A DNA stretch of 64,000 nt from an uncultured virus (IMG/VR IMGVR_UViG_3300033148_002355) (Duplodnaviria > Heunggongvirae > Uroviricota > Caudoviricetes): IMG/VR virus record IMGVR_UViG_3300033148_002355; one strand, 5' to 3'. The notes under the pieces were generated by a model. That model was not told the DNA's origin. It saw nothing but the letters and a program-made list of their open reading frames with translations, and did not search any database. Below are positions 1-64,000 of the stretch, piece after piece; positions within the stretch are counted from its first letter, which is position 1; the number at the start of each line of letters is the position of its first letter. The translations under genes were made by a program, and so were the position numbers.

Positions 1-6
1 ATTGCG

Positions 7-231
7 TTAGCGAGCATTAAACTCATCTAACCAAACATCTTTTGCTACTGTCCAAGCTGTTGCCCAATCAATATAGGTTTTGGTAATATTCCCTTTATCA
101 TCCTCATAGTCGTGCCATCTACGCCAAACTATTGATAAGTGCATTTTTACAGCTAAAAAATAACGCTCGCTAACATAAGCTATATGTAATGCCTTTTTAG
201 CGAGTTTTGATTGTTTCAGTTTTTTAATCAT
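7..231 (-). CDS. Small hypothetical protein (74 aa, MIKKLKQSK...), translated through an attC-like site arm
   Basis: ORF track 7..276; ATG at 231 follows an A-rich leader. The stop TAA coincides with the GTTA core at 6-9. Confidence 0.7.
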   Translation of the reverse strand: MIKKLKQSKLAKKALHIAYVSERYFLAVKMHLSIVWRRWHDYEDDKGNITKTYIDWATAWTVAKDVWLDEFNAR

Positions 232-299
232 TGTATTTTCTTTTAAGTTAGTGTAGTAATTTATCAAGGTCGGCACTACACATAGCCAAACCGTTAGAG
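168..299. repeat. attC-like palindromic site 1
   Basis: CGCTAAC-ATAA-GCTATATGTAATGCC ... GGCACTACACATAGC-CAAACC-GTTAGAG; 15-bp arms with 2 mismatches that are G:T pairs on the bottom strand. Confidence 0.8.
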
Positions 300-313
300 T
301 GCATTAAAACGCA

Positions 314-530
314 CAATAACAATGTATAAGTAAACATAAAATTTACTTATCTTTTCGGTTTATATGGTAAGTATAACTAAATCCAATAGCTGTTCCTAAC
401 CATATCCAAGTCATTACATCTCTGTGATATTCTACATCAAAGCAAAATATCAAATAGTTAATTATTGCTAATATTAAATATATCCATTTCATAGTCGTAA
501 ATTTTTCGTTTCTTATACTAAGCGTTATAA
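314..530. repeat. attC-like palindromic site 2 (loop contains a whole gene)
   Basis: CAATAAC-AAT-GTATAAGTAAACATAAAATTTAC ... GTAAATTTTTCGTTTCTTATAC-TAAGC-GTTATAA. Confidence 0.8.
343..492 (-). CDS. Small two-TM membrane protein (49 aa, MKWIYLILAII...)
   Basis: ATG at 492 within track ORF 343..552; two hydrophobic segments; lies between the arms of site 2. Confidence 0.65.
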   Translation of the reverse strand: MKWIYLILAIINYLIFCFDVEYHRDVMTWIWLGTAIGFSYTYHINRKDK

Positions 531-535
531 ACAAA

Positions 536-742
536 TTACTTCCATAAGTCACTTGTCGCTATCTCATTAACTAAAGTTATTCTTTGTTTCAAAGCTATTA
601 ACCTATGTTTTAACTCTCCTACAACGTGAGAATGATAAGGTCTGTACTTTTTATTCTGTTCGTCTTTTTGGTACTTTTTAACTCTTTGAATGTTCTCTTG
701 TACCATTTTTAATTCTTGCTCTAATAATTCTAATTGTTTCAT
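536..742 (-). CDS. Hypothetical coiled-coil protein (cassette gene)
   Basis: 68-aa ORF bounded by GTTATAAAC (524-532) and GTTTATAAC (753-761). Confidence 0.7.
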   Translation of the reverse strand: MKQLELLEQELKMVQENIQRVKKYQKDEQNKKYRPYHSHVVGELKHRLIALKQRITLVNEIATSDLWK

Positions 743-752
743 ATTTCCATCA

Positions 753-781
753 GTTTATAACACAGTATAAAAACAACTGCG
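753..781. repeat. attC-like left half-site (right arm not recognisable)
   Basis: GTTTATAAC-ACA-GTATAAAAACAACTGCG matches the left-arm pattern and is complementary to the cassette start at 524. Confidence 0.55.
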
Positions 782-800
782 TAGATTTTTATTCTTATCA

Positions 801-1148
801 TTACCTGCAATCTAACTCCCAACTTTCTTTAGAGCATCGTTTTATTAAAATGCTATCATATAAAGAGTTATTACTAACGCTGTACAACATATCTCCTGCC
901 ACAGTGAAGTCTACACTCAAGTCTAATTTATCGCTGTAGTAAACGCTGCCTGAGAGCCTATAACAACTGTTTCCTATCCTTACATACTCCGGATATAAAC
1001 TTATCGCTCTTTGCTTGTTTAAAAACATACAAACCTTTTTAGCTAATACATAGTCATCTATCCACGCTACTTGTTTATCGTTTTCATCAACTATGCTCTT
1101 TCCGAACTTTCGTTTTATCTTGTAACTTCCTTGTTTTATTTTTTCCAT
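801..1148 (-). CDS. Hypothetical protein
   Basis: 115-aa ORF co-oriented with neighbours. Confidence 0.65.
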   Translation of the reverse strand: MEKIKQGSYKIKRKFGKSIVDENDKQVAWIDDYVLAKKVCMFLNKQRAISLYPEYVRIGNSCYRLSGSVYYSDKLDLSVDFTVAGDMLYSVSNNSLYDSILIKRCSKESWELDCR

Positions 1149-1229
1149 ACTGCTAACCTAATAACTATTTAGTAGTTGTTAAAATTATTAACATCCTTTA
1201 ACAACATATCGAAGTGTTTAGGTTTAGAG

Positions 1230-1532
1230 AAAGCGGTCCCCTTATATCCTTGATGGTGTCAAGGACTTGGTTTGAGGTTAGTAAACTGTTATACTTCCCC
1301 CGAACTTAGCTTTCTCCAGTATTTGTGTTCCTCACTTATTTCTAAGTAGCCTTGACATTACAGCATTTACACTCATTATTATAGATCAGATGATTAACAT
1401 CAAGTCGAATGTTGCTGGGTAAGCATTGCATCCTCTAACCCTCACTATAACACGCCTGTTACAACTAGTTACGATTCTTTTATTATCCCTTTTGTTAATG
1501 ATGTATGGAAACATGAACACCTGAACCGCCTT
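1230..1532 (-). ncRNA. Candidate ~300-nt structured non-coding RNA or replication-origin transcript
   Basis: No ORF in the track. On the - strand, AAGGCGGTTC (1532-1523) can pair with GGACCGCTTT (1239-1230) and GAGGGTTAG with CTAACCTC; hairpin TCCTTGA/TCAAGGA at 1247-1265. Confidence 0.4.
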
Positions 1533-1554
1533 ATATGTATTAAGATTCAAACAT

Positions 1555-1592
1555 AAAAAAAGCCCTTATATACACGGTATAAGGACTTTTTT
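1555..1592 (-). terminator. Intrinsic terminator-like hairpin, probably part of an attenuator
   Basis: AAAAAAAGCCCTTATA-TACACGG-TATAAGGACTTTTTT. Confidence 0.65.
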
Positions 1593-1658
1593 GTATCAAG
1601 GCTCAAAGAACCTTTCTTTTATGTCTTTAATTCATACCGTGTATACGAATCTTAATAT

Positions 1659-1706
1659 CAAAGATAAAAATAAATATTAAACTCCCAACTATTTTAATTA
1701 AATTTG
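1659..1706. promoter_or_regulatory. Divergent Bacteroidota-type sigma70 promoters
   Basis: - strand TATCTTTG (1666-1659) with TTG about 20 nt upstream; + strand TAAATTTG (1699-1706). Both match the TAnnTTTG -7 consensus. Confidence 0.55.
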
Positions 1707-1757
1707 ATATAGTTAACTAAACATTATATTTTAAAATATTTTAAAACAACAAAGATT

Positions 1758-2285
1758 ATGGGAAATTTTAGAGCACCACTAGTCGTATCAACAACCGCTA
1801 CTGTAGGAACAGCAGCAGCTGTTAATGCTGAAAAGTGTATTCAAATTGAAAAGGGAGGAATTAACGATACAGAGATTTTATTTGTATTTGATTACGACCA
1901 AGTAGACAGTAACGTAGTATGGACATTCGCAACTACAGGTGATAGAGATACTGAGTATGCATTACTAGACGTAGACAGTACTCAATTTAAAGCAGGGGTA
2001 GATGCAGCGTTTGTATCAAGTGCAGCAGCATTAGTTTCTGATCGTACAGGAGCGGCTGTAGTAAACAACCCTTCAATTAACTTAAACAAAGTAACTTCAA
2101 TTGACAGTTTCGATATTGATAACTTTTTAGGAGTAGGTGGTAAATTACTTTACAAGTTAGTGTTCATTTACGAAGGTGTTAACGAACTAAGAGAGTTATC
2201 TTGGAACTATGACAATACAACTGATAGAGATAATACTTACGTAGAACTTACTGCACTAGCAGCAGCTTTACAGTATATCCCATAA
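1758..2285 (+). CDS. Probable virion (decoration/auxiliary capsid) protein with two internal repeats
   Basis: 175 aa; own promoter box and terminator; halves WTFATTGDRDTEYALL and WNYDNTTDRDNTYVEL. Function is inferred. Confidence 0.6.
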   Translation: MGNFRAPLVVSTTATVGTAAAVNAEKCIQIEKGGINDTEILFVFDYDQVDSNVVWTFATTGDRDTEYALLDVDSTQFKAGVDAAFVSSAAALVSDRTGAAVVNNPSINLNKVTSIDSFDIDNFLGVGGKLLYKLVFIYEGVNELRELSWNYDNTTDRDNTYVELTALAAALQYIP

Positions 2286-2304
2286 GCTTAATAACTTATA
2301 GTTT

Positions 2305-2336
2305 AAAAACCCTAAGTTAATAGCTTAGGGTTTTTT
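2305..2336 (+). terminator. Intrinsic (bidirectional) terminator
   Basis: AAAAACCCTAAGT-TAAT-AGCTTAGGGTTTTTT. Confidence 0.8.
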
Positions 2337-2338
2337 AT

Positions 2339-2409
2339 TGTCCTGTGGTGTAATGGTAGCACTACTGTTTTTGGTACAGTTAGTCAAGGTTCGAGTCCTT
2401 GCGGGATAA
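2339..2409 (+). tRNA. tRNA-Gln (anticodon TTG), CCA not encoded
   Basis: Acceptor TGTCCTG/CGGGATA, D arm GTGTAATGGTAGCAC, anticodon stem ACTGT-TTTTGGT-ACAGT, T arm CAAGG-TTCGAGT-CCTTG. Confidence 0.93.
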
Positions 2410-2910
2410 CTAAACAACAAACTTACACCCTACAATATCCAACACTGTTATATCAACACCCTTGGATACTAATACGATTGTAGCGTCAAGCATGTTTTCT
2501 AACTTATAAGCACCAACGCTTTGAGTTTCTGTATTTTTAATGATCCACTTATCTTTTCCTTTTTCAGTTGCCTCAGCGGTATTCCTGCATAATAAAAACG
2601 GTCCTCTTGAATAAACTCTTGTAATAGAACTATCTATTTCAGATTCTATTACAGTTTCAGTAAAACCCGCATATTCTGGAATGAATGGTTCGTCTGCTAG
2701 GTACATACCCTTCGCGTAAGACGCGCCCGCAGTTTTATCATGCTCGGCATTAGAATCTTTAAGTAACTTGATTAGAGGGTTGATTACGTTCCTTATAAGC
2801 TTAGGTACGCTATCGTATCCATTTGATTTTAGTACACTCCCCGTTTTTAATCTTCTTGATGTAGACAGGTCAATTAGTGCCTGTTCTTTTCTGCTTGTTC
2901 CTTTGGACAT
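2410..2910 (-). CDS. Hypothetical protein
   Basis: 166-aa ORF divergent from the terminase. Confidence 0.75.
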   Translation of the reverse strand: MSKGTSRKEQALIDLSTSRRLKTGSVLKSNGYDSVPKLIRNVINPLIKLLKDSNAEHDKTAGASYAKGMYLADEPFIPEYAGFTETVIESEIDSSITRVYSRGPFLLCRNTAEATEKGKDKWIIKNTETQSVGAYKLENMLDATIVLVSKGVDITVLDIVGCKFVV

Positions 2911-2976
2911 ATCTTCTGTTTTCGTTCGTGGATAAAGGTATTGATTTTTTTTGTACTTTTATATCAAACTGAAAAG

Positions 2977-5466
2977 ATGCAAGAAGACGAATTTGATGAG
3001 TTTGAGGATATATTTGAGAATCCTTCACCATTATACAAAGATACGCCTAAACCTTCTAGGAGAAACGATTCGTTTTCTCAAAGAAACGGGGGAGGTATAA
3101 AAGAAACTGTTGTACAGCAGGAAGCTAGAAAAGAGCACGAAGAAAGTGAAAAGTCTTCAAACCTGCTCGAAGGTCAATCGTTCAGAGAGGCTAGAGGTAA
3201 AATCAAAAAAGAAAATCACGGTAACTTTTTAGTTGATATGTTTAGGAGAGGTCTTCCATTGACGGAAGCTCAAATAGACTCTATTGCTGAATTAAAATTA
3301 ATATCCGACGAAGAGTTGAGAGGTATTAAAATTGTTGATCCAGATTTAACTGAAAGCGACAAGACTCCATTCGATAAAGATTTATTACAAAACTTAGGAA
3401 CTACTTTAAAATCAAAAAGGGTAGGGTTTGGAGTTTACCAGCATTGCGGGAGAGAAATTGAAACAGATGAGTGGATGCCTAAATCTGTAGTATCTCACAC
3501 CCCAGAGTTTGTGAAATGGATTAACGCCATGAACAACAAAGGGTTTCAAAACAAAGGGCATTACGAACCATTAGAATTATACGTACAACAAGCTCATAAC
3601 TGGTTATCAGATGGTGACAGTATGGAGAACTACGACTTTGAAGATGATAGGATAGATTACTTTGAACAGGAGTGGAGCAGGTGTTTAGAGAACACACTTT
3701 ACTTTGTTGATAAGTATTTAAATATAAAAGAGTCCGATATGGAGGATGCTGGTAGTATGAGCTACATAGCTAAACCGGTACATGAAGTTCTTTTGTTTTT
3801 AGCTGATTGTCGATATAGTTTAATTATTGGTAAACCGAGACAGATTGCAGCGACTACTACCTATTTAGGTTTTGGTTTAAAAAAGATGATGTTCAATAAG
3901 AACTTCTTTTTGAAGTTTGTTACAATGGATGTCGATACAGCTGAGGAGATCATGGAGGATAAATTAAAGTATCCTAACAGTGAAATACCAGATTGGTTAC
4001 GTGCGAGTGTATATGGAGATTCACATGAAGGTCTTCATTTTGCTAAAAGAATACCAGGAAAGAAAGGTAAGAGATCAGGAGCCAATTCAAAGTTTCATGT
4101 AGTTGCTCCAAGTGTGTCGGCAATCAATGCGGGATCTCCTCCATTGGTATTTGTTGATGAAGCCGGTTATATCAAAATGCTTGGAAAGATGATCAGGGAA
4201 TCTCGTCCAACTATGTTTAGACCTAATTCAACTACTGGGGAGTTAGAAATGAAAAGACAAATTATTATATGGTCCACTGGAGGCGTAGATGAAGGAAAGA
4301 ATAAGGTAAAGACTAAATCGTTTGAAGAAGAGGTGAAGCATGCATTAGCTAAGTGGGAGGAGAAGAGTTATGATTATGGGATTATACCTGTATTCTTCGA
4401 CTGGACAACAAGGCCGGGGATTACAAAAGAGTTTTATGAAAGAGAGGAAAGGAATTACTCATCAGGGGACGAAGGGGAGAGAGAGCAAAGAATGAATCAG
4501 TTCAGGTTAACTTATCCAAGTTGCTGGGATGATATGTTCTTAAGTGAAGAAAAGCTTATTGTTCCTATATCATTTATACGGGAGAACGAAAGAAGGATAA
4601 ACGATGCTCAAGCTGATTTTAAACCTCAGCCAGGATACTTTGAACCTATCATTGACAGAACCCAGCAAGGAAGTACAGGTTACAGTGCTAGTAGCGATTT
4701 AGGGAAGATTGTAGGGGCTAGGTTTATTCCTGTAGACTTTGATGATGCTAGTGCGTCAGCGTTTATTTTTATGCATCCTGAAAAAGGTTGGGAGCATAGG
4801 TATTACAAAGGAACGGATCCAATCATGACTGACACTGGTTATTCTAATATGGCAAGCGCGATATTTGATAAGCATATAGGTACTATATCTGCGATAGTTA
4901 ATTATAGGAATGACGATCATAAGAACACGTTCTTACAAACATTTTTACTTGGGTTGTATTTTAACATAGATGGTCATGTTAACGGTATCCCTGAATTAGT
5001 TGAGGCGAATATTGGAACAGCTTATACTGACTTTGTAGATTACAATGGTTACGAGAGGACGATGGTTTATCAAAACGAATTACCCACTGCTTTTCGGGGG
5101 GGTGGTCAATTAATTGGTGTTGATAATAAGGGTCGTAGGGCTGAGTTTATAATAGCTAGATTAAAAGAATTAGTATCTTTATATCACCAGAACTTTTTCT
5201 TCCTGGAGATATTCCAGCAATTAAGGACGTTTTCTTGCAGTTTGACAGCTTCAGGAGCTGCGGTGTGGAAAGTGAGTGACAAGAGACGGTATAAGGATGA
5301 TGTTTTATATGCTATAGTTTTTGCTTACATTTGTAGTCTGTGTTACGACAATAGAGAACCTAAAAGGTTAGAGAGTGTGAACGATAGGTATGTTACAAAA
5401 CATGAGTTGGTCAGAGGTAGTGATGGAGGATTAACTAGGGTCGCAGTAAAAAAGAGAATAAGTTAA
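2977..5466 (+). CDS. terL: Terminase large subunit with long N-terminal extension
   Basis: Walker A-like KPRQIAATT, Walker B LVFVDEAG, motif III WSTG, nuclease GTDP and C-terminal KDDVLYA; lies upstream of the portal. ATG at 2977. Confidence 0.88.
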   Translation: MQEDEFDEFEDIFENPSPLYKDTPKPSRRNDSFSQRNGGGIKETVVQQEARKEHEESEKSSNLLEGQSFREARGKIKKENHGNFLVDMFRRGLPLTEAQIDSIAELKLISDEELRGIKIVDPDLTESDKTPFDKDLLQNLGTTLKSKRVGFGVYQHCGREIETDEWMPKSVVSHTPEFVKWINAMNNKGFQNKGHYEPLELYVQQAHNWLSDGDSMENYDFEDDRIDYFEQEWSRCLENTLYFVDKYLNIKESDMEDAGSMSYIAKPVHEVLLFLADCRYSLIIGKPRQIAATTTYLGFGLKKMMFNKNFFLKFVTMDVDTAEEIMEDKLKYPNSEIPDWLRASVYGDSHEGLHFAKRIPGKKGKRSGANSKFHVVAPSVSAINAGSPPLVFVDEAGYIKMLGKMIRESRPTMFRPNSTTGELEMKRQIIIWSTGGVDEGKNKVKTKSFEEEVKHALAKWEEKSYDYGIIPVFFDWTTRPGITKEFYEREERNYSSGDEGEREQRMNQFRLTYPSCWDDMFLSEEKLIVPISFIRENERRINDAQADFKPQPGYFEPIIDRTQQGSTGYSASSDLGKIVGARFIPVDFDDASASAFIFMHPEKGWEHRYYKGTDPIMTDTGYSNMASAIFDKHIGTISAIVNYRNDDHKNTFLQTFLLGLYFNIDGHVNGIPELVEANIGTAYTDFVDYNGYERTMVYQNELPTAFRGGGQLIGVDNKGRRAEFIIARLKELVSLYHQNFFFLEIFQQLRTFSCSLTASGAAVWKVSDKRRYKDDVLYAIVFAYICSLCYDNREPKRLESVNDRYVTKHELVRGSDGGLTRVAVKKRIS

Positions 5467-5471
5467 CAATA

Positions 5472-6116
5472 ATGGAAAAGAAATTTAACTTAGAAGATAT
5501 AACTGTTTATTCTTTATTTGTTCCTAAGAGCAGAAGCGGATTAGCTAGTGATTATCCTGAGATAAAAAAGAATAAGTATCTATCGGGTATCCGTAACGAC
5601 AGGCTTTTGTTTTGTTGGTTTTTAGGGTGTGAAGGTTCTCCTTGTTATGATTATTATAATTCTGATAATCCAAAAGACAGAAAGGAAGCTTTATTATTTG
5701 CGAAAGAGCATTCTGAATTAAGGTTTAATGATTACGATTGGAAAAGAATTTTAGAAGAGTTAAAAGCTCCTTCAGAATTTATCAAAGGAATAAAAGAGTT
5801 TAATTCTTTTAAGGTTGGACCAAGGGTAAGAATGATGCGTATGGTTGAACACATGCTTATTAACTTTGAAAAGATTGTAAGTATAGATGTAAATGGTTCT
5901 GAGTTTAATATAACCGACAAGGACGGTAAAGATTCAGGAGAAAGGGATTACGTAAAAATTAAGCAATTCACAGATACGTGTATTAACATAAGGAATAAGT
6001 TTTCTGAAACGCTTGAACAAGCAGAATATGCGTTTGGAATAACTGCAGTAAAAGAAGATAAGAAAGCTGAGATGGGAACATCATATCTTGATAGAAAGCA
6101 CGATTCAAATAAATAA
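5472..6116 (+). CDS. Hypothetical packaging-module protein (possible small terminase)
   Basis: 214 aa between terL and portal; helical C-terminus. Confidence 0.6.
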   Translation: MEKKFNLEDITVYSLFVPKSRSGLASDYPEIKKNKYLSGIRNDRLLFCWFLGCEGSPCYDYYNSDNPKDRKEALLFAKEHSELRFNDYDWKRILEELKAPSEFIKGIKEFNSFKVGPRVRMMRMVEHMLINFEKIVSIDVNGSEFNITDKDGKDSGERDYVKIKQFTDTCINIRNKFSETLEQAEYAFGITAVKEDKKAEMGTSYLDRKHDSNK

Positions 6117-6121
6117 TAATT

Positions 6122-8407
6122 ATGAGCTCATTTGCCACAGACTCTTCTAGTTTTGACAGACCAAATAGAATAACTACTTCAGAAAAAGAAAAGAACACTC
6201 CAGAATATCATGTTAGAAATGCGAGGTTCGCAATTGCTACAAGCTCAAGTAGTCAAAGGAGTTCGTTTATTAATAAGACAAAAATAAACAAGCAGTTCTT
6301 CAAAGGCGGGGATAGTCAATGGATTCTTGATGAAGATAAAGAGGCTTTCTTAAAGGATGACACAGGACAAGAGAGTGGCAGGATTAAGGCTGTAAACAAC
6401 GTAGTAAGACCAGTAGTTGCTCAATACCAAGGTAACGCTAATAGGTTAGAATTGAGTGCTAGATCTCAAGCTGTTTCGGAGAGGGCTAAGAATAGGATGA
6501 CAGAAGCTTTAAAGAAGAAGCTTTTCATGTTTGATGTTTCGTTAGAATCACCTGCGTATTCTGATTATATTAAAAAGAAACACGGTTTAGGAGATACCGA
6601 AGAAGAAACTGAAGCTATATTCGTCAATTCGTATACTGACAAGTATGTAGAGAAAATGAACAACCTTATTGTATTTATTGAAAACATAAATAGGTTAGAT
6701 AGTTATAAAATAAAACTTGCAGAGAATTTAGCTTTATCTGGTCTTGCAGTAATGTACGGTTATGAGTCTAATGGTCATTTGAAATTTAAGCCTATTGAGT
6801 CTGAAGATTTTATATTTGATAACACTGCGGAGCGTTACGATTTAACAGATGGTGAGTTTCAGGGTATGGTGGACAACATGACACCTACGGGGGTTTATGA
6901 AAGATACAATACTTCTGAGAAGGACTCTGAAGCAATTGAAAACTATGTAAGTAATATCGGAGGGGCTATAAACCAAACTACTTTAGATGATAATATCTAC
7001 AGCGCGAATGGAAGAAGAGCTGCTAGTGGTTTACAAGTGCCTATTTATAAAATATACTTCAAAGATATTCAGAGAGAGGAGTATGGTTTTGTTATTGATG
7101 AATACGGATACACTCATTTAGTAGAAATCAACTATGCAGCTCCAGGAGAAGATAAGCCAAAGTACACAGAGGCTGACGTTGTAACTCCTCCAGAGAGTGC
7201 AAGGAATAGATTCTTATTTAAAGGTAAGAAAACCGCCTTTTGTTATAAAGAGATTCTTAGGTATTGTCACTTCATTCCTTCTGAATTTTTAGCGAGAGCT
7301 GAGAAGAATGAAGATAAAAGAAAACAAATATCTGATATAGTGTTAGAGTGGGGGGTAGATCCTTACCAAGATTCTACATTAGAAAATCCTAGTGAAGTTA
7401 AGTTTCCTTTTAAAGCTCACGCTTGGGGTTATGTAGATGGAGAGGTTATCTCCCCGGTAGACGATGTTATTAGTCCTCAGAGATTAATAAACAGAATATT
7501 ATCTGTGACAGAGGCTAACATAAACAACTCAGGAGGGTCTAACGCTGTGCTTGATTTAGATGCTTTTGAGCCACAAGACGTTAAAGATGGAACTGTTGCT
7601 AGAAATATGAAGCAAGGAAAACCCGTTTTTGCTAGAACAAGAGGTAAGGGTGTTCCTAACAGTATAGGGAAGTACGACGACACTCCTAGTGATGGTATAT
7701 ATAAAATGTTTGAGATTATTCCTTTAATGCGAGATGTTATTCAAACTAGTACTGGAGTTAACGAGCCATTACAAGGCGGGGAGCAAAAAGGAACAGGAAC
7801 TCAACTTGTAGGTGTTACAGAATTACTTATACAAAGAGGTTCGCTTATTCAGGAGCCTTTTTACAAAGCTATTGAGGAGGTTTACATACAGATGTACGAA
7901 AGTATGATGACTAGAGGCAAGCAGATCTATATTGAAAACGAAAGGGTTCTTTCAAACGCTACAGGCGATGATGGGGTGTATACTTTCCAGTTAACAAAAG
8001 ATATGCTTAACGAGGACTTAAGAGTGTTTGTTAAGAGAGAGAACAACGAGGAAACCTTAAAGAATCAAGCTAATCAAACGTTACTTACATTTATGGAAAT
8101 GGGTCTTATTGATAAGAAAACATTTGCACAGCTTTATAATAGGTCCACTCCTAATGATGTGGTTAACGGATTAAGACAGCAGGTAGCAGCTGAAATTGAA
8201 TTGCAACGTGAGCAAGCTAAACTAGAAGAGCAAGCGTCAGAGACTCAAGCTATTCAAGAAGATGCTGATTTAGCTTTAGCGAAGGAGGAAGAGATAGAAA
8301 AAGAGCAAAGGGATTTACAAACTTTCGCTAAGCAAGAAGCTATAAAAAACGAAGGAAAGGAGCAGGAGCAAATAACAAAGGCTGTATTGCAGGAGAGGTC
8401 TGAATAG
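6122..8407 (+). CDS. Portal protein (podovirus/crAss-like)
   Basis: 761 aa; position; STGVNEPLQG segment and coiled-coil C-terminus typical of P22-like portals. Confidence 0.8.
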   Translation: MSSFATDSSSFDRPNRITTSEKEKNTPEYHVRNARFAIATSSSSQRSSFINKTKINKQFFKGGDSQWILDEDKEAFLKDDTGQESGRIKAVNNVVRPVVAQYQGNANRLELSARSQAVSERAKNRMTEALKKKLFMFDVSLESPAYSDYIKKKHGLGDTEEETEAIFVNSYTDKYVEKMNNLIVFIENINRLDSYKIKLAENLALSGLAVMYGYESNGHLKFKPIESEDFIFDNTAERYDLTDGEFQGMVDNMTPTGVYERYNTSEKDSEAIENYVSNIGGAINQTTLDDNIYSANGRRAASGLQVPIYKIYFKDIQREEYGFVIDEYGYTHLVEINYAAPGEDKPKYTEADVVTPPESARNRFLFKGKKTAFCYKEILRYCHFIPSEFLARAEKNEDKRKQISDIVLEWGVDPYQDSTLENPSEVKFPFKAHAWGYVDGEVISPVDDVISPQRLINRILSVTEANINNSGGSNAVLDLDAFEPQDVKDGTVARNMKQGKPVFARTRGKGVPNSIGKYDDTPSDGIYKMFEIIPLMRDVIQTSTGVNEPLQGGEQKGTGTQLVGVTELLIQRGSLIQEPFYKAIEEVYIQMYESMMTRGKQIYIENERVLSNATGDDGVYTFQLTKDMLNEDLRVFVKRENNEETLKNQANQTLLTFMEMGLIDKKTFAQLYNRSTPNDVVNGLRQQVAAEIELQREQAKLEEQASETQAIQEDADLALAKEEEIEKEQRDLQTFAKQEAIKNEGKEQEQITKAVLQERSE

Positions 8408-8438
8408 AATATTTTTTTATATTAACATTTTTTATGAG

Positions 8439-8446
8439 TATATTTG
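8439..8446 (+). promoter_or_regulatory. Bacteroidota -7 promoter box
   Basis: TATATTTG 22 nt upstream of the ATG at 8469. Confidence 0.5.
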
Positions 8447-8468
8447 AATTATATAAAAAACAGAAAAG

Positions 8469-9755
8469 ATGGCATTAGAAGAACAGCAGGTACAAGGTGA
8501 AGGCGGGGAGCCGACTCAACAATCACAAGGAATGAGCGAAGAGCTACAAAATACAATGTTTGCGTTATCAGGTGTTAATGAGGAGGCAACTCCGGCATTA
8601 TCTGCGCTAGGTGAGAGCTTATCACAGCAAACACAGGCAACTACTGATCCTGCTCCGGTTAATACTGGAGAGCCCTCTTTAGTGAATAGTGATTTAAATC
8701 ATAACCCTAACACAACAGAACAACCAGTAGCTGAAGCTCCTATAATTGAAACTCCGACAGCAGAAAAACCTGCAGTAGAGACTCCAGCGGTAGAAACTCC
8801 GGTAGCAGAAGCTAATGGTTTAGATAGTCCTTTGTTTAGTTTACCAACAGCTCCTACTGAGGAGGCAACGGCAATATCTAAAATTGAAGGAATAGAAGGT
8901 GTTAATACATTTATTTCTGAAAAACATCCTGACATAAAAGACTTAAATGGTTTGATGACTTCTTATGATAATATGACTAGCGAGAACGCAAGTCTATTAG
9001 AGATGAAAGTTCAAAACGAAAAATTAATAAACGGCTTAAGTAATTTAGATCCTGATTTAGTTGAAGCTATTAGGCTTTATGAGTCTGGAGAAGATTATAG
9101 AGAATATTTAAATACACAACCTAATATCAGTTATGATAGTAAGGTAGAGGATGTTGATAGTAAAACATTAATTAATGCTTTTTACCCAGGTAAAGTATCA
9201 GATGAAGATTTCGAAGCTGCAAACAAAGATAGTGATGATTACGATCCTAACGTAGCTAGATTTGTAGATACTGTACATGAAAACGCAGTTGCTAAGTTTA
9301 ATGAAACTAAAGCAGGCAAAGTGGGTAGAGCTGATAATTATTTAGCAGCTAAAGAAGCTAAAGATAATCTTTTTAGAGAATCCGTAGGGAACTCTTTAAG
9401 TAGTGTTAAGGACTTTTTCCCAGACGCTACTCCTACATACATTAAAGGTGTAGAAGAGAAAATGTTAAACGATGGAATTAAATCTTTGTTTTTTGATGAA
9501 AATGGCCAAGCTAAGCCTGACGCAGCAGCAAGATTCGTAAGGGCATCTGACGATGGAGCTAACTTAGTCTCCCAGTTGCAGAAAATAGCCTACAATCAAG
9601 CTACCACTGACGCTAACTTGAACACGCTCACAAGAGGACAAAGAACCGCTCCTGAAAACAGCGGAAGAGAAATGAGGCAAGATGAACCACAGGAACAGGT
9701 TAATGCGTGGATAACGGATGTTATGGGAAGCGCAAATGAACAACCTGCTTATTAA
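8469..9755 (+). CDS. Putative capsid scaffolding protein
   Basis: Acidic, Pro/Glu-rich low-complexity N-terminus (PAVETPAVETP); between portal and capsid genes. Confidence 0.6.
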   Translation: MALEEQQVQGEGGEPTQQSQGMSEELQNTMFALSGVNEEATPALSALGESLSQQTQATTDPAPVNTGEPSLVNSDLNHNPNTTEQPVAEAPIIETPTAEKPAVETPAVETPVAEANGLDSPLFSLPTAPTEEATAISKIEGIEGVNTFISEKHPDIKDLNGLMTSYDNMTSENASLLEMKVQNEKLINGLSNLDPDLVEAIRLYESGEDYREYLNTQPNISYDSKVEDVDSKTLINAFYPGKVSDEDFEAANKDSDDYDPNVARFVDTVHENAVAKFNETKAGKVGRADNYLAAKEAKDNLFRESVGNSLSSVKDFFPDATPTYIKGVEEKMLNDGIKSLFFDENGQAKPDAAARFVRASDDGANLVSQLQKIAYNQATTDANLNTLTRGQRTAPENSGREMRQDEPQEQVNAWITDVMGSANEQPAY

Positions 9756-9785
9756 TTATTTTTTACTTTTTAAAACTTTAAAATT

Positions 9786-11081
9786 ATGCCTACAGGACAA
9801 AATCTCTATGTACCAGGAGCGCAGAATGCGCCATTCGGTAACAGGAACACAAACCCGGAAGGGTCGAATTACCCAGCTGATGCAATCGGAAATCCGTTAA
9901 CATCAAACCTTATTCAAAAAGCTATCAAAGAGGCAATCTTTGATGCAGCTCCAGCGCAGTACTCCGCTTTGAAGCTTGCCTTCGCAAGAGCTCCGATTGA
10001 AAAAGGTTCTGATGAATTTGAATATTTAGAAACAGGTTTCGGAAGAACTGCTTTAGAGGTAGTAGCTCCAACAGGAACAGCTGCACTAGCTGCAGTACCA
10101 GCAGTAGCAGGTACTCAAGTAACTCAAATCTTAACATTGTCTACGTCTTCTTTAGATTACGTATCAAAGGATTTGTTAATTACTTACCCTGATGGAACTG
10201 AAGGTGTTATTCAGGATATTATCGGTACAAACATCACTATTGGATCAAGAACTAACGTTGGTTTATCTGCTGTAGCGGTAGGTGATACTTTTGCGATTAG
10301 ATCTACAATTGAAGGTGACGGTATGGATACTTTTTCAGTATTCCAAAGAACTGAAGTAATCACTCGTTATAACTACGTACAATTCTTCATGAGAGTTAAG
10401 CGTTGGACAACGATTGAATTGCAAACGCACGTTAACCAAGGAACTACTAACTACCTTGACGTAGACAAGAAAGAGAAAATGAAGCAACTTAGAGTTGATT
10501 TGTTTGTGTCTTACTTTAACGGTCATAGAGGGGAGTATCAAATTGCTAACGGTATCATTGCTAAGTCTATGGGAGGTATCTTCCCGACTATGGTAAATGC
10601 AGGTTCTCTTAGTGCTAACCCAACAAAAGCAGGATTAAAAGTAGCTTTTGAAAAGTTAGCTTTCGCTACCAATCACTTGGCAGAAGGAGGAACTAGATTC
10701 ATTTACGGAGCTGATGAAACGTTGAACACGTTATCTGAAATCTACAAGCAACCAGGATTAAGATATGAGCCTAGTAACGAAACCGCCAACTTAAAGTTGA
10801 GGAGAATCGAATTAGGTACTCAAAATTGGGTATTAGTTCCTTGTGAACTTTTCAGAGAAAACTCTGCGTTCCCAGACTCTTGGAAAAACAGATTGTTATG
10901 TTTGGATCTTGAGACTATTAGAACTGTTAAGATGAAGGGTCTTCCAACTTACGAGCTTGGAATCACTTTAGCTAGAGGTCAAAATGGATCAAGAGAGAAC
11001 TTCAAGGATTATTTCTGCGGAGCTCAGTTTTCAATAGAGTTTAACAGACCTGTTGGATCTTTCTACATTGATATCAAGTAG
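9786..11081 (+). CDS. Major capsid protein
   Basis: 431 aa; position after the scaffold-like gene; followed by a strong terminator; TRYNYVQFF and KSMGGIF segments resemble HK97-fold capsids. Confidence 0.8.
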   Translation: MPTGQNLYVPGAQNAPFGNRNTNPEGSNYPADAIGNPLTSNLIQKAIKEAIFDAAPAQYSALKLAFARAPIEKGSDEFEYLETGFGRTALEVVAPTGTAALAAVPAVAGTQVTQILTLSTSSLDYVSKDLLITYPDGTEGVIQDIIGTNITIGSRTNVGLSAVAVGDTFAIRSTIEGDGMDTFSVFQRTEVITRYNYVQFFMRVKRWTTIELQTHVNQGTTNYLDVDKKEKMKQLRVDLFVSYFNGHRGEYQIANGIIAKSMGGIFPTMVNAGSLSANPTKAGLKVAFEKLAFATNHLAEGGTRFIYGADETLNTLSEIYKQPGLRYEPSNETANLKLRRIELGTQNWVLVPCELFRENSAFPDSWKNRLLCLDLETIRTVKMKGLPTYELGITLARGQNGSRENFKDYFCGAQFSIEFNRPVGSFYIDIK

Positions 11082-11095
11082 TAACCAAATGAAAT

Positions 11096-11130
11096 TTGTG
11101 TAGTATCCATAAGGGTACTACACAATTTTT
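11096..11130 (+). terminator. Intrinsic terminator after the capsid gene
   Basis: TTGTGTAGTATCC-ATAA-GGGTACTACACAA-TTTTT. Confidence 0.8.
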
Positions 11131-11153
11131 AACTTTAAATAAAAACAGAAAAG

Positions 11154-11969
11154 ATGGCTTTAGAAGAAACAGACGGAGGTAAAACAAATACTCCTCAAGA
11201 AGAAAAGAAGACAGTAGTTGACACTGGTATTACGGCAAAGCAATACAAAGAACAACAATTAGAAATTGCGAAACTGCAAGAGCAGCTTGGTGATTTAATA
11301 AAATTACAAACCACATCCCCTGCGGGAGCTTCTAACACAGACTTAGGCAACGCTGACGCGATGGCTACAGTGATCAAAGCTATCAACGCTAAGAGTGATG
11401 AAGAGAAGTACGGGATAGAGGGTACTGGATATGTCACTGAAGATGACATGGATCCGGAGGATAGATTAGAGATAGGTGAGCATTTTTACTGCCATGCTGG
11501 AGGTTACTTAATTGTTGATGATTTAAGAAATGGAAGACCTGTAGCTACTCCTTTTAGGAATGCTTTAATGTTTACTCCTTTCAAAACAACAAAGACTGGC
11601 TCTGGTAAGGATATGGTTAAAGAGGTTGTGTCAAGATATACTTCTCATAGTAAAAAAGAGGTTGCATGGTTAAAAGATTCTTCTTTTTACGGATGGAAGA
11701 TTTTTGATGATTTACAATCGGCAACAACAGCTCATGGTAAATTAGCTCACGCTATTAACAGAAACTTGACATCTGCTAAAACGATGACTACAGGAACTTT
11801 AGTTGCAGAGTGTAAAGCTTTAGGAATATCGCAAAATACAGATTTAAACAGCATGAGGTTGTTATACGCAACTGCAAAAGCTCAGGCTGAAATAGGTGTG
11901 GCAGAGCAGAAACAATTGTTAAGATCAAGAAATGCTGGAATAGAAGCGCAAATGTTAAAAGAAGCGTAA
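11154..11969 (+). CDS. Hypothetical virion-assembly protein
   Basis: 271-aa ORF directly after the capsid gene. Confidence 0.7.
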   Translation: MALEETDGGKTNTPQEEKKTVVDTGITAKQYKEQQLEIAKLQEQLGDLIKLQTTSPAGASNTDLGNADAMATVIKAINAKSDEEKYGIEGTGYVTEDDMDPEDRLEIGEHFYCHAGGYLIVDDLRNGRPVATPFRNALMFTPFKTTKTGSGKDMVKEVVSRYTSHSKKEVAWLKDSSFYGWKIFDDLQSATTAHGKLAHAINRNLTSAKTMTTGTLVAECKALGISQNTDLNSMRLLYATAKAQAEIGVAEQKQLLRSRNAGIEAQMLKEA

Positions 11970-11996
11970 TTGGTTAACTAATAAAACAACATAGAA

Positions 11997-12755
11997 ATGA
12001 TACCAGTACAGGAAGTAGTTGACTTAATGAAGTTTGAGTTAGACGCTGAAGGTTCTGAGAGGTATTTATTTGATTTAGACTTTAAGCCAGCCATTAATTT
12101 ATCAATTAAATGGTTGGTTTTTGTTTTAAATAGAGCCTTTGAAGAAAACAAATTTAGCGGGGAGAGTCTTAGGGATTTAATTAAGACTAGAGTATGGGTA
12201 GCTAATAACTTCTCCAGGATAAAGTTTGACAATGCTGCTACAGGAGATGAGCTTTGGAGTTACCTAGCTGTTCATCCTGAGCCGACTATATATCCTACTG
12301 GTAGTCTACCTCCTGCGCTTGCTAATGATTACACATCTGCATTCCAGCCTAACATTAGTTATGTTAAATCTAAGTACAGTGCTAACAAGCTTACTGTAGA
12401 GAAATGGAATGAGAGTGCAGGTAATGTATTTGAGCCCGGCAATACAATTACAACAGGCAGCTTGAAGAGTTATGCTTACTTAACGGAAATAAACTATTCT
12501 AACGCAACTAATTACTTGCAAGAGAAGGAAATTGAAATTAGACCAGATATTTCAGGACAGTTTGTTGCTATGACTTATTTAAAAACTCCTAACGATGTAG
12601 CTTTAATTGGTGATAGTATAGAGTTTCCAGCGTCAATGACAGCGTTATTTGTTCAGAAAGCACTAAACTTCATATCTACCAAGCAAGGGGATAAGACGAC
12701 TCTTTTTACGGTTACTGAAATGGATGTTGCTAGATTAATTAAAACAATAAGCTAA
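11997..12755 (+). CDS. Putative tail ring/head-tail adaptor protein 1
   Basis: 252 aa; C-terminal YLKTP...IEFP motif of tubular/ring proteins; position. Confidence 0.6.
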   Translation: MIPVQEVVDLMKFELDAEGSERYLFDLDFKPAINLSIKWLVFVLNRAFEENKFSGESLRDLIKTRVWVANNFSRIKFDNAATGDELWSYLAVHPEPTIYPTGSLPPALANDYTSAFQPNISYVKSKYSANKLTVEKWNESAGNVFEPGNTITTGSLKSYAYLTEINYSNATNYLQEKEIEIRPDISGQFVAMTYLKTPNDVALIGDSIEFPASMTALFVQKALNFISTKQGDKTTLFTVTEMDVARLIKTIS

Positions 12756-13501
12756 TGGTTTCAAGTACTAAATTACGATACGTAGTAGATGATATTGCTA
12801 AAGATTTAAAACAGGTCTTTGACGATAAAATTATTGAGAAAGCCCAAATAGCATATTGGGTTTTATTAGTTGCTAACAGGTTAAAATCACAGCACATTTC
12901 TAAGATTGACTCTGGAGCTTATATTCATGCGTTTACAGGTATTCCTATTCAAATAGTTTCGTCAGGTAATAATCCAAATGATATTGCGGGGAGGAAAAGG
13001 ATAGTGTTACCGGAAGCTATATATGATTACGATAACGATGGTGGTATCGAGTATATTTCTTATTGGGATGAAGAAGCGGTTAGCGTGGACTGTATACATC
13101 CTCCTGAATTTACTAATAGGACCTTTATAAGAACTAAACCTATAGAGACTGAGCGTTTGTATATGAATGAGTTTGAGAAACCCTCTCCTAGAAATCCTTA
13201 TTTTTACAGGTTAGGTACTTACATTTACTTTTTAGGAATAGAAAGGGTCGATGTTCAAACAGTTGAGATTGGAATATACTCTACTTTTGATCCGTTGACA
13301 GATATAGATTTAGATGCTAAGTTTGAATTTCCTGAAGAATTATTGTTAATTTTAAAGAGACAGGTATTGGATTTAGGCAGGTTTGCTTTGAAGATTCCGG
13401 AGGACAGAAAAAATGACGGGGAGGACACTACTGATGTAAGGGCTGTAAGTGAGCAAAAACTAGTAAGTGTTAACGATCCTATTAATCAACAAGGTCAATA
13501 A
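12755..13501 (+). CDS. Putative tail ring protein 2
   Basis: 248 aa; PYFYRLGTYIYF...FEFPEEL resembles crAss-like ring proteins; translationally coupled. Confidence 0.6.
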   Translation: MVSSTKLRYVVDDIAKDLKQVFDDKIIEKAQIAYWVLLVANRLKSQHISKIDSGAYIHAFTGIPIQIVSSGNNPNDIAGRKRIVLPEAIYDYDNDGGIEYISYWDEEAVSVDCIHPPEFTNRTFIRTKPIETERLYMNEFEKPSPRNPYFYRLGTYIYFLGIERVDVQTVEIGIYSTFDPLTDIDLDAKFEFPEELLLILKRQVLDLGRFALKIPEDRKNDGEDTTDVRAVSEQKLVSVNDPINQQGQ

Positions 13502-13503
13502 TA

Positions 13504-14322
13504 ATGGAGTATTCACCAAAGAATTTACTTAGTCCAAAAGAGGTTTTGTCTGAGGTATTGATATACACTCAAGAGATGGGGTATACGAATGTTACTAGAG
13601 GTTTTATCATATCTCAAATGAACAGATGTATGCAAGCCTTATCTTATGACACTTTCTTTAATGAGAGTCATAAAGCGTTTGTTATTCCTGAGAACAGGTT
13701 AATTGATATACCTGCAGGAGTGTTTAATATAAATCAAATGTATTTATATAGTGGCGACAATTGCAATATAGGAACCAACACAGCTAATGTTTACTGGAAA
13801 AGAAACATGTATACTGGAGGAGGTAAAGGCTATGCTGCTAGAAACAAGGGCAATAACGGTAACAACGGGAGAGATCCTTTTTATTCTGGAAACGGAGGGC
13901 ATCATTACTACAATAGGAATAGATCAGATATTGGCGGGGGGGCTAAAGGAATAAGCATACAGAACGGATTATACTACTATGGTGTATCTAATGGTCAGAT
14001 AACATTATCTGAGAATACAGGTCCTTATTCTAAGGTATTAATTAAGTTTAACGGAATATGGGAGGTAGATGCAGAGAAGAAGACAATACCTTTACACTTT
14101 CAAGAAGTATTAGTTGATTGGTGTACAGAGTCTGTGCTTAGAGTGAAGACAGCTAAAGACCCTAGTAAATGGAGAGGTATGCATTCTGACTCAGTATTTA
14201 GATTAGGGTATAAGCCTGAAACGTATGATGGAAGTTGGTATAAAGCTAAGAGGAGGGTTACAGGAATGGACAATAAAACAAAAGAAGATTTGCAAGAATA
14301 TTTATCACGACTAAACTACTAG
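13504..14322 (+). CDS. Putative tail ring protein 3
   Basis: 272 aa; YYYGVSNGQITLS...IP motif; position. Confidence 0.55.
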   Translation: MEYSPKNLLSPKEVLSEVLIYTQEMGYTNVTRGFIISQMNRCMQALSYDTFFNESHKAFVIPENRLIDIPAGVFNINQMYLYSGDNCNIGTNTANVYWKRNMYTGGGKGYAARNKGNNGNNGRDPFYSGNGGHHYYNRNRSDIGGGAKGISIQNGLYYYGVSNGQITLSENTGPYSKVLIKFNGIWEVDAEKKTIPLHFQEVLVDWCTESVLRVKTAKDPSKWRGMHSDSVFRLGYKPETYDGSWYKAKRRVTGMDNKTKEDLQEYLSRLNY

Positions 14323-14323
14323 T

Positions 14324-17300
14324 ATGAATACAGAACATGGTGCTGAAGATATTAGGACGTTTTCCAAAGGTGCTAACTCGGATAAAGAGAAGGAGCTTCT
14401 TGGCGCGAAAGATAATGGAGAGTATATCAATTCCAGGAACGCCAGAAACTATTCTGTTGACGGCAATACCGGAGCTTTAGAAAAGATTAAAGGGGAAGAG
14501 TTAATCTACCCTAAAGCAGGAGCTTTAAGTGTTAGCCATAATTGCATAGGTGTAGCTAAGATAAAAGATGACGTTATAGAGTTTTGGTCAAGCTCCGTGT
14601 TTCCAGCTGATATTGATACAATAAGGGTAAACGGTACTGTAGTGGCAGCCAGTAACGATTTGTTATTTAGTCACGATAAAAACCTTCAACTTGACACTAA
14701 TGATAAATGTGAGGGGGGAGAAGTGTTTATTACTGATAACGTTACCGTTCCGATGATATTCAATATTGGAGATATGCTTGCAAGTGTAGGTACTCCAAAG
14801 TATTTTGCTGACTTCAATAGAAAGCTATACGAGATTAATCTTTCTACTCCGGTAGACAAACCTGTATTTACTAAGTTAGTAACTATCGGTGGAGGTGGAG
14901 GTCTTCCTGTAGGTCAATATAGTTACGCGATAAGATACGTGAACTCTGACGGTGATAGAACTAATTTAAGCCCTAGCACTCCATTGATACCTGTTGTGCA
15001 AGCGAACGGACCAGCAAGTGCTGAATATCCAGGAACTAAAACAAGAGGATCGTCTGCTAACGTCTCATTACCAACAGCTTACGGAATAGAGATTAAGTTT
15101 AGGGTAACTAACTATTTAGAGTACGATTCAATAGAGGTTGTAAGATACGCTTGGAATGCAGGAACTCAATTAGGATTCAGTCCAAACCCTAAGATAATTG
15201 GAAGGGTAGATGTTTCTGGAACTACAGTAGGGGTGATAGCATTTACCGATCCTATAGATTCTAACATAGAAGAAACTATTCCTGAAGATGAACTAACTAA
15301 CCAATTAATGTTCATTGAACGAGCTAAAGCTATTCGTTATTTTGATAAGAGATTGGTTTTAATGAACTATTCATTAGCAGAAAGAGAGTTTGAGCCTATA
15401 TTCACAGAAAGAAACGGAGAGGTTATGTTTCCTATAATGGATGCTATGGGTAAGCTAGGACATAATGATGCTCATAATCATACTTATAAAAAGAGTTACC
15501 CTAGCGGTGAGAGGTTTGGTTTTGCAATCAATGCTTACGATGGGGTGTCCGCTAAAGCTTTTGCAGTACCTATAGATGATTTTGGGAATTTTCAATTCCC
15601 TAACAGGAGGGACGAAATAGTTTCGGGGTCTAATAGTGACATCTATTCAACCGGAGCTGTAACAGCAGCAAATACAGATGGCGGTGTATCGAAAACGTTT
15701 GAAGTATTTGATTTAGAAGACACTAAAGGTAAAGACGATATATGTTCGTTTAAGGGGATTTTAGACGGTACTAACCTGGCAGGGGCTCCGGAGGGTACAA
15801 AGTCTAATTCAGACGTAACTCAAGACTGTACAGAAGACCCTGAGCTTTCTGGAGGGATAACAGCTTTATCAGGAACAAGGGTAGCTGCTCCTTATTCAGT
15901 ATTTCATCCAACAGGAGATAATGACCCTAGAACAGATGGTCATAATTACAGAATAAATACTTGGATTAAAAACGGAAGTGCTGAGGTTAGTTACGATCCA
16001 GACATGTTTGGTTTAAATTACTTCAGTAAAGGGATTGCATTAAACGGGATTGCTAAAAGCAGTATACCTGATTGGGTTAAGTCGTTTACTGTGGTAAGGA
16101 CAGAACGAGCTAACAGGGTGGTTTGTCAAGGTTTAATGATGTACTCTTTAAACCCGGCAGACCCTTCAGGGGCAGGTAATAAAGCTTTAGCTAGTAAAAA
16201 CACAGATGAGTTCTGGTTTCACTCACCTGATATTAATGAGGGGGTTGTTGATCAAGCGATTATTGACGATATGCAAAACAACCCGAATAATTATAAGATA
16301 GAATTTGTTTCTCCTTTAGGTTTTGCGTCAGAGCTTTATAACTTTGATCAATCAGACATTTCTGGAGAGGATAGGTGTTGCGATTTAATGACTTATGCAA
16401 GAGTTTTAAAAGATGGACCTCTTGTTACTAAAGTCATTAACCCTTCAGAAGGTATTATTGGTAATAATGGTTACACTGCGTATAATAAGTATAGAAATTC
16501 AGAATCTGTAAATGGAGACTTCTTTAGCACTCCTGACGGAGGTAATAGAACTGCTCAAATGATAGGTTTTAATAGTCTTACTATTGGACGTGGTAGTTAT
16601 TTTGAGATAAAGACTCAAGAAGACATATACAACCATTCTACAACTCATGGAAACGCTGATTTCGTTGATCCGGATATGAAAAACTGGACCGAACCTTTTT
16701 ATATGGTTAACATAATTCAGGAGGGAGCTCAGATAGTTGATCAGAATATTGATAAGTATAAAGATACCGGAGTTTACGTTAAAATGGAAAGCGTAATAGC
16801 TGAAGGTGTTCTTGGTGTAACAAAGCCTAGAATTGAATTGATAGATGAGAGGTGGGAGGATTGCATATCAGCTTTGGCTGTGGGTGATCCAACATCATCA
16901 GAAGAGAGGTTTATCTATATGAGAGAACCTTCTGGAACCGATTTCCCTTGGGTGAATGCAACTTATCTAAGCGGAGCTCAACAGACGATTATAATTAACG
17001 ACATAAGTGCTAATGGATTCCATGTTTTACCTTCAACTATTAAAGTTTACGGGTTGTACACTCATGACGTTGTAACTGATAATGAAATTTACTTGGAGTT
17101 AAACTTTAGTGGATTTGACACTATTCCAGTAGGAAACGTATTACTTGTTAAGTATAATGAGAATGCTCCTATTAAAATATTTGGAGGAGACACTACGGTA
17201 GGAGAGACTATATTCGCTCCTATCGACATGACTGTAGACGTAGAGAACTGGGACTTCTGGAACGCTGCATCAATAGCAGCGGGAGCAGCTATAGCTCCTT

Positions 17301-18949
17301 GGGCGTTAGGGGCATCTGTAGCCTTGAATAGTAATAAGATAATATCATCACTTAGTCAAGATAAAGGATTTCCTTTTAACGTAGGGTTTCCTTTTAGAGA
17401 ATATCATGTAAACCCAAGGAACTACATTTGTAAAAATCCAAACAGTGCTACAGATAAAATACAAGCTAGTAGAAACTTGCTTGGTGACAGGATCTTCGGT
17501 AAACTATTTTACCTTAGACAGATGTGCGTTTCTTTTACTGTGGAAAGTAGGATAGCTACACACTTTGCTTATAATGAAAACTACCCTAATGAGTTCTTTC
17601 CTAATACGCATTACGTTATGCGTCCTAATAATTTCGATATTACGAAATTTACTGCAGGGACAACTGTTGGTTACGAAGACAACAGTATACACCCTCAGTA
17701 CGAAGTAGATTATGGTGACGAATACAAGAATTGGTATTATGGAGGTATAAGATTCTTACAAAATAACAATATTGATTATTCACAGCAAAACATTGATGAT
17801 TTTGTAAGTAAGCCTGATTTTGGGTTTAAAGAAGAGTCGGAGTTTTGTACAGGTGTAGCTTGGAGTTTACCTAGATCAATAACACAGCAAGATTCTCCGG
17901 GATTAAAGTCATTCCAATCATTAAACACTGTTATACTGGAAGATGCTCAAGGTCAAATAAACATGGCATTCGACGCTACAACGGGTAAGGGTAGTAATAT
18001 TTATGCTATACTTGAAAGAGGTGTTTGTTTGTTATTACATAAGAAATCTATTCTTAGTGATACTACAGGTTCTGAAATAGGTTTGTTTACAGGAAACAAC
18101 TTCGTTCAAGCGGAGTACTGGCTTGACAGGAATATAGGTAGTAATGATAATATGTGGCGGGGAGCAGCAGAAGGTTCTATTGCTATTAAAAGAACTTCAT
18201 CAACAGGATTAGAAGACGGGGAGCAAACAAGAATAGAAGGGTTGATATTTTCTAACAACATATCTGTTTACAGGTTAATTAATAACGAAGTAAAGGATAT
18301 AGGTAGAGACTCTTACTATAGTGAAATTAGAAAGGTTTTAAAGGCGGTTGATAGTGACCAAAACAGCAGGGTATCAGCTTATTATGACGAAGACTACAAT
18401 GAGTTCTTGGTGCAGTTAGGGTATAAGGATTTTAGTATTCCTGGTCAAACAACATCAAAGGAGATTACTTTCATTTACTCATTCAACTCCTCTGCTTGGG
18501 TTTCTAACTTTGATTATCGTTTTGACAAATACTTATCAATAAAAGATAAGATGTTTGGAATGGATAACGGTGAAACGTTCCAACTTAATTCAGGAACTAA
18601 AATAAATGGACTTCCTATCGAGTTCGAAGTAGAACAAGTAACTTCGGTAGCTCCTTATAGAGAAAAGGAGTATATCAAAATAAATGTTAATTCTGATAAT
18701 AAACCTACAAGGATAGAATTTAAGGATATTAAGAATAACAAATTGTGTGCTTTAGACCCTGGAATCCAAGGTCAGTACTACTTAAAGAAGTATGACGGGT
18801 ACACTCAACAGATACCAAGAAAAGATATAACTGTATCTACAACTAGAGACAGAGTGCAAGACAGGTTGTTGATTTACAAAATATTCCATAATTTAGAGGA
18901 AGATTTCGTGGTCAAGAACGTAGTAATAACCTTTAAAGAAATAAAATAA
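14324..18949 (+). CDS. Tail stabilisation/nozzle (muzzle) protein
   Basis: 1541 aa; N-terminus TFSKGANSD...NGEYINSRNAR resembles P22 gp10/crAss-like stabilisation proteins; beta-rich. Confidence 0.7.
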   Translation: MNTEHGAEDIRTFSKGANSDKEKELLGAKDNGEYINSRNARNYSVDGNTGALEKIKGEELIYPKAGALSVSHNCIGVAKIKDDVIEFWSSSVFPADIDTIRVNGTVVAASNDLLFSHDKNLQLDTNDKCEGGEVFITDNVTVPMIFNIGDMLASVGTPKYFADFNRKLYEINLSTPVDKPVFTKLVTIGGGGGLPVGQYSYAIRYVNSDGDRTNLSPSTPLIPVVQANGPASAEYPGTKTRGSSANVSLPTAYGIEIKFRVTNYLEYDSIEVVRYAWNAGTQLGFSPNPKIIGRVDVSGTTVGVIAFTDPIDSNIEETIPEDELTNQLMFIERAKAIRYFDKRLVLMNYSLAEREFEPIFTERNGEVMFPIMDAMGKLGHNDAHNHTYKKSYPSGERFGFAINAYDGVSAKAFAVPIDDFGNFQFPNRRDEIVSGSNSDIYSTGAVTAANTDGGVSKTFEVFDLEDTKGKDDICSFKGILDGTNLAGAPEGTKSNSDVTQDCTEDPELSGGITALSGTRVAAPYSVFHPTGDNDPRTDGHNYRINTWIKNGSAEVSYDPDMFGLNYFSKGIALNGIAKSSIPDWVKSFTVVRTERANRVVCQGLMMYSLNPADPSGAGNKALASKNTDEFWFHSPDINEGVVDQAIIDDMQNNPNNYKIEFVSPLGFASELYNFDQSDISGEDRCCDLMTYARVLKDGPLVTKVINPSEGIIGNNGYTAYNKYRNSESVNGDFFSTPDGGNRTAQMIGFNSLTIGRGSYFEIKTQEDIYNHSTTHGNADFVDPDMKNWTEPFYMVNIIQEGAQIVDQNIDKYKDTGVYVKMESVIAEGVLGVTKPRIELIDERWEDCISALAVGDPTSSEERFIYMREPSGTDFPWVNATYLSGAQQTIIINDISANGFHVLPSTIKVYGLYTHDVVTDNEIYLELNFSGFDTIPVGNVLLVKYNENAPIKIFGGDTTVGETIFAPIDMTVDVENWDFWNAASIAAGAAIAPWALGASVALNSNKIISSLSQDKGFPFNVGFPFREYHVNPRNYICKNPNSATDKIQASRNLLGDRIFGKLFYLRQMCVSFTVESRIATHFAYNENYPNEFFPNTHYVMRPNNFDITKFTAGTTVGYEDNSIHPQYEVDYGDEYKNWYYGGIRFLQNNNIDYSQQNIDDFVSKPDFGFKEESEFCTGVAWSLPRSITQQDSPGLKSFQSLNTVILEDAQGQINMAFDATTGKGSNIYAILERGVCLLLHKKSILSDTTGSEIGLFTGNNFVQAEYWLDRNIGSNDNMWRGAAEGSIAIKRTSSTGLEDGEQTRIEGLIFSNNISVYRLINNEVKDIGRDSYYSEIRKVLKAVDSDQNSRVSAYYDEDYNEFLVQLGYKDFSIPGQTTSKEITFIYSFNSSAWVSNFDYRFDKYLSIKDKMFGMDNGETFQLNSGTKINGLPIEFEVEQVTSVAPYREKEYIKINVNSDNKPTRIEFKDIKNNKLCALDPGIQGQYYLKKYDGYTQQIPRKDITVSTTRDRVQDRLLIYKIFHNLEEDFVVKNVVITFKEIK

Positions 18950-19692
18950 TGGATCCAGCAACAATATCAGCTGCGTTGAAAGTAGGAGGAAGTGTCTTTG
19001 GGGCAATTCAAGCTGCTAGAGGAAAAGCTAAAATGAAAGAAGCTGATAAGATGGCTCCTGGAGAAACTGACCCGAATCAATTAGCAGCATTAGAAGACGC
19101 TAAAAGAAAAACTAGACAATCAGAGTCTGGTACAGATACAACTACTCAAGAAGCTATTAAATCAATTGATCAGTCCACTACAGCTACTCAAAAGCAATTA
19201 GCAGGAGTAACTGGAGGAAATGTTACCGGAACAGTAAGCGCGATGTTACAAGCTCTTAAAGCGGGAGGGAATGTTAAGAATCAAGCTTTCGCTGGTGCTG
19301 GACAGAGAGGATTGCAAATGGGCTCTGTAGCTAATGAGATTAGGAAAAACATAGGTCAACGAAAGTTAGACATACAACAGTTTAGAAGTGTTCAAAGAAG
19401 GGCTGAGGGGGCTGATATGTTAAAGACAGGAATGGGTAATCTTCAAGCTGGAATATTTGGTTCAGCTCCTACCGAGGGCGGTGGCTCAGGAACTAGCGAG
19501 GGCGGTTTATCACAGCTATTACAGCAGTACAGCCCAGCGGCATCTTCTAGTGCAACAGCACCAAAACCTACTAGGTCAACTGGAGCAGCTAGTACTGGAG
19601 ATACGCCTTTATCTTTAGGGACAACAACATTCGCGGGAGGACCAAGTGTATTACCTTCAAACTTCGGAATGGAGGGGATACCAACATCTTAA
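18949..19692 (+). CDS. Putative ejection (internal virion) protein
   Basis: MDPATISAALKVGGSVFGAIQA; Gly/Ala/Gln-rich, like podovirus pilot/ejection proteins. Confidence 0.6.
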   Translation: MDPATISAALKVGGSVFGAIQAARGKAKMKEADKMAPGETDPNQLAALEDAKRKTRQSESGTDTTTQEAIKSIDQSTTATQKQLAGVTGGNVTGTVSAMLQALKAGGNVKNQAFAGAGQRGLQMGSVANEIRKNIGQRKLDIQQFRSVQRRAEGADMLKTGMGNLQAGIFGSAPTEGGGSGTSEGGLSQLLQQYSPAASSSATAPKPTRSTGAASTGDTPLSLGTTTFAGGPSVLPSNFGMEGIPTS

Positions 19693-19695
19693 ATT

Positions 19696-21570
19696 ATGAT
19701 AAAAGAAATAAAAACTTTCGTAGGAGGACCAAAGGCATTACCTGCGGGGGGTAACTCGATAGTAGCGGATACTGATATAGGTAAAGCGTCAGCAGCAGTA
19801 GATGCTGAAAAGGCAGCAGTTGAAGCTACACAGGAACCCACCAACACTCCGTTATCTAATCAGATAGCTAAAAGCGCAGCAACACCAGCTACAGGTATTA
19901 CTAATCAGGATTTGTTTCCTGGAATGAATCAGAACATTAACGTAGGAAGTTCTTCTAGTAAGACACTAGGGAGTCAACCTATATTCGTTGCAGCGGGTCA
20001 ATACGTACCGTACAACATCTTAAATAAGAAAGAGGAGGCTATAGCAGCAGCAGCTAAGAAAAGAGCTGAGAGACAAGCTAAGTTTGATCCGGGAAAAGCG
20101 GGTAAGCTTAATAATCAACTATACCAAAGAAAGCTTAATGATAGGTTTAATAAAATGAATAGTGATTTTATAAGAACTGCTCAAAGTATGGACCCTGACA
20201 ATTGGGATGTTATGCTTAACGATCCGGGTTCTGAGATAGGCAGAGCTTATGCTCAACAGAAGTCTAACTATGAAGTGTTGGCTACTGAGTCGAATGTGAT
20301 ATTTGATAAAGCTGCTGCAGTAATGGCGGCTCAAGAATCTGGAGGAGACACAATATATTCTGAAGCAACAAAAAACTTAGCTTCTCAGGTAGATCACATG
20401 ACGGGTTCAGCTGCAGAGGGTGGTCTTGAGAATTTAAGACCTTTTGTAGATAAACTTAATGGTAGCTTTGATTTAGATAAGCATTTAGCTAATAATAAAG
20501 TTGTCGCTCAAATGAAAGCTGACATAACATCTTTACTTACTCCTGAGCATGGAGGGTTAACTGTAGAGGAGGTTAGTGATTGGTCTAAAAGAATTGAGGC
20601 TTATGCTGAATCTGAAACGGCTAATTCTGCGGGGAGGTATCATAAAGATAACATTATCAAGAAGCAAGATATTGTAGATAGGTTATCTAGTATGTTAGGG
20701 GTTAGTAAGACTAAAACTCATAAGCAGGATAGGGCAACATCAGCAGCAGTAGGAAAAGGTAAAGATCTGAAAGCTAGAACTGAGGAAAGGTATAGGATTA
20801 TAAAAAAGATTTCATTAGACACTACCTCAGAAGAGGCTAAAAGTGCTATAGGAGGGCTTGCTGGTAGTAAGTTTGGAGGTAATGTAATAACTGTAGCTAA
20901 AGCGTCTAATCCTGAAGATTACCAGGATTTAAGAGATGCTTCTACTAGTTTGACTGAGTTTTATAATCAGAACAAAGATGCTACTGAGCCAGGGAAGGTA
21001 TATGGAACTAATCCTGTCATTGAGTCTTCAGAATTTAAGAAAGATCTTCTTGATAGGTTTAATAATGAGTTATCAGCTGCTGGTGTAGATGGGATTTTCA
21101 CTTCGGTTGAGGTTGATAAGAATAATACTAATCTAATTCATATAGTTGGAGAAGACGGTTTAAAGGAGACTGTTGATATGTCAAAAAAAGATGCTTTAGA
21201 GGATCACTTACTAGGAGCTAAAAAAGCAGCTGTTAAAAACAAAAGAGCGATAGAGTTAAAATACGAAGACAATGGACCAAAGACGAAGTATGTTTCTTTA
21301 GAGAAAGAGGATCCTGAGTCTTTTGAGTTGCTTAACACGATGTTGAATGTGAATATAGCAGAAGCTGAAAAGATAGATCAAGGTGATCTTCGTAAGTTAA
21401 AGCTTGCCGATCAGGCATCGTGGGGAGGTAAATCAAAATTAACCAAGGTTAGTTTTGCTGATTACCAAAAGACCGGGGAGTACAAGGATAAGTATGATAA
21501 ATGGAAAAAAAGCAACCCTAACGCTTCAGACGAAGCTATAAATGCTGAAATTGAGAAAAGACGTAAATAG
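19696..21570 (+). CDS. Putative ejection (internal virion) protein
   Basis: 624 aa, helical; between the small and giant ejection candidates. Confidence 0.55.
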   Translation: MIKEIKTFVGGPKALPAGGNSIVADTDIGKASAAVDAEKAAVEATQEPTNTPLSNQIAKSAATPATGITNQDLFPGMNQNINVGSSSSKTLGSQPIFVAAGQYVPYNILNKKEEAIAAAAKKRAERQAKFDPGKAGKLNNQLYQRKLNDRFNKMNSDFIRTAQSMDPDNWDVMLNDPGSEIGRAYAQQKSNYEVLATESNVIFDKAAAVMAAQESGGDTIYSEATKNLASQVDHMTGSAAEGGLENLRPFVDKLNGSFDLDKHLANNKVVAQMKADITSLLTPEHGGLTVEEVSDWSKRIEAYAESETANSAGRYHKDNIIKKQDIVDRLSSMLGVSKTKTHKQDRATSAAVGKGKDLKARTEERYRIIKKISLDTTSEEAKSAIGGLAGSKFGGNVITVAKASNPEDYQDLRDASTSLTEFYNQNKDATEPGKVYGTNPVIESSEFKKDLLDRFNNELSAAGVDGIFTSVEVDKNNTNLIHIVGEDGLKETVDMSKKDALEDHLLGAKKAAVKNKRAIELKYEDNGPKTKYVSLEKEDPESFELLNTMLNVNIAEAEKIDQGDLRKLKLADQASWGGKSKLTKVSFADYQKTGEYKDKYDKWKKSNPNASDEAINAEIEKRRK

Positions 21571-21578
21571 AAGAAGTT

Positions 21579-24500
21579 ATGACAGAAACAAATAAAGGTC
21601 TAGTAGTTCCTGACGGAGAAGAGGTTTTAAAAGAGCCTACTATAGCGACTGAAGAGATTCCATCCGGAGGTCTAGTTGTTCCTGAAGGGGAAGATGAACT
21701 GGATAGTTTTATAGGGGTAAAGTCGCAGTCGCCAAAAAAGGAAACAGTCACACCGATAGCAGAAAAGAAGGTAGAGGAATCGGTAGTGGCGCAAAACAGT
21801 CAGGACGCACTGCCGTTAGAAAGAAGAGTCCCAGAAGAGCCGGGACAATCTTTTCAATCGGTATTACCTTCTCCCGGTATTGGATCGGATTCTCCTTTAA
21901 GCGTAGATAAGGTAGACGAGGAGCCTTTAGAGGACTTGTCAAGATATTTAGGTCCTTCAGCTTTCAACACTCTTCAGGATGAGAAAAAAGCTATTAACGA
22001 AGAGCTTGCTAATACGGAAGCTAAGAAAGTTGATGACCCTATGGGTATCAAAAAAGGAGAAGATCTTTATCTTCAAATGCAAGAAGCTTTAAAACCTAAA
22101 CTTTCTACTGAAAAAGACATTGAAGCTACTCTTAAAGAGATAGAAGAAGATGTTAATATATCTGATCAAGAAAAAGAAGCTGCTAGAACAATAGCTCTTG
22201 AGGGGAAGAAAGAGTTGTTAGATCATTACGAGAGTGAAAAACAACGGGGTCTTGGTTTAGTTTTAAAAGGACATGTTGCTAATATTGAAAAAGAGTCCGG
22301 AGGTGACTATAATAGTTATATAAGTAAAAGTAAAGACGATATATCTAAAGATGTTCTTGTAGGTAAGGAGATTAAGGAGGAGTACGGTTACAACAAGAGG
22401 ATAAGTGATGAAACTAGTAAGGAAGCTATATTAGGTGCTTTAGCTACAACAACTACTCCTAATAATGCTTATGTAAAACTAGCAGCTATAAACAAGTCTG
22501 AAAACAAAGAGGAGGATTTAGCTGCTTACAAGCAGGATTTATTAGAGCAGATTTCTAAGGACAATAAGTTGTTAGGTAATAGATTAACGGATACTGACTT
22601 AAAGCGTTTTGCTATGAGGAGTATTGAGGAGATAGCAGCTATTTCTAGTTCTTTAGCTGAGAAAATGAATACGGTTAATGGTATTCAAGCTGAGAAGCAA
22701 CAGTTTTTAGCTAAGAAACATAAGGGTGTTAATGAGGAAATAGATGATTTAAGTGTTAAACTAATAAAAGAGGCTGACAGTTTAACGGAAGCTGAAAAGA
22801 CAACTATTAAGGATCTTATTGATAAGAAGAGTAGGTTAAAAGATGCTTTTTTTGAGGAGGACGGAAAGAAGACAGGAGAGCTTATGTCTGAAAACATAAA
22901 AGAGGGTAGTGAAAAATACAATCTTTACAAGGATATATTTAAAGATATTCCTGAACACCTTTCTTCTAAAGAGAAGTTTGATGTGTTTTATCTTGCTTTA
23001 AAAGAGGCTACAATGAATAGTCTTTTAGCGGCTGACTTAATAGATGCTGAAACTGGGGAATACGACCCTACTATAGAGAATGTTTTTAGAGACTTTTTAG
23101 GTATTGAAAGTGTTTTAGGTGTTGACTTTTCTGGAGAGATAATAGGTAGCTTAACTCCTATGGAGATTGACGCTATGCAGATGAAAGGTGATTTGGATGA
23201 TTTAACCAATATCTTCTTAAATAATACTGCTTATTCTAGTCCTAAGTATTGGGATGAGCTTATGAATAGTTTCGCTGGTGGATTGATACCTAATATGACT
23301 AGGGCTTCAGGTAAGCAATCTGATACGACAAAAGCGGGAGAGCTATCAAGTACGTTAAGTGATTTTGGCATTACGGAAGGTGAGGGTGTAAACAAAAAGA
23401 GTTTATCTGCTTGGAATGAGTTAATAGCTACTCCAGAGAAAGGTGTAACGTGGCAGAAGTTTGCAGGTACTACTGGAGGGTCTTTTGCTATGATGGTTCA
23501 CCTTATGGGGGGAACGGCTGTATTAAGAGCTGGTAAGATAGGAAAGTTAGGTAAGGTAATAACTAAAGCTGAAAAGATATTAAATAAGACCAAGGCTGGC
23601 AAGCTTCTTTTTTCTGGTTTAAAAGCTGGAGCAAACGCTGAAGTTTCTGGTAGGATATTTAACGATACAGAGGAATTAGAGTTTAAGCAATTTGCTGTAG
23701 GTGAGATAGGATCTAAAGCTTTTGAAAACCTGTTAAAAGCGGGAGGTTTAAAGTACGTTCCTATGTTTGTTAAAGGTTTAGGGCTTACTCCGAAAGCAGC
23801 TTTAGATTTCGCTCTTAAAATATCAACAAGAGCAGCAGCTGAGTTTACAGAGGAAAGTATTCAATCTATAGTTGGAGCGTATAATTCTTCTGATTCATTA
23901 AAAGGGATGGCTGCAGAGCTTAAAAAACAGTTTCCAGATATGGATGCTGTTACTGAATTTGCTATACTAACAGGTTTGTCGGGTGCTATTTTCGGTACAA
24001 CTGGTGCTTACAACGATGTAAGAAAGAAATTGAAAGAGGGTGGTTATAGTACAAAAGAAGCTGATTCTATAATGGATAAGGTTGCTGAGGAGTATAAGAA
24101 AGCTGCGGGGACTATTGATGAAGGAAAAGGAGAGGAAGGTCATTTAACTAAGGTTACTGATAAAAAGAGTCCGGTTAAAGGTGGTGATACATTCACTGTT
24201 GTTAGGTCTAGTGCTGACGGACGTGAGATGTTGGATGAGTCTTATCAAATAAATAAAATTGATAAAGACTTTAATGTTCACGTTACTATAAACGGTAAAG
24301 AACAAGTCTTGACTAAAGAAGAGTTTTCTAAATTAAGAAGAAATAAAAGTTTTGAATTATTCAGAGAATCTAAAGCTCCGGTAAAAGCAGAGCCTACTCA
24401 AACTGCAAGAGAAACGACTACAGAGCCAGTTGCTGAAGTTGTAGGAGATGTAGTTGTTGAGTCGGAAGTAGAGGTTGATGAGCTTGTAGCTCCTGAAGTA

Positions 24501-27500
24501 ATAAATGATAAATATGGAGATACGGAGTACACGAACAAAGAAGGTAAGTTCTTTAGTGAGGAAGAGGTTTTGGATATGACTCCGGAGCAATTGTCTGAGA
24601 TGACCGTTAAGAATCCTTCAGAAGCTGTACAAGCAAAAGTAGCTCCTGAAGCAGAAGTTGCGGGAGAAGCTATAGAAACAACTCCTGAAGTAGAAACAGG
24701 AACTAAAACAGAAGTTAAAACAGATAAAGAAACAAAAGCTGAAGTTAAGAAAGTAAAAGAAGCTAAGAGACAAGAAGAGGCTAAAAAGGCTGAGTCTGTA
24801 AATAACGAGCTTACCAGGAACGTTGTTAGTTACAATGAGTTGTCTAGTACTAAAAAGAACCAAAAGAAGGGTAAAGATTTATTGTCTAGCATTCAGAAGT
24901 CTTCTAGCTATCAGGGTCATACTATCAGTCAAGAAGGTGATAATGTAGTAGTTTCTGATTCAAAGGGTAAAAAGATAAAAGAAACCAACGAGTTCACTAC
25001 TAAGGGAGACCCTAACGAGTGGGTTTCTCAAGAGGTTTCAAGTACAGATGAAGCTTGGGCTGTTGGTGAAGTTAACGACAATAGATTGGATGGTGACGCT
25101 ACAAGCGGGAGAATACATCTTGCAGGGTTAAGAAGTACTGGGTTAACAACTAAAGAAATAGCTGCAGGTGTAAAGCAGATAAAAAAAGGTAATACAGGTT
25201 CCGTCAGTGCTAAAAGGGTTATTGCTGCTTTAGCTGACGCTAGAAAGAAAGGTGTTTACGAGATGTCTGATGGTAAAGGAGGTTTAACTAGTGTTTCTGT
25301 AAGTGAGGTTAGTACGAGAGAGTTAACTGAAGAGGAGACTTTATCTGAAGATGAGTTGAATGCTGAAATGGAATCTAAATCGGAGGAGCAATCACAAGCT
25401 CAGAAGATACAAGACGCTACCGAATCTTTTACTGAAGCTGTTAGAAAGTTAAAGTATACACCTCCAGGAAGTTTTCAGTCTGGTGGGCCATTAGAAATAT
25501 ATAATGCAGCTGTAGAGGCAATGGCTAGGATAATATATGCGGGAGGATCAACAGCAGCTGCGGTATCTAAAGCGATGGCTTATATGAAAGCTTCTGATTG
25601 GTATAAAAAGAAACTACCAGCTGACAGGAAGAAAATTAAAGCAGAGGCAGAAGCTAGTTTTATAAAAAACGCAGAAGAGATTAATGATTTAGCTAAGATT
25701 GAAAGAGCTAAAGTAGAAGGTACAGCTAAAGAAGCGAGAGAAGCTAAAAAGAAAGAAAGGAAGCAAAAGAAGAAGAAAATAAAAGACGATTTAGACGAAG
25801 CTCACGAAGCTCTTAACGATGTTAGAGATGAGTTGTCTGGTAATACGGATCCTTCTAGTCTAAAGAAGTTAAACATGCATATAGTTACCTTGTTAAACAG
25901 TCCTAATATCAGTGAAGAGGTAAAGAAGAAGTTACGGGTTAGTGATGATAAGATTAGGTATAATGTTATAAAGAATAAATGGTCACAAGATCAAGCGATT
26001 CAACTCGTTAAAGCTTTTTCAGAGATAGAAGGAGGTTTAGAGCTTTTGTTAAGCGATATAGAGGGCGACTTTTTAAAGTACGGTCAAGTAGGTATTTGGA
26101 TATTAGATGGTGTTGGACTTTACTACAATAGTCAAGGTCGTACAAATGACGCTACAGATGTAGGTATAAGGAAAGTAAAAATAGCTGAGATTCTAGGTCG
26201 GTCATTCCAAGCTTTAGGTCATGTAGCTCCTGGTAATATAATGGACGCCATGGTATACACAGCGTTTACGGAAACTGTTCAGGTTGAAGAAAGGGTGAAA
26301 CAACACAGGAACGACCTTATAAAGCTAAAGAGAGAAAAAGGCGATGTATCATCAGAAGAGGTTTTTGAAGACGCTAGAGGTGATTTAAACGAGACTATTG
26401 GTGATATTTCTAATCATCCTCAATTTGAAGATGCTATAAATAAAGCTGTTGCTGAACATGTTAAAAAAGAGAAAGCAGCTAAAAAGGAAGCTAAGGAGAA
26501 GGCTGACAAGAAAGGTTCGATTGGAGCTAAGAGAGCTGCGTTGAAAGCTGAAAGAAAGCAGATTAAAAAGGATTTTAAAGCGGGTGGTAAAAATATATTC
26601 TACTCATCTGTAATACCTATGTTGACTCCTGAAGGTATTGAATACGCAGGTGATATAGCTAAGACTTATATTGAGTCTGGTATGTTAAAGGTTTCCGAGA
26701 TAGCTTCTGCTTTAAAAGAGTACTTTAAAAAAGAGCATGATGCTGATTTATCTGATAGTGATATATTAAAAATCTTAAATAATGTTGATGCAGAAAAAGG
26801 AGTTAAAGACAATAAAAAAGATAGTTCAAAAAAGTTAGCTGATAAAGTAATAGATCACGTATCTCAAAAAGAAAATAAGAAGACGGGTGACGCTGTAGAG
26901 GTTCTTATAAGGAACTTATTTGCAAAAGCTAAGGATAGTTTACCAACTCAAGGAGAAGCGGAAAGTGATTTATCTTATAGGGATAGGTTAATAAAAGCAA
27001 TGAAAGGTCAAGACTTCGCTAAAGAGGTTTGGGATGGTGCTAGAAATACTGTAATTGATATTCTTAACAACAAGGAAGCTAAAGGTGAATTAACCGGGGG
27101 TGAGAAAGGAAAGATACTTAAAGATTTAGAAGGGTTTTTTGGTGATGAAGTAGGTATGCCTTTTAGCAAGTCTTTATTAGAAGGTTCTTTAAAGGAGCAA
27201 ATCAAAAGTGACGGGGAGAAGATTAGTGATATAGTAAAGAAACATTACTCAGCTGTAAGTAAAAACGGTAAGAGTCTTGATACTACAAAAGAGAAAGCTA
27301 GATCATTAGCTGAGAAGATAGTAGCTGATACAGGATTATCATCTGCTCAAGCGGACCAGTTAGCAGCTTCTTTAGAGAAGCAGTTTAGCGAGTTAATAGA
27401 GCCTTTCGCTAAGAAAGCATTAGCTAAGGTGTTAGGTGTAGAGGAACTACCTAAGAAAGCTTTAGATAAGGTTTTAAAGAAGAATTCTTCTGTTGTTGAT

Positions 27501-29891
27501 AATGTAATGGAGGCTATAAGGTTGGGAGCTTTAGATGGAAAATCTTTCTTAGATGCTTTCGCTGATAGATTTGGATTTGCTAAGATTTCAGATGTTCATG
27601 CTCAGAAATTAAATGCTTTTATTTATGATATTTCACATTTACCAGCTAAAAGTGTAGCTAGAGATAAAGCGTTCATAGAGTTTAGAACGTACATGAAGGG
27701 TCTTGAAAGCGGAAACGAAGGAGCTTTAGAGAGGTGGTATCATGGTGTTATAACGTCTTTCTTTTACCAGCACATACTAGGTAGCCCTTCTACTGTTTTA
27801 AGGAGTGTATACGGTCTTTTGTGGGGTGGAGGATTACAGATGTTAACTGAGTTTATTAAGAGTCCTAGATTGTTTACTAAAGGGCTGAGATCTATGATGA
27901 CTTCTGAAAAAGATCTTCATGGTACAACTATTCAGAACTTCAGGGTAATGGGAGCTATAATGAAAGGAATAAAAAACTTAGGTCCTGAGATAATAAGAGA
28001 TTCTTGGAAAGAAGGTTATATTCCTTATGAGAGTGCTTTAGAGGGAGCTAAAGAAGCTCATACTACATTAGGTGTTTTGGATAAGTTGTCTAATGCTGAG
28101 TGGAAAGACTTGAGTACGATTAAGAAGGTAGCTAAATTATTTGAGACAGGTCCTTCTAAGATGTTAAGATTACTTATGGCTTCAGATGCTGTGGGTCATT
28201 ATTCGGTAAGAGGTGCTCATGTGGTTACATCTACTTATAATAAAATCCTTAGAGAGGGTAAGTATTCTAGTACTAAAGAGAGGGGTTTTTGGGAAGAGTT
28301 AGATAAAAGAACTGGTAATACAGATGCAGCTAGAAAAACGGCAGAAACTCAAGCTTTTGAAGAGTTAGAGAAGTTGAAAGCTGCTGGAGTAAGTACTAAG
28401 AACTTTAGGGATAAACAAAGAATAGCTGAGATTATATTTGAGTCTTTAGATGAAGATGTAAAAATACAAGCAGAGCAGAAATCTATGGAGATGAGGTTAG
28501 GCCATCATCCTAAAGGTAGTTTTGGTTTTGTTTACGATAAGTTATCTAAGTTTTTGAGTAATGTGCCGTTCGCTATGTTTGTGATACCTTTCTTAAAGAT
28601 ACCGTTGAATTTAGCTGATGCAGCTACTGATTACATTCCTTTGCTAGGTTTGAAAAAAGCTGCTTTTGGTAGAGGTAATTGGATGGTTGGTAGGAACAAA
28701 TCAAAAAGAGGTTCTTCTTATGTTTCTGATGATCTTATTAAGAAGTCTCAATCTGGTAAAGAGTTTATTGCTGAGAATAGGATTGATTACTTAATTAAGC
28801 AAGGTATAGGTGCGGTGGTTACTGGATATGTTTTACAACAGGTATTGTCATCATTTGATTTAGAAGACGATGATCCAGATAAGAGAATTGAGATTACTTA
28901 CAAGGGGACTAATAGTTTTGCTGATAATTACATCTTAGAGAAAGAGAAGGGTTTAAAGCAGTTTCATTATAGGTTTAAAATACCGGGAACAAACAAGTGG
29001 TCCGGTTGGATTGACTATAGAGACTCCCCTTTAGGTCCAATTTTAGCATTTGCGGGAGGAATGTCAGATAAGTTAAAATACGACAGAGAGGATTATAATA
29101 AAGTAGTAACTAGTGATGAGATGTGGGATGCAGCTGAAGTAGGAGCTATGAACTCTTTATTCTTTTTCAAAGAGCAAAACTTCTTGCAAGCCATAGGTGA
29201 TTTGTTTAGAGTTATCAGTACTGAGAAAACAGCTGGAGTAATGGGTAAAAAGTATTTAGCTCAAACGATAGCTAGATCCTTAAAAGGAGTAACTTACCCT
29301 AGTTTGTACACGGCAGCTTACAGTTGGAAGAAGGCGTTATTTAATGACTTTAAGAAAGCTAACGTGGACGTAAAAGATTCTCCTTGGGCTATGTCTTACA
29401 TGGCTGACAAACTTATGTCTGACGTTATATTCCTTGATCAGATGAGGGAGGACTATAAAGATAACTTAGGTCAAAAAGTAAGAGTTCCTAATAAGATACC
29501 TTTAGTTGCTGATGATTACCTTCGTAGTTTTCAGGATGTAGTGGGTATTAATAGGGATAAAGGTGATGTTTGGAATCATTTCTTATCAAGTACTCATTTA
29601 CATAAAGATGATGTAGCTCCTAATGTTCTTCAGGATAGAGAGGTTGTTTATGAGAGTTCAGGAAAAGAAGTTTCTTTAAAGGTAAAACAAGCGTGGAAGG
29701 AAGTTTACGACTTAAAAGTGTTAGCTAGGTATAAAGAGGTGTTTGAAGGTGAGGACGGGAAGATTCTAATGAAAGAACTAAAGAAGGATAAGGAGAAATA
29801 TAAAGCGTTTTTAAGAAAACAGAGGTTTGTAGTGAAGAAGCAGATGTATTACGGGGAAGATAGTCCTTGGAAGAAAATACGGATAAACTAG
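21579..29891 (+). CDS. Giant (2770 aa) putative internal virion/ejection protein
   Basis: Uninterrupted ORF; helical and K/E-rich with Gly/Ala-rich membrane-like segments; C-terminal IPFLKIPLN region resembles large polyvalent phage proteins. Confidence 0.7.
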   Translation: MTETNKGLVVPDGEEVLKEPTIATEEIPSGGLVVPEGEDELDSFIGVKSQSPKKETVTPIAEKKVEESVVAQNSQDALPLERRVPEEPGQSFQSVLPSPGIGSDSPLSVDKVDEEPLEDLSRYLGPSAFNTLQDEKKAINEELANTEAKKVDDPMGIKKGEDLYLQMQEALKPKLSTEKDIEATLKEIEEDVNISDQEKEAARTIALEGKKELLDHYESEKQRGLGLVLKGHVANIEKESGGDYNSYISKSKDDISKDVLVGKEIKEEYGYNKRISDETSKEAILGALATTTTPNNAYVKLAAINKSENKEEDLAAYKQDLLEQISKDNKLLGNRLTDTDLKRFAMRSIEEIAAISSSLAEKMNTVNGIQAEKQQFLAKKHKGVNEEIDDLSVKLIKEADSLTEAEKTTIKDLIDKKSRLKDAFFEEDGKKTGELMSENIKEGSEKYNLYKDIFKDIPEHLSSKEKFDVFYLALKEATMNSLLAADLIDAETGEYDPTIENVFRDFLGIESVLGVDFSGEIIGSLTPMEIDAMQMKGDLDDLTNIFLNNTAYSSPKYWDELMNSFAGGLIPNMTRASGKQSDTTKAGELSSTLSDFGITEGEGVNKKSLSAWNELIATPEKGVTWQKFAGTTGGSFAMMVHLMGGTAVLRAGKIGKLGKVITKAEKILNKTKAGKLLFSGLKAGANAEVSGRIFNDTEELEFKQFAVGEIGSKAFENLLKAGGLKYVPMFVKGLGLTPKAALDFALKISTRAAAEFTEESIQSIVGAYNSSDSLKGMAAELKKQFPDMDAVTEFAILTGLSGAIFGTTGAYNDVRKKLKEGGYSTKEADSIMDKVAEEYKKAAGTIDEGKGEEGHLTKVTDKKSPVKGGDTFTVVRSSADGREMLDESYQINKIDKDFNVHVTINGKEQVLTKEEFSKLRRNKSFELFRESKAPVKAEPTQTARETTTEPVAEVVGDVVVESEVEVDELVAPEVINDKYGDTEYTNKEGKFFSEEEVLDMTPEQLSEMTVKNPSEAVQAKVAPEAEVAGEAIETTPEVETGTKTEVKTDKETKAEVKKVKEAKRQEEAKKAESVNNELTRNVVSYNELSSTKKNQKKGKDLLSSIQKSSSYQGHTISQEGDNVVVSDSKGKKIKETNEFTTKGDPNEWVSQEVSSTDEAWAVGEVNDNRLDGDATSGRIHLAGLRSTGLTTKEIAAGVKQIKKGNTGSVSAKRVIAALADARKKGVYEMSDGKGGLTSVSVSEVSTRELTEEETLSEDELNAEMESKSEEQSQAQKIQDATESFTEAVRKLKYTPPGSFQSGGPLEIYNAAVEAMARIIYAGGSTAAAVSKAMAYMKASDWYKKKLPADRKKIKAEAEASFIKNAEEINDLAKIERAKVEGTAKEAREAKKKERKQKKKKIKDDLDEAHEALNDVRDELSGNTDPSSLKKLNMHIVTLLNSPNISEEVKKKLRVSDDKIRYNVIKNKWSQDQAIQLVKAFSEIEGGLELLLSDIEGDFLKYGQVGIWILDGVGLYYNSQGRTNDATDVGIRKVKIAEILGRSFQALGHVAPGNIMDAMVYTAFTETVQVEERVKQHRNDLIKLKREKGDVSSEEVFEDARGDLNETIGDISNHPQFEDAINKAVAEHVKKEKAAKKEAKEKADKKGSIGAKRAALKAERKQIKKDFKAGGKNIFYSSVIPMLTPEGIEYAGDIAKTYIESGMLKVSEIASALKEYFKKEHDADLSDSDILKILNNVDAEKGVKDNKKDSSKKLADKVIDHVSQKENKKTGDAVEVLIRNLFAKAKDSLPTQGEAESDLSYRDRLIKAMKGQDFAKEVWDGARNTVIDILNNKEAKGELTGGEKGKILKDLEGFFGDEVGMPFSKSLLEGSLKEQIKSDGEKISDIVKKHYSAVSKNGKSLDTTKEKARSLAEKIVADTGLSSAQADQLAASLEKQFSELIEPFAKKALAKVLGVEELPKKALDKVLKKNSSVVDNVMEAIRLGALDGKSFLDAFADRFGFAKISDVHAQKLNAFIYDISHLPAKSVARDKAFIEFRTYMKGLESGNEGALERWYHGVITSFFYQHILGSPSTVLRSVYGLLWGGGLQMLTEFIKSPRLFTKGLRSMMTSEKDLHGTTIQNFRVMGAIMKGIKNLGPEIIRDSWKEGYIPYESALEGAKEAHTTLGVLDKLSNAEWKDLSTIKKVAKLFETGPSKMLRLLMASDAVGHYSVRGAHVVTSTYNKILREGKYSSTKERGFWEELDKRTGNTDAARKTAETQAFEELEKLKAAGVSTKNFRDKQRIAEIIFESLDEDVKIQAEQKSMEMRLGHHPKGSFGFVYDKLSKFLSNVPFAMFVIPFLKIPLNLADAATDYIPLLGLKKAAFGRGNWMVGRNKSKRGSSYVSDDLIKKSQSGKEFIAENRIDYLIKQGIGAVVTGYVLQQVLSSFDLEDDDPDKRIEITYKGTNSFADNYILEKEKGLKQFHYRFKIPGTNKWSGWIDYRDSPLGPILAFAGGMSDKLKYDREDYNKVVTSDEMWDAAEVGAMNSLFFFKEQNFLQAIGDLFRVISTEKTAGVMGKKYLAQTIARSLKGVTYPSLYTAAYSWKKALFNDFKKANVDVKDSPWAMSYMADKLMSDVIFLDQMREDYKDNLGQKVRVPNKIPLVADDYLRSFQDVVGINRDKGDVWNHFLSSTHLHKDDVAPNVLQDREVVYESSGKEVSLKVKQAWKEVYDLKVLARYKEVFEGEDGKILMKELKKDKEKYKAFLRKQRFVVKKQMYYGEDSPWKKIRIN

Positions 29892-29938
29892 CCTTATTAT
29901 TTCAAAAAAATTGATAACTTTAACAATATTTAACTATT

Positions 29939-30478
29939 ATGAGTTTACTCCCTAGATTTAATATAGAGTTTGGAAAACCATCGTTCGTAGTATACGATAC
30001 GACTTGTAAGTACGACTCTTGTTCCAATGAAGAAGGGTTTGGAACTCCTAATAAATCAATAAGCCAAGCAGTAGCTGCAACTTTAACTATTACTATTCCG
30101 GGGGAAACAACTCCTGTAGTTATAGATTTGTTCCCTTATCTACCTAATTCTAATGGTACTGGTTTTGAGATATTCTATGATGATTTAAACATTAATACTA
30201 TTCTCCCTGGAGAATGGAAGATGAAGTACACTATCACTTTTGATGATGATAGCGTTAACGAGGTAGAGAATTGGTTTTTGAACACTTGCCCTATAGATTG
30301 CTGTTTAGCTGAAAGAGTTAAAAAGATTAATATCAAATGTGGCGGGGAATGTGACGAAGAAACATTTAGACTTATTTCCTTATTAGAAGGAGCTGTAGCT
30401 AATCATGGGTTCTGTGATTATGAAAAAGCACACAAATTAGCATTAGACGTTTATAATAGATGTCAGTGCGGTTGTTAA
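29939..30478 (+). CDS. Putative tail hub/fibre attachment protein (Cys-rich C-terminus)
   Basis: 179 aa ending RCQCGC; first gene of the fibre block. Confidence 0.55.
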   Translation: MSLLPRFNIEFGKPSFVVYDTTCKYDSCSNEEGFGTPNKSISQAVAATLTITIPGETTPVVIDLFPYLPNSNGTGFEIFYDDLNINTILPGEWKMKYTITFDDDSVNEVENWFLNTCPIDCCLAERVKKINIKCGGECDEETFRLISLLEGAVANHGFCDYEKAHKLALDVYNRCQCGC

Positions 30479-30498
30479 TTTTATAAAAAAGATATATT

Positions 30499-31701
30499 AT
30501 GAGTTGTACAAATTGTGGAGATTCACAAAGTTGCGGAGGGGGTTCAGGATGCGGAAGTTGCGCTGATAGTTGTAATAGTTGTAATGGACCAAAGACGATA
30601 ATCACTAAGCGAGGACTATCTGGAACTCCAGGAACTACAGGAACTCCAGGTAGAGGATATGATGCTACTAGCGCGCTTAGTTCTAACATATTGGATACTC
30701 CTGCTACCACAATGGGTGGTGTTATCTCTATAGAGAAGGCATATACGCCAGGAGCTAGGGTAAGATTTAGTGAAACAGCTAATCCTTCTGTTAATTACTT
30801 TGAAGGAATTGTAACGGCTTATGACCCATTAACTGGAATTATGGCTGTTGGATTTGTTGATTTAAAGATGGGTTCAGGAACGATAGCTGCTTGGGATGTT
30901 AATTTAGCTGGAGAGATGGGGTTAGGTGCTAATTATTATTTTGAAATAAGTCAATCTATTGATTTTCTTGACACTTATGTCATACCTGACTTAAACTCTT
31001 ATCCAACGTCAGACCTAGGCGATTTAGTTTTAAACGCTTCAGCTTTAGGGAAAAACAAGTCTTATTATCCAGGAACTCCTGTTAAAATAACTCCTACTGC
31101 ACAAGTAGATGAAGCTGGAACTAGAGCGATACCTACTCCTAAAATAGAAGGATTTGTTCTTACTTATGATATTTTAACTGGAGCTTTAACTATAAGAGTT
31201 ACAGCTATTCAGGGCGTAGGAACTTTTACAGAGTGGTCTGTAGATTTAAACCACACAATACCTACTGTTGATTATATTCAAGGGATATTATTGCCTCCTT
31301 CGGCAGCAGGAAGTCAGCACGGATCTATATTAATACCAGGAAATACATTCTTTAGGTCTAATCAAACTGTTAAAGCTAAGTTTAATGGAGTGTCTGTAGT
31401 CTCTGCAAATGCTCTTGTAGTATCTTTTGACGGTGTTGCTTTATTTACTAAAACGATTACATCGGCAGAGATTTTTGATCTTGAGATTACTATAAACCTA
31501 GGTTATTATGTTACTTTATCGGCTAAGTATACTACTAGTAGCGGAACTGACGATGATATTCAATTTTTAGGTGGTGGTAATGCTGCTTACTTACTAAATA
31601 CTTATAAGGGTAATTTTAAAACTGATAAGTCAATTACCTTTACATTATACGGGGCTAACGAACCTATCAAACTTTATTCAGGAGTAGCATATAGACTTTA
31701 A
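30499..31701 (+). CDS. Putative tail fibre protein, Cys-rich N-terminus
   Basis: MSCTNCGDSQSCGGGSGCGSC; short Gly-X-Y stretch; shares a domain with the next gene. Confidence 0.65.
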   Translation: MSCTNCGDSQSCGGGSGCGSCADSCNSCNGPKTIITKRGLSGTPGTTGTPGRGYDATSALSSNILDTPATTMGGVISIEKAYTPGARVRFSETANPSVNYFEGIVTAYDPLTGIMAVGFVDLKMGSGTIAAWDVNLAGEMGLGANYYFEISQSIDFLDTYVIPDLNSYPTSDLGDLVLNASALGKNKSYYPGTPVKITPTAQVDEAGTRAIPTPKIEGFVLTYDILTGALTIRVTAIQGVGTFTEWSVDLNHTIPTVDYIQGILLPPSAAGSQHGSILIPGNTFFRSNQTVKAKFNGVSVVSANALVVSFDGVALFTKTITSAEIFDLEITINLGYYVTLSAKYTTSSGTDDDIQFLGGGNAAYLLNTYKGNFKTDKSITFTLYGANEPIKLYSGVAYRL

Positions 31702-31729
31702 TTAAAAACAAACTATGAAAAGTTAAATT

Positions 31730-33055
31730 ATGGGATGCGATAATAATTGTGGAAGTTGCGGAAGTTGTTGCCCTGGTATTCAAGGAAAGACTGGTGAGAC
31801 AGGACCTCAAGGACCTCAAGGACCTCCGGGACCAGGGGGAAGTTCAGGAGCTCAAGGAGAAGACGGACCGGGAGGAGCGGCAGGCAACGATGGTAATAAT
31901 GGTAGAGGATATGACTCTATCAGTACTGATACTGTTAGCGTATTAGACACATTTTCTACTACTATTAACATGACGATTGAGGTTGAAAAAGCTTACACTT
32001 CAGGGGCGAGGGTAAGACTTTCTGACACCGCTAATCCTACAGTTAATTACTTTGAAGGTATATGTACGGCTTACAACCCTTTAATAGGAGCTATTACAGT
32101 AGCCGCTATTGACTTAAAAAACGGTAGTGGAACTCATAGTTCATGGGATATAAACGTGGCGGGAGAGATAGGGGAAGATGGTGGTCAAGGTGCTACAGGT
32201 AGTCAAGGTCCTACTGGTCCACCGGGAGCGCAGGGTCCGACTGGTAGTAAAGGTGATCCGGGAGATGACGGTATTGATGGGATTGATCTGTATGATAGCG
32301 GGTGGAAAGAGTTAAATGATCACAATGGAACGTTTGGGGTAGCTCCTGTATCAGGATGGACTAATCCTTCTATAAGAGTTATAGGTAGAACGGTGCATAT
32401 TAATGGTAACTTCCTAATACCTCTTGCAGAGGGTGCGGGGGCTATTGGTAATGGAGGTAGAACTAATCTTAGAAATGACTACTCTTTATACGATAATACT
32501 AACAAGGTTGATACGCAAACATACGCTGATACTGGTGGGGGGTTCGTGTTAAACCCTAACGGGTCAGCTACTTCTAGCACACCTATTATACCTGTTAACC
32601 TTAGCCCTAGTTTATCGCTTACAGCTTTTAACAGGATGGATATAGCGCAAAGGTATGTAAAGGACACTACAGACTCCTACACTCTTAATTTAAATACTTT
32701 ATTTAATCCAGTATACTTAAAGTCAGACGGGAGGTTATTAATTGTCTCACATAAAGATATAGATGACACTGTGGGAACTGCTATTCCTAATAGTAATATA
32801 CACTCTATAATCACAAAAGCAGATACAGGTGAGTTTGTTCCTGATTACAGTAGTTATAAAGAGTCGTTTACAGGAACTGGTCCAGGAGTAGATAATAGAG
32901 TGTCGCCAGCTCATGCTACAGCTACGTACCCAGCTGATTATGACGGAGAAAACGAAGAAAAGTGGGGTGGATACTTCTTCACAATAGAGATTTCATACCC
33001 TGTTGATCTTGCGTTAACACAAGTACAAATACAGACAGCATTTGACTCAATTTAA
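31730..33055 (+). CDS. Collagen-like tail fibre protein
   Basis: Two Gly-X-Y tracts (GPQGPQGPPGP; GPTGPPGAQGPT); Cys-rich start. Confidence 0.75.
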   Translation: MGCDNNCGSCGSCCPGIQGKTGETGPQGPQGPPGPGGSSGAQGEDGPGGAAGNDGNNGRGYDSISTDTVSVLDTFSTTINMTIEVEKAYTSGARVRLSDTANPTVNYFEGICTAYNPLIGAITVAAIDLKNGSGTHSSWDINVAGEIGEDGGQGATGSQGPTGPPGAQGPTGSKGDPGDDGIDGIDLYDSGWKELNDHNGTFGVAPVSGWTNPSIRVIGRTVHINGNFLIPLAEGAGAIGNGGRTNLRNDYSLYDNTNKVDTQTYADTGGGFVLNPNGSATSSTPIIPVNLSPSLSLTAFNRMDIAQRYVKDTTDSYTLNLNTLFNPVYLKSDGRLLIVSHKDIDDTVGTAIPNSNIHSIITKADTGEFVPDYSSYKESFTGTGPGVDNRVSPAHATATYPADYDGENEEKWGGYFFTIEISYPVDLALTQVQIQTAFDSI

Positions 33056-33068
33056 TATATAGTACAGT

Positions 33069-34754
33069 ATGAGTTGTGATAGTAAAATAGATTCTTTTTT
33101 CAGTAAAGCTAAAAAACTTACTGCTGGTCTTTCTTATGGAATGTATAAGGAGATTCAGTTTGGTAATACAGAGAAAGTTGAAAGACTTGAAAAATCTTTA
33201 CGGGATATTAAAAGTATATCTTGGTTACTTAAAAAGCATGAAGATTCTGTATGTGACTGTAATAAGCATGATTGTTTGTGCAGTGGAGCTACTTCTAATT
33301 GGGAGGTTGAAAGTGAAGAGATTGTTGACGGGGTAATAGGCAGTATTAACGGATCCTTTTACTCTGATCTATGGAAAGGCATCACTTTCAACTCTAAGTT
33401 AGGTAAGAACGTATCTTTAAGTACGTTTGGAGACGGCCTTAGTTTTACTCATACAGGTATAAGGATTTACTCTTGGGAAAAGAACGTTCCTACTCTTATT
33501 TATGAAGAGGATGGTGTTGTTGATATAGATCAAGGATCTCATGTTAGTTTTTATTATTCAGAGTTGCATGATTCTTATTATATAAAGGCGGGTACTCACA
33601 ATAATGATACTATGGTTCCTACGGTTATAAAGGTAGCGGGTAGTTTTGGTTTAACATTGTCGGTAGCATTGGGTGCGAAAGGGAATTTACCTACTGACCC
33701 CGTAATGGAGGTTTCAGATGAATTAAACTTATTATTTGTAAGAGTTGATGCTAATACTATTGAAGCTATAAGTTTAGTTGATTTAGTGTCGTTTAAAACT
33801 ATTACTACTACAGGCTTTCCTTATCAGAAGATGACATGGAATAAGTGTGATTGTAATCTTGTGCTGACAGGCAATGCTGCGGGGGATGCTCAAATACATT
33901 ATGTAGATCCTGAAACTGGATTAGTAACTAACAAGTTAAGCGATGTTAGTCTTAGTAACAACACTAGTATAGTAACTAACGATGGTCATGTATTAGTTTT
34001 AACTACAGGAAAACCTTTTCCTAACAATACTATTCAGTTTCAGAAATGGACAGGGTGTGACGATGGGGTTTTAGTAGAATTTATTAATACAGGTATATTA
34101 ATGGGGGCAGCGGCAGCTGACTTTGAAAACATACTTACATTAAATGAAGATAAGGATGGTAATATTTACGTTACTTACGTATCTGATACCGGAGTAACTA
34201 CATTAAGTGTATTTGATAAGGATTTTGTTTTAAAGTACACAAAACCTTTACCTGCAACAGTTGGTAGTAACTTTGGAGTGTTCGGTACTAATTTAGTGCC
34301 TAACTGGACTAATAGTAATATTAACCCTGAAGAGACTTCTATATTAACTTTACCTCATAATAAAAATGGAGTTGGTGGTGACGGATCGTATTATGTAGAT
34401 TATAAAATTTCTTTACTAGAAAGGATTAAACCTCAATGTGTAGTTCTTACTGATGAAGAGGTAAGTAGTTTAGTTAATAAGATAAATAGTGTACCGAATA
34501 TAAGGGTTTACAACTCTGTTTCTTCTGGCACTGGAATATTACAAGTCGAGAGTTGCAAGAATCAGTTTGTTCATGATCAAACAACAGCTGCTACTGTATG
34601 GACCATAAACCACAACGCTGGTTGTTTCCCTGTTATAGTTACAGTTAATAGTTCTGGAGATAGGATTTTTGGAATGGAAAATTATGTTGATCAGAACACG
34701 GTGGTAATAACGTTCTCTGTTCCTGTTTCAGGAGTAGCGTATTTAACCTTTTAA
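33069..34754 (+). CDS. Putative tail-associated beta-propeller-like protein
   Basis: 561 aa, beta-rich; C-terminal WTINHNAGCFP...SGVAYL fibre module. Confidence 0.6.
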   Translation: MSCDSKIDSFFSKAKKLTAGLSYGMYKEIQFGNTEKVERLEKSLRDIKSISWLLKKHEDSVCDCNKHDCLCSGATSNWEVESEEIVDGVIGSINGSFYSDLWKGITFNSKLGKNVSLSTFGDGLSFTHTGIRIYSWEKNVPTLIYEEDGVVDIDQGSHVSFYYSELHDSYYIKAGTHNNDTMVPTVIKVAGSFGLTLSVALGAKGNLPTDPVMEVSDELNLLFVRVDANTIEAISLVDLVSFKTITTTGFPYQKMTWNKCDCNLVLTGNAAGDAQIHYVDPETGLVTNKLSDVSLSNNTSIVTNDGHVLVLTTGKPFPNNTIQFQKWTGCDDGVLVEFINTGILMGAAAADFENILTLNEDKDGNIYVTYVSDTGVTTLSVFDKDFVLKYTKPLPATVGSNFGVFGTNLVPNWTNSNINPEETSILTLPHNKNGVGGDGSYYVDYKISLLERIKPQCVVLTDEEVSSLVNKINSVPNIRVYNSVSSGTGILQVESCKNQFVHDQTTAATVWTINHNAGCFPVIVTVNSSGDRIFGMENYVDQNTVVITFSVPVSGVAYLTF

Positions 34755-34755
34755 G

Positions 34756-35093
34756 ATGTTAGACGGATTAAAAATTAATAATAATGTAAACTTCAACGAT
34801 AACCAAGCGTTGAATCTTAGGGTTGAGATATTAACCGATGATCCTACGGTATTAGTAACGGCAAGGCTTTGGTACAATAGTACTAGTAACTCTTTGAATT
34901 ATTACAACGGCACTGATGTTATAGTATTGAATAATGCGTTCGCTACATACACTCATACTCAAGGAGTTGCAGCTTCTGTTTGGAATATAGAACACAACCT
35001 TAACAGATATGTTCAGATAACGATAGTAGACAGTGGAGGTAATGTGGTGGAAGGCGCAGAGTCTTATGATGAGGTAAGGCTTATTTAACTTAA
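34756..35093 (+). CDS. Tail-fibre-associated protein, C-terminus apparently deleted/frameshifted
   Basis: Track ORF ends at 35088 (YDEVRLI); the expected ending GKAYLT* is in another frame at 35073-35093. Confidence 0.55.
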
Positions 35094-35118
35094 AAATAAA
35101 TAATTAAAACAAACAATA

Positions 35119-35874
35119 ATGGCAAAGTTAATTTTAGTAAGTTATGATTTCGCAGGGAACGAAATACAAAATGCATTAGCACATGTACTAGCAACAGCAC
35201 CAACAGCTTTAGGGGCTGGTCAAATATACTTTGATACAACAATAGGTAAATTAGGTATTTACAATGGAGCCTCTTGGGATTACCAGTACGCTCTTAATGA
35301 CTCAGGGACAGCAATTACTGATTTATGGTCGGCTGATAAGATAGCTTCAGAGATAGCTTCTGCGGTAACAGGTGGTATGGATTATATCGGAGGATATAAC
35401 GCTGCTACAAACACTCCTGACTTAGATACTTCTCCTTCGGGAATAAGCAGCGGAGATACTTACACTGTAACTGCTGATGGAACATTCTTCACGGAGCCAG
35501 TAACGACAGGAGACTTTCTTATAGCTGAGCAAGATAACCCTACCACTTTAGCTCATTGGACAGTACTAGAGCGAAACTTAAACCCTGCAACCGAATCATC
35601 TCAAGGGACTACTCAAATAGCAACTCAAGCTGAGGTGACTACAGGCACTGATGATTTTAAGTATATTACTCCACTAAAACTAGCTACTGACTTAGCAGCT
35701 CAAGGGTTCGTAACACATAATCTAAATACTCTGGACACATCCGTTCAGGTTAAAGAGATAGCGTCAGGAGAAGAGGTTGTGACTGATGTGGACAATACTA
35801 CGGTAAACGCTCTTGAGATCAAGGTTAACGGAAATAAAGCTGATGATGTTTACAGGGTAACTATTATAGGATAA
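35119..35874 (+). CDS. Tail-fibre-associated protein
   Basis: 251 aa; WSADKI, YIGGYNAATNTP, ATQAEV...ITPLKL and VTHNLNT fibre motifs. Confidence 0.65.
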   Translation: MAKLILVSYDFAGNEIQNALAHVLATAPTALGAGQIYFDTTIGKLGIYNGASWDYQYALNDSGTAITDLWSADKIASEIASAVTGGMDYIGGYNAATNTPDLDTSPSGISSGDTYTVTADGTFFTEPVTTGDFLIAEQDNPTTLAHWTVLERNLNPATESSQGTTQIATQAEVTTGTDDFKYITPLKLATDLAAQGFVTHNLNTLDTSVQVKEIASGEEVVTDVDNTTVNALEIKVNGNKADDVYRVTIIG

Positions 35875-35877
35875 TAA

Positions 35878-36406
35878 ATGGCTTACTTAGGAAAACTCAT
35901 ACCGCCAAAGTTAACCACTATCGAAAGGGACGCTATAACTTCTCCTTCGGAAGGGGAGGTTGTATATAACACTACAACTTTAAGTTTAAATCTGTTTGAC
36001 GGATCTTCCTGGGTTAATATAGATGTTTACGGAACTAACCTAAATCAATTTATATTATCTACGGAAACAAACACCTCAGCTCCACACACTACATGGGTTA
36101 GTGTTATCAATGATAGCACCTCGTCTTTAGTAGCAGGAGATTATCGATTTCGAAAGTAGACTATCTTTCGATGGAACTATTCTAGGGGATGTATTCAGTA
36201 ACGGTACAACTCACAAGCAAGAGCCAAAAGACTCAGCAGGAAGTGGTGGTAGTTCGGGTAGTTCACAACAACTTAATTTTGGAAAAACTTTTCCATTAAC
36301 TTTAACTTCTGGGGTGAAGCTTATATTATTTGACATTAGGAGTGATGATACTACTGATTTATCAACGGTTTGGGATGTTTATATTAAATTAATAAGGGTG
36401 GCATAA
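35878..36406 (+). pseudogene. Tail-associated gene split by a frameshift at ~36145
   Basis: Frame 1 ends at 36159. A second frame 36146-36406 (DFESRLSFDG...LIRVA*) has no Met and ends in TAATG overlap with the next gene. Confidence 0.6.
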
Positions 36407-37143
36407 TGGCTAGAGAATTTAACATAAAAACGGTAACATCAACAGAGTTGATAACTGACCTTCACGTAACTGTAACAACTGTATTTCAAGACTTACTAGA
36501 AGACTTCACTTATACTGAGTTATTAGAATCTGAGAGTCTATTTGTATTACTTTCAGATGCTAATATAGTTGCTGAAGATGAGAATGGAGATACTATTTCA
36601 GCTACTGGTAGCGGTGGGCTTCCAAGTGGTTCTGCTGGTGGTGATTTAGGTGGCACATATCCCAATCCAAAAGTAATAGCTATAACGGAAACTAGTGGGC
36701 CAACTTCATTAGTGGTGAGTGCAATTGCGATTGGAGAGTTATTGAAAAGGGTTGGTTCAACGTTGGTAGGGTATAAACCTATAATTGCCTGTTGTCCTTT
36801 TGGAGCTAAAAGTGATAGTTTAGGAAAGTTTCTAATTGCTAACGGTAAAAGCTCAGATGCAGACGACAGCACAAAGTCTAAAACGAGGCAGCCAATCGCA
36901 TTAGATGGAACATTGACAAAACTAGTTTATAAAACTAAAGACGGTAGCACATCGACTCAAATGAAAATCCATATTAACGGGGTTGTAGAGGAAACGGTTG
37001 TGCTTAGTTCAATGAATGGTAATGACGGAGGTGTTGAAACAATAAGCGTAAATGTATCAGAGGGTGACTATGTTGAGATTGAGTATGATGCTAGTCAAAA
37101 GCCAGGAGAATGTACAATGTATTTTATACAAGAATTATCATGA
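36406..37143 (+). CDS. Putative tail fibre/receptor-binding protein
   Basis: 245 aa; AGGDLGGTYPNP fibre repeat motif. Confidence 0.65.
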   Translation: MAREFNIKTVTSTELITDLHVTVTTVFQDLLEDFTYTELLESESLFVLLSDANIVAEDENGDTISATGSGGLPSGSAGGDLGGTYPNPKVIAITETSGPTSLVVSAIAIGELLKRVGSTLVGYKPIIACCPFGAKSDSLGKFLIANGKSSDADDSTKSKTRQPIALDGTLTKLVYKTKDGSTSTQMKIHINGVVEETVVLSSMNGNDGGVETISVNVSEGDYVEIEYDASQKPGECTMYFIQELS

Positions 37144-37967
37144 TAGTAGGAATAGTAAAAATAAGCTCAAAGCTAGAAGTATTAGAAGAGTTCAGAAATG
37201 CAGTTGATGAATCAACAGCGGTTAGTGCTTTTTGCAACGAGTATAGCCCTGTATTAGACGCGTCCGACTATCTAGGAATCAATGCAGACTCAGTTGATTT
37301 ACAAAAGAATTGGGGTTGGGATTTTTCAGAGGTTACACCTGTTTTAAAAGAAGTGGTTAGTGTTCTCAATCATCCAATGCCTATCAATTTAGGAGAGTCT
37401 AATGATTATAATCAATTTAGAGAATATATAAGATCAATATTAGATGTTAAAACTTGGGCTAATTTATCAAATTCAGAAAAGGATTTTATGATTGACCTTT
37501 ATCTTAAAGAAACAGCTATAGATCAAGCGACAGATGACATTAACAAAGCAACTCATTTAATAACAACAGGACAAGCTACTGATGCAGAGTCAGTAAGGCT
37601 TTTAATTGTTGATAGGTGGTCTAAGCATCATGTTTTAGATGTTGAATCATGTAGAGCTAGGGCGAATGCATTGAGGTTATACATTAGCATTGGGACGTAT
37701 TTAAGTATCTCGGACGCTACTGATTTCTTTATGACAGTAGAAAATCTTTATGTGGGATTCAGAGATCAAGCGATAAAGGGGACTAAGGACAGCTCAGAGG
37801 AAGGTTTGTTTGACTACATAGAAAGCACAGCTGGAACAGTGTATGAGTTTGCAGGACTAGCCTCTAAGGGGTATATGATGCAAAATGGAGATTCAGATGA
37901 GTCTAATTTTATAGCAGCAATAATGGATGTAATAAGACACGGTAAATATATAAGCTTAGATGTATGA
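37140..37967 (+). CDS. Hypothetical protein (fibre module)
   Basis: ATG at 37140 overlaps the previous stop (ATGA). Confidence 0.65.
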   Translation: MIVGIVKISSKLEVLEEFRNAVDESTAVSAFCNEYSPVLDASDYLGINADSVDLQKNWGWDFSEVTPVLKEVVSVLNHPMPINLGESNDYNQFREYIRSILDVKTWANLSNSEKDFMIDLYLKETAIDQATDDINKATHLITTGQATDAESVRLLIVDRWSKHHVLDVESCRARANALRLYISIGTYLSISDATDFFMTVENLYVGFRDQAIKGTKDSSEEGLFDYIESTAGTVYEFAGLASKGYMMQNGDSDESNFIAAIMDVIRHGKYISLDV

Positions 37968-38245
37968 AAGTAGATTTTGTAGCAGAGGAAATGGTTTTTA
38001 ACATAGCAATGCAAGGTCGCATTATGTGGATTGAAAACGGAGAAAACGGAGAAAGCGTTGAAGAAAAAAAGATAATAGCTTATGTTAAGTTAGTTCCAAG
38101 GTCGCCCGTTCTTATGGTGACATTTACAGATGGTGAAACTGTGGAAATGAACAGGCATAAGTGTTACACTTTTGAGGTTAATGACAAATTACAGTGGAAA
38201 AAAGCAACAAGACGACAAATAAGAAGCTCTTATAAAAATATGTAG
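37964..38245 (+). CDS. Hypothetical protein
   Basis: 93 aa; ATGA overlap. Confidence 0.6.
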   Translation: MKVDFVAEEMVFNIAMQGRIMWIENGENGESVEEKKIIAYVKLVPRSPVLMVTFTDGETVEMNRHKCYTFEVNDKLQWKKATRRQIRSSYKNM

Positions 38246-38275
38246 TTTCGCTATATTAAGGTTAAAATTTTCATT

Positions 38276-38755
38276 ATGAAAGAACTATTAAACGGACTTA
38301 TTACCTTTACTGCAGCTATTATTTTAACGCCTTTTATTCTTACAATTGCAGTACCCTATGCGATAGGGTATAACTTTTACATGATGTTTGCAAAGCGTAA
38401 GTTTCTGTTGATATTTACGTTAACATGGAGAATCATTGATGGCTTATGTGCCGCTATTGGCTATATGTTATTTCACTTCTCAGTTGGTTTAGATATGATT
38501 TGGAATGTATGTGGAGAGATATTTGAGGACATCTTTACCTGTAGGGAGGATAGTCACTTTGGAGAAAAGAACATAACTGTCTCTAGTTCTATTGGTCATT
38601 TGGAGAAAACTAAGTCCCTAAATAAGGGAAAATGCAAGATTGGAAAAAGGTGCAGTAAGTTACTTAACTTAGTATTTAGACAGAAACAACATGCGTTAGA
38701 CTCTTGGGAACTTCATGTGAAAATGTTGGAGCTAAAGAGTAAATATTTTAATTAA
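38276..38755 (+). CDS. Membrane protein
   Basis: 159 aa; hydrophobic N-half; FGEKNITVSSSIG motif. Confidence 0.7.
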   Translation: MKELLNGLITFTAAIILTPFILTIAVPYAIGYNFYMMFAKRKFLLIFTLTWRIIDGLCAAIGYMLFHFSVGLDMIWNVCGEIFEDIFTCREDSHFGEKNITVSSSIGHLEKTKSLNKGKCKIGKRCSKLLNLVFRQKQHALDSWELHVKMLELKSKYFN

Positions 38756-38829
38756 GGGAGAAAGAAAAGTAAAACAAACCTGTTAATAAAAGTTAAAAAA
38801 ACCATATATTTACAACAAACATTACAACC

Positions 38830-39480
38830 ATGAACGCTAATAATGATATAGAGGTAACGATAGCAAATGGCTTTCTTACTATCAAAAGCACTAATAACCC
38901 TAACGCTTCAATAGAAAACTATCCTTTAGATAAGATTACTAGTGTAAATGAGTATTTTCAGGATTGGACATCTTTGGAGGCTGATCGACCAGGAAGAGTT
39001 GAGCATGTGGTAGAGTATTCTGTAATTTTAGATATTCAAGAGAATCCAACTGACTTAGTTACTATCAACTTTGATATTCAAGATGTAACCAATCAAGCTG
39101 GATGGACACCTGCTAGTAGAGTAACTTTAGCTCAAGCGGTAACGGATATAAAAGCAGCTGTATTTGCAACCACAGCAGCGGGCGCATCAACACCCCCTAC
39201 AGGTCCTTTTTCAGGTAGTAAAAATGTTACGGTAGCAGCAACTGCAGAACCTTTGATAGGGGTGTCTACTCCTATGACTCATGTTGACATAACAGCGTTA
39301 TCTAGCAATACAAAAGCAATTGTTTACGGAGACGCTACGGTGGTAGCTTTACTCGCTAGTAGGGTTGGAACACCTTTAGAGCCAGGAGATACAGTAACTG
39401 TAGAATCAGCTGACTTAAACGGTTTATTTATAGATGCTGAAGTAAGTAATGAAGGGGTTACGTTTAACTATTTTAACTAA
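38830..39480 (+). CDS. Putative virion structural protein
   Basis: 216 aa; Thr/Ala-rich with a beta-rich C-terminal domain. Confidence 0.6.
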   Translation: MNANNDIEVTIANGFLTIKSTNNPNASIENYPLDKITSVNEYFQDWTSLEADRPGRVEHVVEYSVILDIQENPTDLVTINFDIQDVTNQAGWTPASRVTLAQAVTDIKAAVFATTAAGASTPPTGPFSGSKNVTVAATAEPLIGVSTPMTHVDITALSSNTKAIVYGDATVVALLASRVGTPLEPGDTVTVESADLNGLFIDAEVSNEGVTFNYFN

Positions 39481-39486
39481 AATATT

Positions 39487-39828
39487 ATGGCTAAAAGCAG
39501 CGTAGATAGCAGAACAGCACAAAGGGTAAGGGGAGTTGATGATGATTTCTTCACTACCTCTGAATGGGAGGTTGCTTTTGTAGAGATTGACCAAGTTCTT
39601 CAGTCGTTTAATAGGGGTTATGTTTTGACAAAGATTGATGTTAAAAACATTGATACTTTAGAGTATGACAAGAATGAAACGGGTAGTTTTACTGCGTTAA
39701 CTATTACTGCAGGAGAGGTAACTACTGGATTACCTTCTGTTGTTGATAGCGACACTCTTACTTGGAAGATTACTTATAGTGTAGGAAAAGATAAAGCGAG
39801 TATGATTGTAAAAGCAAATAAAGTTTAA
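39487..39828 (+). CDS. Hypothetical structural protein
   Basis: 113-aa ORF in the operon. Confidence 0.65.
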   Translation: MAKSSVDSRTAQRVRGVDDDFFTTSEWEVAFVEIDQVLQSFNRGYVLTKIDVKNIDTLEYDKNETGSFTALTITAGEVTTGLPSVVDSDTLTWKITYSVGKDKASMIVKANKV

Positions 39829-39831
39829 ATT

Positions 39832-40116
39832 ATGATACAATTACAAGCAGACCCATTAATAGAGTGGGATGAAACAGTTCCAACAATGAAAGGGCAAACT
39901 ATTGATGCTCAATTATACGTAGGAAAAAACATTTTAAACACTACACCAGTAAATATTGATGAAACTGTTCATAGTGTCGTTCAAGACGCTGATTGGAAAA
40001 GAATAGCGAGTCAGTCATACACCTCAAGCGGCTTCGTTTTGAGTGTAGTAAGAACTTATAAAGACATAGAGAGTTGTGCAATCGCATCATGCTCTTATAC
40101 TTTAGCGATCATTTAA
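39832..40116 (+). CDS. Hypothetical protein
   Basis: 94-aa ORF in the operon. Confidence 0.6.
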   Translation: MIQLQADPLIEWDETVPTMKGQTIDAQLYVGKNILNTTPVNIDETVHSVVQDADWKRIASQSYTSSGFVLSVVRTYKDIESCAIASCSYTLAII

Positions 40117-40127
40117 AAAAATAAATT

Positions 40128-41579
40128 ATGAGTTGGCAATATTTTAACGATACGGGAATAGTAGGAGGTACAGCTAATATGGCTGACCAAACCTTTTACA
40201 TAGACGCTTATAAGGGAAGTGATTTGAATGTAGGTTCAAACGCTGCCCCATTTCAAACAATTCAGAAGGGATTAGATTCAGCTACTCAAGGAACAGGTCT
40301 TTTATTAGGAGCTGATTTTATCCTAGCAGGTTATTTTGAAGAAGGTGACTGGAACAGTAGTATAGAGGCTGGGTCTTTCATAGCGGAAGGAAGAGTTGTA
40401 ATTAATGGAGTTAACCATCAAACTTTTCAGCCTATTCAATACCAAAGGACTTTCAGAAATTTTTCAATTAATGAAAATAAGTTTAATACTAAGCTTAGAC
40501 GGCACTACGGTAGGCTAGAAATTAAAAACTATACTAACGGTGTTGTATATGGAAATACTAACACTGTACTTGATGCAAATGCAATTAGTAGAATCTTTGA
40601 CTGCGATTTTACTGACTGTACTAAGGTAGGCAAAGAGAATATCGCTAATGGGATAGATGTCGGTTTGTGTGCTTATGTCATGCTTGAGGGGTGTGTATTT
40701 AAGAATATTACAGATATGTTTCTTAGTAATAGGACTAGTGGAGCTAACTCTACTTCCACACAGAATAATACTTTTATTAATTGTAATCTTGTATACTTTA
40801 ATGGAAGCTATCATTCGACTAGGAATTGTTACTTTGATCAACCTACTAAAATTGGTATGATACTGACTACACTTACGGTCAGCGGGTCCTTCAGTAACTG
40901 TCACGTAGAAGGTACTGTTACAGGCAAAATAGCTTTGGGTGCATCATCTTGGGATAATAACGAGCTTGTACCTTATACTGAATGGAATCTTAATGGAAGA
41001 TTAAGCACAGACGCTACTGAGTTTAATGCTTTAACAGCAGGTGATTATACTTATCCGAGTACAGCAATCAATGCAACAGCAGGGTTCGGAGGAACTTACA
41101 TAGGTGCTTATAAAGTTGCCGAGAATGCACAGAATGTAGATAATGTAAACTGGGTTAAGACGAATATTTCTATTTTAGGGGCTGGAGCTTCATCAGTCGC
41201 TTCTTTAACAACACCCGGTACAGGAACTTTAGAAACTACATCAGGAATACAAATACACGCTACTGAAGATATTTGGGTGGGTAAAATTGTTCTTCCTGGG
41301 ATAAGTAATGATTACAACAACGGTCAAACAACAGATACAACAAAAAGTGCTGACGCATCAGCACCACAAAGACTTACTATACAGATCAAAGTAAGTACGG
41401 ATAACGTTACTTATTCAGCAGCTTGGATTGAAGTACCTTATGATGCTATTCCTTATGTGGATGGTTCAGGAGTTGGTTCAGGAGATGCAGCTTTTGTAGA
41501 TGCAACTAAGACTAGAATAACAGCAAGATATATTAAGTATTTGATCACGCTTAGAGATGATGAAGTAACAATACCATAA
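40128..41579 (+). CDS. Putative beta-helix tail spike / receptor-binding protein
   Basis: GSDLNVGSNAAPFQTIQKG (DUF1565-like start) followed by Asn/Cys-ladder repeats (NNTFINC, NCYF, NCHV). Confidence 0.6.
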   Translation: MSWQYFNDTGIVGGTANMADQTFYIDAYKGSDLNVGSNAAPFQTIQKGLDSATQGTGLLLGADFILAGYFEEGDWNSSIEAGSFIAEGRVVINGVNHQTFQPIQYQRTFRNFSINENKFNTKLRRHYGRLEIKNYTNGVVYGNTNTVLDANAISRIFDCDFTDCTKVGKENIANGIDVGLCAYVMLEGCVFKNITDMFLSNRTSGANSTSTQNNTFINCNLVYFNGSYHSTRNCYFDQPTKIGMILTTLTVSGSFSNCHVEGTVTGKIALGASSWDNNELVPYTEWNLNGRLSTDATEFNALTAGDYTYPSTAINATAGFGGTYIGAYKVAENAQNVDNVNWVKTNISILGAGASSVASLTTPGTGTLETTSGIQIHATEDIWVGKIVLPGISNDYNNGQTTDTTKSADASAPQRLTIQIKVSTDNVTYSAAWIEVPYDAIPYVDGSGVGSGDAAFVDATKTRITARYIKYLITLRDDEVTIP

Positions 41580-41589
41580 GATATAAGAG

Positions 41590-41841
41590 ATGGCGGCAAG
41601 TTTTTCAGGAGTTCAAGTACAGTTTGATATTCCATCAGGTTCGTTCTCAGGAGTTCAAACGCAGTTTGATATTCCATCAGGTTCGTTCTCAGGAGTTCAA
41701 GTACAGTTTGATATCCCGTCAGGTTCGTTTTCAGGAGTTCAAACACAGTTTGATATTCCATCAGGTTCGTTTTCAGGAGTTCAAACACAGTTTGATATTC
41801 CTATTACAGGCTTTGCACAAATCATAACAAGATATATATAA
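41590..41841 (+). CDS. Small tandem-repeat protein, (SFSGVQ[V/T]QFDIPSG) x ~5
   Basis: 83-aa ORF; most differences between repeat units are synonymous in this frame. Confidence 0.7.
   Translation: MAASFSGVQVQFDIPSGSFSGVQTQFDIPSGSFSGVQVQFDIPSGSFSGVQTQFDIPSGSFSGVQTQFDIPITGFAQIITRYI
41599..41802 (+). repeat. 42-bp tandem repeat, ~4.9 copies
   Basis: Unit TCGTTCTCAGGAGTTCAAACGCAGTTTGATATTCCATCAGGT; no spacers. Confidence 0.92.
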
Positions 41842-41859
41842 ACAAATAAACAGATCAAA

Positions 41860-42261
41860 ATGAAAACAGAAGCTTTTATACTTATAATAATTGGGGTCGT
41901 TTTGTCGGTTGTAGGTTATCTTTTAAAGGATTTTTTAAAAACGATCAAAGTACAACTAAAAGAACAAGGCGAAAGCATACAATTAATGGTTTTGAGTTTT
42001 AATGACTTCAAGATTGATTTAGTTAAAATTGATGGTACTCTAACTAATATAATAAAAAAGCAAACCGAAGCAGGCAACAACATAAAAGAGGCTAAGAGCT
42101 TGGCTTATGAAAACCAGAATAAAATAGCAGCACACAATAATGAAATAAAAAACTTAAAAGTTAACTTCACGCAATACCATAGTTTAGCACTTGACAACGC
42201 TAACAAGATTAAAAAGATTGAGGATGAAATGTTGGTGCATAAAGCGAAAAACAGTAAGTGA
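41860..42261 (+). CDS. Putative holin/anti-holin-like protein (N-terminal TM plus coiled coil)
   Basis: One N-terminal TM helix; upstream of the endolysin. Confidence 0.5.
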   Translation: MKTEAFILIIIGVVLSVVGYLLKDFLKTIKVQLKEQGESIQLMVLSFNDFKIDLVKIDGTLTNIIKKQTEAGNNIKEAKSLAYENQNKIAAHNNEIKNLKVNFTQYHSLALDNANKIKKIEDEMLVHKAKNSK

Positions 42262-42578
42262 TGAAGGGAAAAAGGTATTTTTTCGGTTGGGACAACATTA
42301 AGTGGGTAATAAGAGAGTTGGTAAGCTTATGTTCTAAAAAGAGGTCTTTTTTTTCTAAGAAAAGAATTGAATCCTCAATAGCTTTTTTAATAGGGCAATG
42401 GGGTATGATTTATTTCTTAGTTCACAGAATTGACATTATGACTACTAGCGAAGTGATATCATGGTCTGCTGTTGAGTTTATAATGGCAGGGTACACAGTA
42501 TCTCAAATACAAAAAGAGAAGAAAAACGATAAAAGAAAAACAGATGATGAACAAACTATCAAAGACATCGGAGGCTAG
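42261..42578 (+). CDS. Putative holin (two TM, basic C-terminus)
   Basis: SKKRIES followed by two hydrophobic segments; overlaps the endolysin start. Confidence 0.55.
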   Translation: MKGKRYFFGWDNIKWVIRELVSLCSKKRSFFSKKRIESSIAFLIGQWGMIYFLVHRIDIMTTSEVISWSAVEFIMAGYTVSQIQKEKKNDKRKTDDEQTIKDIGG

Positions 42579-43008
42579 ATTATACACTTGTGATCCGTAT
42601 ATTCAAAAAGTAATCAGAATAGCAATTAATTTAAGTGTAATTGACTTTGGGGTAGCTCAAGGTGAAAGAACTGTTGCTCAACAAACTGAATATTACAATA
42701 AAGGTAAGAGTAACGTAAACCCTGCCAAATACACTAAAGAACAACTTCCTTTAAAAGGTAAGCATATTACAGACTCAGTGTACACTAAGGCAGGAGCTGT
42801 TGATATATACGCTTACATTAAAGGAAAAGGTGCTAGTTGGGACCATAACCACCTGTGTTATATAGCGGGTGTGATAATGACTGTAGATGCTTCACTTGAA
42901 GGTTTATTAAAATGGGGAGCTAATTGGGACATGGACGGGGAGATTATAACTGATCAAAGATTCGATGATCTTCCTCATTTTGAAATGAAAATAAGAAACA
43001 AAGGATAA
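42544..43008 (+). CDS. Endolysin, M15-family L-Ala-D-Glu peptidase
   Basis: GERTVAQQ, GKH...GAVDI, WGANWD and DLPHFE motifs. Confidence 0.88.
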   Translation: MMNKLSKTSEARLYTCDPYIQKVIRIAINLSVIDFGVAQGERTVAQQTEYYNKGKSNVNPAKYTKEQLPLKGKHITDSVYTKAGAVDIYAYIKGKGASWDHNHLCYIAGVIMTVDASLEGLLKWGANWDMDGEIITDQRFDDLPHFEMKIRNKG

Positions 43009-43097
43009 TGAGAGACTTAACGCTTAAAGTGATGTTTGCTATATTCACGTTAGGAATACTATTTGCATTAGCTGTTCCGTTTTTCGATAAACAATGA
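43008..43097 (+). CDS. 29-aa single-TM peptide in the lysis cassette (not in ORF track)
   Basis: MRDLTLKVMFAIFTLGILFALAVPFFDKQ*; TAATG overlap upstream and ATGA overlap downstream. Confidence 0.6.
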   Translation: MRDLTLKVMFAIFTLGILFALAVPFFDKQ

Positions 43098-43681
43098 AAG
43101 ATTACAGGCACATTCTTATTTACATAGCATTAGCTGTGGTTACTATACTCTATTTAAGGAGCTGTAACAAGACTTCTAGTGTTGAAACAACAGTTACTAC
43201 CATCGTGGACAGTACGTACACTGTAGGGGTCGTACACGACACTGTAGAGGTTGAAAGGATTGTTCGTGAGATTAGGTGGTTAAAACCTGAAAAGGAATAC
43301 TTAACTGTACACGATACTATATATGGTGACAGTGTTAACATATTTACAACGCTATACAGCGACTCTTTAATAGAGGGTGAGGTATTAACCGTATGCACTG
43401 GAGAAGTGTTGTCTACGGATCTTAAATACACCGCTAAATTTCCTAAGTACATTACTAGTGTAGATACTTTACGTATTAATAAAGAAACTACTATTACAAA
43501 GTCTAAGTGGGGATTATATGCCGGAGCAATAATCGGGGGGAACGCTACTAAGTTTAGTATAGCACCTTCATTACTTCTTAAAACAAATAAAGGGTTACAG
43601 TTCAGTGCTGGGTACGGCCTTATAGATAAGACTTATAATTTTGGTATATTTACAGTAATTAAGAACCCATTTAAAAGATAA
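43094..43681 (+). CDS. Putative spanin-like lysis protein
   Basis: Signal/TM segment ending LRSC, then DT-rich repeats and a C-terminal beta-strand domain (WGLYAG...AGYG); downstream of the endolysin. Confidence 0.6.
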   Translation: MKDYRHILIYIALAVVTILYLRSCNKTSSVETTVTTIVDSTYTVGVVHDTVEVERIVREIRWLKPEKEYLTVHDTIYGDSVNIFTTLYSDSLIEGEVLTVCTGEVLSTDLKYTAKFPKYITSVDTLRINKETTITKSKWGLYAGAIIGGNATKFSIAPSLLLKTNKGLQFSAGYGLIDKTYNFGIFTVIKNPFKR

Positions 43682-43685
43682 TATT

Positions 43686-43943
43686 ATGCATGGAGTAGAA
43701 TCAAAAGCAATGCCAATACAAGGACCATCTAAAGGTAAGTGTCCTTATGAGAACTTAAAGTTAGCTCCTACAGACAATGGACATAAGGTTACTTATTACG
43801 AACTTTCTTCTTCTGTTGGGTGCAGTATGCATGATCATAGAGAGATGGATCATAAGGAGTTTGTATTTGAAGCTGACAACTTAAAAGGAGCTGTTTCTAA
43901 ATACGAAGAGATTTGTAAGTGTATGAAAGAGTATACTGTGTAA
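43686..43943 (+). CDS. Hypothetical protein
   Basis: 85 aa; last + strand gene. Confidence 0.65.
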   Translation: MHGVESKAMPIQGPSKGKCPYENLKLAPTDNGHKVTYYELSSSVGCSMHDHREMDHKEFVFEADNLKGAVSKYEEICKCMKEYTV

Positions 43944-43978
43944 AAAGAAAATGAGAGGAAATCACGCCTCTCATCTTT
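43942..43978. terminator. Terminator between the convergent late and early blocks
   Basis: AAAAAGAAA-ATGAGAGG-AAATCACG-CCTCTCAT-CTTT. Confidence 0.6.
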
Positions 43979-44022
43979 AACCACATAACAATTTAAATCA
44001 AACTACGGTTTGAGTCTGTAAG

Positions 44023-44505
44023 TTACAGTTTTTTAATTATCCTTTCATAATATTCTTGAAACTTTTTATCTGTTTCTAGTAAATCAACAACACTATTCCT
44101 GTGAGCGAATATGGTGTACCTTGACATGTTAAGGTACGATCCTAGTGTGTCAATTCTTCCTTTTTTGAATATATGACAGAATACTTTCCTAGCATCTACT
44201 ACATCAGCCTTTGCTCTATCGTGAGCTGGGCTCTTTTTATCTCTTAAGTTGTCCTTTTTAAAGAACTTCTCCTTGCTTACACCTGTTATTTCTAAGAACT
44301 TATCTATGACGCTGTTCATGTGTATGAATAACTCTAGGTCTTTCTTTACCCTAGTCATCCTGTCATCAATAACTTCGTGACTCTTTTGGTGCACTGCGTA
44401 AGAACATTGCTTATCGCTTATTACACTTAATTTCCTTTTAATATCGTGAGCTGTAGATATTATTTTATCTAAAGCTTTATTTGTTTTCTCCCGGTTATTA
44501 TTCAT
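44023..44505 (-). CDS. Protein with DnaA C-terminal-like HTH domain
   Basis: VVDARKVFCHI...LGSYLNMSRYTIFAHRNSVVDLLETDKKF resembles DnaA domain IV. Confidence 0.55.
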   Translation of the reverse strand: MNNNREKTNKALDKIISTAHDIKRKLSVISDKQCSYAVHQKSHEVIDDRMTRVKKDLELFIHMNSVIDKFLEITGVSKEKFFKKDNLRDKKSPAHDRAKADVVDARKVFCHIFKKGRIDTLGSYLNMSRYTIFAHRNSVVDLLETDKKFQEYYERIIKKL

Positions 44506-44523
44506 GATTTAATTGTTAGTGGT

Positions 44524-44557
44524 AAAAAAAGGACTGCAGTTGTGTACAGTCCTTTTT
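44524..44557 (-). terminator. Intrinsic terminator
   Basis: AAAAAAAGGACTG-CAGTTGTGTA-CAGTCCTTTTT. Confidence 0.75.
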
Positions 44558-44577
44558 AATTGTTTAGTTGTTAATAC

Positions 44578-44937
44578 TTAATCTTCAAACGGATCACTAT
44601 CATCCTGATCTTCTTCTTGTTCATCGTCGTCAGTGTCAGCATCTGTTAAGTTCATGCTTTCCGGAGCTACATACTCTTTTTTAACTTCTGCGGGAGGAAC
44701 AACCTCTTCTTCAACAGGTGCATTATTAGCCTCTGGAACGTTATGAACTGTGAACTTACCATTTTCACCAATACCATAATCAAGAGTAATAGAGAGTCCT
44801 GTAATAGAGCATAGCTTAGTTAATCTATTCAAGTATCCAACACCTTTAGCATCGTCAGGAGTCTTACCTTTACGTTCGCATATTAGTTCGAAAGCTTCCC
44901 TTTCGTCCTCTTTGATGTTACCTTTTATGTTTGCCAT
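44578..44937 (-). CDS. Hypothetical protein with acidic tail
   Basis: 119 aa ending DDSDPFED. Confidence 0.7.
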   Translation of the reverse strand: MANIKGNIKEDEREAFELICERKGKTPDDAKGVGYLNRLTKLCSITGLSITLDYGIGENGKFTVHNVPEANNAPVEEEVVPPAEVKKEYVAPESMNLTDADTDDDEQEEDQDDSDPFED

Positions 44938-44946
44938 ATCTGTTGA

Positions 44947-45354
44947 CTAAAAAGGATCTTCATCTTCAGCTACTGTAGTCGCTTGGTTTGACTCAGGTAT
45001 TTCTTCTTGCTCAGTAGGAACCTCTACTGCTACACCTTCAGCTGTAGTGTCTTCAAACACTTCAAAGTTCTTATACTCTCTTCCTCCAGTTTTAGATTTA
45101 ACTTTACCTAGATACTTAACCATTACATAAGCACCGAAGCTTACTTTAGCTAATTGATCATCAATTACCATTGACCCCCAGAAGACTTTTTCTTCACCGT
45201 CTTCACCTTTGATAGTGTGAATAGTTGATTTACCTTCTGAACCTTGGTCTGCCAGAGAGCTCATTAAGTATCCCTCTACTGAGTCATCTACTTTTTCAAA
45301 ACTTACATTGACTGTTTTACCAGATCCTTTTTTACTTTCCCATTGTCTTCCCAT
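44947..45354 (-). CDS. Putative single-stranded DNA-binding protein
   Basis: OB-fold-like beta pattern with acidic tail ending EDEDPF. Confidence 0.6.
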   Translation of the reverse strand: MGRQWESKKGSGKTVNVSFEKVDDSVEGYLMSSLADQGSEGKSTIHTIKGEDGEEKVFWGSMVIDDQLAKVSFGAYVMVKYLGKVKSKTGGREYKNFEVFEDTTAEGVAVEVPTEQEEIPESNQATTVAEDEDPF

Positions 45355-45394
45355 GATACTTTAATTTAAATTATTAATTATTAATTATTATTGA

Positions 45395-45661
45395 TTACTT
45401 TTTACTTAATACAATTTCTGCCCTTACATTCTTTATCCTTTTCTTAAACACTGCTACCTTTCTTTCTAGCTCTAAACACGCTTTAGCTGCCCTTAGAGAC
45501 TCGTTACCATTATTTTGATACTCTAGTGTAGCACATGACTCAGATAGCACTCCTAGTATATCTACAATGTCACTCAAGCATGCTGTTTCTTCATTGAAGG
45601 GCTTGTTTACAAATTGGATAACATCTCTGGAAAATAGTTCTCTTTTCTTTACTTCTCCCAC
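45395..45661 (-). CDS. Hypothetical protein
   Basis: 88-aa helical ORF. Confidence 0.65.
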   Translation of the reverse strand: MGEVKKRELFSRDVIQFVNKPFNEETACLSDIVDILGVLSESCATLEYQNNGNESLRAAKACLELERKVAVFKKRIKNVRAEIVLSKK

Positions 45662-46410
45662 GATGGTTTCTTAGGGAATGTATCATTTAAGAACATGATA
45701 ACTACATTAGTTAATCCGCTGTCAGCAACTGCGAAGAATGTAGCTTTGTGTAGCTTAGCTTCTAATGACTCTCTGGAACGTCTTCTGTACACTAATCTAT
45801 TAGGAGTGAATCTACCTCTTTTCTTGTAATGGTTACAATATAGCGACTTGTATATCAAGCCTCCTTTAAACTCTTCTAAATAATAAAGCTCTCTTAGCTT
45901 AAGGAAGTCTTTTTTATTGATTGGAAAAGGAGCGTGAGTATTGAAGTACTTATCTTTTCTTTTGTAGTTTTTTAGTATCTTTCTTGTGTTGGTTAAACCT
46001 GCCACTGATACTGATATTTGATTCCTGTATCCTAATATCCTTTCTTCTAATGTGCCGGAGTAATACAAAGGTATACTGTTAGCATCTTGGTTCTCTAAAA
46101 GGAAACAATCATCACTTACAAGTATGAAGTCATCTGATACATCTTTGTTTTTACAAACAACATCTATTAAAGCGTGTTTTCTCACCATATTATTCTCTCC
46201 TTCAACTGGAGGTGTAACATGATGCTTAATAGTAGCTGTTGCTTTAACTACTGTAGACATGTCAGATCCAAATATATGAATCTTCCTGTAGTTCTTTAAA
46301 TGCTTTTTGATTGACCTTAAAGAGAATGCTAATTCTAAGTTAGCTCTTTTGCTCCTGTTGTCCATGATGTAAACTACATCAATAGTCTTTTTACTTTTTT
46401 CTGTTGTCAT
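45649..46410 (-). CDS. Stealth-like sugar-phosphotransferase/glycosyltransferase
   Basis: IDVVYI (CR1-like), ELAFSLRSIKKH and DDFILVSDD (CR2-like), THAPFPI; promoter box TATATTTG at 46439-46432. Confidence 0.65.
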   Translation of the reverse strand: MTTEKSKKTIDVVYIMDNRSKRANLELAFSLRSIKKHLKNYRKIHIFGSDMSTVVKATATIKHHVTPPVEGENNMVRKHALIDVVCKNKDVSDDFILVSDDCFLLENQDANSIPLYYSGTLEERILGYRNQISVSVAGLTNTRKILKNYKRKDKYFNTHAPFPINKKDFLKLRELYYLEEFKGGLIYKSLYCNHYKKRGRFTPNRLVYRRRSRESLEAKLHKATFFAVADSGLTNVVIMFLNDTFPKKPSWEK

Positions 46411-46483
46411 AATCTTCTGTGTTTCTGTTTTCAAATATATGTATTACGAGGAGACTTGCAATAAAATTAAGATATCTTAACAA

Positions 46484-46777
46484 TTAAGACAATTTACCTT
46501 CTCCTTTGAATCCATTAGTAACGATGTCAACTCTTTCTTTGAAAGTCGCAACGGGCTCTGCTATCTTAATAGCTTTTACCTCTATTTCACCTTTGGAGTT
46601 CTTATCTCTCATATAAACGATAGTAAGGTCTGATCTAAAAGCTACCTTTTCTCTGTCGCTCTTATACCATTCTCTAAATGATTTAATCTCATCTAACCTA
46701 ATCATCTCTGCTCCTGCTGTTAACTCCCCTTGTTTGTTCTTGATTACCTTGTTTACTGTTATGAAGCTTACTTTCAT
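46484..46777 (-). CDS. Hypothetical protein
   Basis: 97-aa ORF. Confidence 0.65.
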   Translation of the reverse strand: MKVSFITVNKVIKNKQGELTAGAEMIRLDEIKSFREWYKSDREKVAFRSDLTIVYMRDKNSKGEIEVKAIKIAEPVATFKERVDIVTNGFKGEGKLS

Positions 46778-46802
46778 TTTTCGTTATCTTTTAATTGTTT
46801 GA

Positions 46803-47510
46803 CTAAGTTAGCAAATTTTGTTGTATGGGACCTACTTCCTTTATAAATTCAGTTAAGGTTCTAGCAGTGTATGTTCTTGGTTTACTAGGCTTCTGTCCTT
46901 TCTTCTTTTTAACCTTACTCTTAGGGTTAGTTAAACTAGTGAGTGTACGAGTTTGTTTACCTCCATCTGTCATAAAGTATCGTTGAGGTATAAAGGTGTC
47001 CCTAAACAGCTTAATAGGTACTATCTTTTGAACATATATCTTTAAGTTTTGCCATGCCATTTTTTGTTTATAAGGGAATGAGAATTGAGAGAAGTTACCT
47101 CTACTAGCTCCCATTGCATGATCACCTTTAACATCTATTAAACAAGTAGCTGTTATACCGTCAAATTCAGCACCCATGAAGTAAGGTCTTTTGTTACACG
47201 ATCTGCCGTTAATGAATACACCTTCAGCTTTAGGGGTCCAGTTAATTTCAAAATCAGGAGTATAAGTACTTTCTGCAAATAAGTGATGTTCCTTTTCCTT
47301 AACTCCTGTTTTCTTTTGTTCAAACCAAGGAACTTTAACTTCGTTCATTAGTATGAGTTTCCTTTTTTCGTAAGAATAAGATTCTACATATCCTGCTTGT
47401 ATTAGTTCATCTAACCACCAGGAAAGGTATAACTCCTCCCAACTTCTGTATTTACCTCCGCTAAGTACTCGTAGTAACTCTTTACGTGCTTCTGCTTCTT
47501 TTGATGCCAT
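46803..47510 (-). CDS. PD-(D/E)xK endonuclease (T7 endonuclease I/DUF1064-like resolvase)
   Basis: YRSWEE...YTPDF...IDVKG. Confidence 0.7.
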   Translation of the reverse strand: MASKEAEARKELLRVLSGGKYRSWEELYLSWWLDELIQAGYVESYSYEKRKLILMNEVKVPWFEQKKTGVKEKEHHLFAESTYTPDFEINWTPKAEGVFINGRSCNKRPYFMGAEFDGITATCLIDVKGDHAMGASRGNFSQFSFPYKQKMAWQNLKIYVQKIVPIKLFRDTFIPQRYFMTDGGKQTRTLTSLTNPKSKVKKKKGQKPSKPRTYTARTLTEFIKEVGPIQQNLLT

Positions 47511-47512
47511 AA

Positions 47513-48469
47513 TTAATAATTAAATATATTTGGTTTGTTTTTATTTCTTTTATCATATATCGGTTTACTACCGAACTCTCCACTGTACCTTTTAGATACT
47601 CCTTCAATAGTTGTACACATTTCACCGTACATATCTTTTGATATACTATGGTTTTTAGTTATTAGTTGTTTTATTTGTTCTTCGTATACTCCCGCCCTAT
47701 TTAATATACACGCCATTTTATGAATATAGTTATTCCTATTATTCACTGCGTAATGCTCTCCTTTGTTATCTAACCATCCTTTAGCTACATTCCAAATGAA
47801 ACCCAAATCATAAGACACTTCATCTTGATTATGATTACTTGGAACCACTACAACCCTTTCCTTTAAAGCTTGTTCGTAGGACTCTACATCTACATTGAAG
47901 CATATATAGTCCTTATTAACGTATATATCTGGATCGTAAGAGATGTAACATAACCTACTGACGTTCTTACCACTCTTATCAACTTCTTGCCCGTACATGT
48001 CTTCTACGTACTTCTTAAGTTGTGAAAAGGAAGCTGTTTTATGATATTCCGGGGGAGCATCAACCTCATATAGTAACTTAATACCACCTGAAGGACTCAT
48101 AAAACAAGCATATAAGAATACATCATCTTTACACTCCTTTTTAATTGCTTGTACTTCTTTAGGTTTAAGGTTGTCTATGTCAATTACAATAAGACCTGAA
48201 TAGTCTAGTAAATGATTATCTCGTTTACTAATGAGTTCAAAACATCCTTTCTTCTTAACGTATGCTTTTTTTAGTTCAAAGGTTCCGGACCATGTAACTG
48301 CAGGTAGGTCTTTTTTAAGTTCACTCTTAGCTACTTTAGTTTTACAGTCCCTGACCTCTTGTATGGGTTCTTTCCACTTACCACTCTGTATGTTATTGAG
48401 CACCGATTGAACATCTACGTATTCTGTAGATTTGTTATCGAAACTATTTTTGTACATGGAGCAGTTCAT
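47513..48469 (-). CDS. BT4734/VirE_N-like primase with PriCT-like C-terminus
   Basis: LPAVTWSGTF, YSGLIVIDID, FMSPSGGIK, DKSGKNVSRLCYISYDP and NNRNNYI. Confidence 0.8.
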   Translation of the reverse strand: MNCSMYKNSFDNKSTEYVDVQSVLNNIQSGKWKEPIQEVRDCKTKVAKSELKKDLPAVTWSGTFELKKAYVKKKGCFELISKRDNHLLDYSGLIVIDIDNLKPKEVQAIKKECKDDVFLYACFMSPSGGIKLLYEVDAPPEYHKTASFSQLKKYVEDMYGQEVDKSGKNVSRLCYISYDPDIYVNKDYICFNVDVESYEQALKERVVVVPSNHNQDEVSYDLGFIWNVAKGWLDNKGEHYAVNNRNNYIHKMACILNRAGVYEEQIKQLITKNHSISKDMYGEMCTTIEGVSKRYSGEFGSKPIYDKRNKNKPNIFNY

Positions 48470-48744
48470 TTACCTTCTCTTATTATTTTAATACCAGCAT
48501 CTTCTATCTTTTTCATCCTAGCATCGAACTCCTCTTTATCTTTAAGATTTTCAGAATAAACTATCTCTTTAGTTTTAGTGTTGTAAATACAGATAGCTGA
48601 GTCATTAGGGTCCCAATTGTCAGCTCCGCAAACAAGGTCTGAAACTCGTAGGTGTTCAACAATAGTAATAGAGTCGCAGTCTGGTATAAGGTGCTCGTTC
48701 CCTTCAACAGGCATATCTATACCGTTAATTTGCATTAAATTCAT
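48466..48744 (-). CDS. Hypothetical protein
   Basis: 92 aa; coupled to neighbours. Confidence 0.6.
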   Translation of the reverse strand: MNLMQINGIDMPVEGNEHLIPDCDSITIVEHLRVSDLVCGADNWDPNDSAICIYNTKTKEIVYSENLKDKEEFDARMKKIEDAGIKIIREGK

Positions 48745-49148
48745 ATCCCTATCATTTTAAGTACTTGTTTCAATTCGCTTTTGTTTTTGATAGTGCCGTT
48801 AAACAAACAAGCTAATTGCCCTATCTGATTTGACTTGAACACTCTCAATATATTCTCTGAGGTGTGTAGCATAGTGTACTCTTCTTTTATATAAAAAGTA
48901 AACAATTCTTCTCCATCGTCAGACTGTCCAAAACATCCTTCAGGTTTTAATCCCCACCCCAAACTCTCAATATCCTCACGGTCTAGGTGTTTGACTCTGA
49001 CAGTATCTTCTAAAGAAAGAATAGATTGGTCTTTAGAGAAAGTTTCTTTTAACCATTCTCCATCTAAACCTTCAATCCCCCAAAGAGCTTCATACTCAAA
49101 CCCAACGTGGAACTCCGAATTTTCGGGCGTATAATATTTACTTTCCAT
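48741..49148 (-). CDS. Hypothetical protein (MESKYYTP...EFHVGFEYE)
   Basis: ATG at 49148 within the track ORF. Confidence 0.7.
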   Translation of the reverse strand: MESKYYTPENSEFHVGFEYEALWGIEGLDGEWLKETFSKDQSILSLEDTVRVKHLDREDIESLGWGLKPEGCFGQSDDGEELFTFYIKEEYTMLHTSENILRVFKSNQIGQLACLFNGTIKNKSELKQVLKMIGI

Positions 49149-49150
49149 AA

Positions 49151-49333
49151 TCAATCTACTTTTACAATTTTACCTGTTACTTTACCGTTTTCATATATCT
49201 TAAATATCGCGGGAGTATCATCAGGAATATGTTCAAACTTTTTATCAAACACTTCTTCAGCGTCTTCTTTTTTCATAAAGACGTACCTGGGATAACTACC
49301 CTTACCCATTGCTTTAATTAAACTATCAAACAT
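49151..49333 (-). CDS. Hypothetical protein
   Basis: 60 aa; coupled to the clamp gene. Confidence 0.55.
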   Translation of the reverse strand: MFDSLIKAMGKGSYPRYVFMKKEDAEEVFDKKFEHIPDDTPAIFKIYENGKVTGKIVKVD

Positions 49334-50505
49334 TACATCATAGGCATTAATATAAACTCCTTTTCCTCTACTACTTCACCTTCGACATTATTAGTGTAAC
49401 TGAAAAACAAAGGTTTATTACTTTCCTTATCTCTTCCTATATGGCAGTTTAGAAACTCTGTATTACAACATTGTAAAACACTTTGTAAATACAATGCGTT
49501 AATCCTTACATTAATATCTTCTTTCAACTCCCCGCCTTTAGTTTCATCACTGATTATATCATTAATTTCATCACTGGACCCTAAGTAACTTTCAGACGCT
49601 ACTTCAATACCTTTCAGTCCTGATTTAACCGTTAACGTTAATATCCTACCTCCCGCTTCCTCTACAGCACTTAAGTTACAAACCCTATCTACACTGTCCA
49701 TTAACTCCTTTGGGCTCACTACGAAGTACCCTAACTCCTTTTGATCAAATATCCTATCTACATCAGGGAATTTAATATCAGTAAATAAATCACAAATAAA
49801 CATTGTGCTTTTATTTTTAATAATAATCACATCTTTATCTACGTGTAAGTTAAATGGTCCTTCAAGTTCTACATTAAAGAAACTAGCTATCAGTTGTTTT
49901 TGAATCATTATATCAAACTCTATATCAAATGAGTTGGTAATGTTTTTCATCTCCATTTTAGCTCCATGTGCTGTGCTTAGTGCTTTAATGAATAAACTAT
50001 CCTTTTCTAACTTAAGTGACAAACATGTTAACGCGGGCCTAGTATCATTAGCTTGGATAAAAGAGAGGCTATCTTTTACACTATCAAATATTTTATTATT
50101 AGTTAATGTAGCAAACTGTTCAATCTTTCTAAACTTAGTATCTGGAAATCCATCTTCAGGAACTCCTTCAATTTTCATGTTGCCCTTTTTAGTTTTGATG
50201 TGTAAGGTAACACCTCCAGCCTCCTTTTCTTTAACTCTTAATATAAGGTCTTCTGATTTTATTGACCTAATAGCTCTTAGTAATAAGTCGCAAGGAATAA
50301 GGCATCTAAAGCCGTCTACTGACTCTGCATTCTTAGCTACTGATATTACCTCAGTATTAAGAGAAGTAGTCCTTAAATGAAGGTTATTACCTTTTCCTTC
50401 GATAAGAACATTGTCAATAATAGGTAGTGTTGATTTCTTAGCGACTATTGTACTGCAAGGAATCAATGCTTTAAGTACTGCTATTCTGTTTACTGTGATC
50501 TTCAT
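49333..50505 (-). CDS. dnaN: DNA polymerase III beta sliding clamp homologue
   Basis: MKITVNR...KSTLPIIDNVLI, DTRPALT, FPDVDRI, INALYL and C-terminal ILMPM; 390 aa. Confidence 0.85.
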   Translation of the reverse strand: MKITVNRIAVLKALIPCSTIVAKKSTLPIIDNVLIEGKGNNLHLRTTSLNTEVISVAKNAESVDGFRCLIPCDLLLRAIRSIKSEDLILRVKEKEAGGVTLHIKTKKGNMKIEGVPEDGFPDTKFRKIEQFATLTNNKIFDSVKDSLSFIQANDTRPALTCLSLKLEKDSLFIKALSTAHGAKMEMKNITNSFDIEFDIMIQKQLIASFFNVELEGPFNLHVDKDVIIIKNKSTMFICDLFTDIKFPDVDRIFDQKELGYFVVSPKELMDSVDRVCNLSAVEEAGGRILTLTVKSGLKGIEVASESYLGSSDEINDIISDETKGGELKEDINVRINALYLQSVLQCCNTEFLNCHIGRDKESNKPLFFSYTNNVEGEVVEEKEFILMPMM

Positions 50506-51536
50506 TTCTTTTTCTTTTTTAGTTTTATGTTTTTAAATATGTGTGCTATTACATCTATGGTCCATCCGTTACCTAGCATTTTATATAGTTGTGAGTCAGA
50601 AACTCCGCAGGACAACATAATGTCTATTATGTGCTCTGGTATAGTTTGAAGGCGGGCGCACTCTAAAGGGGTTAATCTCCTTACCCCTTTATCGTTTTTA
50701 ATATAAGGGTCAGTTTTACCGCACTTAGCGTACCTAGCTGTAAGGCAGTAACTTTTTTTCGAGTCTTTATCGTGAGGTTTAAACCGGCCTTTAAAAGCCG
50801 GACTACCGTGAGTAAGCCCGTTTATAAGTTTTTCAGATAAATAGTATTTTTCATCTATTATAACTAAATTATCCTTACCTACAGTAGTTAAACAATTACT
50901 CTTACTATCTTTTCTAACCTCTATACGTTGCTCGGTTTTGCCTGCCATACTATCTACGGTATGGTCTGCTCTTTTACCATCTACAATATAGCGCCCTCTT
51001 TGCGCCCCTATCTTCTCACTCCCGTCCTCCAAAATATCCTTTAACAAAACACCCTTATCTTCCGGTTGTCCTATTCCTGGTATATTAGTCCAGTATAACC
51101 TAACCCTGTTTTGAGCAGAGACTAACGAGCTGTTTATCATTATAGGCTCTACACCCATGTATTTAGATATAATATCTTGACTCTCCTTTTTCATCCTTAC
51201 GTTTTCAAGTAAGAAGTATTTAGGTTGTAATTCCTCTTTAAGTCTAACGAACTCAAAGAATAACTTACTACGTGGATCTTCAAAGTTTAACTGTTTACCT
51301 GCAAATGAGAACCCTTGACAAGGACTGCCTCCTATTAGTAAATCTATATCAGGTAAACCAAAGAAGGTTACGTTCCTAACGTCTCCCAATCTTTTAATGT
51401 TTGGATAAATAGCTTTAGACACTTGCATAGCGTACTTATCTATTTCACTAGCGTAGTAATTATCTACTTTTATCCCCGCCTTTTCTAAAGCCATCATGCC
51501 GCAACTCTTTCCGTCGAATAGTGAAACTACATTCAT
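50502..51536 (-). CDS. DNA (cytosine-5) methyltransferase
   Basis: SLFDG, EID, GGSPCQGFS, LLENV, QNRVRLYW and KMLGNGW motifs; ATG at 51536. Confidence 0.92.
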   Translation of the reverse strand: MNVVSLFDGKSCGMMALEKAGIKVDNYYASEIDKYAMQVSKAIYPNIKRLGDVRNVTFFGLPDIDLLIGGSPCQGFSFAGKQLNFEDPRSKLFFEFVRLKEELQPKYFLLENVRMKKESQDIISKYMGVEPIMINSSLVSAQNRVRLYWTNIPGIGQPEDKGVLLKDILEDGSEKIGAQRGRYIVDGKRADHTVDSMAGKTEQRIEVRKDSKSNCLTTVGKDNLVIIDEKYYLSEKLINGLTHGSPAFKGRFKPHDKDSKKSYCLTARYAKCGKTDPYIKNDKGVRRLTPLECARLQTIPEHIIDIMLSCGVSDSQLYKMLGNGWTIDVIAHIFKNIKLKKKKK

Positions 51537-51537
51537 A

Positions 51538-52308
51538 TCAATATTTAATTTCAGTTTTAATAATTTCAATAGTGTCTTTAGGAAAATCATCTGCTTTACT
51601 AATTACCCATAAAGCATAATCCCTATCATCATACACAGGTTTACCTCTATTTTTACCAAAGTTGTAACATATATTTTCTTTGTCATCTTTGATTAGTTTA
51701 CCTGTACTATCGAAATGGTTGTTCTTATCTCTTAGTTCATCAAAGTAAAAATCTATAATACCTTCAACAGTGTCAGGAATATCTTCTTGCTTAATCATTT
51801 CATCAAGGAGTATCTTAGTTGCTTTAGCGTCGTTGTAAGCATCGTGACTGCCTACTAACTCTTTCCCGGTGTATCTTTGATACATAGCTCCTAACTTCCT
51901 ACTATATATCTTATTAACTAATTTCATCACATCTAAGGTCATTGTTTCTGGTTCCTTATGGAAGTGGCAGTTAGCTTCGTACATCTCTCGTCTAAGCAAA
52001 GGTAAATCGAACCTATCAATGTTGTACCCGCAAACTATGTGAGTACTGATAGCTGCTTTGATAGTAGATGCTACCATATTGAACTTAGGTTCATCTTTAA
52101 CCATTTCATCTGTGATACCGTGTATTTCTGTAGCTTCGGGAGGAATAGGCATACCGGGGTTTACTAACCATGTCCTCTTATCTATTTTCCCGTTAGGCCG
52201 TACACGTATAGCAGCGACTTGAACTATCTTATCAGTTGATATGTTAACTCCAGTAGTTTCTAAGTCGAGCCAAACTAACGTGTTGTTTTCTTGGTTGAAT
52301 TTGTTCAT
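51538..52308 (-). CDS. DEDDh 3'-5' exonuclease (Pol III epsilon-like)
   Basis: DLETTG, GYNIDRFD, HDAYND and C-terminal NFGKNRG. Confidence 0.9.
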   Translation of the reverse strand: MNKFNQENNTLVWLDLETTGVNISTDKIVQVAAIRVRPNGKIDKRTWLVNPGMPIPPEATEIHGITDEMVKDEPKFNMVASTIKAAISTHIVCGYNIDRFDLPLLRREMYEANCHFHKEPETMTLDVMKLVNKIYSRKLGAMYQRYTGKELVGSHDAYNDAKATKILLDEMIKQEDIPDTVEGIIDFYFDELRDKNNHFDSTGKLIKDDKENICYNFGKNRGKPVYDDRDYALWVISKADDFPKDTIEIIKTEIKY

Positions 52309-52309
52309 A

Positions 52310-52765
52310 TTACTTAATTAGCATTACTGTTCCTTTTTTATCTATTTTGATGTTGTGACTTTTAAAGTGTTTATTGAATAACGCTTTAGATTGAGTGTTA
52401 AGCTTTTTCTTAGCTGCATCAAAGTCTTTATACTTCTCAGGGTTTTTAAGATACTCATCATTCCCTTCCGCTGGATAAACTACATCTTTGATAAGTTTAT
52501 CCCTAAGCACTTTTAATTTAGCATCGTATGCATCTTTTACTGATTTAGGAATAACTCCATACCTGTACGCTAATTTAATATCTGGAGTAATATACTCTTT
52601 GTGTAACCGTTTGACTTGTGCGTAAGTTTCATTATCAACTGTTCCTTTTTTAAGGAAGTCACTGTATAGTTTTTCAACTATAAGAGGAGCGTCTTGAGCT
52701 TCTAAGTCAACTGATATTTCTCCCTTTTTCTTTTCCGCTTTTAACGGTTTCTTTTTCTTTGCCAT
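52310..52765 (-). CDS. Hypothetical basic protein
   Basis: 151-aa ORF. Confidence 0.7.
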   Translation of the reverse strand: MAKKKKPLKAEKKKGEISVDLEAQDAPLIVEKLYSDFLKKGTVDNETYAQVKRLHKEYITPDIKLAYRYGVIPKSVKDAYDAKLKVLRDKLIKDVVYPAEGNDEYLKNPEKYKDFDAAKKKLNTQSKALFNKHFKSHNIKIDKKGTVMLIK

Positions 52766-52791
52766 TGTTTATTTATTTATTTAGTTATTAG

Positions 52792-53238
52792 TTAAAATCT
52801 TAAATCTTCATTTCCTCCTCCCATAGTCCTATAAATCAAATTATCTATATGTTCACTATGAGTTGACTTCTTATTTGTACCTGTATCAATTAACGTTTGA
52901 TTCCCTTGAGTTACTAAAGGTATCCTATGTCCTCCTTCTCCGTATATCGTTCCATCTATTATATCTTCACATACCAACTTAGTTATCTTTTCAAATACAT
53001 CGTTCAATCCGTTCATTTTAGATGTTACTAAAACATATATTATAATCTCACTTAACAACTCTGAAGCTTTGACTATATTTCTGTCTTGGTTAAAGTATAT
53101 ATAATTTTCAATAAGGTCCTCCATCTTCTCTCGAAACTCTTGTAATTTAACATCATTTAAGATAACTGGTTTTCTAGGTATTTCATGATTACCTAATATC
53201 TCTGCTATTGTCCTGATTTTTTTATCTAATGACTTCAT
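52792..53238 (-). CDS. Hypothetical protein (possible degenerate MazG-like fold)
   Basis: 148 aa, helical; weak resemblance only. Confidence 0.55.
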   Translation of the reverse strand: MKSLDKKIRTIAEILGNHEIPRKPVILNDVKLQEFREKMEDLIENYIYFNQDRNIVKASELLSEIIIYVLVTSKMNGLNDVFEKITKLVCEDIIDGTIYGEGGHRIPLVTQGNQTLIDTGTNKKSTHSEHIDNLIYRTMGGGNEDLRF

Positions 53239-55049
53239 ACTTTTTGAAATCTACTGGTTATACTTTCTTTGATATTGTTCTTCTTCTCGTAATCTTGTAT
53301 AAGCGACTTGAATAGTTTCTTCTCCAGGTTCCCATATTCTACTATCCCTGCTTTCTTGTGATCTATAGCTGAGTTAATATCATCTGTTTTACTTTCAATA
53401 AGGTTATATATCCTCTGGTCAATACTATCTGGTATCATTGTATACATTACCTCTACATCTTTAGTTTGCCCCATTCTGTGAGCCCTTTTATATGGTTGCT
53501 CTAATAAATCGGGGGTGAATCCCATATCCATAAACACTACCTTACGAGCATTAACTAAGTTAATACCAATACCTGCAGCTATAACTTGACCTAAGAACAC
53601 TTGTACCTCTGTACGTTGCTTAAACTTATCAATACGGTTCCTTCTTTTAAGACTACTAACACTTCCATCAATAAGAACAGCTGTATTACCTAACTCATCT
53701 TTTAATTGATTAAGTACAGTTTTAAAGAAACTGAACACTATAACCTTTTCTCCTTCCCTGTTAAGCTTTCTGATTAACTTGAGGACATCAGGTATTTTAG
53801 ATTCACTACAAAGCCTGTTAAGAGTCATTATGTTACCTCTACTCTTCATTGAAGCTTTCCTTTTAGTACTCCTCAAGTAAACTAATCTCTCTGTGTTTCT
53901 AGTACCTGTCCCTATTTTGTTTTTAATCCTATGTTCTACTTCTTTAATTTCAGCAGTTACCTCTGCAAGTAGCTTCTGAGCGTCATACATCTCTTTTATA
54001 GCCTCTTGGTACTTCTTTGTACTCTTATCATTCATTTCGAAGTAGTAGCTCTTAATAACGAGCTTAGGTAAGTCTAACTCTTCTTCTGATTTCTTTCTAA
54101 GCATCCAGTTGGATAACTTTAATCTAAAGTCTTCTACATTCTTAATACCTGTAACTTTTTGACCGTTCCCTTTAGCGTACCTTCTTTTGAAGTCTGTAAA
54201 GTTTTTACCCATTGGGTGTTTGCTTAAGTGTAGTAAAGCGAATATATCAGTTATTCTGTTCTTGATAGGTGTGCCTGTTAAGAAGGTAACTCTTGCTTTA
54301 GGATACTTGTTCAAAAGCTTCCTAACTTGCTTGAACTTATCTGTACCCTTATTTTTTATATAATGAGCTTCATCTATGATAATGTGATCGATTGGGGACT
54401 TGGTTATATGCTTGATGTACTTCTCTACACTTTCATAGTTAACTATTACAAATGACTCTTTCATTACACTGAACATGCATTTATTCCTGTCAAGCAAAGT
54501 AAAGAATAAAGGGTTAAATCCCCACTCTTCTGTAAGGTCTGTATACCAGTTCCATTTAGTTAATGAAGGGCAAATGATTACTGTACGTTTTAAGTTGAAT
54601 AGTTTAGTAAGTGAAGCAGCGAATAGTGTTTTACCTAATCCTTGTTCAAATGCACATAAGTTGAATTGTCTATTTCTGAAGGACCATAAAGCAGCAGCTT
54701 GATACTTCATTAGTTTCTTTGGATCACCTTCCTTGTCAAATAGTCCTTCGTATAAAGTCGCGGGAGAATACTTAGCTACAAATTCTTTAGCATCTTTTAA
54801 GTATATCCTTTTAATAAGATCAACAAATACTTTCTTCTTATCTACATTGAACTTATTGTCCATTAAGTTACGATCAACGTACTTAACGTATTTAAGTAAT
54901 GCTTCTTTACACGTTATACGAATATCTACAACTACCTTTCCTTTGTCTTTGACAGTCATATCAAGACATTCAGCCGTTAACAGCTCCTCGTCTGAGAAGT
55001 GTTTTTGGAACAAGAGCCTCTTGTCGTCTTTACTTAACGTTATCTTCAT
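53235..55049 (-). CDS. SNF2-family helicase/annealase
   Basis: FEQGLGKT, IIDEAH, LTGTPIKN, GIGINL and KRAHRMGQ. Confidence 0.9.
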   Translation of the reverse strand: MKITLSKDDKRLLFQKHFSDEELLTAECLDMTVKDKGKVVVDIRITCKEALLKYVKYVDRNLMDNKFNVDKKKVFVDLIKRIYLKDAKEFVAKYSPATLYEGLFDKEGDPKKLMKYQAAALWSFRNRQFNLCAFEQGLGKTLFAASLTKLFNLKRTVIICPSLTKWNWYTDLTEEWGFNPLFFTLLDRNKCMFSVMKESFVIVNYESVEKYIKHITKSPIDHIIIDEAHYIKNKGTDKFKQVRKLLNKYPKARVTFLTGTPIKNRITDIFALLHLSKHPMGKNFTDFKRRYAKGNGQKVTGIKNVEDFRLKLSNWMLRKKSEEELDLPKLVIKSYYFEMNDKSTKKYQEAIKEMYDAQKLLAEVTAEIKEVEHRIKNKIGTGTRNTERLVYLRSTKRKASMKSRGNIMTLNRLCSESKIPDVLKLIRKLNREGEKVIVFSFFKTVLNQLKDELGNTAVLIDGSVSSLKRRNRIDKFKQRTEVQVFLGQVIAAGIGINLVNARKVVFMDMGFTPDLLEQPYKRAHRMGQTKDVEVMYTMIPDSIDQRIYNLIESKTDDINSAIDHKKAGIVEYGNLEKKLFKSLIQDYEKKNNIKESITSRFQKV

Positions 55050-55071
55050 TTCTGTTTTCTGTTGTCTTAAT

Positions 55072-55129
55072 GGTTAACTAATTTTAAAAACAATTTCGTT
55101 CCTCAACAATTTTTACTATTGCGTTATAA
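55072..55129. repeat. attC-like site (short, degenerate)
   Basis: GGTTAAC...TAAAAA...TTTTTAC-TATTGC-GTTATAA; right end matches ATTGCGTTA at the window start. Confidence 0.5.
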
Positions 55130-55384
55130 AACATCTGTTTGTTTACTCCTTTCAAAACCGTCACAACCTAAGCATTGTGATTCACACCTAACCCCTCCAA
55201 CTTCTTCATTAGAGCAAACAAACGATTTCATAACATCAGGTATATTTAAATTTTTCAACTCTGTCCATGCGTGAGCATAAGCTTGTGATTTTCCATCACT
55301 TCTGCCTTTTTGGTATTCACTACTATCATCCCTTGGTGTATTAGCACCTTTTTTAAATACTTCTAAAATTTCGTTAATATTCAT
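55124..55384 (-). CDS. Hypothetical protein translated through an attC-like arm
   Basis: 86 aa; KNLNIPDVMKS is encoded by the site arm; the stop lies in the GTTA core. Confidence 0.7.
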   Translation of the reverse strand: MNINEILEVFKKGANTPRDDSSEYQKGRSDGKSQAYAHAWTELKNLNIPDVMKSFVCSNEEVGGVRCESQCLGCDGFERSKQTDVL

Positions 55385-55433
55385 CTGTGTAAATTTATTC
55401 GTTAAAAATCAAAACATACCTGCAACATTACCT
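55228..55433. repeat. attC-like site with mutated core (ATT instead of GTT)
   Basis: TCATAAC-AT-CAGGTATATTTAAATTTTTCAAC ... GTTAAAAATCAAAACATACCTG-CAAC-ATTACCT. Confidence 0.75.
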
Positions 55434-55455
55434 ACAAGTGCTAAGTCGGTAGGTA

Positions 55456-56034
55456 CTAATAATGTTTCTTCTTAAATTCTTCTGCCATTATATCCTGCAT
55501 ATTACCTTTGTAATATCGTGCTGTTTCAGGGTTACTAATTTCATATATCCCTGAACCCATGTTTGGTATGATTAATCCACAAGTAAGAAAATCAAAACAT
55601 AAAGCTATGTTTTCTTCTCGTATTAAAAACTCTTCTTTAGTTAACCTAAGCATTTCATCTACGTTATCGCACATTTGAATATACTCATCATATTTTTCGG
55701 TTATGGCTTCCAATTTCTCAGAGGTAATACATTCTTTAATGTCAGGATATTTTTTGATAGCTTCTATTGTTTTGACCCAATAACTACCTATGCGCTCTCT
55801 ATCTCTATTTAGTCTATCCATTTCATAAGCCATAAAATGCTTATCGTCCTCCATTTGTTGTTTAAATCTTAGTGCAGGTGTGTCAGTTTCAAACGAAACA
55901 AACTCATTATTCACTATCCAATTTTTATCATCAATCTTTGTGATGTTATTTTTATATTCGCTTTTACTACTTAATGTTTTTGAGAAGCTCCATCCCATTA
56001 AGCCAAATAATCCTATCATCAATATTATTTCCAT
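55456..56034 (-). CDS. Membrane-anchored hypothetical protein (cassette gene)
   Basis: 192 aa with N-terminal TM; bounded by ATTACCTAC (55427) and GTAGGTAAC (56069-56077). Confidence 0.7.
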   Translation of the reverse strand: MEIILMIGLFGLMGWSFSKTLSSKSEYKNNITKIDDKNWIVNNEFVSFETDTPALRFKQQMEDDKHFMAYEMDRLNRDRERIGSYWVKTIEAIKKYPDIKECITSEKLEAITEKYDEYIQMCDNVDEMLRLTKEEFLIREENIALCFDFLTCGLIIPNMGSGIYEISNPETARYYKGNMQDIMAEEFKKKHY

Positions 56035-56070
56035 TTTCTTAATTTAATCAGTTTATAAATCCGCACCAGT

Positions 56071-56135
56071 AGGTAACACTATCTATATGCAAAACTCCGT
56101 TGCACTACGTTCAGCACATAGCCAAACCGTTAACT
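56071..56135. repeat. attC-like site (short, 65 bp)
   Basis: AGGTAAC-ACTAT-CTATATGCAAAAC ... GTTCAGCACATAG-CCAAACC-GTTAACT; shares CACATAGCCAAACCGTTA with site 1. Confidence 0.8.
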
Positions 56136-56358
56136 ACTTCTCTATAATCTCAATCAAAGTAAGTGTGTCAGGATCGCATAACATGGCTAATGGCTGACCT
56201 TTAATATGCACTTGCATTTTACCGTTAACCATATCTTTATTGTGATGTGTTATTCCTACTTTACCAGTGTAGGTTTTTACTTTGAATCCGGTACTACCAA
56301 CTCTAAAGTTGTGATCTAAGTACCAAGCGTTTGGATTTGTCTCTTCTGTTATTTTCAT
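56134..56358 (-). CDS. Hypothetical protein
   Basis: 74-aa ORF ending at the site core. Confidence 0.65.
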   Translation of the reverse strand: MKITEETNPNAWYLDHNFRVGSTGFKVKTYTGKVGITHHNKDMVNGKMQVHIKGQPLAMLCDPDTLTLIEIIEK

Positions 56359-56371
56359 AATATTTGTGAAT

Positions 56372-57814
56372 CTAATTATTTATAAACGCTTCTGCAAACC
56401 GAACCTCAGCATCCCCGTTCGCATTCCAATCTACCATCTCTATAAATAACTGATACCCTTTCTTTTCTATGAACTTTAATACTTTACTAAAAGTTTCTTT
56501 ATCGAATAAACTACCATCTTTAATGAATATACATTTAAGGTTAGGATTCATAGCAATTGCTAGTTGTACTCCTACTCTGATAATAACACTGCTAGGATGA
56601 TGGTCCCCGTTAAAAGGTAATCCTTCAAAGTAAACTCCTTCTTCATCAAATGATAATCCTTTAACTGGTAAGGTACTCGTTTCAAAAGACTTTTGCTTTT
56701 CTAATACGATAGCTTTTAAACGTTTGGTTAACTTGTTAGCTTTAGCTTCTTGTTTAGTCACCTCAGCGTGTTTAGTAACTACATCTTGGATTTTAGTATA
56801 CATCGCTGTGTATTGTACTAGTTCAGTTTGTTTATCTCTTAGCTTATCTACGTCAGGTTCTTCATTCTTTTCAATCCAAGCTTTTACTTTAACTATCTGT
56901 TCTGCTGAAGCTTTACCTCTGACCTGAATAAGGTCATGATCATGCATCCTGTTTTTAAGGTCCAGAAGAAACCTCTCATTGTCTTCTCCTAAGGCTTTAG
57001 CTTTATCTAAAACGATTCTATAATACTTAGTTAACTCCCTTGATTTGTCGCCTTCTAAAATACCTGTTTGATGTTCAGTTAATGCTGTTCTTGCCTTGTT
57101 ATACTTGACAACACCGTCAACCATATTCAAAAGCTTATTATTAACCTCTGTGAGCTCTTTACTCTTGTCTTCAGTATACTTCTTTACATCCTCTTCTTTA
57201 ATGTCTGTAGCACTGCTTAAATTAGCTTTTAAGGTTTTGATGGTTCTGTTAAGTTCAGTTCTTTCATCACGTTTTTCCTTATTCTCATTATCCAAATCTT
57301 CAAGTAATTGTTTTTCATCATCTGTTAAAAATTGTCTTAATACTTCTACTTGTTCTTTTAAACCTGCTTGACTTACTTTACCACTACTTGTTAAACCTAA
57401 CCTTATAAACTCATCAACATCGAAACTAACGTCTCCTATGATGTCACGTTGCATTGATTTAGTTTTAATCTTGTTACCTTCTTCATCTACTACTGTAACA
57501 CTCCCTTTTTGATTGCTTTCAGTAAAGTTCATTATGTATTGGAAAGTCTTTTGTTCTCCATCTAAGTCACCTTTGATAACTAGTTTAACGTGTGCTGACT
57601 CTTCTCCTTTTTTGATTGCTTTAGAAGGGACTGCTTCGCTATTTATCGGGGATTGTATAGCTCTAAGAACAGTAGATTTACTACCCCCGTTCTTTCCTAC
57701 TACAACTATACTCTTTCCTTGTATATCAATTACCTTACTAGATAATGATTGAAAGTTCTTTAACTCTGCTGAAATGATTTTCATTCCTGTCTCTTTTCTG
57801 TTTAACTCGCTCAT
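56372..57814 (-). CDS. SMC/RecF-like AAA ATPase with coiled coil
   Basis: ELKNFQSL, Walker A variant GKNGGSKST, central coiled coil, IFIKDGSLFD and QLFIE. Confidence 0.8.
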   Translation of the reverse strand: MSELNRKETGMKIISAELKNFQSLSSKVIDIQGKSIVVVGKNGGSKSTVLRAIQSPINSEAVPSKAIKKGEESAHVKLVIKGDLDGEQKTFQYIMNFTESNQKGSVTVVDEEGNKIKTKSMQRDIIGDVSFDVDEFIRLGLTSSGKVSQAGLKEQVEVLRQFLTDDEKQLLEDLDNENKEKRDERTELNRTIKTLKANLSSATDIKEEDVKKYTEDKSKELTEVNNKLLNMVDGVVKYNKARTALTEHQTGILEGDKSRELTKYYRIVLDKAKALGEDNERFLLDLKNRMHDHDLIQVRGKASAEQIVKVKAWIEKNEEPDVDKLRDKQTELVQYTAMYTKIQDVVTKHAEVTKQEAKANKLTKRLKAIVLEKQKSFETSTLPVKGLSFDEEGVYFEGLPFNGDHHPSSVIIRVGVQLAIAMNPNLKCIFIKDGSLFDKETFSKVLKFIEKKGYQLFIEMVDWNANGDAEVRFAEAFINN

Positions 57815-57829
57815 TTGTCTGTTTGCTTT

Positions 57830-58024
57830 TTAGTTTTTGTTTTTTATATATACTACTGCTTTACCTTTTATTGCTAAATCGTATATCATTTTCCTTTGAT
57901 AGTCACGTAGGTTTAAAGGATGCCTGAATCCGTCTTCACTGAGTACGCAGGTGTATTTCTGTACAAAGTAAAGAAGATCATTTTGACACTTATCTAACTC
58001 TTCGTTTAGTTCTTGTTCTGTCAT
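57830..58024 (-). CDS. Small protein resembling a terminase N-terminal fragment
   Basis: ELDKCQNDLLYFVQKY...PLNLRDYQRKMI resembles the N-terminus of T4-like TerL. Confidence 0.5.
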   Translation of the reverse strand: MTEQELNEELDKCQNDLLYFVQKYTCVLSEDGFRHPLNLRDYQRKMIYDLAIKGKAVVYIKNKN

Positions 58025-58377
58025 GATTTAGTTTTAAATACTTCATCCCAAGTTTTAGGATACTTTTGATTTAATATTTGTTTCTTCAACTCTTTCTCTG
58101 CTTGTGACATCTTGGCTCCAGTAGCTCCTATTGATCTTGGTTTGTAAACTAAGTTTTTGAAACTTTTAACCCAACCCATATAATCTTCCCACTCTCTTAT
58201 GTTAAGGTTCCAAACCTTCTCAATATACAATCCGGACATCTTACCATCTAATCCAAACTCACCATAACCGCAACGAGTCATCCCTATCTCTTTCATTTCA
58301 ATAAGGCGCTTTCTGGTTCTGTCGTTATTTAGAGTAGAGCTGTAATAGGTTTTGTCTTCTATATTTATTTCACTCAT
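58021..58377 (-). CDS. Hypothetical protein
   Basis: 118 aa; coupled. Confidence 0.65.
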   Translation of the reverse strand: MSEINIEDKTYYSSTLNNDRTRKRLIEMKEIGMTRCGYGEFGLDGKMSGLYIEKVWNLNIREWEDYMGWVKSFKNLVYKPRSIGATGAKMSQAEKELKKQILNQKYPKTWDEVFKTKS

Positions 58378-58565
58378 TTATCTTTTATTTTTCCTGTTTT
58401 ACATTTTGTCATATCAAGAGTTACGAATCTAAGATTACCTTGCTTAGCTTCTTCTTTTAAACACTTAATGTAGTTATCTTGAATCTCTTTCGCTGTGGGA
58501 TTGATAGTGTACTCTTTAGTAACTAACTTCTCTCCGTCGTGGTATGCAATAGTCCCTTTGCTCAT
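58374..58565 (-). CDS. Hypothetical protein
   Basis: 63 aa; coupled. Confidence 0.6.
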   Translation of the reverse strand: MSKGTIAYHDGEKLVTKEYTINPTAKEIQDNYIKCLKEEAKQGNLRFVTLDMTKCKTGKIKDK

Positions 58566-58567
58566 AT

Positions 58568-59614
58568 TTACTTCTTTTTACTTTTTTCTACAAACTCTTC
58601 CCTATCCTTTTTTTGTTTACAAAACTTAGCAACACTACAATAAAACTTACACTTAAACCCTACATCTATTCTAAACTCTATTTTAGGGTTAGTTAACTTA
58701 GCTTTGTTATCTTCTATATACTGTTCGGCACTTGCTTTACTGTAACATATTTTAGCAGCATTCTTCCTAGTTTCAGACATGACAGCAAAAGCATCTGGTT
58801 TAGCCCATCTTTCTGTATAAGAACATAATGGTAACTTTTTCCTTTGACTTGCTTCGTAGTGTAACTTAACACGTTGCTTAATATACTCTTCACATTCTTC
58901 CGGGGACCAAACTCTTAACTCTATAATTTTAAACACTGAGTCAGGGTATTTATTAGCTTTCTTATTAGGGTTCATAATGTAGTTCATCTTACCCCAGTTT
59001 CTGAACATAGCAAGTATTTCAATCTTCTCCACTTCACAACCAATAGCTCTTAACATGTGAGCGTATATGTTTTGTTGACGTTCCCAATCTATATGTTCGT
59101 CTTCACCATACTTATTAACATTACATACTTTATAATCTCTTAACAGTTTTTCGGGAGCATTATAATAATCTTGAGTACCACTAACTCGGTAAGTGTATTC
59201 TTTATCATCAACTTCGCTTACCTGGGTAATATCTAATGTTAAAGTTCTTTCAGAAAATATAGTCTTACCTACTTGTTCATCAGGGAATCCTTTCTTAGCT
59301 GCTAAACCTATTTGTTTTGCCAAATCGGGGAGACCCATCCTTTTCAAAGCAGCGTGAGCAAACTTTAACGTTTCATAATCTCTATGAGTATAAGTAGCAC
59401 TTTCCATCAAACTATGAAACGCTGTACCTAACATCATAAACACATGATCGTTAACATCTTCTTCCACTTCGTTAGCATCCTTTAACATACGTACTCTAGG
59501 AGACCCTATTAAAGTAGTTACTGATATATCACCTTTAGTAACGTGATCGTCGAAACAAGCAGCTTTGTATAGTTCTGCAGGTGCTCCGTATTTGTTTGTT
59601 ATTTTAACGCTCAT
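58568..59614 (-). CDS. PD-(D/E)xK Cas4-like exonuclease
   Basis: ISVTTLI, GTAFH, GTQD...RDYK, QQNIY and C-terminal CKFYCSVAKFC; ATG at 59614. Confidence 0.8.
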   Translation of the reverse strand: MSVKITNKYGAPAELYKAACFDDHVTKGDISVTTLIGSPRVRMLKDANEVEEDVNDHVFMMLGTAFHSLMESATYTHRDYETLKFAHAALKRMGLPDLAKQIGLAAKKGFPDEQVGKTIFSERTLTLDITQVSEVDDKEYTYRVSGTQDYYNAPEKLLRDYKVCNVNKYGEDEHIDWERQQNIYAHMLRAIGCEVEKIEILAMFRNWGKMNYIMNPNKKANKYPDSVFKIIELRVWSPEECEEYIKQRVKLHYEASQRKKLPLCSYTERWAKPDAFAVMSETRKNAAKICYSKASAEQYIEDNKAKLTNPKIEFRIDVGFKCKFYCSVAKFCKQKKDREEFVEKSKKK

Positions 59615-59640
59615 AGTGTTGTATTTAATACTTTTAAAAT

Positions 59641-59678
59641 AAAAACCCCTTGTCAACTTTGACATAAAACAAGGGGCT
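59641..59678 (-). terminator. Hairpin/terminator in the leader of the nuclease gene
   Basis: AAAAA-CCCCTTG...CAAGGGG; second hairpin CTCTCA-CTTAGGA-TGAGAG at ~59695-59713. Confidence 0.5.
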
Positions 59679-59759
59679 TCCCTCTTTTTAAGAACTCTCA
59701 CTTAGGATGAGAGGTAAGAACGATCTTTAATATCTTATTGTTAATAATCTAAATGTACT

Positions 59760-60272
59760 TTATACTTTCTTAAACTCCCGTTTTTTAAGATAATTTAACT
59801 TCATTAATTTATAGTCGTCAGCATCTGGAACTTCCACTCCGTATATCATTTCCACATGACTTACTATATCGTTGATAAAATCTATCAACCTCCCCTTTGT
59901 CATATCTCTTTGACTCAGTAATACAAATACATCACTACCGTCATTATCGGGGATTACATCCTTTGCAAACATCATCTTCATAGCTATCATACACTCGACC
60001 TTATCTAATACCTCTCCTTGGTCCCTTTTAACTTTCATGACAAAAGGTATCAGTACACCATTTAAGTAGTTGTACATCCTTCTTTTGCCTTCTATAGATG
60101 TAGTTTCTTCTATTGTAATAGTAAGTTCCTCCCCGCGTTTTTGAAATAGGAATGAAGTTAATGATCTTACATCTGTCAAACGTATGAGCATATCTCTTAA
60201 TGAAGAGTCTCTTTTAAATGTTACGTTGGTTATTATTTTGTCCATTTGTTTAATTCTATCGGGGTGTATCAA
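59760..60272 (-). CDS. NinB/Orf-like recombination protein (tentative)
   Basis: MYNYLNGVLIP...MKMMFA...SQRDMTKGRLIDFINDI...GVEVPD pattern. Confidence 0.5.
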   Translation of the reverse strand: MIHPDRIKQMDKIITNVTFKRDSSLRDMLIRLTDVRSLTSFLFQKRGEELTITIEETTSIEGKRRMYNYLNGVLIPFVMKVKRDQGEVLDKVECMIAMKMMFAKDVIPDNDGSDVFVLLSQRDMTKGRLIDFINDIVSHVEMIYGVEVPDADDYKLMKLNYLKKREFKKV

Positions 60273-60652
60273 AAAGGTATAATCATAAGCCTACCTCCAG
60301 CTCTTTGACACCATAAATCTAAAGCTCCACAACTAATGTTTACTATTCCTCTTTCTGCTTGTGCATAATAACTTCTATTAGTACCTACTAACAAAGCCAT
60401 TTCGGTTTGCGTTAAGTTTAAGTTGCTCCTTAAATACTTAAGCATCTTTCCTCTTGATAATCGTTGAGGTTTGTTTTCATATTCAAGTATAGCTTTCTTA
60501 TTCCTTGGTGTCTTAGGTCTTTTTTCTATTATTCTTTCTCTAGCTTCTTTTTCATCTGTTTCTGAAAAAGCAGCCCTAATATGTAAGTCTCTTTCTTCAG
60601 CTTCTGAAAGCGGTTGGTTTCCTGTTCTTGCTTTTTCTATTTTTCTTGGCAT
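60269..60652 (-). CDS. XRE-family HTH transcriptional regulator
   Basis: LKYLRSNLNLTQTEMALLVGTNRSYYAQAERG. Confidence 0.85.
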   Translation of the reverse strand: MPRKIEKARTGNQPLSEAEERDLHIRAAFSETDEKEARERIIEKRPKTPRNKKAILEYENKPQRLSRGKMLKYLRSNLNLTQTEMALLVGTNRSYYAQAERGIVNISCGALDLWCQRAGGRLMIIPF

Positions 60653-60684
60653 TGTGTTTTTATTTATTTGCGGGGAGAATTAAA

Positions 60685-61167
60685 CTACCCTTGGTTAAAA
60701 TACTTGTTTACATCATTATCTATTACTTCCTTACAACAATTAACTAAACTAACATACTGAGCAAATCGTCCATAATCTTTACCTAACACATGAACAATAC
60801 TAAACAACTCCTTACGATACTTAATAATACCTTTAGCAATTTTCCTGTACTCTCTCTCTTGCACATTACTATCAGTAACCTTTTCTTTCATCTTTACCAT
60901 CTTCTCTAATACACGATATAAGTTGTTAAGCACTTCTTTATCACTTAATAGTTTTACTTCGTCTATTCGCTTGTAAATAGAGCAAATAAATGTACTTAAA
61001 TTTCCTACTAGGTCAGTTAGTACTAAATACTTCACCTCCTGAGTTACTTGTCTTTTATTCCCTTGTATTTTGATGGTAGGATGTGTATTGTCTCTGCCAT
61101 GTATAATCAAGTAAAAGTATAACGTGTGTATGTTGTCTTTGGTTGTTTGGTGTACTGTGGTTATCAC
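60685..61167 (-). CDS. Hypothetical protein
   Basis: 160-aa ORF, GTG start. Confidence 0.6.
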   Translation of the reverse strand: MITTVHQTTKDNIHTLYFYLIIHGRDNTHPTIKIQGNKRQVTQEVKYLVLTDLVGNLSTFICSIYKRIDEVKLLSDKEVLNNLYRVLEKMVKMKEKVTDSNVQEREYRKIAKGIIKYRKELFSIVHVLGKDYGRFAQYVSLVNCCKEVIDNDVNKYFNQG

Positions 61168-61252
61168 TCTTTTTTATTTTTAAGTTGTTTCTTTAGATTT
61201 CTTATCATTAAAAAAAGTACTATTATAATCATTACTGGCGGTATGTATATCA

Positions 61253-61507
61253 TCATTTTTGATCTTTTAAAGTTTGAGCGCACCAATTAAGCGAGTGCAT
61301 TTCCGCTTCGAGTATATCTATTTTATTCTTTAACCCTACATCATGCATTACATTTCTACTTGACTCTCTCTCTTTCGTAACTGCTTTCCATGTCTTCTCA
61401 GCCTCTTTAAACTGTTTTGTATACTTCTTTATCACTTGAACTTTTAAACAAGCTAACGACTCTTTAATGTCTTCGGGTGTTATTGTTTTGTAAGTGTTTT
61501 TGGTCAT
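61253..61507 (-). CDS. Hypothetical protein
   Basis: 84-aa ORF. Confidence 0.65.
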   Translation of the reverse strand: MTKNTYKTITPEDIKESLACLKVQVIKKYTKQFKEAEKTWKAVTKERESSRNVMHDVGLKNKIDILEAEMHSLNWCAQTLKDQK

Positions 61508-61643
61508 AGTTTATATTTATTTGTGAATAGAGCAATAGCCTTTTTTTTAAGGTTTACTCTGGTTTATAATTTACTTGATATAATAATCAAAGCTATTATA
61601 CTAACAAAGATTATCCATGCTATAATAAAATCATTCTCTTTGT

Positions 61644-61838
61644 TCATACTTTTTCAATTGTTAATCCTTCGTGCTTATCTCTTAACTCTTTTACCTCTGT
61701 ACTATTATACCTTCTCGCTAGTGCGGGTCTATCTGTTAACTCTGGTGTGTTGTTAACTATGTACCATACAAATAGCCTCCCTTTTTTTAGTATATGGGAT
61801 TTCGCGTATGTTTGTCTAGGGAATTTTGATCCTTTCAT
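61644..61838 (-). CDS. Hypothetical protein
   Basis: 64-aa ORF. Confidence 0.6.
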   Translation of the reverse strand: MKGSKFPRQTYAKSHILKKGRLFVWYIVNNTPELTDRPALARRYNSTEVKELRDKHEGLTIEKV

Positions 61839-61866
61839 AATTTGCGGGGTTTTAGTTTTTAGTGGT

Positions 61867-62070
61867 TTATATTATGTTAATTTTTACTGAATAATAGCTG
61901 CCGTTATTTAAAAAATCTTTCCAATCGCTTTCAGTGTTATACTCACACTCTTCAAATTCGTCTTTACTCATTTCTGAAGTCCTAAATTTTGAAAAAATCT
62001 TACCACCTACATATTTTCTAATTGTAAATGTTCTTTTTGATTTATTTGCTGTTGCTCTTAAAGTTTTCAT
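61867..62070 (-). CDS. Hypothetical protein
   Basis: 67-aa ORF. Confidence 0.65.
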   Translation of the reverse strand: MKTLRATANKSKRTFTIRKYVGGKIFSKFRTSEMSKDEFEECEYNTESDWKDFLNNGSYYSVKINII

Positions 62071-62115
62071 TTGATTTTGTTTTAGTGGTTTTTATTTTTG
62101 CGGGGTTTATTTTTA

Positions 62116-62283
62116 TTAAATATATAATTCTTTACCTTTCAAGTCTTCAACTGTGTCTCCTTGGCTAGATCCTAAGTACGTATAGTGTTGTTCGTCTGTA
62201 CAACATTCGCAGTTAATAGGTATCCAAATTTGTAAACCTTGTTTAAAAAACTGTTGTGCTTGTGTTAATGTTATTTTTGTCAT
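62116..62283 (-). CDS. Small hypothetical protein (55 aa, MTKITLTQAQ...; not in track)
   Basis: Hand-translated ORF with an A-rich leader. Confidence 0.6.
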   Translation of the reverse strand: MTKITLTQAQQFFKQGLQIWIPINCECCTDEQHYTYLGSSQGDTVEDLKGKELYI

Positions 62284-62303
62284 TTTTTTTGTTTTTATTA
62301 GAT

Positions 62304-62364
62304 TAATAACGGAGATGTAAAACGCAACTCCTTACAGTCGCAGACGTTTACACGGTCGTTGTGC
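62304..62364. repeat. attC-like site (short)
   Basis: TAATAAC-GGAGA-TGTAAAACG ... CGTTTACA-CGGTC-GTTGTGC. Confidence 0.65.
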
Positions 62365-62586
62365 TTAATTAGGTAATAGACTAAGCATATTGTCCCAAAC
62401 GCATACACTGTCATACATTCCATTACCTGAGTACGATATTGCTCCTACATTTACAATATCAAACTTTTCACCGTTTGGAATCTCTACTGTTTCGGGTGTT
62501 ATGCTTGTTATTAATACTTTTCTATCGCTTACATTACATAAGTAAATGCAACCTTCTTTTAATTGTGATATTTTTAATGTTTCCAT
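62365..62586 (-). CDS. Hypothetical protein (cassette gene)
   Basis: 73 aa; bounded by GTTGTGCTTA (62358-62367) and TAAGCACAAC (62595-62604). Confidence 0.7.
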   Translation of the reverse strand: METLKISQLKEGCIYLCNVSDRKVLITSITPETVEIPNGEKFDIVNVGAISYSGNGMYDSVCVWDNMLSLLPN

Positions 62587-62597
62587 AATTTAACTAA

Positions 62598-62689
62598 GCA
62601 CAACACTACCTATAAAAGCATAGCGTCGGGCTACTTGGTTTAATAATTAAGCGTATTACTGGCTACGCTTTATAGCCTCAACGTTGTAG
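62598..62689. repeat. attC-like site
   Basis: GCACAAC-ACTAC-CTATAAAAGCATAGC ... GCTACGCTTTATAG-CCTCAAC-GTTGTAG. Confidence 0.8.
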
Positions 62690-62693
62690 TGCA

Positions 62694-62834
62694 TTAGATA
62701 AACTCTATGTTATCAATATGAACGTTTTCTATTTTGTTGTTATGCTCAACTTTAATCATAACAAAATCATTTACTATGATGCTACAAACTTCTGCTATGT
62801 CACATCCCCAAATTACTTTACTTCCTACTATCAT
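62694..62834 (-). CDS. Small cassette gene (46 aa, MIVGSKVIWG...; not in track)
   Basis: Hand-translated; bounded by GTTGTAGTGC (62683) and GCACTACAAC (62864-62873). Confidence 0.65.
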   Translation of the reverse strand: MIVGSKVIWGCDIAEVCSIIVNDFVMIKVEHNNKIENVHIDNIEFI

Positions 62835-62866
62835 TTTATTTTGTTTTTTAGTTATTAATTAACGCA

Positions 62867-62922
62867 CTACAACAATTTGTATAGTACATACTTCGTACAG
62901 CCCCATACAAGGGGCGTTATTT
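62867..62922. repeat. attC-like site (short, 56 bp)
   Basis: CTACAAC-AAT-TTGTAT ... ATACAA-GGGGC-GTTATTT. Confidence 0.7.
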
Positions 62923-62937
62923 TTTATTTAGCGGGGA

Positions 62938-63414
62938 TTAATATCTTACTCCTGTTTCTAAAAAATCATATTCATTAACTTCTAAACTTTCCTTAATACA
63001 TTCATCACTCATTAAGTATTCATACTCTTTTTGTAGCATATTAATATACTGTAACCCTATACTATCTTTAAACATCCTGATAGTACCTTCTTTTTGCTCT
63101 AAACCTTTCATTACTCTCTCTCTCACTTGTTTCTCAAAACATTTAGCAGTGATATACGTTTGACATTCTTTCCCGTGCTCTGTCAATATTGTATTAACAA
63201 TTTCATCAATAGGCTTATTTAGTACTATTTCAATCTCTCGCCTGTCAATGTCAAAACTTTTAATTGTTGCACCTATATTCTCCATATCATCATAGATGCA
63301 ATTCCACCACTCGCAGTATTCTACGTTAAAATATCTGTTATCTTCAATTGCTTTCTCTTGTGCTTCCTTGCTTAGTTCCTTGAACTTGTAAAGGTTTAAT
63401 TTGATTGTTTTCAT
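62938..63414 (-). CDS. Hypothetical early protein (MKTIKLNLYKFKELSKEAQEKAIE...NEYDFLETG)
   Basis: 158 aa, acidic; pattern common among small early phage proteins. Confidence 0.75.
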   Translation of the reverse strand: MKTIKLNLYKFKELSKEAQEKAIEDNRYFNVEYCEWWNCIYDDMENIGATIKSFDIDRREIEIVLNKPIDEIVNTILTEHGKECQTYITAKCFEKQVRERVMKGLEQKEGTIRMFKDSIGLQYINMLQKEYEYLMSDECIKESLEVNEYDFLETGVRY

Positions 63415-63645
63415 AGCTTCTATTGATTTTTATTTGTAGTTATGTGTATTTATTGGTTTTTAAAATTCTCCTACTGTTACATTAACTGTTATCTCTTCGC
63501 CTTCCTCCGTGCAACTAGTCCAAGTAAAAACAACTTGTTCGCTGTTCGCTCCTATTCCTTGTTTCATGTATTCAAGGTCGCTTTGTGTAAAGTTTAATTT
63601 GATTGTTTTCATAGCTTCTATTGATTTTTATTTGTGGTTATGTGT
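63394..63645. repeat. 54-bp direct repeat (63394-63447 and 63592-63645)
   Basis: GTTTAATTTGATTGTTTTCATAGCTTCTATTGATTTTTATTTGT[A/G]GTTATGTGT; one mismatch. Confidence 0.9.
63460..63612 (-). CDS. Small hypothetical protein (50 aa, MKTIKLNFTQ...; not in track)
   Basis: Hand-translated; shares its start region with the downstream gene. Confidence 0.65.
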   Translation of the reverse strand: MKTIKLNFTQSDLEYMKQGIGANSEQVVFTWTSCTEEGEEITVNVTVGEF

Positions 63646-63695
63646 GTTTGTATACTTGTATGTAAAAAAAGTGCTTAGAGTCCTTTAAAATAAGT

Positions 63696-63845
63696 TTATA
63701 GTATTTTGTTTAGTTCTTCTATTTCTTCTGCAATGTATTGTATTTTAACTATGCTATCCTTTCGGGGTGCCTGTGTTGTTTCTACATTTGCATTAATAGC
63801 GTTTAAAAGTTCTTTTACTCTCTCTCTTAACTGGTCGTTTTTCAT
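63696..63845 (-). CDS. Small hypothetical protein (49 aa, MKNDQLRERV...; not in track)
   Basis: Hand-translated ORF. Confidence 0.55.
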   Translation of the reverse strand: MKNDQLRERVKELLNAINANVETTQAPRKDSIVKIQYIAEEIEELNKIL

Positions 63846-64000
63846 TGGATTATGTTTTTAATTAATATTGTTTTAATTCGTGGGTATGCGTTTAAATCTC
63901 CTTCGCTGTACTCAATGACTTTCACCGTGTCACCGTTAACGCTTAATATTCTATACTTGTCGCCTGTGGTGGTGGTTATAATTTGCCCGTTGTTTATCAT
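63842..64000 (-). CDS. Small hypothetical protein (MINNGQIITT...; may extend beyond the window)
   Basis: Hand-translated; ATGA overlap with the next gene. Confidence 0.5.
   Translation of the reverse strand: MINNGQIITTTTGDKYRILSVNGDTVKVIEYSEGDLNAYPRIKTILIKNIIQ

Follow-up and report, generated by a model that had tools for sequence, protein, structure and literature searches.

Fast gain and loss of small genes in lytic phages is mostly ascribed to illegitimate or relaxed homologous recombination. Among site-specific systems, dif/pdif modules are moved by Xer recombinases supplied in trans and have ends that are inverted repeats; pdif sites are 28-bp duplexes in alternating orientation. In the attC sites of integrons, extrahelical bases of the inner stem mark the recombining strand and the inverse core has the consensus RYYYAAC, while clusters of attC sites from which the integron integrase (IntI) is by definition absent are termed CALINs. 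Qi et al. 2023 (PMC9892861) report such integrase-less clusters from virulent phages, one of them a marine Polaribacter phage, and give the attC core consensus as GTTRRRY. For T4-type phages, PMC2839356 and PMC4122927 describe promoter early stem-loop (PeSL) elements, in which short conserved stem-loops flank small, variable and mostly unknown ORFs; each motif is regarded there as a promoter and a terminator combined, and the ORFs are held to be shuffled when motifs recombine by homology.

The window considered here is the whole stretch of 64,000 nucleotides taken from an uncultured viral record. It is part of a crAss-like marine phage, about 7 kb of which lies outside the window. Among cultured phage records, blastn with positions 52000–59000 returned no match, and tblastn with the helicase returned only relatives of <30% identity. 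A sequence-only reading of this DNA had placed three palindromic sites, termed array 2, between two genes of the replication module. All three proved to be real, their coordinates being right to within 2–3 bases, and between them lie two genes, of 192 and 86 aa, in a block of 1.07 kb:

Positions 53235–55049, minus strand: SNF2-family helicase (Pfam PF00176, E 1e-22; PF00271; PHROG 62), the conserved downstream neighbour of array 2.
Positions 55073–55080 (right copy) and 56129–56136 (left copy): GTTAACTA, a direct repeat of 8 bp that borders the insert on both sides, with 7 copies in 64 kb, two of them at the junctions.
Positions 55075–55127, minus strand: site 1, TAAC-GCAA-TAGTAAAAATTG-loop(TGAGGAACGA)-TTTTTAAAATTA-GTTA.
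Positions 55124–55384, minus strand: 86-aa ORF, which starts within site 2 and overlaps the 5' core of site 1 with its TAA stop codon.
Positions 55231–55430, minus strand: site 2, TAAT-GTTG-CAGGTATG ... TATACCTG-AT-GTTA, a long site that encloses the start of the 86-aa ORF.
Positions 55427–55455, minus strand: hairpin TACCTAC-N13-GTAGGTA, which follows the stop codon of the 192-aa gene and runs into the 5' core (TAAT) of site 2.
Positions 55456–56034, minus strand: 192-aa cargo gene, with an N-terminal hydrophobic helix and a helical domain.
Positions 56073–56133, minus strand: site 3, TAAC-GGTTT-GGCTATGTG-loop-CATATAGAT-AG(T)-GTTA, carrying the conserved 17/18-mer of the family.
Positions 56134–56358, minus strand: conserved 74-aa ORF, whose stop codon TAG immediately adjoins site 3.
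Positions 56372–57814, minus strand: AAA_23 (SMC/RecF-like) ATPase (PF13476, E 7.5e-07; PHROG 1499, E 6e-44), a conserved replication-module gene upstream of array 2.

None of the 74-, 192- and 86-aa ORFs had a Pfam or PHROG match. The 192-aa protein had 26 homologues in marine metagenomes (43–86% identity); the N-terminus was hydrophobic in the 27 family members compared, and residues 2–21 formed a helix in an AF2 model (pLDDT 82.9), both of which fit the earlier description of this product as a putative membrane protein. The same model gave no fold match in the PDB at E ≤ 0.001, and a homologue search with the 86-aa ORF returned one partial homologue only.

Alignment with two relatives bore out the proposal that array 2 is an insertion, since both have an uninterrupted junction at this point. 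In the complete 71.7-kb relative G001, positions 55069–56140 were replaced by about 10 nt; in L012 the junction was a 20-nt spacer that contained GTTAAC once. Homologues of the 74-aa ORF immediately preceded the helicase in both relatives (L001 5759–5977 in the case of G001), and the AAA_23 ATPase gene was present in both also. The helicase of the window was 78% identical in amino acids to that of G001 (best tblastn segment) and 84% to that of L012; when its first 404 residues were aligned globally, identity was 84.4% between the window and L012, 74.8% between the window and G001 and 75.0% between G001 and L012. L012 was therefore closer to the window than was G001, which makes a gain in the lineage of the window the more parsimonious interpretation. 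No copy of the site family was found in G001.

Breakpoints at the site cores were seen in Logan contigs from four marine metagenome runs, representing four studies. Contigs with 0–2 differences to the flanking genes broke at 55075, 55125/6, 56074 or 56131/2, and continued into other sequence; among the contigs of the four runs, none covered position 55427 and none joined across the insert. Indels between close relatives were bounded by the motifs, both at the empty sites of G001 and L012 and where contigs broke at the ends of sites. In the natural population, different cassettes would appear to occupy this place next to the 74-aa gene.

The site family has the layout (T/C)AAC, spacer, 9-bp box, variable loop, box', spacer and GTT(A/G), which together make an imperfect palindrome. 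In the main family the 9-bp box is without bulges and has two conserved G.T/G.U positions, and the top of the site is variable, ranging from a loop of 10 nt or about 20 nt up to >100 nt, and in some cases holding a start codon. The 17-mer was exact in 65 IMG/VR loci or contigs, conservation starting sharply at the 17-mer and ending at GTTA. A covariance model (R1) produced 87 hits, in same-strand arrays of 2–4 sites; site 3 scored 79 bits (E 9.5e-18), being itself a training member of the model, and sites 1 and 2 were missed. In the R1 alignment of 79 distinct copies, which was fitted to the model and is biased accordingly towards the fitted structure, 94.3% of paired cells were pairing compared with 84.8% in shuffles, both sides had changed in 109 cells compared with 25, and compensatory changes affected 9 of 16 pairs; controls with slid partners gave only 17–60% pairing. 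The core pairs A-U, A-U and C-G were present in 78, 77 and 74 of the copies respectively. Judged from these aligned sequences, compensatory base changes maintain the hairpin of the family.

Sites 1 and 2 had counterparts elsewhere. Site 2 has an 8-bp stem with 0 mismatches, as identified by a descriptor scan, and its counterpart in L013 (649–846) had the identical layout and a similar 5' sequence, with a box that differed yet was still complementary. A copy of site 1 in L220 had identical stems and a different loop, and three unpaired A on the 3' side were read by eye in both; the exact 19-mer of site 1 was found in 3 IMG/VR loci only, two of which looked like chance matches within coding sequence. 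Blastn with site 3 against cultured phage records, including the published CALIN phages, gave nothing at E ≤ 1. Folding the three window spacers as single-stranded DNA, on both strands, gave no advantage over shuffles (z = -0.97 to +0.62), and an 'unusually stable hairpin' can therefore not be claimed for the window copies. The loose descriptor TAAY-stem8-GTTA was likewise not enriched in the window, with 12 hits against 5–19 (mean 13.1) in 20 shuffles.

It had also been noted that site 3 shares an 18-mer with an array some 56 kb away. The sequence CACATAGCCAAACCGTTA is indeed exact at 279–296 and 56115–56132, with 0.02 matches expected by chance; it corresponds to the conserved 5' half of the family and is also found in many Bacteroidota genomes. 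The expectation overstates how striking a lone 18-mer is, because exact sharing of this kind was not rare: 24 of 200 random 1084-nt chunks shared at least 18 nt with the rest of the window. Shared 12-mers were not over-represented either (21, where the mean was 23.35), and homology between the two arrays was limited to 18-, 13- and 12-mers. The distant copy belongs to a further site:

Positions 170–297, minus strand: 'type A' site of array 1, with the 18-mer at its 5' end and an 80-nt insert that holds the ATG of the ORF at 231–7.

This site scored 39.7 bits with the covariance model (E 2.3e-07), every pair being formed.

Within arrays, the bases after the GTT of one site were the reverse complement of the bases before the AAC of the next. 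In 12 of 23 adjacent pairs, from 13 loci, at least 8 of 14 flank bases were complementary (binomial P = 1e-8), a level reached by 7.1% of 1190 non-cognate pairs. The effect was confined almost entirely to neighbours up to 375 nt apart, of which 11 of 12 were complementary (binomial P = 3e-12), with only 1 of 11 among more distant pairs; where a close pair had GTTG as its 3' core, the next 5' core was CAAC (2 of 2). The rule held for three consecutive cassettes in L013, for array 1 of the window, where the 3' core and its extension GTTAGCGAGC were matched at 10 of 10 positions by GCTCGCTAAC at 19→10, and for the 192-aa cassette. The ends of the latter were as first described, that is, ATTACCTACAAGTGC at 55427–55441 and GCACCAGTAGGTAAC at 56063–56077, complementary at 12 of 15 positions; in addition, the start of the cassette carries TTACCTAC (56076→56069), the complement of GTAGGTAA on the 5' side of site 2. 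Flank complementarity of this kind across arrays is what marks integron cassettes, which are split at G|TT.

The suggestion that cassettes can occupy several loci was upheld, in that the 192-aa gene with its flanks (56087–55428) was 83% identical in nucleotides to a copy in a different array, that of L013. The hairpin behind the gene was conserved there, reading GTAGGTAAC. Homology started at least 10 nt upstream of GTTA and, unlike that expected of a strict integron cassette, did not continue through the downstream site but ceased directly behind its 5' core; one at least of the two breakpoints was therefore not at G|TT. A related suggestion, that a point mutation had immobilised this cassette, fared less well. 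The 5' core of site 2 is TAAT rather than TAAC (A at 55427 on the plus strand), at a position where 74 of the 79 distinct aligned family members have a C-G pair and where the L013 equivalent is G. The T-for-C variant of the 5' core recurs in two more sites of L013, in one of L054, as CAAT in L027 and in 2 of the 79 alignment rows; this weakens the idea, the sequence-only reading having itself named an A common at this position among active sites as evidence against it.

On these grounds array 2 was interpreted as a two-cassette block of an integron-like system common to marine Bacteroidota phages and Bacteroidota chromosomes, and this was judged moderately probable. The site family, its conserved hairpin, the complementarity of cognate flanks, the empty sites and the breakpoints at cores were observed directly; the putative machinery behind them would be an enzyme that exchanges strands at G|TT by way of a circular intermediate. 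In each site (T/C)AAC and GTT(A/G) make up the short, R-like outer stem; an unpaired spacer separates it from the L-like inner stem of 9 bp, above which the top is variable. A cassette would be exchanged as a unit, through strand exchange within the GTT of the 3' core, and its first bases would pair with the bases before the AAC of its own 3' site, as in a closed circular cassette. The two-cassette block may have entered, or may be exchanged at, a GTTAAC that separates the helicase gene from the 74-aa gene. The enzyme would probably be a tyrosine recombinase from the host or a co-infecting element, supplied from outside because the window encodes none.

The integrase that might be expected to accompany an integron-like system was looked for in vain in the window, where none of the 67 ORFs scanned matched the tyrosine recombinase family PF00589. 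This domain was present in 3 of 30 viral records bearing elements or cargo, and in 2 of the 11 such records that were at least 90% complete; the three proteins were Xer-like, fell below all NCBIfam cut-offs and matched the integron-integrase model in split pieces only. True integron integrases (intI above cut-off) were found in 3 of 16 element-bearing bacterial genomes, with no element within 20 kb of any of the three genes. Small Xer-like recombinases did occur near a few arrays. It may be proposed, tentatively, that the elements constitute a separate cassette-exchange system, parallel to integrons and independent of IntI, in crAss-like and other marine Bacteroidota phages and in host chromosomes, with a nearly invariant inner stem and with recombination at G|TT carried out by a small Xer-like, host Xer or unrecognised enzyme. 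The layout of type A and of site 2 would then be an expression adaptor, giving a ribosome-binding region, a start codon and an in-frame leader of 15–50 codons to cassettes that have none of their own, and lytic phages of one population would swap accessory or anti-defence genes on short time scales.

An unlikely alternative, although the best of those weighed against the integron-like reading, is that the elements are regulatory inter-cistronic hairpins, acting in leader function, processing or termination, which serve as portable homology, ordinary or relaxed homologous recombination within them being what shuffles the small genes. The elements lie between co-oriented small ORFs, and 50 of 54 copies on phage contigs were sense to a downstream ORF on the same strand at most 133 nt away; G.U-compatible pairs were frequent on the sense strand, type A encloses a start codon, and, read by eye, many type B copies have the potential for an alternative hairpin with a T-run after it. 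It also suits this explanation that the breakpoint between the window and L013 upstream of the 192-aa gene was inside the element and not at GTT, and that genes for an exonuclease and an SMC-like ATPase are present in the window, with no integrase among the scanned ORFs. However, crossing-over inside elements does not predict that the flanks of one site should complement those of the next, and it would be odd for a core regulatory signal to have no copy at all in the sister phage G001. The bacterial variant, moreover, was antisense to the gene on either side at 10 of 12 loci, and this opposition between phage and bacterial orientations argues for a role at the DNA level over one as sense RNA. 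A scan for sigma-70-like promoters, which omits Bacteroidota promoter types, found 6 in the region against 6.7 expected, and neither promoter- nor terminator-like sites were seen in the three sites on the gene strand; for phi14:2, of which no early promoters are known, 10.1101/2020.03.07.982082 describes early transcripts without a common upstream motif. The 17-mer was also considered by eye as a pair of Bacteroidota -33/-7 promoter boxes, and was rejected as a misfit in both spacing and sequence.

A little less likely again is the explanation that these are non-autonomous mobile palindromes, MITE- or REP-like and dependent on a transposase in trans, which insert between genes and have their neighbours as bystanders. 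The elements are discrete units with unrelated flanks on both sides: metagenome contigs matched site 3 at 56074–56131/2 only, their flanks being unrelated, and site 1 was a discrete, high-depth repeat node in four metagenome runs, with sharp ends at 55075 and 55125/6 and a summed depth of 105 against 8.9 in its flanks (run X1). On Bacteroidota chromosomes a variant of roughly 190 nt was at least 90% conserved in 17 loci and across genera, again with unrelated flanks, and one copy, in L120, adjoined a tyrosine recombinase and an IS91-type Y2 transposase. Yet this copy had an R1 score of only 15 bits (E 0.13), and a transposase was nearby in only 1 of 12 bacterial loci examined. Mobile palindromes predict a relationship between the two flanks of one element, whereas the complementarity observed reaches across the intervening gene; nor are neighbours that are mere bystanders easily reconciled with the ORFs that start inside type A elements, which stayed open for 45–75 further codons in 20 of 21 loci.

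It is very improbable that the palindromes act mainly as RNA, as cis-acting mRNA structures that control the translation or stability of small genes while gene turnover reflects unrelated mosaicism. Compensatory changes maintaining the stems, wobble-compatible positions that favour the sense strand and the presence of a start codon inside the site, in type A and in the site 2 layout, are all compatible with such a role, but it leaves the empty sites, flank complementarity and core breakpoints unexplained and is at odds with the opposite orientation at bacterial loci; no Rfam family was matched, a scan at gathering thresholds detecting tRNA only and E-value scans of 55000–56400 and of one bacterial copy giving noise. 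That array 2 is AT-rich intergenic DNA of the usual kind, its short repeats being due to chance, can be dismissed as negligible, since the commonness of exact 18-mer sharing, the unraised 12-mer count, the unenriched descriptor and the unexceptional folds are contradicted by the 65 viral contigs with the 17-mer and extended conservation downstream of it, by covariation, by flank complementarity and by the core breakpoints in metagenomes.

The sites thus form a family defined by sequence and conserved in structure, with the geometric signature of site-specific cassette exchange; in this crAss-like phage an array of them interrupts the replication module, and near-identical natural phages differ exactly at the cores. 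The motif string was absent from the papers searched, and nothing relevant was among the matches listed for attC or CALIN together with Bacteroidota. If recombination is real, the integron principle would extend to abundant marine phage lineages without IntI, providing phages with a dedicated route for trading accessory genes; the sites would offer a way to catalogue the cassette cargo of phages, likely to be rich in genes for host takeover and anti-defence, and would also be a directly testable recombination substrate. If it is not, the family would still be an undescribed and widely conserved hairpin of Bacteroidota and their phages.

Compared with the known systems, close relatives differ by insertions, deletions and replacements at the motifs, as described for PeSL; unlike PeSL, the window sites showed no promoter or terminator consensus in a sigma-70-type scan, and flank complementarity points to exchange at a fixed core. 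Gene modules bounded by recombination sites, with Xer-like recombinases near a few of the arrays, recall dif/pdif modules, although the sites described here are hairpin-forming palindromes of 55–200 nt in direct orientation. In contrast to attC, only four bases of each core are conserved, so that the full seven-base consensus is absent and the bases beyond (T/C)AAC and GTT(A/G) vary (for example, GTTACCT, GTTATAT and GTTAGGC); the inner stem is nearly invariant, as the 17-mer, across many phages and several Bacteroidota families; and some sites enclose a start codon and 15–50 codons of the downstream ORF. Unlike integrons, phage and bacterial copies are oppositely oriented to genes, and none lies beside the three true intI genes. 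As in integrons and CALINs, the arrays are on one strand with one small ORF per site. As in attC, each site is an imperfect palindrome whose outer AAC ... GTT inverted repeat (TAAC ... GTTA in sites 1 and 3, TAAT ... GTTA in site 2) is followed inwards by an unpaired spacer and by an inner stem with a variable top, in the form TAAC-GGTTT-GGCTATGTG ... CATATAGCY-nn(T)-GTTA. As in integron cassettes, the first bases of a cassette complement the 5' core region of its own 3' site, implying exchange at G|TT; and as in CALINs, the cargo is small, mostly unknown and accessory or defence-like, and is carried by lytic marine phages without an integrase.

The window covered most of a phage genome of ~71 kb (G+C ~35%). 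A Crassvirus muzzle-protein match (59.6 bits), a weak tail-ring match and an ORF of 2770 aa marked the phage as crAss-like. No close cultured phage was found through nucleotide and protein searches, and only two close relatives were recovered: G001, a complete IMG/VR contig of 71,693 bp with terminal repeats, collinear with the window at ~75% nucleotide identity, and L012, a 9-kb metagenome contig with a helicase of 84% amino acid identity. The gene order relevant to array 2, a block of two putative cassettes bounded by sites 1-3, was as follows.

Position, strand and identity of genes in the window
2941-43943, + strand, structural genes
44023 onward, - strand, replication module
56372-57814, - strand, AAA_23 ATPase, first in the array 2 gene order
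56134-56358, - strand, conserved 74-aa ORF, then a spacer
55456-56034, - strand, 192-aa ORF, then a spacer
55124-55384, - strand, 86-aa ORF, then a spacer
53235-55049, - strand, SNF2 helicase, last in the array 2 gene order

Several other features were recorded. The left end (1-1229), comprising the four - strand small ORFs of array 1 with sites in between, had no nucleotide match in G001, and the window begins within a site (TAACGCAAT, 9->1) resembling the 5' half of site 1. An ORF-free stretch of 609 nt between divergent genes (1149-1757) had no match at the Rfam gathering threshold and may be a non-coding RNA or control region; it was partly conserved (1230-2337 against G001 8110-7002, 71%). 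A tRNA-Gln gene (anticodon TTG; 2339-2410, + strand) separated the small genes of the left end from the structural module. Four 42-nt tandem repeats (41602-41811, identity 83-100%) lay within the ORF at 41590-41841. A 61-nt direct repeat (63391-63451 and 63589-63649; 95% identity, 198-nt spacing) covered the start of each of two small ORFs on the - strand, suggesting that the beginning of a small gene was duplicated recently.

The sequence-only reading had placed array 2 as an insertion among the replication genes, and alignment with relatives bore this out, the block being absent at the same junction in both G001 and L012. In G001 the helicase started 23 nt after a 72-aa homologue of the 74-aa ORF, and blastn matched 52791-55068 and 56141-56884 to segments that adjoin in G001, with 55069-56140 unmatched. 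The L012 junction consisted of a stop codon, 20 nt containing GTTAAC, and then ATG. GTTAAC was common in the window (45 copies, mostly coding) and is no marker alone; GTTAACTA occurred at both insert edges (55073-55080 and 56129-56136), these being two of its seven copies in the 64 kb. Helicase amino acid identity was 84.4% between L012 and the window, 74.8% between G001 and the window and 75.0% between G001 and L012; since L012 is nearer the window than G001 by this gene, the simplest history is a single gain in the window's lineage. Comparison of the ATPase genes did not discriminate between branching orders. Elsewhere, a C-5 cytosine DNA methyltransferase gene (50502-51590, - strand; PF00145, E = 1e-44) was also a clean insertion relative to G001, 50505-51545 having no counterpart between G001 31369 and 31359; it had no spacers and its ends overlapped those of its neighbours, and so this mode of gene gain looks unlike that of array 2.

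The 18-mer reported to be common to both arrays was exact at 279-296 and 56115-56132. However, 24 of 200 random 1084-nt window chunks contained an exact stretch of at least 18 nt that recurred elsewhere in the window, and shared 12-mers numbered 21 in the array 2 region, compared with 23.35 on average for random chunks. An exact 19-mer in the 86-aa ORF (55140-55158) recurred in an unrelated + strand gene (11569-11587), on opposite coding strands, and was taken as chance; in this genome, therefore, little weight attaches to an exact 18-19-mer alone. Statistically, the 18-mer taken by itself is less convincing than it first seems, and its reality rests on comparative evidence.

The 17-mer AACGGTTTGGCTATGTG was present in 65 IMG/VR loci, where our own arithmetic gave a chance expectation of about a handful. 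In motif orientation, upstream sequences were unrelated between loci; conservation started at (T/C)AACGG and ended after a second block, CATATAGCY-nn(T)-GTTA. The blocks paired as TAAC/GTTA and GGCTATGTG/CATATAGCY, leaving GGTTT and nn(T) as an unpaired spacer. In types B and C, to which site 3 belongs, a short stem and loop GAGGNACGAG lay between the blocks; in type A this was replaced by an 80-nt insert that accommodates a small hairpin as well as a start codon and ~18 codons (297->170 for the array 1 copy). R1, a covariance model trained on 21 compact site copies, identified only two copies in the window (site 3 and the array 1 type A site), one in the retrieved locus L013 and none in G001, L012 or L014-L016; applied to the 1.5-kb flanking regions of these 65 loci, the model gave 87 matches, often in same-strand arrays of 2-4 sites spaced by 150-900 nt. 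In the resulting alignment of 79 distinct rows, where fitting to R1 biases pairing figures towards structure, 94.3% of cells were paired (84.8% when shuffled), 109 cells had changed on both sides (25 in shuffles), and compensatory changes affected 9 of 16 pairs, while slid-partner controls paired at 17-60%. Despite this bias, the pair types of the inner stem (e.g., C-G 63, A-U 6, G-C 5) are hard to obtain otherwise. No Rfam family matched the site family, and the motif string did not occur in the literature searched.

Sites 1 and 2 were missed by R1, and a loose architecture descriptor was not enriched in the window (12 matches; 20 shuffles gave 5-19, with a mean of 13.1); other support was therefore required for both. 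Site 1 (55127->55075) had TAAC and GTTA ends and the family loop motif TGAGGAACGA. Contigs from four metagenome runs showed this site behaving as a distinct repeat, bounded at 55075 and 55125/6, whose summed depth greatly exceeded that of its flanks (105 versus 8.9 in the marine run X1), and in locus L220 its stems were kept with a different loop. Site 2 (55430->55231) took the form TAAT-GTTG-CAGGTATG ... TATACCTG-AT-GTTA and enclosed the start of the 86-aa ORF. An element of this layout occurred at L013 649-846, its 5' part 87% identical over 39 nt to 55418-55382; its box pair differed but was still complementary (GACTATGT / ATATAGAC, one mismatch). Both sites were accepted as diverged family members, site 2 with less certainty. 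The A at 55427, which had been read as a core mutation that may have immobilised the cassette, does depart from consensus, the gene-strand 5' core of site 2 being TAAT: the equivalent pair was C-G in 74 of the 79 rows, with two rows U-G and two unpaired, and L013 has C at the homologous position (gene strand). However, TAAT cores were also present at two further sites of L013 and in L054, and a CAAT core in L027; the T-for-C change in site 2 retains a G.T wobble with the 3' core.

The main test for an integron-like signature examined, across 13 array loci, whether the 14 nt following GTT(A/G) of each site were reverse-complementary to those preceding the next (T/C)AAC (also 14 nt). At least 8 of 14 positions matched in 12 of 23 adjacent site pairs, typically as 5-6 contiguous core-adjacent bases (e.g., GTTAGGCAC versus GTGCCTAAC), compared with 7.1% of 1190 non-cognate pairs (mean 4.6, sd 1.9). 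Pairs no more than 375 nt apart reached this level in 11 of 12 cases, and more distant pairs in 1 of 11, probably because undetected sites intervene; binomial tails were 1e-8 for all adjacent pairs and 3e-12 for the close pairs. Within a single site, the two flanks did not match. Two close pairs had a GTTG 3' core, and in each of them the next 5' core was CAAC, indicating that the fourth base travels with the downstream cassette. Three consecutive L013 cassettes obeyed the rule (GTTA-GCGGT/ACCGC-TAAT, GTTA-GCAAA/TTTGC-TAAT and GTTA-CCTAC/GTAGG-TAAC), as did array 1 (GTTAGCGAGC at 176->167 versus GCTCGCTAAC at 19->10, 10/10). So did the 192-aa cassette, the pair being exactly the complementary ends previously noted from sequence (15-mers at 55427-55441 and 56063-56077, complementary at 12 of 15 positions); the second window cassette gave a modest match (GTTA-TGAAAT versus complement GTTA-TAAAAC, 4/6). 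In integrons, a circular cassette holds one complete site, which integration splits between G and TT, and flank complementarity results. A rival explanation takes the sites for regulatory motifs like the PeSL motifs of T4-type phages, their closest regulatory analogue; no process of regulation or homologous recombination known to us would yield such flank complementarity. The integron-like interpretation, i.e., mobile cassettes, palindromic site boundaries and exchange at GTT, finds support in its core and is moderately likely.

Type A nucleotide conservation was confined to ~125 nt, from TAACGG to ...CATATAGgTGgTGTTA (20 distinct loci). The ORF starting inside the site began M-x(8-13)-KALHI(G/A)xV, followed by 45-75 codons unrelated between loci; with the window copy included, it stayed open in 20 of 21 cases. 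Site 2 was arranged in this way too, as was its counterpart in L013. The 3' half-site gives rise to the conserved peptide as a by-product, and the variable parts seem to act as in-frame cassettes translated from a start codon that the site supplies.

The 192-aa protein had 26 homologues (43-86% identity, hydrophobic N-terminus), and a family-alignment search identified four IMG/VR contigs with the gene in runs of small same-strand ORFs. In L013, the gene with 53 nt upstream and 28 nt downstream was 83% identical to 56087-55428 in an otherwise unrelated context; the cassette delimited from sequence (55427-56077) matched this shared block within 10 nt. Logan contigs of four marine runs (four studies) were aligned to 54700-56500. 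The helicase side (54700-55104/55125) had 0 differences in three runs, and the ATPase side (56117/9-56500; 56128-56500 in the fourth run) 0-2 in all four. Contigs ended or diverged at 55075, 55125/6, 56074 and 56131/2, where different sequences were joined; in run X3, a 15.6-kb contig was identical through site 1 and continued as other sequence from 55125. Matching flanks and breaks at cores imply that near-identical phages hold other DNA at this locus. No contig spanned the insert or reached 55427; since these data are contigs, absence of a form is uninformative.

No tyrosine recombinase was found in the 67 window ORFs scanned or in G001. PF00589 occurred in 3 of 30 viral records with an element or cargo gene, and in 2 of the 11 that were at least 90% complete. 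Two of the three, both Xer-like tyrosine recombinases of 270-278 aa and 44% identical mutually, were encoded at L014 6063-6899 and L083 1156-1968, within 1-3 kb of small-ORF arrays; they fell below all NCBIfam cut-offs, matched the integron-integrase model in split pieces only, and are candidate enzymes for these sites. True integron integrases (above cut-off) occurred in 3 of 16 element-bearing bacterial genomes and 0 of 14 controls, with no element within 20 kb of any of the three. The system is integron-like in geometry; the integrase link, which is among the features that define integrons, was looked for and not found, and IntI-dependent membership is unsupported.

Among species-representative genomes, the 17-mer occurred in at least 121 loci (~220 estimated), with ~70 expected by chance (own arithmetic); those within proteobacterial coding sequence of high G+C look fortuitous. 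A 3' half-site lay within 170 nt in 50 of the 121 listed loci, mostly as a ~190-nt variant, conserved at 90% or more in 17 loci among the matches listed, with unrelated flanks on both sides, in Prolixibacteraceae, Draconibacterium, Saprospiraceae, Melioribacteraceae and others. This element (TAACGG ... CATATAGCTTTTGTTA; L116, L118, L120 and others) occurred in several Bacteroidota families and one Melioribacteraceae genome, with at least three copies in one Draconibacterium chromosome, and matched no Rfam family. Neighbouring genes were accessory or defence genes (TIR, Fic, AbiC-like, AAA_15/21, PIN, group II intron reverse transcriptase); at one locus they included a tyrosine recombinase beside an IS91-type transposase. 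Both neighbours opposed the 17-mer orientation in 10 of 12 bacterial loci of this variant, whereas on phage contigs a same-strand ORF start lay within 133 nt in 50 of 54 copies (mirror control, 10 of 54), which argues against a common sense-strand RNA function.

The closest known system is the integrase-less integron cassette array. Qi et al. (PMC9892861) found such arrays in 17 of 10,705 phage genomes, among them that of a virulent Polaribacter phage of marine origin, and with IntI1 five of six tested sites recombined with attI1. Among cultured phage records, no blastn match to the present family was obtained. This family differs from those sites in lacking any IntI association, in its nearly invariant inner stem, and in having sites that can enclose start codons.

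Follow-up and report, generated by a model that had tools for sequence, protein, structure and literature searches.

The window (the whole stretch of DNA that was analysed, 64,000 nt of the uncultured virus IMGVR_UViG_3300033148_002355 in IMG/VR) carries on its minus strand two small genes, here called ORF86 and ORF74. ORF86 (55124–55384) encodes 86 residues, consisting of an N-terminal module (residues 1–45), a junction LNIPDV and a Cys-rich C-terminal module. The junction lies within the peptide KNLNIPDVMKS, and the stop codon TAA (55124–55126) is also the TAA of a TAAC core. ORF74 (7–231) encodes 74 residues including the peptide KALHIAYVSER, and its stop is likewise a TAA followed by C. 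Both genes finish with TAA and then CGCAAT as read on the minus strand; the plus strand there reads ATTGCGTTA. The two ORFs, their peptides and their stops at the TAA of a core are as given in a preliminary description of the sequence, which went on to propose that the two proteins are translated through the arm of a palindromic site, and that strand exchange, if it occurs at the GTT in that arm, would join different N- and C-terminal parts.

In both genes, the start codon is enclosed by the arms of an inverted repeat. That of ORF74 is a long-loop copy, at 166–300 on the minus strand, of an element that we call E1. Its 5′ arm is TAACGGTTTGGCTATGTGTAGTGCC, its 3′ arm GGCATTACATATAGCTTATGTTA is read as K-A-L-H-I-A-Y-V, and the ATG of ORF74 is in the loop. 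The copy has a 6-bp outer stem and a 16-bp inner stem, and folds with a z-score of −4.16 (0 of 200 shuffles). The fold of positions 168–300 has an energy of −28.5 kcal/mol and 22 base pairs, with three G·U pairs in the inner stem, each having its G in the 5′ arm. Directly before the TAAC of this E1 site, at the cassette end, is a small hairpin (298–315, minus strand; GTGCGTTTTAATGCAC on that strand).

The site of ORF86 is a diverged copy of E1. Its 5′ arm (55413–55430, TAATGTTGCAGGTATGTT on the minus strand) shares 13 of 18 positions with the canonical arm; its 3′ arm (55229–55249, minus strand) agrees with the 3′ arm of E1b at 13 of 16 positions and is read as L-N-I-P-D-V-M. The two arms enclose the ATG of ORF86 at 55384. 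As CAGGTATGTTT and AAATATACCTG they are paired in the minimum-energy fold; over all 226 nt of the stretch, the folding energy is ordinary (z −0.38).

ORF86 lies within a variable segment, 55069–56140, which on the minus strand is bounded by TAAC ... GTTAAC. The second gene of this inserted segment is ORF192 (55456–56034, minus strand). One end is marked by a short-loop copy of E1 (56069–56136, minus strand), whose TAAC core is 1 nt past the stop of the ORF at 56134–56358. A 52-nt unit between TAAC and GTTA, here called E2 (55075–55126, minus strand), has no significant fold (z −0.18). Searches of PHROGs and Pfam found no family for ORF86, ORF74 or ORF192. AlphaFold, run on ORF86 with 34 sequences, predicts three helices for the N-module and a coil for the junction (pLDDT 60.6, pTM 0.24).

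The window has a G+C content of 35.8%. Structural genes are on the plus strand (about 1.7–44 kb), while replication genes and small genes are on the minus strand. PHROGs and Pfam identified a terminase, portal, tail fibres, endolysin, primase, sliding clamp, exonuclease, helicase and a crAss 'muzzle' domain, a set of genes from which we conclude that the source is a crAss-like phage. An AAA ATPase was also identified. Neither a tyrosine recombinase nor an integrase was found among the window ORFs scanned (55 by PHROGs, 48 by Pfam). The longest contig encoding the same 86-residue protein is 70,894 nt, so that the window leaves about 7 kb of the genome uncovered. The sequencing runs in which this region occurs carry marine, seawater, sediment or hydrothermal-vent metagenome labels. 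Among 50,697 cultured phage records, megablast of 53000–58000 found no close relative, and neither ORF86 in tblastn nor two E1 copies in blastn gave any match. The relatives found by tblastn with the helicase in cultured phages are all below 60% identity, the best rows being at 25–29%.

Structure of E1

On the gene strand, E1 has the form TAACGGTTTGGCTATGTG ... CATATAGCTnnTGTTA. An internal loop separates its outer stem, TAACG/TGTTA, from the inner stem, and both the inner stem and the loop that it carries are variable. Copies found with a model are 55–157 nt long, and the commonest bacterial form is about 190 nt. The word TAACGGTTTGGCTATGTG is common, on the minus strand, to the stretch 56074–56131 and to positions 279–296 of the window. 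Its degenerate 18-mer form gave 124 matches in a scan of IMG/VR, with about 130 estimated by chance. The exact word accounts for 40 of the 124, and these 40 have long conserved continuations; the AT-rich subset with extended similarity was kept, amounting to 62 distinct copies, and the GC-rich rows were dropped. A partner arm CATATAGC[TC]nnTGTT[AG] is present, by this strict pattern, in 27 of the 62. Its offset is +39 to +43 in 13 copies, +71 to +78 in five and +96 to +110 in eight, while one further match is the arm of the next element.

In the RNAalifold consensus from 19 short-loop copies, an internal loop lies between an outer stem of 5 bp (UAACG/UGUUA) and an inner stem of 8 bp. A covariance model made from this consensus (R1), built solely from copies other than 166–300, matches the window at 56069–56136 (E 1e-16), 166–300 (E 5e-8) and 62596–62690 (E 0.024), so that the window holds three model matches plus the one diverged copy at ORF86. 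The match of 166–300 (minus strand) runs from end to end, across the 80-nt loop with the start of ORF74. The third match (62596–62690, minus strand), upstream of the ORF at 62365–62586, is itself diverged, and its arms GGCTATAAAG and CTTTTATAGG preserve their pairing by compensatory changes.

The AAC and GTT of the outer stem (the pairs A-U, A-U and C-G) are invariant in all 68 distinct E1 copies (69 were aligned to R1). In the alignment (A7), which was fitted to R1, 97.7% of cells pair compared to 85.6% in shuffles (0 of 500; 68 distinct copies), 113 cells are changed on both sides compared to 28.3 (0 of 500), six of the eight inner-stem pairs have two-sided changes, and the covariation score is 0.324, as against 0.009–0.084 with the partners slid. 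A model-free comparison finds that the base ending the 5′ arm and the one beginning the 3′ arm co-vary (GTG with C, GTT with A), and that C-G in the arms is replaced by G-C or A-T.

These data dispose of one explanation, namely that two unrelated small ORFs are alike by chance in a weak peptide pattern and in the context of their stops. It is true that L-x-I-x-x-V is a weak pattern, that the ORF86 and ORF74 proteins are unrelated, and that their common 8-mer TTGCGTTA is not enriched in the window (55 matches with at most one mismatch, 51.8 expected). At the codon level, the pattern TTANNTATANCNNNTGTT, which was defined partly from one of its two sites, has two matches in the 64 kb (172–189 and 55232–55249, minus strand) where 0.05 are expected, a count reached by one of 100 shuffles. 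The R1 matches, including that of 166–300, the covariation of the arms, and the same arm being translated in about 20 other loci (below) refute coincidence, to which we attach almost no weight.

A more serious proposal, and the main rival to the one that we favour, is homologous recombination at a structured regulatory element. E1 would be a cis-regulatory RNA between early genes, acting in processing, attenuation or translation control, and, being the one conserved stretch of DNA in cassettes that are otherwise unrelated, it would be a substrate for homologous recombination between co-infecting phages, which would shuffle the cassettes, and also the N- and C-terminal parts where an ORF starts inside the element. 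PeSLs act in this way in T4-type phages, according to the available text of PMC2839356 and PMC4122927. In the phage the transcribed strand of E1 is the better-folding strand, with G·U pairs conserved in 65 of 68 and 61 of 68 copies; the G·T wobbles are all on the transcribed strand, and a role as RNA is therefore possible. Short-loop copies fold strongly as RNA (z −5.86 for L039) and, by eye, seem able to form another hairpin, GCATATA/TATATGC, with a T run after it; long-loop copies enclose a start codon. Against this, no sigma-70-type promoter or terminator was found in the E1 copies of the window. A simple scan gave six promoter-like sites in the window (7.3 expected); on the gene strand, the E1 copies contain none of these, and the minus strand has nothing resembling a terminator. 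The scan was of the sigma-70 type, the promoter types of Bacteroidota being outside its scope. Nor does any Rfam family match E1-type elements or E2, the attC models of IntegronFinder and HattCI not being in Rfam. For phi14:2, the available text of the preprint states that the early transcripts have no detectable upstream motif in common, and it gives no promoter sequence for comparison.

Translation of the 3′ arm and the modular proteins

In about 20 of the 62 distinct IMG/VR copies, mostly those with a long loop, a small ORF begins at an ATG in the loop. The ATG is about 44–68 nt past the 5′ arm (+13 in L021), and the site-encoded part amounts to the ATG plus 13–50 codons within an intact site. 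These ORFs, of which ORF74 is one, read the partner arm as (K)AL[HN]I..V and then continue into unrelated sequence. Across the 18 complete ORFs, the codons at the junction are GCA (17 of 18), TTA (18 of 18), ATA (18 of 18) and GTT (17 of 18); this conservation is an independent observation, because the loci were picked via the 5′ arm. The peptide variant follows the paired base of the 5′ arm, CAT (H) occurring with ...GTG and AAT (N) with ...GTT. Similarly, the second variable residue is encoded by GCT or GGT (A, G) where the 5′ arm has GGC..., and by CCT (P) where it has GGG.... The junction DNA of five loci, retrieved via other parts of their proteins, is alike at synonymous sites. L-x-I-x-x-V is the translated 3′ arm of E1, and is not a protein motif in origin.

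Translation through the palindrome arm, always in the same frame, was therefore correctly anticipated in the preliminary description; it is seen at about 20 loci and in the junction codons of the 18 complete ORFs, and the motif maps to a palindrome arm wherever DNA was at hand. The same is true of termination at the TAA of the next core, which applies to both ORFs and often to others: TAA followed by C ends 8 of the 18 complete IMG/VR ORFs, and in the viral record G003 the upstream ORF has as its stop the TAA in the TAAC of the next site in 6 of 15 cases. The suggestion that the arms are kept open in one frame holds as regards the common frame, but not as regards its being kept open. Among 47 arms, translated or not, the motif frame carries stop codons in three, the second frame in 46 and the third in 26. 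It is the sole frame nearly free of stops, and the common frame is forced by the arm sequence, because the other frames mostly carry stops.

A profile search of 1.84 billion representative proteins found 44 small proteins of the ORF86 family, of which 36 have the motif. (Of other matches, L002 and L003 extend over 13 residues and were set aside, and L005 and L006 were dropped as GC-rich chance matches.) Among the 36, the 13 proteins of N-type A have C-parts from 12 different clusters and the 7 of N-type B have C-parts from 7, while the 18 proteins of C-type 1 have N-parts from 17 clusters. In homologues, the N- and C-parts do occur independently of one another, and the break falls at the motif, in line with the preliminary description. 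The degree of this independence is partly a sampling effect, because the hits were chosen by having one half in common with the query, but the position of the break at the motif is not.

The sole close relative of ORF86 is P0002, which a 716-nt ENA contig encodes. In a protein comparison it keeps 96% identity to ORF86 as far as ...NLNIPDV, beyond which the two are unrelated. The converse case is provided by L004, a 1,410-nt metagenome contig with the same Cys-rich C-part behind a different N-part. Judging from the sequence of P0002, exchange does take place at the 3′ arm or close to it. ORF74 has five relatives, with 66–85% identity; in the relatives P0007 and P0008 (P0008/L007) the conserved C-part is kept, and about 23 residues at the N-terminus, the motif among them, are replaced.

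One reading of these mosaics is the original one, that regular site-specific exchange at the GTT core inside the motif gives loop-encoded N-termini different C-termini, and would make the site a combinatorial generator of proteins. The position of the P0002 break, from the residue next after the V, is as expected from this, and the N-type A proteins all diverge directly after the V codon. Conservation of the junction DNA falls after GTT plus one to three bases, and in several junctions ATG or GTG follows directly after GTT. Top strands of attC do recombine, less often than bottom strands, in the assays described in the available text of PMC9892861. However, a further (T)CGTT is conserved 9 nt past GTT in many junctions, and the alternative N-termini of the ORF74 family join only past this extra (T)CGTT. 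In L008, C-type 1 is joined at another point and the motif is absent, and the break in P0002 is known from protein, not from DNA. The evidence from whole cassettes, presented next, also tells against regular exchange at this position.

Cassette boundaries in phages and bacteria

A related phage (G001), whose helicase protein is 78% identical to that of the window and whose DNA is about 70–84% identical where aligned, is without the segment 55069–56140; it is also without ORF86, ORF192, ORF74 and E1. Closer comparisons come from metagenome contigs (assembled contigs, not reads) from four marine runs of four studies, compared with 54500–56700. In long contigs the helicase side and the far side match with 0–2 differences. 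Among the listed pieces, near-identical contigs turn unrelated after 55125, 55126 or 55129, that is at the GTTA of the ORF86 stop, and on the far side the divergence is before 56119 or 56131. No listed piece spans 55127–56118 whole, and only loose ends were taken as evidence. In contigs of runs X2 and X10, the sequence past the GTTA is that past another GTTA in the window, at 298–321, and a near-identical copy of the 298–315 hairpin follows the helicase-side GTTA. The units 55075–55126 (E2) and 56074–56131 also occur in other contexts at several-fold higher depth, which for E2 is 46–55 compared to 8.9 for the phage. The breakpoints between near-identical phages are 5′ TAAC cores, at which the segment is replaced.

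Conserved elements of 50–130 nt would also serve homologous recombination, and the breakpoints would then only mark the edges of homology. Several observations agree with this main rival. The exonuclease and AAA ATPase encoded in the window could support recombination; no recombinase was found in phage records (PF00589 matched 0 of 5 E1-bearing viral records); and the breakpoints of the N-type B proteins are spread over about 8 residues, not one point.

Other E1-bearing viral records have 1–16 copies. The one with 16 (G003) has all its sites on the plus strand, in two clusters, with a spacing of 0.3–1 kb within clusters. Its ORFs mostly start 10–30 nt past a site, or inside the loop.

The exact 5′ arm (18-mer) was found in 119 stretches of species-representative genomes, overwhelmingly of Bacteroidota. 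In one Bacteroidales chromosome (G007), matches to the 5′-arm word begin at about 2,564,330 and extend over about 60 kb. Sites matching R1, of about 137 nt and on one strand, were found in every stretch searched, as far as 2,627,093, with nine sites in one 8-kb stretch. (A whole-genome R1 search of five bacterial genomes was not used; it scored 150 of 1,300–2,000 candidates per genome and missed known arrays.) At 340 nt past the last site is a gene for a 383-residue tyrosine recombinase, at L261 5433–6584. The NCBIfam entries that it matches best are 'site-specific tyrosine recombinase/integron integrase' and TIGR02249 'integron integrase', in both cases under the curated cut-off; the TIGR02249 match is in two stretches, with E 2e-52 and 178.5 bits (cut-off 265).

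The orientation of genes and sites differs between the two settings. In the window and the IMG/VR loci, the genes are on the same strand as the better-folding E1; in the G007 array, the large cassette ORFs are opposite to it. Because the orientation is opposite, the phage cassettes are not simply borrowed bacterial ones, and represent a distinct, inverted form. In the bacterial array, the conserved fold is consequently absent from the mRNA of the large ORFs. This tells against the main rival, along with the location of the arrays next to an integron-integrase-like recombinase and the invariance of AAC/GTT in stems that otherwise vary, as in attC. We regard a regulatory RNA shuffled by homologous recombination as rather unlikely.

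From the orientation of the G007 sites relative to the genes, and by the logic of integrons, the R′ crossover core is the TAAC next to GGTTTGG, and this is the core where the phage contigs diverge. With R′ at the 5′ TAAC, the site, the leader, the cargo and the final TAA form one cassette. Leader and cargo would thus move together, which together with the breakpoints between near-identical phages, at the 5′ TAAC and not at the 3′ GTT, argues against the GTT in the motif as the normal point of crossover. That part of the original proposal is not supported as it stands, and regular exchange at the GTT is in our judgement distinctly improbable.

Interpretation and comparison with known systems

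On the basis of these observations we suggest that E1 is probably an attC-type cassette recombination site, with small phage genes built into the sites and swaps at the TAAC cores. The principal reason is that the same family of sites forms dense arrays in one orientation between single genes, beside an integron-integrase-like recombinase. Small accessory genes of this crAss-like marine phage and of many uncultured relatives are built into E1 in such a way that the ATG is in the loop, the 3′ arm is read and the cargo comes after it, the stop often being supplied by the TAA of the next TAAC core. Cassettes would be swapped at TAAC cores between otherwise identical phage genomes, in an exchange that we take to be site-specific and that may be carried out by a recombinase of the Bacteroidota host acting on the phage sites. 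The mosaic of N- and C-parts would then have two causes: the conserved leader is encoded by the site while the cargo differs, and there is occasional exchange in or beside the 3′ arm.

A fuller version can be put forward more tentatively, as one possibility. Lytic crAss-like marine phages may carry integron-type cassettes whose recombination sites themselves code for protein, and an IntI-like recombinase of their Bacteroidota hosts may swap whole mini-genes from phage to phage and between phages and the bacterial array, while the second core may, less frequently, undergo exchange on the opposite strand and so give rise to chimeric N/C proteins. If this is true, the system would be a generator, at the level of DNA, of combinations of small early proteins, perhaps directed against host defences. 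If a host enzyme recombines the sites, lytic phages and their hosts would share one pool of cassettes.

The attC-type reading links three subjects that are normally considered separately, namely small, hypervariable early genes in uncultured marine phages, cassette sites of the integron type, and the Bacteroidota, a phylum in which integrons had been considered almost absent. A leader encoded by the site explains why the same 6–10 residues are present in dozens of unrelated small phage proteins, and in annotation a motif of the L-x-I-x-x-V type should not be taken as a protein domain. The components also suggest a test system, consisting of a site of 60–135 nt, the candidate bacterial recombinase and a predicted crossover at TAA|C.

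Shufflons and other invertible C-terminal segments (Rci/sfx of R64; Gin and Cin of Mu and P1) likewise have recombination sites within coding sequence and join one N-part to alternative C-parts. In those systems a single locus holds all the alternatives, in the form of inverted segments, and a dedicated recombinase has its gene alongside. In contrast, the window has two motif sites, in unrelated genes 55 kb apart, and no recombinase match among the ORFs scanned.

The resemblance to attC is closer. Like attC (about 55–140 nt), E1 is an imperfect palindrome of similar length with paired outer (R″/R′) and inner (L″/L′) boxes. It has an invariant AAC...GTT in the outer stem, an unpaired internal spacer, and an inner stem and loop that vary while the stem remains paired. 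It forms arrays in one orientation between single genes, with cassette boundaries at the core. There are also differences. Beyond the triplets, plus R after GTT, the cores of E1 do not fit RYYYAAC/GTTRRRY; those of the window are GTTATGA, GTTAGCG and GTTAACT, with varying 5′ sides. The recombinase beside the E1 array is under the curated cut-off for IntI. In integrons it is the bottom strand of attC that folds, and the orientation characteristic of attC, with the cassette ORF upstream of its site and opposite to the recombinogenic strand, is held by the G007 array and not by the phage genes. Finally, in the phage E1 the start codon and N-terminus are in the loop, the arm is translated and the next core provides the stop.

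Clusters of attC without an integrase (CALINs) have been described in virulent phages, including a marine Polaribacter phage, and are recombined by IntI1 (PMC9892861, in the text available). In the phage, E1 resembles this arrangement, no integrase having been found in the window ORFs and viral records scanned; in the bacterial array, it is near an IntI-like tyrosine recombinase, one that scores under the curated cut-off. For Bacteroidetes, the available part of the IntegronFinder 2.0 report (10.1101/2022.02.28.482270) describes integrons as rare, with only In0 elements earlier and one complete integron, in Salinibacter ruber.

As far as the available text of PMC2839356 and PMC4122927 describes them, the PeSLs of T4-type phages contain sigma-70 promoters and terminators, and mediate homologous recombination. 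They share with E1 the character of short, conserved, structured intergenic units beside small accessory genes in plastic regions, and insertions, deletions and replacements between close phages end at them as they do at E1. E1 differs in lacking such a promoter or terminator in the simple scan, and in having invariant AAC/GTT cores, coding sequence and counterparts in bacterial cassette arrays.

It is worth adding that a contribution of recombination sites to translation is already known. According to the available text of PMC8876359, attI1 supplies translation signals to cassettes that have no translation initiation region, and fused cassettes are known. A limited literature search, and the same text, gave no description of ORFs that start inside attC loops. 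The likeness is that a recombination site provides start signals or N-terminal residues, and that fusions across degraded sites occur. As that text presents them, however, those cases concern attI or a truncated attC and are exceptions, whereas here the site is intact, and the ATG in the loop and read-through of the arm are regular features.

A C-terminal module common to two viral contigs

The C-terminal module ...KSVAKQYAEFC..CDREGLPLLELDDYI is common to two viral contigs, occurring at L141 8823-9050 (from G003, a viral record with 16 E1 sites) and at L010 1359-1619. It is preceded by unrelated N-modules in the two contigs. This is a further instance of N/C reassortment at the L-x-I-x-x-V motif, the translation of the 3' arm of the attC-like E1 site.

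Insertion, repeats and other features of the phage window

At 50502-51590 (-) the phage encodes a DNA methyltransferase (phrog_116, E 6e-74). The gene is missing in the related phage G001, where its flanking genes abut, and is another accessory insertion. The covariance model detects no E1 site at its edges.

ORF192 (55456-56034, -) is followed immediately past its stop, within 55385-55455 (-), by a 7-bp hairpin (TACCTAC ... GTAGGTA). At the site of ORF86 (55124-55384, -), this hairpin overlaps the beginning of the diverged 5' arm.

Direct repeats are also present. Within ORF 41590-41841, at 41602-41811 (+), a 42-nt unit is repeated in tandem about five times; the repeat finder reports this as 4 overlapping 84-nt copies with 83-94% identity to the reference copy. 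The minus-strand gene block carries at its upstream end a 61-nt direct repeat (63391-63451 and 63589-63649; 95% identity, 198 nt apart), each copy of which contains a start region. A tRNA gene at 2339-2409 (+; Rfam RF00005, 58.3 bits) separates the minus-strand small genes from the terminase region.

Bacterial E1 loci

In the bacterial array (chromosome G007, Bacteroidales), a 57-codon ORF recurs on the E1 strand about 16 nt past several E1 sites: at L176 5350-5523 and 5731-5904, at L211 4149-4322, 4530-4703 and 7125-7298, and at 3974-4147 in L261, the stretch carrying the integron-integrase-like recombinase. It is a repeated mini-cassette in 'phage' orientation.

In a Sunxiuqinia MAG, a group II intron (L167 730-1354; RF00029, E 2e-10; also RF01999) and an E1-type element lie about 2.7 kb apart; integron-linked group II introns are mentioned in PMC7923331.

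Follow-up and report, generated by a model that had tools for sequence, protein, structure and literature searches.

A probable integrase-less, integron-like array of one-gene cassettes among the early genes of a crAss-like phage from marine metagenomes

The stretch of DNA analyzed here (hereinafter the window) comprises 64,000 nucleotides of an uncultured member of the Caudoviricetes (IMG/VR record IMGVR_UViG_3300033148_002355). Its genes fall into a plus-strand and a minus-strand block (Table 1), and Pfam hits to crAss_MUZ, CrAss_Ring_2, and the BT4734-like primase within the window identify it as a crAss-like phage. As an identical ORF73 protein is encoded on a contig of 70,894 nt, the window represents 64,000 nt of approximately 70.9 kb. 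The stretch was found in metagenome runs from marine water, sediment, and cold seeps, belonging to 11 studies. Among INPHARED phages, no resemblance to the window was detected by DNA (positions 60000 to 64000) or by portal protein, and protein searches of INPHARED with ORF73, ORF115, and ORF46 returned no match. Read along the plus strand, the region of interest consists of ORF55, site 0, ORF73, site 1, ORF46, site 2, and ORF158, with all genes on the minus strand.

Table 1. Features of the window, with positions counted from its first nucleotide
Feature	Position	Strand	Remarks
Plus-strand genes	1758-43943	+	Include terminase, portal, crAss-type muzzle protein, ring protein 2, 2770-aa protein
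Minus-strand genes	44023-64000 and 1-1550	minus	Include replication and recombination genes, many small ORFs
ORF55	62116-62283	minus	Downstream of site 0 in the coding sense
Site 0	62304-62360	minus	Retained with left flank when units to the right are replaced
Unit 73	62359-62683	minus	R' arm, ORF73, R'' arm, hairpin 1; ends in CG ahead of next TT
Unit 73 arms	R' 62358-62371; R'' 62591-62604
ORF73	62365-62586	minus	73 aa
Site 1	~62598-62689		Intergenic
Hairpin 1 (unit 73)	62605-62682
Unit 46	62684-62916	minus	R' arm, ORF46, R'' arm, hairpin 2
Unit 46 arms	R' 62683-62696; R'' 62860-62873
ORF46	62694-62834	minus	46 aa
Site 2	~62867-62922		Intergenic
Hairpin 2 (unit 46)	62874-62916
Backbone junction TTATTTTTTATTTAGCGGGGATTAA	62917-62941	minus	Homology to L001 and L003 resumes
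ORF158	62938-63414	minus	Stop codon 62938-40
Third unit, same subfamily	6-174	minus	Small ORF between arms, stop at 7-9
Third unit arms	GTTAGCGAGCATTA (6-19), TAACGCTCGCTAAC (161-174)		13/14 complementary
Further candidate units	7-144, 536-742, 55124-55384, 56134-56358		Stop codon in or beside AACG core

ORF73 and ORF46 are each bracketed by a pair of 14-nt arms of the format GTT-N7-(A/G)TTA ... TAA(C/T)-N7-AAC. Viewed along the coding strand, the gene in all three units of this subfamily is preceded by GTT-N7-GTTA, and TAAT-N7-AAC coincides with its stop codon or follows it. The N7 stretch differs from unit to unit (GTAGTGC, GTGCTTA, or AGCGAGC), yet 21/21 variable positions pair across the gene. 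The single arm position that departs from Watson-Crick pairing is the same in units 73 and 46 and in the third unit, and it reads as G.T on the coding strand and as A.C on the other strand. The original prediction had proposed two cassettes with self-complementary ends, each holding one gene with its stop codon close to the core. Both pairs of ends were confirmed: GTTGTGCTTA and TAAGCACAAC of unit 73 are complementary at 10/10 positions (13/14 over 14 nt), and GTTGTAGTGCATTA and TAACGCACTACAAC of unit 46 are complementary at 13/14. Likewise, the stop codons of both genes fall within the arms, where TTA is found on the plus strand at 62365-67 (ORF73) and 62694-96 (ORF46). The corresponding inverted repeats, I1 (62358-62380/62582-62604) and I3 (62683-62701/62855-62873), rank first and third between positions 62000 and 63100. 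The same pattern had been suggested for positions 6 to 781, and this was partly confirmed by the pairs 6-19/161-174 (13/14) and 524-532/753-761 (9/9). ORF55 has no self-complementary ends. An AACG motif lies at most 18 nt from the stop codon in 6/42 minus-strand genes, including ORF73 and ORF46, versus a background of 5.8% (P = 0.03).

Inverted repeats are common in the window, with 89 pairs of at least 11 nt (at most 1 mismatch, 60 to 900 nt apart), and the arm motifs alone are not enriched (18 occurrences of GTTN7GTTA versus 14.3 expected and 20 of TAATN7AAC versus 22.2 expected). The signal therefore resides in covariation and placement. All seven N positions are complementary in 3/360 possible motif pairs, each of which encloses one small minus-strand ORF, while approximately 0.04 such pairs would be expected by chance according to our own estimate. 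Furthermore, the downstream flank of each gene was compared with the upstream flank of every other gene, and against these 1,722 mismatched pairs the arm complementarity gave p values of 0.009 for ORF73 and 0.002 for ORF46.

Logan contigs of four metagenome runs from four studies (X1, X2, X3, and X7) were aligned to positions 61200 to 63700. These contigs break at repeats, and X1, with 0.80 of the words, may be the sample from which the window itself came. Positions 62376 to 62795 are without contig cover in X2, X3, and X7, which was not scored as absence; joined contigs alone were counted. In X3 (a 5,757-nt contig) and X7 (a 530-nt contig), which derive from two studies, position 62360 is joined to 62915 through 228 other bases. 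The exchange breaks at the GTT of site 0 on one side and at the CGTTA with which site 2 ends on the other. The retained part comprises site 0 with all sequence to its left, CGTTA, and the backbone; GTGCTTA, ORF73, hairpin 1, ORF46, and hairpin 2 are gone. Some contigs match site 0 alone (62312-62360) or site 2 alone (62871-62919) and have other sequence on both sides. At least three alternative continuations follow 62919/62920 in other contigs. One of the continuations after 62919 (X3 and X7) is identical to positions 804 to 833 of the window, the 3' end of ORF115, indicating that in those strains a site-2-like site adjoins the ORF115 gene. Small insertions at 62889-62902 make the middle of site 2 variable, and its ends are kept. 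Linkage of ORF55 to site 0 is seen in the window and X3, whereas X1 and X7 lack it.

Three relatives, namely L001 (from IMG/VR, corresponding to the complete 71.7-kb record G001) and the metagenomic L003 and L004, share approximately 80% identity with the window in the flanking genes. Between their homologues of ORF84 (61253-61507) and ORF158, all three carry other small genes, and sites of this kind are absent. The window and L001 become homologous again at 62920, the first base past site 2.

Unit 46 also occurs in the genome of an unrelated phage. Homologues of ORF46 led to L018/L020, a 9,895-nt IMG/VR contig of another phage that carries hairpin 2, both arms, and ORF46 next to the end of a terminase gene (3-728); compared with INPHARED, L020 gave terminase and YopX matches alone. 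Aligned to the minus strand of the window, the segment from arm through ORF46 to arm is identical in 180/191 columns (94%). Hairpin 2 is identical in 38/53 columns (72%), with the TAACGCC and ACTATACAAATT ends conserved and a different middle, in which a small stem reads CCCC/GGGG (window) or CACT/AGTG (L018). Identity in the flanks is 19/47 upstream and 25/55 downstream (40 to 45%), and the hairpin following ORF46 is unrelated between the two. The shared block starts at TAACG, the end of site 2, and stops at CAACG, which is the AAC/GTT core at 62683-85. As only TAACG and AACG are common at the two junctions, extended flanking homology did not mediate the transfer. The same contig contains further units, including a TAACG core after ORF92 and an ORF74 located between GTTATAAAA and TTTTATAAC. 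One of its sites resembles site 0 and consists of AAC, 5 nt, GATAAAAC, a 20-nt loop, GTTTTATC, 6 nt, and GTT.

Together, the L018 block and the X3/X7 joint define the moving unit as hairpin, GTT arm, gene, and AAC arm. In both comparisons the hairpin thus moves together with the gene that follows it, lying 5' of the coding sequence, so that the unit mirrors a canonical integron cassette. On the coding strand the unit reads 5'-CG, hairpin, GTT-N7-GTTA, small ORF, TAAT-N7-AA-3', and neighboring units meet at a conserved (Y)AA|CG core, equivalent to CG|TT on the plus strand. The plus strand accordingly shows the canonical layout (TT..., gene, ...AAC, hairpin, ...G), with the gene antisense to it. 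Exchange boundaries lie within 0 to 3 nt of G|TT, an interval in which the exact phosphodiester bond is not distinguishable. The cassette limits proposed originally (62358-62682 and 62683-62915) coincide with the points at which related DNA breaks off in L018 and in X3/X7, and homology of unit 46 in L018 stops at the cores. Mobility is documented by two independent comparisons only, the X3/X7 joint and the L018 unit. Across unrelated phages, units of this array are acquired, lost, and transferred, and the breaks fall at the cores.

Shuffling of small phage genes can also proceed by homology. PeSL elements of T4-type phages have reportedly been proposed to support gene shuffling by homologous recombination between conserved linkers, and that system resembles the present one in that small early genes of a lytic phage are exchanged as modules at structured intergenic elements. 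The sites described here could by analogy be regulatory stem-loops (acting as promoters, terminators, or processing signals) repeated between early genes, with the genes being shuffled by homologous recombination between such linkers in co-infecting phages. This mode does operate next door. In X3, ORF67 is lost at a joint located within a direct repeat of 12 nt that belongs to the GCGGGG motif found between genes, and loss of ORF50 in X2 has its joint within a 44-nt repeat (44 shared letters), so ordinary repeat-mediated shuffling coexists with core-bounded units. The occurrence of sites 0 and 2 with varied flanks on both sides would also fit, as would a weak terminator-like hairpin on the coding strand of site 0 for the regulatory part of the explanation. 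However, PeSLs are direct repeats that recombine by homology, whereas the sites here differ from one another and each unit has private complementary ends. Similar direct repeats flanking a variable gene were found for the neighbors ORF67 and ORF50, but not for sites 0 to 2, which have no mutual similarity beyond the cores. Moreover, the transfer of unit 46 to L018 involved 4 to 5 shared bases per junction, and homology between linkers does not predict ends that are complementary for each gene at every variable position. We therefore regard linker recombination as an unlikely explanation of the array, although it is the strongest of its competitors.

AAC/GTT cores are present at all three sites (62308-10/62358-60, 62602-04/62683-85, and 62871-73/62916-18), and the purine and pyrimidine positions beside them match the RYYYAAC/GTTRRRY consensus only in part. 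On the plus strand, site 0 consists of AAC, a 6-nt spacer, the imperfect stem GTAAAACG/CGTTTAC with one extra base, a loop of approximately 20 nt, a second 6-nt spacer, and CG|TT (62357-60). Its minus-strand fold comprises AAC, 4 nt, a stem of 9 bp whose 3' arm bears an additional T, the loop of approximately 20 nt, another 4 nt, and GTT. The stem of site 1 is 13 bp long and includes a single additional T as well as a G.T pair on the minus strand, and the spacers of sites 0 and 1 (4 to 7 nt) are unpaired. Instead of one imperfect hairpin, site 2 forms two or three small ones, and so does its copy in L018. The minus-strand fold of site 0 is no better than that of shuffled sequences (-4.9 to -5.3 kcal/mol; z = 0.25), while its minimum-energy fold is attC-like; the corresponding values are -15.3 kcal/mol (z = -2.18) for site 1 and -9.0 kcal/mol (z = -2.07) for site 2. 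Plus-strand folding of the integrated sites is slightly worse. The description of the three sites as attC-like holds for layout only, with AAC/GTT cores, an unpaired spacer, and an imperfect stem at sites 0 and 1 and several hairpins at site 2, and folding of the integrated sites is weaker than the original prediction implied.

Folding of the reconstituted circle junctions, which had been put forward as a check, gave a closing stem of 14 bp for both units. The unit 46 junction folds at -15.8 and -16.5 kcal/mol (z of approximately -5), and 0/300 shuffles were as low; for the unit 73 junction the energies are -16.3 and -16.6 kcal/mol, corresponding to z values of -2.3 and -2.75, and such energies were reached by 8 and 4 of 300 shuffles, respectively. 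As the closing stem is formed by the arms themselves, these strong folds are not evidence independent of arm complementarity.

The stems are asymmetric between strands. All non-Watson-Crick stem positions (6/6) are A.C on the plus strand and G.T on the minus strand; they comprise one arm position in each of three units, one position in the stem of site 1, and two in a long stem at 179-193/272-286. In the stems of sites 0 and 1, the minus strand has its extra base on the 3' arm, as do canonical attC bottom strands. The cut would fall at AA|C, which is placed on the 5' arm where the closing stem reaches its inner end. G.T pairs, an extra base, and a cut so placed are reportedly properties of the recombinogenic bottom strand of attC sites, and by analogy the strand with bottom-strand properties would here be the coding strand.

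The same asymmetry would, however, also fit a structure in mRNA. The hairpins and arms might act in early transcripts, in processing, stability, or translation, and travel with their genes as self-contained modules, with the bracketing of each gene resembling that of rRNA precursors for RNase III. Indeed, the six non-canonical stem positions are all G.U compatible on the sense strand only, and it is the sense strand that folds better. Nevertheless, action in mRNA leaves the coincidence of the DNA exchange points with the AAC/GTT cores unexplained and does not account for a conserved core beside varying arms. No run containing the stretch was recorded as RNA. In Rfam, positions 61000 to 64000 gave no match at the database's own thresholds, and at E ≤ 10 three chance-level snoRNA/sRNA matches to unrelated families were returned. 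A GC-rich stem followed by a T run after each gene was likewise not a feature shared by the sites, as such a terminator was seen for site 2 only on the antisense (plus) strand, weakly for site 0 on the coding strand, and not at all for site 1. An mRNA function as the explanation is improbable, slightly more so than linker recombination.

Inverted repeats of 14 nt bracketing segments of 190 to 250 bp, a size typical of invertible DNA, could also denote small transposons (the gene and two arms with terminal inverted repeats) or segments flipped by an invertase. This is very improbable, as the moving unit includes a hairpin outside the arms, the arms differ in each unit, no target duplication was found beyond the shared AACG core, and no strand-changing joint occurs among the joints listed for the four runs. 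Least probable of all, and already disfavored, are chance matches without function in AT-rich intergenic DNA, for although inverted repeats abound, the motifs are not enriched, and site 0 folds no better than its shuffles, neither the three fully covarying 14-nt pairs, with the p values given above, nor the two independent comparisons that break at these very points would be expected.

Concerning the cargo, ORF46 has 23 homologue clusters at 71 to 97% identity and, on sequence grounds, is a real gene. Its predicted structure (pLDDT of 86.6) is a small four-strand beta fold, and a comparison of this model with the PDB gave no match at E ≤ 0.001 (best, 0.37). ORF73 has two homologues at 67 to 70% identity, no relative in IMG/VR, and a predicted structure of low confidence (68.7). 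A match of ORF46 in contig L019 was rejected as spurious, as it falls inside an integrase gene of a GC-rich contig. Contigs L014 to L016, which were found through homologues of ORF158, belong to other phage groups and are without such arrays.

No recombinase family was detected among the 75 ORFs of the window (PHROGs; Pfam on 78 references), with approximately 6.9 kb of the contig lying outside the window. PF00589 matched nothing in the L018 contig or in G001, the complete relative; searches of the window, G001, and G002 revealed no XerD-like recombinase; and the 64 kb contain no IntI, attI, or Pc. Exact-pattern scans for sites 0 and 2 returned no occurrence in IMG/VR, and in GTDB genomes such scans gave one Streptomyces 20-mer match, as many as chance predicts.

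Overall, we consider the region to be an integrase-less, integron-like cassette array situated among the early genes of a marine crAss-like phage, a reading to which we assign a probability of about 0.7. Its resemblance to integrons extends to several features. AAC...GTT cores end sites of 50 to 90 nt, which contain an imperfect stem in the case of sites 0 and 1, exchange occurs at G|TT, and stop codons lie in or beside the core. Each cassette begins with a sequence that can pair with the inverse core ahead of its own site, so that a circle would rebuild the site; the center of the sites is variable between conserved ends, and one strand folds better and bears an extra base. In contrast to integrons, in which the canonical cassette has its ORF on the top strand and attC on the 3' side, the hairpin here lies 5' of the gene and the coding strand plays the role of the bottom strand. 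The closing stem has 14 bp with a conserved G.T, compared with 7 bp for the R box of canonical sites; site 2 does not form one single hairpin; and the stems are AT rich and weak. The array works like an integron cassette array; membership among canonical attC sites and integrons is not established, given the reversed orientation and the absence of an integrase in the 64 kb.

In an integron, a tyrosine recombinase acts on one folded strand of the attC site. By analogy, if a unit of the phage array were excised as a circle, its two arms would meet in the 14-bp stem that closes the hairpin, and the circle would thereby rebuild a complete folded site, as in integron attC sites. The strand so folded would be the coding strand, which is the better-folding one, and folding would take place in single-stranded form. 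The host or a co-infecting phage may provide the recombinase in trans.

Clusters of attC sites lacking integrases (CALINs) have been described in phages, and those of virulent phages are the closest published system that we found. In that study, 17 CALINs were reported in phages, including virulent marine ones, the sites were called by IntegronFinder/HattCI with sites of divergent direction being noted, and 5/6 phage attC sites recombined with IntI1 in vivo (Qi et al. 2023, PMC9892861). The present array shares with these CALINs, as they are described there, at least two attC-type sites, small cassettes, a setting in lytic marine phages, one of them a Polaribacter (Bacteroidota) phage, and the lack of an integrase. 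By the CALIN definition of at least two attC sites close together with no integrase nearby, it has three layout-defined sites in 620 bp and no integrase in 64 kb. However, whereas the sites of Qi et al. were called by software and 5/6 recombined with IntI1, the present ones are likened to them by layout alone; here, on the other hand, there are population evidence for exchange of whole units and a mirror-image layout (compare PMC9892861). A second system, from Bacteroidales, is the rAID-1 array, which involves an XerD-family recombinase and integron-like intergenic repeats (Ross et al. 2019, 10.1101/471110). The rAID-1 arrays are chromosomal, have the XerD-family recombinase at their head, and carry immunity genes (10.1101/471110), while the present array lies in a phage in which no recombinase was found. 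Among titles and abstract openings, no publication on such arrays in crAss-like phages was found.

A broader proposal is that a common pool of hairpin-first one-gene cassettes exists among the phages of marine Bacteroidota, both crAss-like ones and others. They would constitute a mirror-image integron system with a 14-bp clamp stem and a fixed G.T, moving between unrelated lytic phages through the folded coding strand by means of a non-IntI (Xer-type) recombinase that the carrier does not encode. We put this forward tentatively, as a possibility falling a little short of even odds. With a mirror-image layout and a long clamp stem, such arrays could escape standard attC searches. If the proposal is true, lytic phages use integron-style gene capture to renew early accessory genes, probably those for host takeover or antidefense.

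Integrons are known as bacterial gene capture platforms, and in phages few integrase-less attC clusters have been reported, with no evidence of turnover seen in those reports. Here, whole one-gene units are found in some lytic phages, are missing or exchanged for other DNA in others, and have been transplanted between unrelated ones, and the breaks coincide with the cores. This raises the questions of which enzyme acts, on which strand, and whether the cassette pools of phages and hosts communicate. Overall, the array suggests that site-specific exchange serves lytic phages, in addition to homologous mosaicism, as a route for refreshing their small early genes.

Metagenome run X2 lacks ORF50, which is flanked in the window by direct repeats (see table), and its contig is joined at 63393/63592 with 44 letters in common. 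In L001, the sequence of the complete 71.7-kb relative G001, the ORF50 homologue was found on the opposite side of the ORF158 homologue. Run X3 lacks ORF67, and in this case the joint falls within a 12-nt repeat of a conserved intergenic motif, TTTGCGGGG(T/A)TT on the plus strand, which reads CCCCGCAAA on the coding strand. The same motif occurs upstream of early genes in L001 and in the related metagenome contig L003. It lies 3 to 40 nt 5' of several early genes and directly 3' of others; a role as promoter or terminator signal is possible.

The homologue of ORF115 (window 801-1148 versus L001 577-921) is reversed in G001 relative to the adjoining early genes. In runs X3 and X7, ORF115 is immediately preceded by a site resembling site 2, the cassette-bounding site between ORF46 and ORF158. 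ORF115 looks like another mobile unit.

Further sites with a CG|TTA end adjoining a stop codon were detected in the window and are probably the other arrays of the original prediction. Two of them have an 18-nt end in common (279-296 and 56115-56132). In 172-296 only the minus strand can fold into a 15-bp stem, which includes two G.T pairs. At 293-321, GTTAGAGTGCATTA is immediately followed by AAACGCACAATAAC; an upstream-type and a downstream-type arm thus stand back to back, 8/10 paired, with no intervening gene, and this stretch may be an emptied unit.

Features of the window and of two other contigs
Feature	Sequence	Coordinates	Remarks
ORF50	window	63460-63612
Direct repeats flanking ORF50	window	63393-63451, 63590-63650	copies of its own upstream region
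ORF67	window	61867-62070	weak GIY-YIG/SegE match, E 0.0018
Intergenic motif	window	61841-61852, 62096-62110, 62930-62939
CG|TTA sites	window	55100-55126, 56051-56132, 161-297, 753-803
42-nt tandem repeat	window	41605-41801	4.7 copies, 91% matches; within ORF 41590-41841
tRNA-Gln	window	2339-2410	anticodon TTG; sole tRNA found in window
Blocks of GTTTGCTGTGTT repeats, each ~12-15 nt	G001	15850-16720 (L012 8850-9720)	two inverted clusters
Direct repeat around ORF120	L020	1974-1996, 2355-2376	copies of ORF120's own 5' leader and start

Elsewhere in the window, the 42-nt tandem repeat encodes a 14-residue protein repeat. In L020, a contig of an unrelated phage carrying the ORF46 unit, ORF120 is YopX-like according to its INPHARED matches, and a 357-nt gap (5251-5607) contains a tRNA-like GGTTCGAACCC box. 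The GTTTGCTGTGTT clusters of G001 are located in a divergent noncoding region; the repeats look like iterons and are possibly an origin or operator array.
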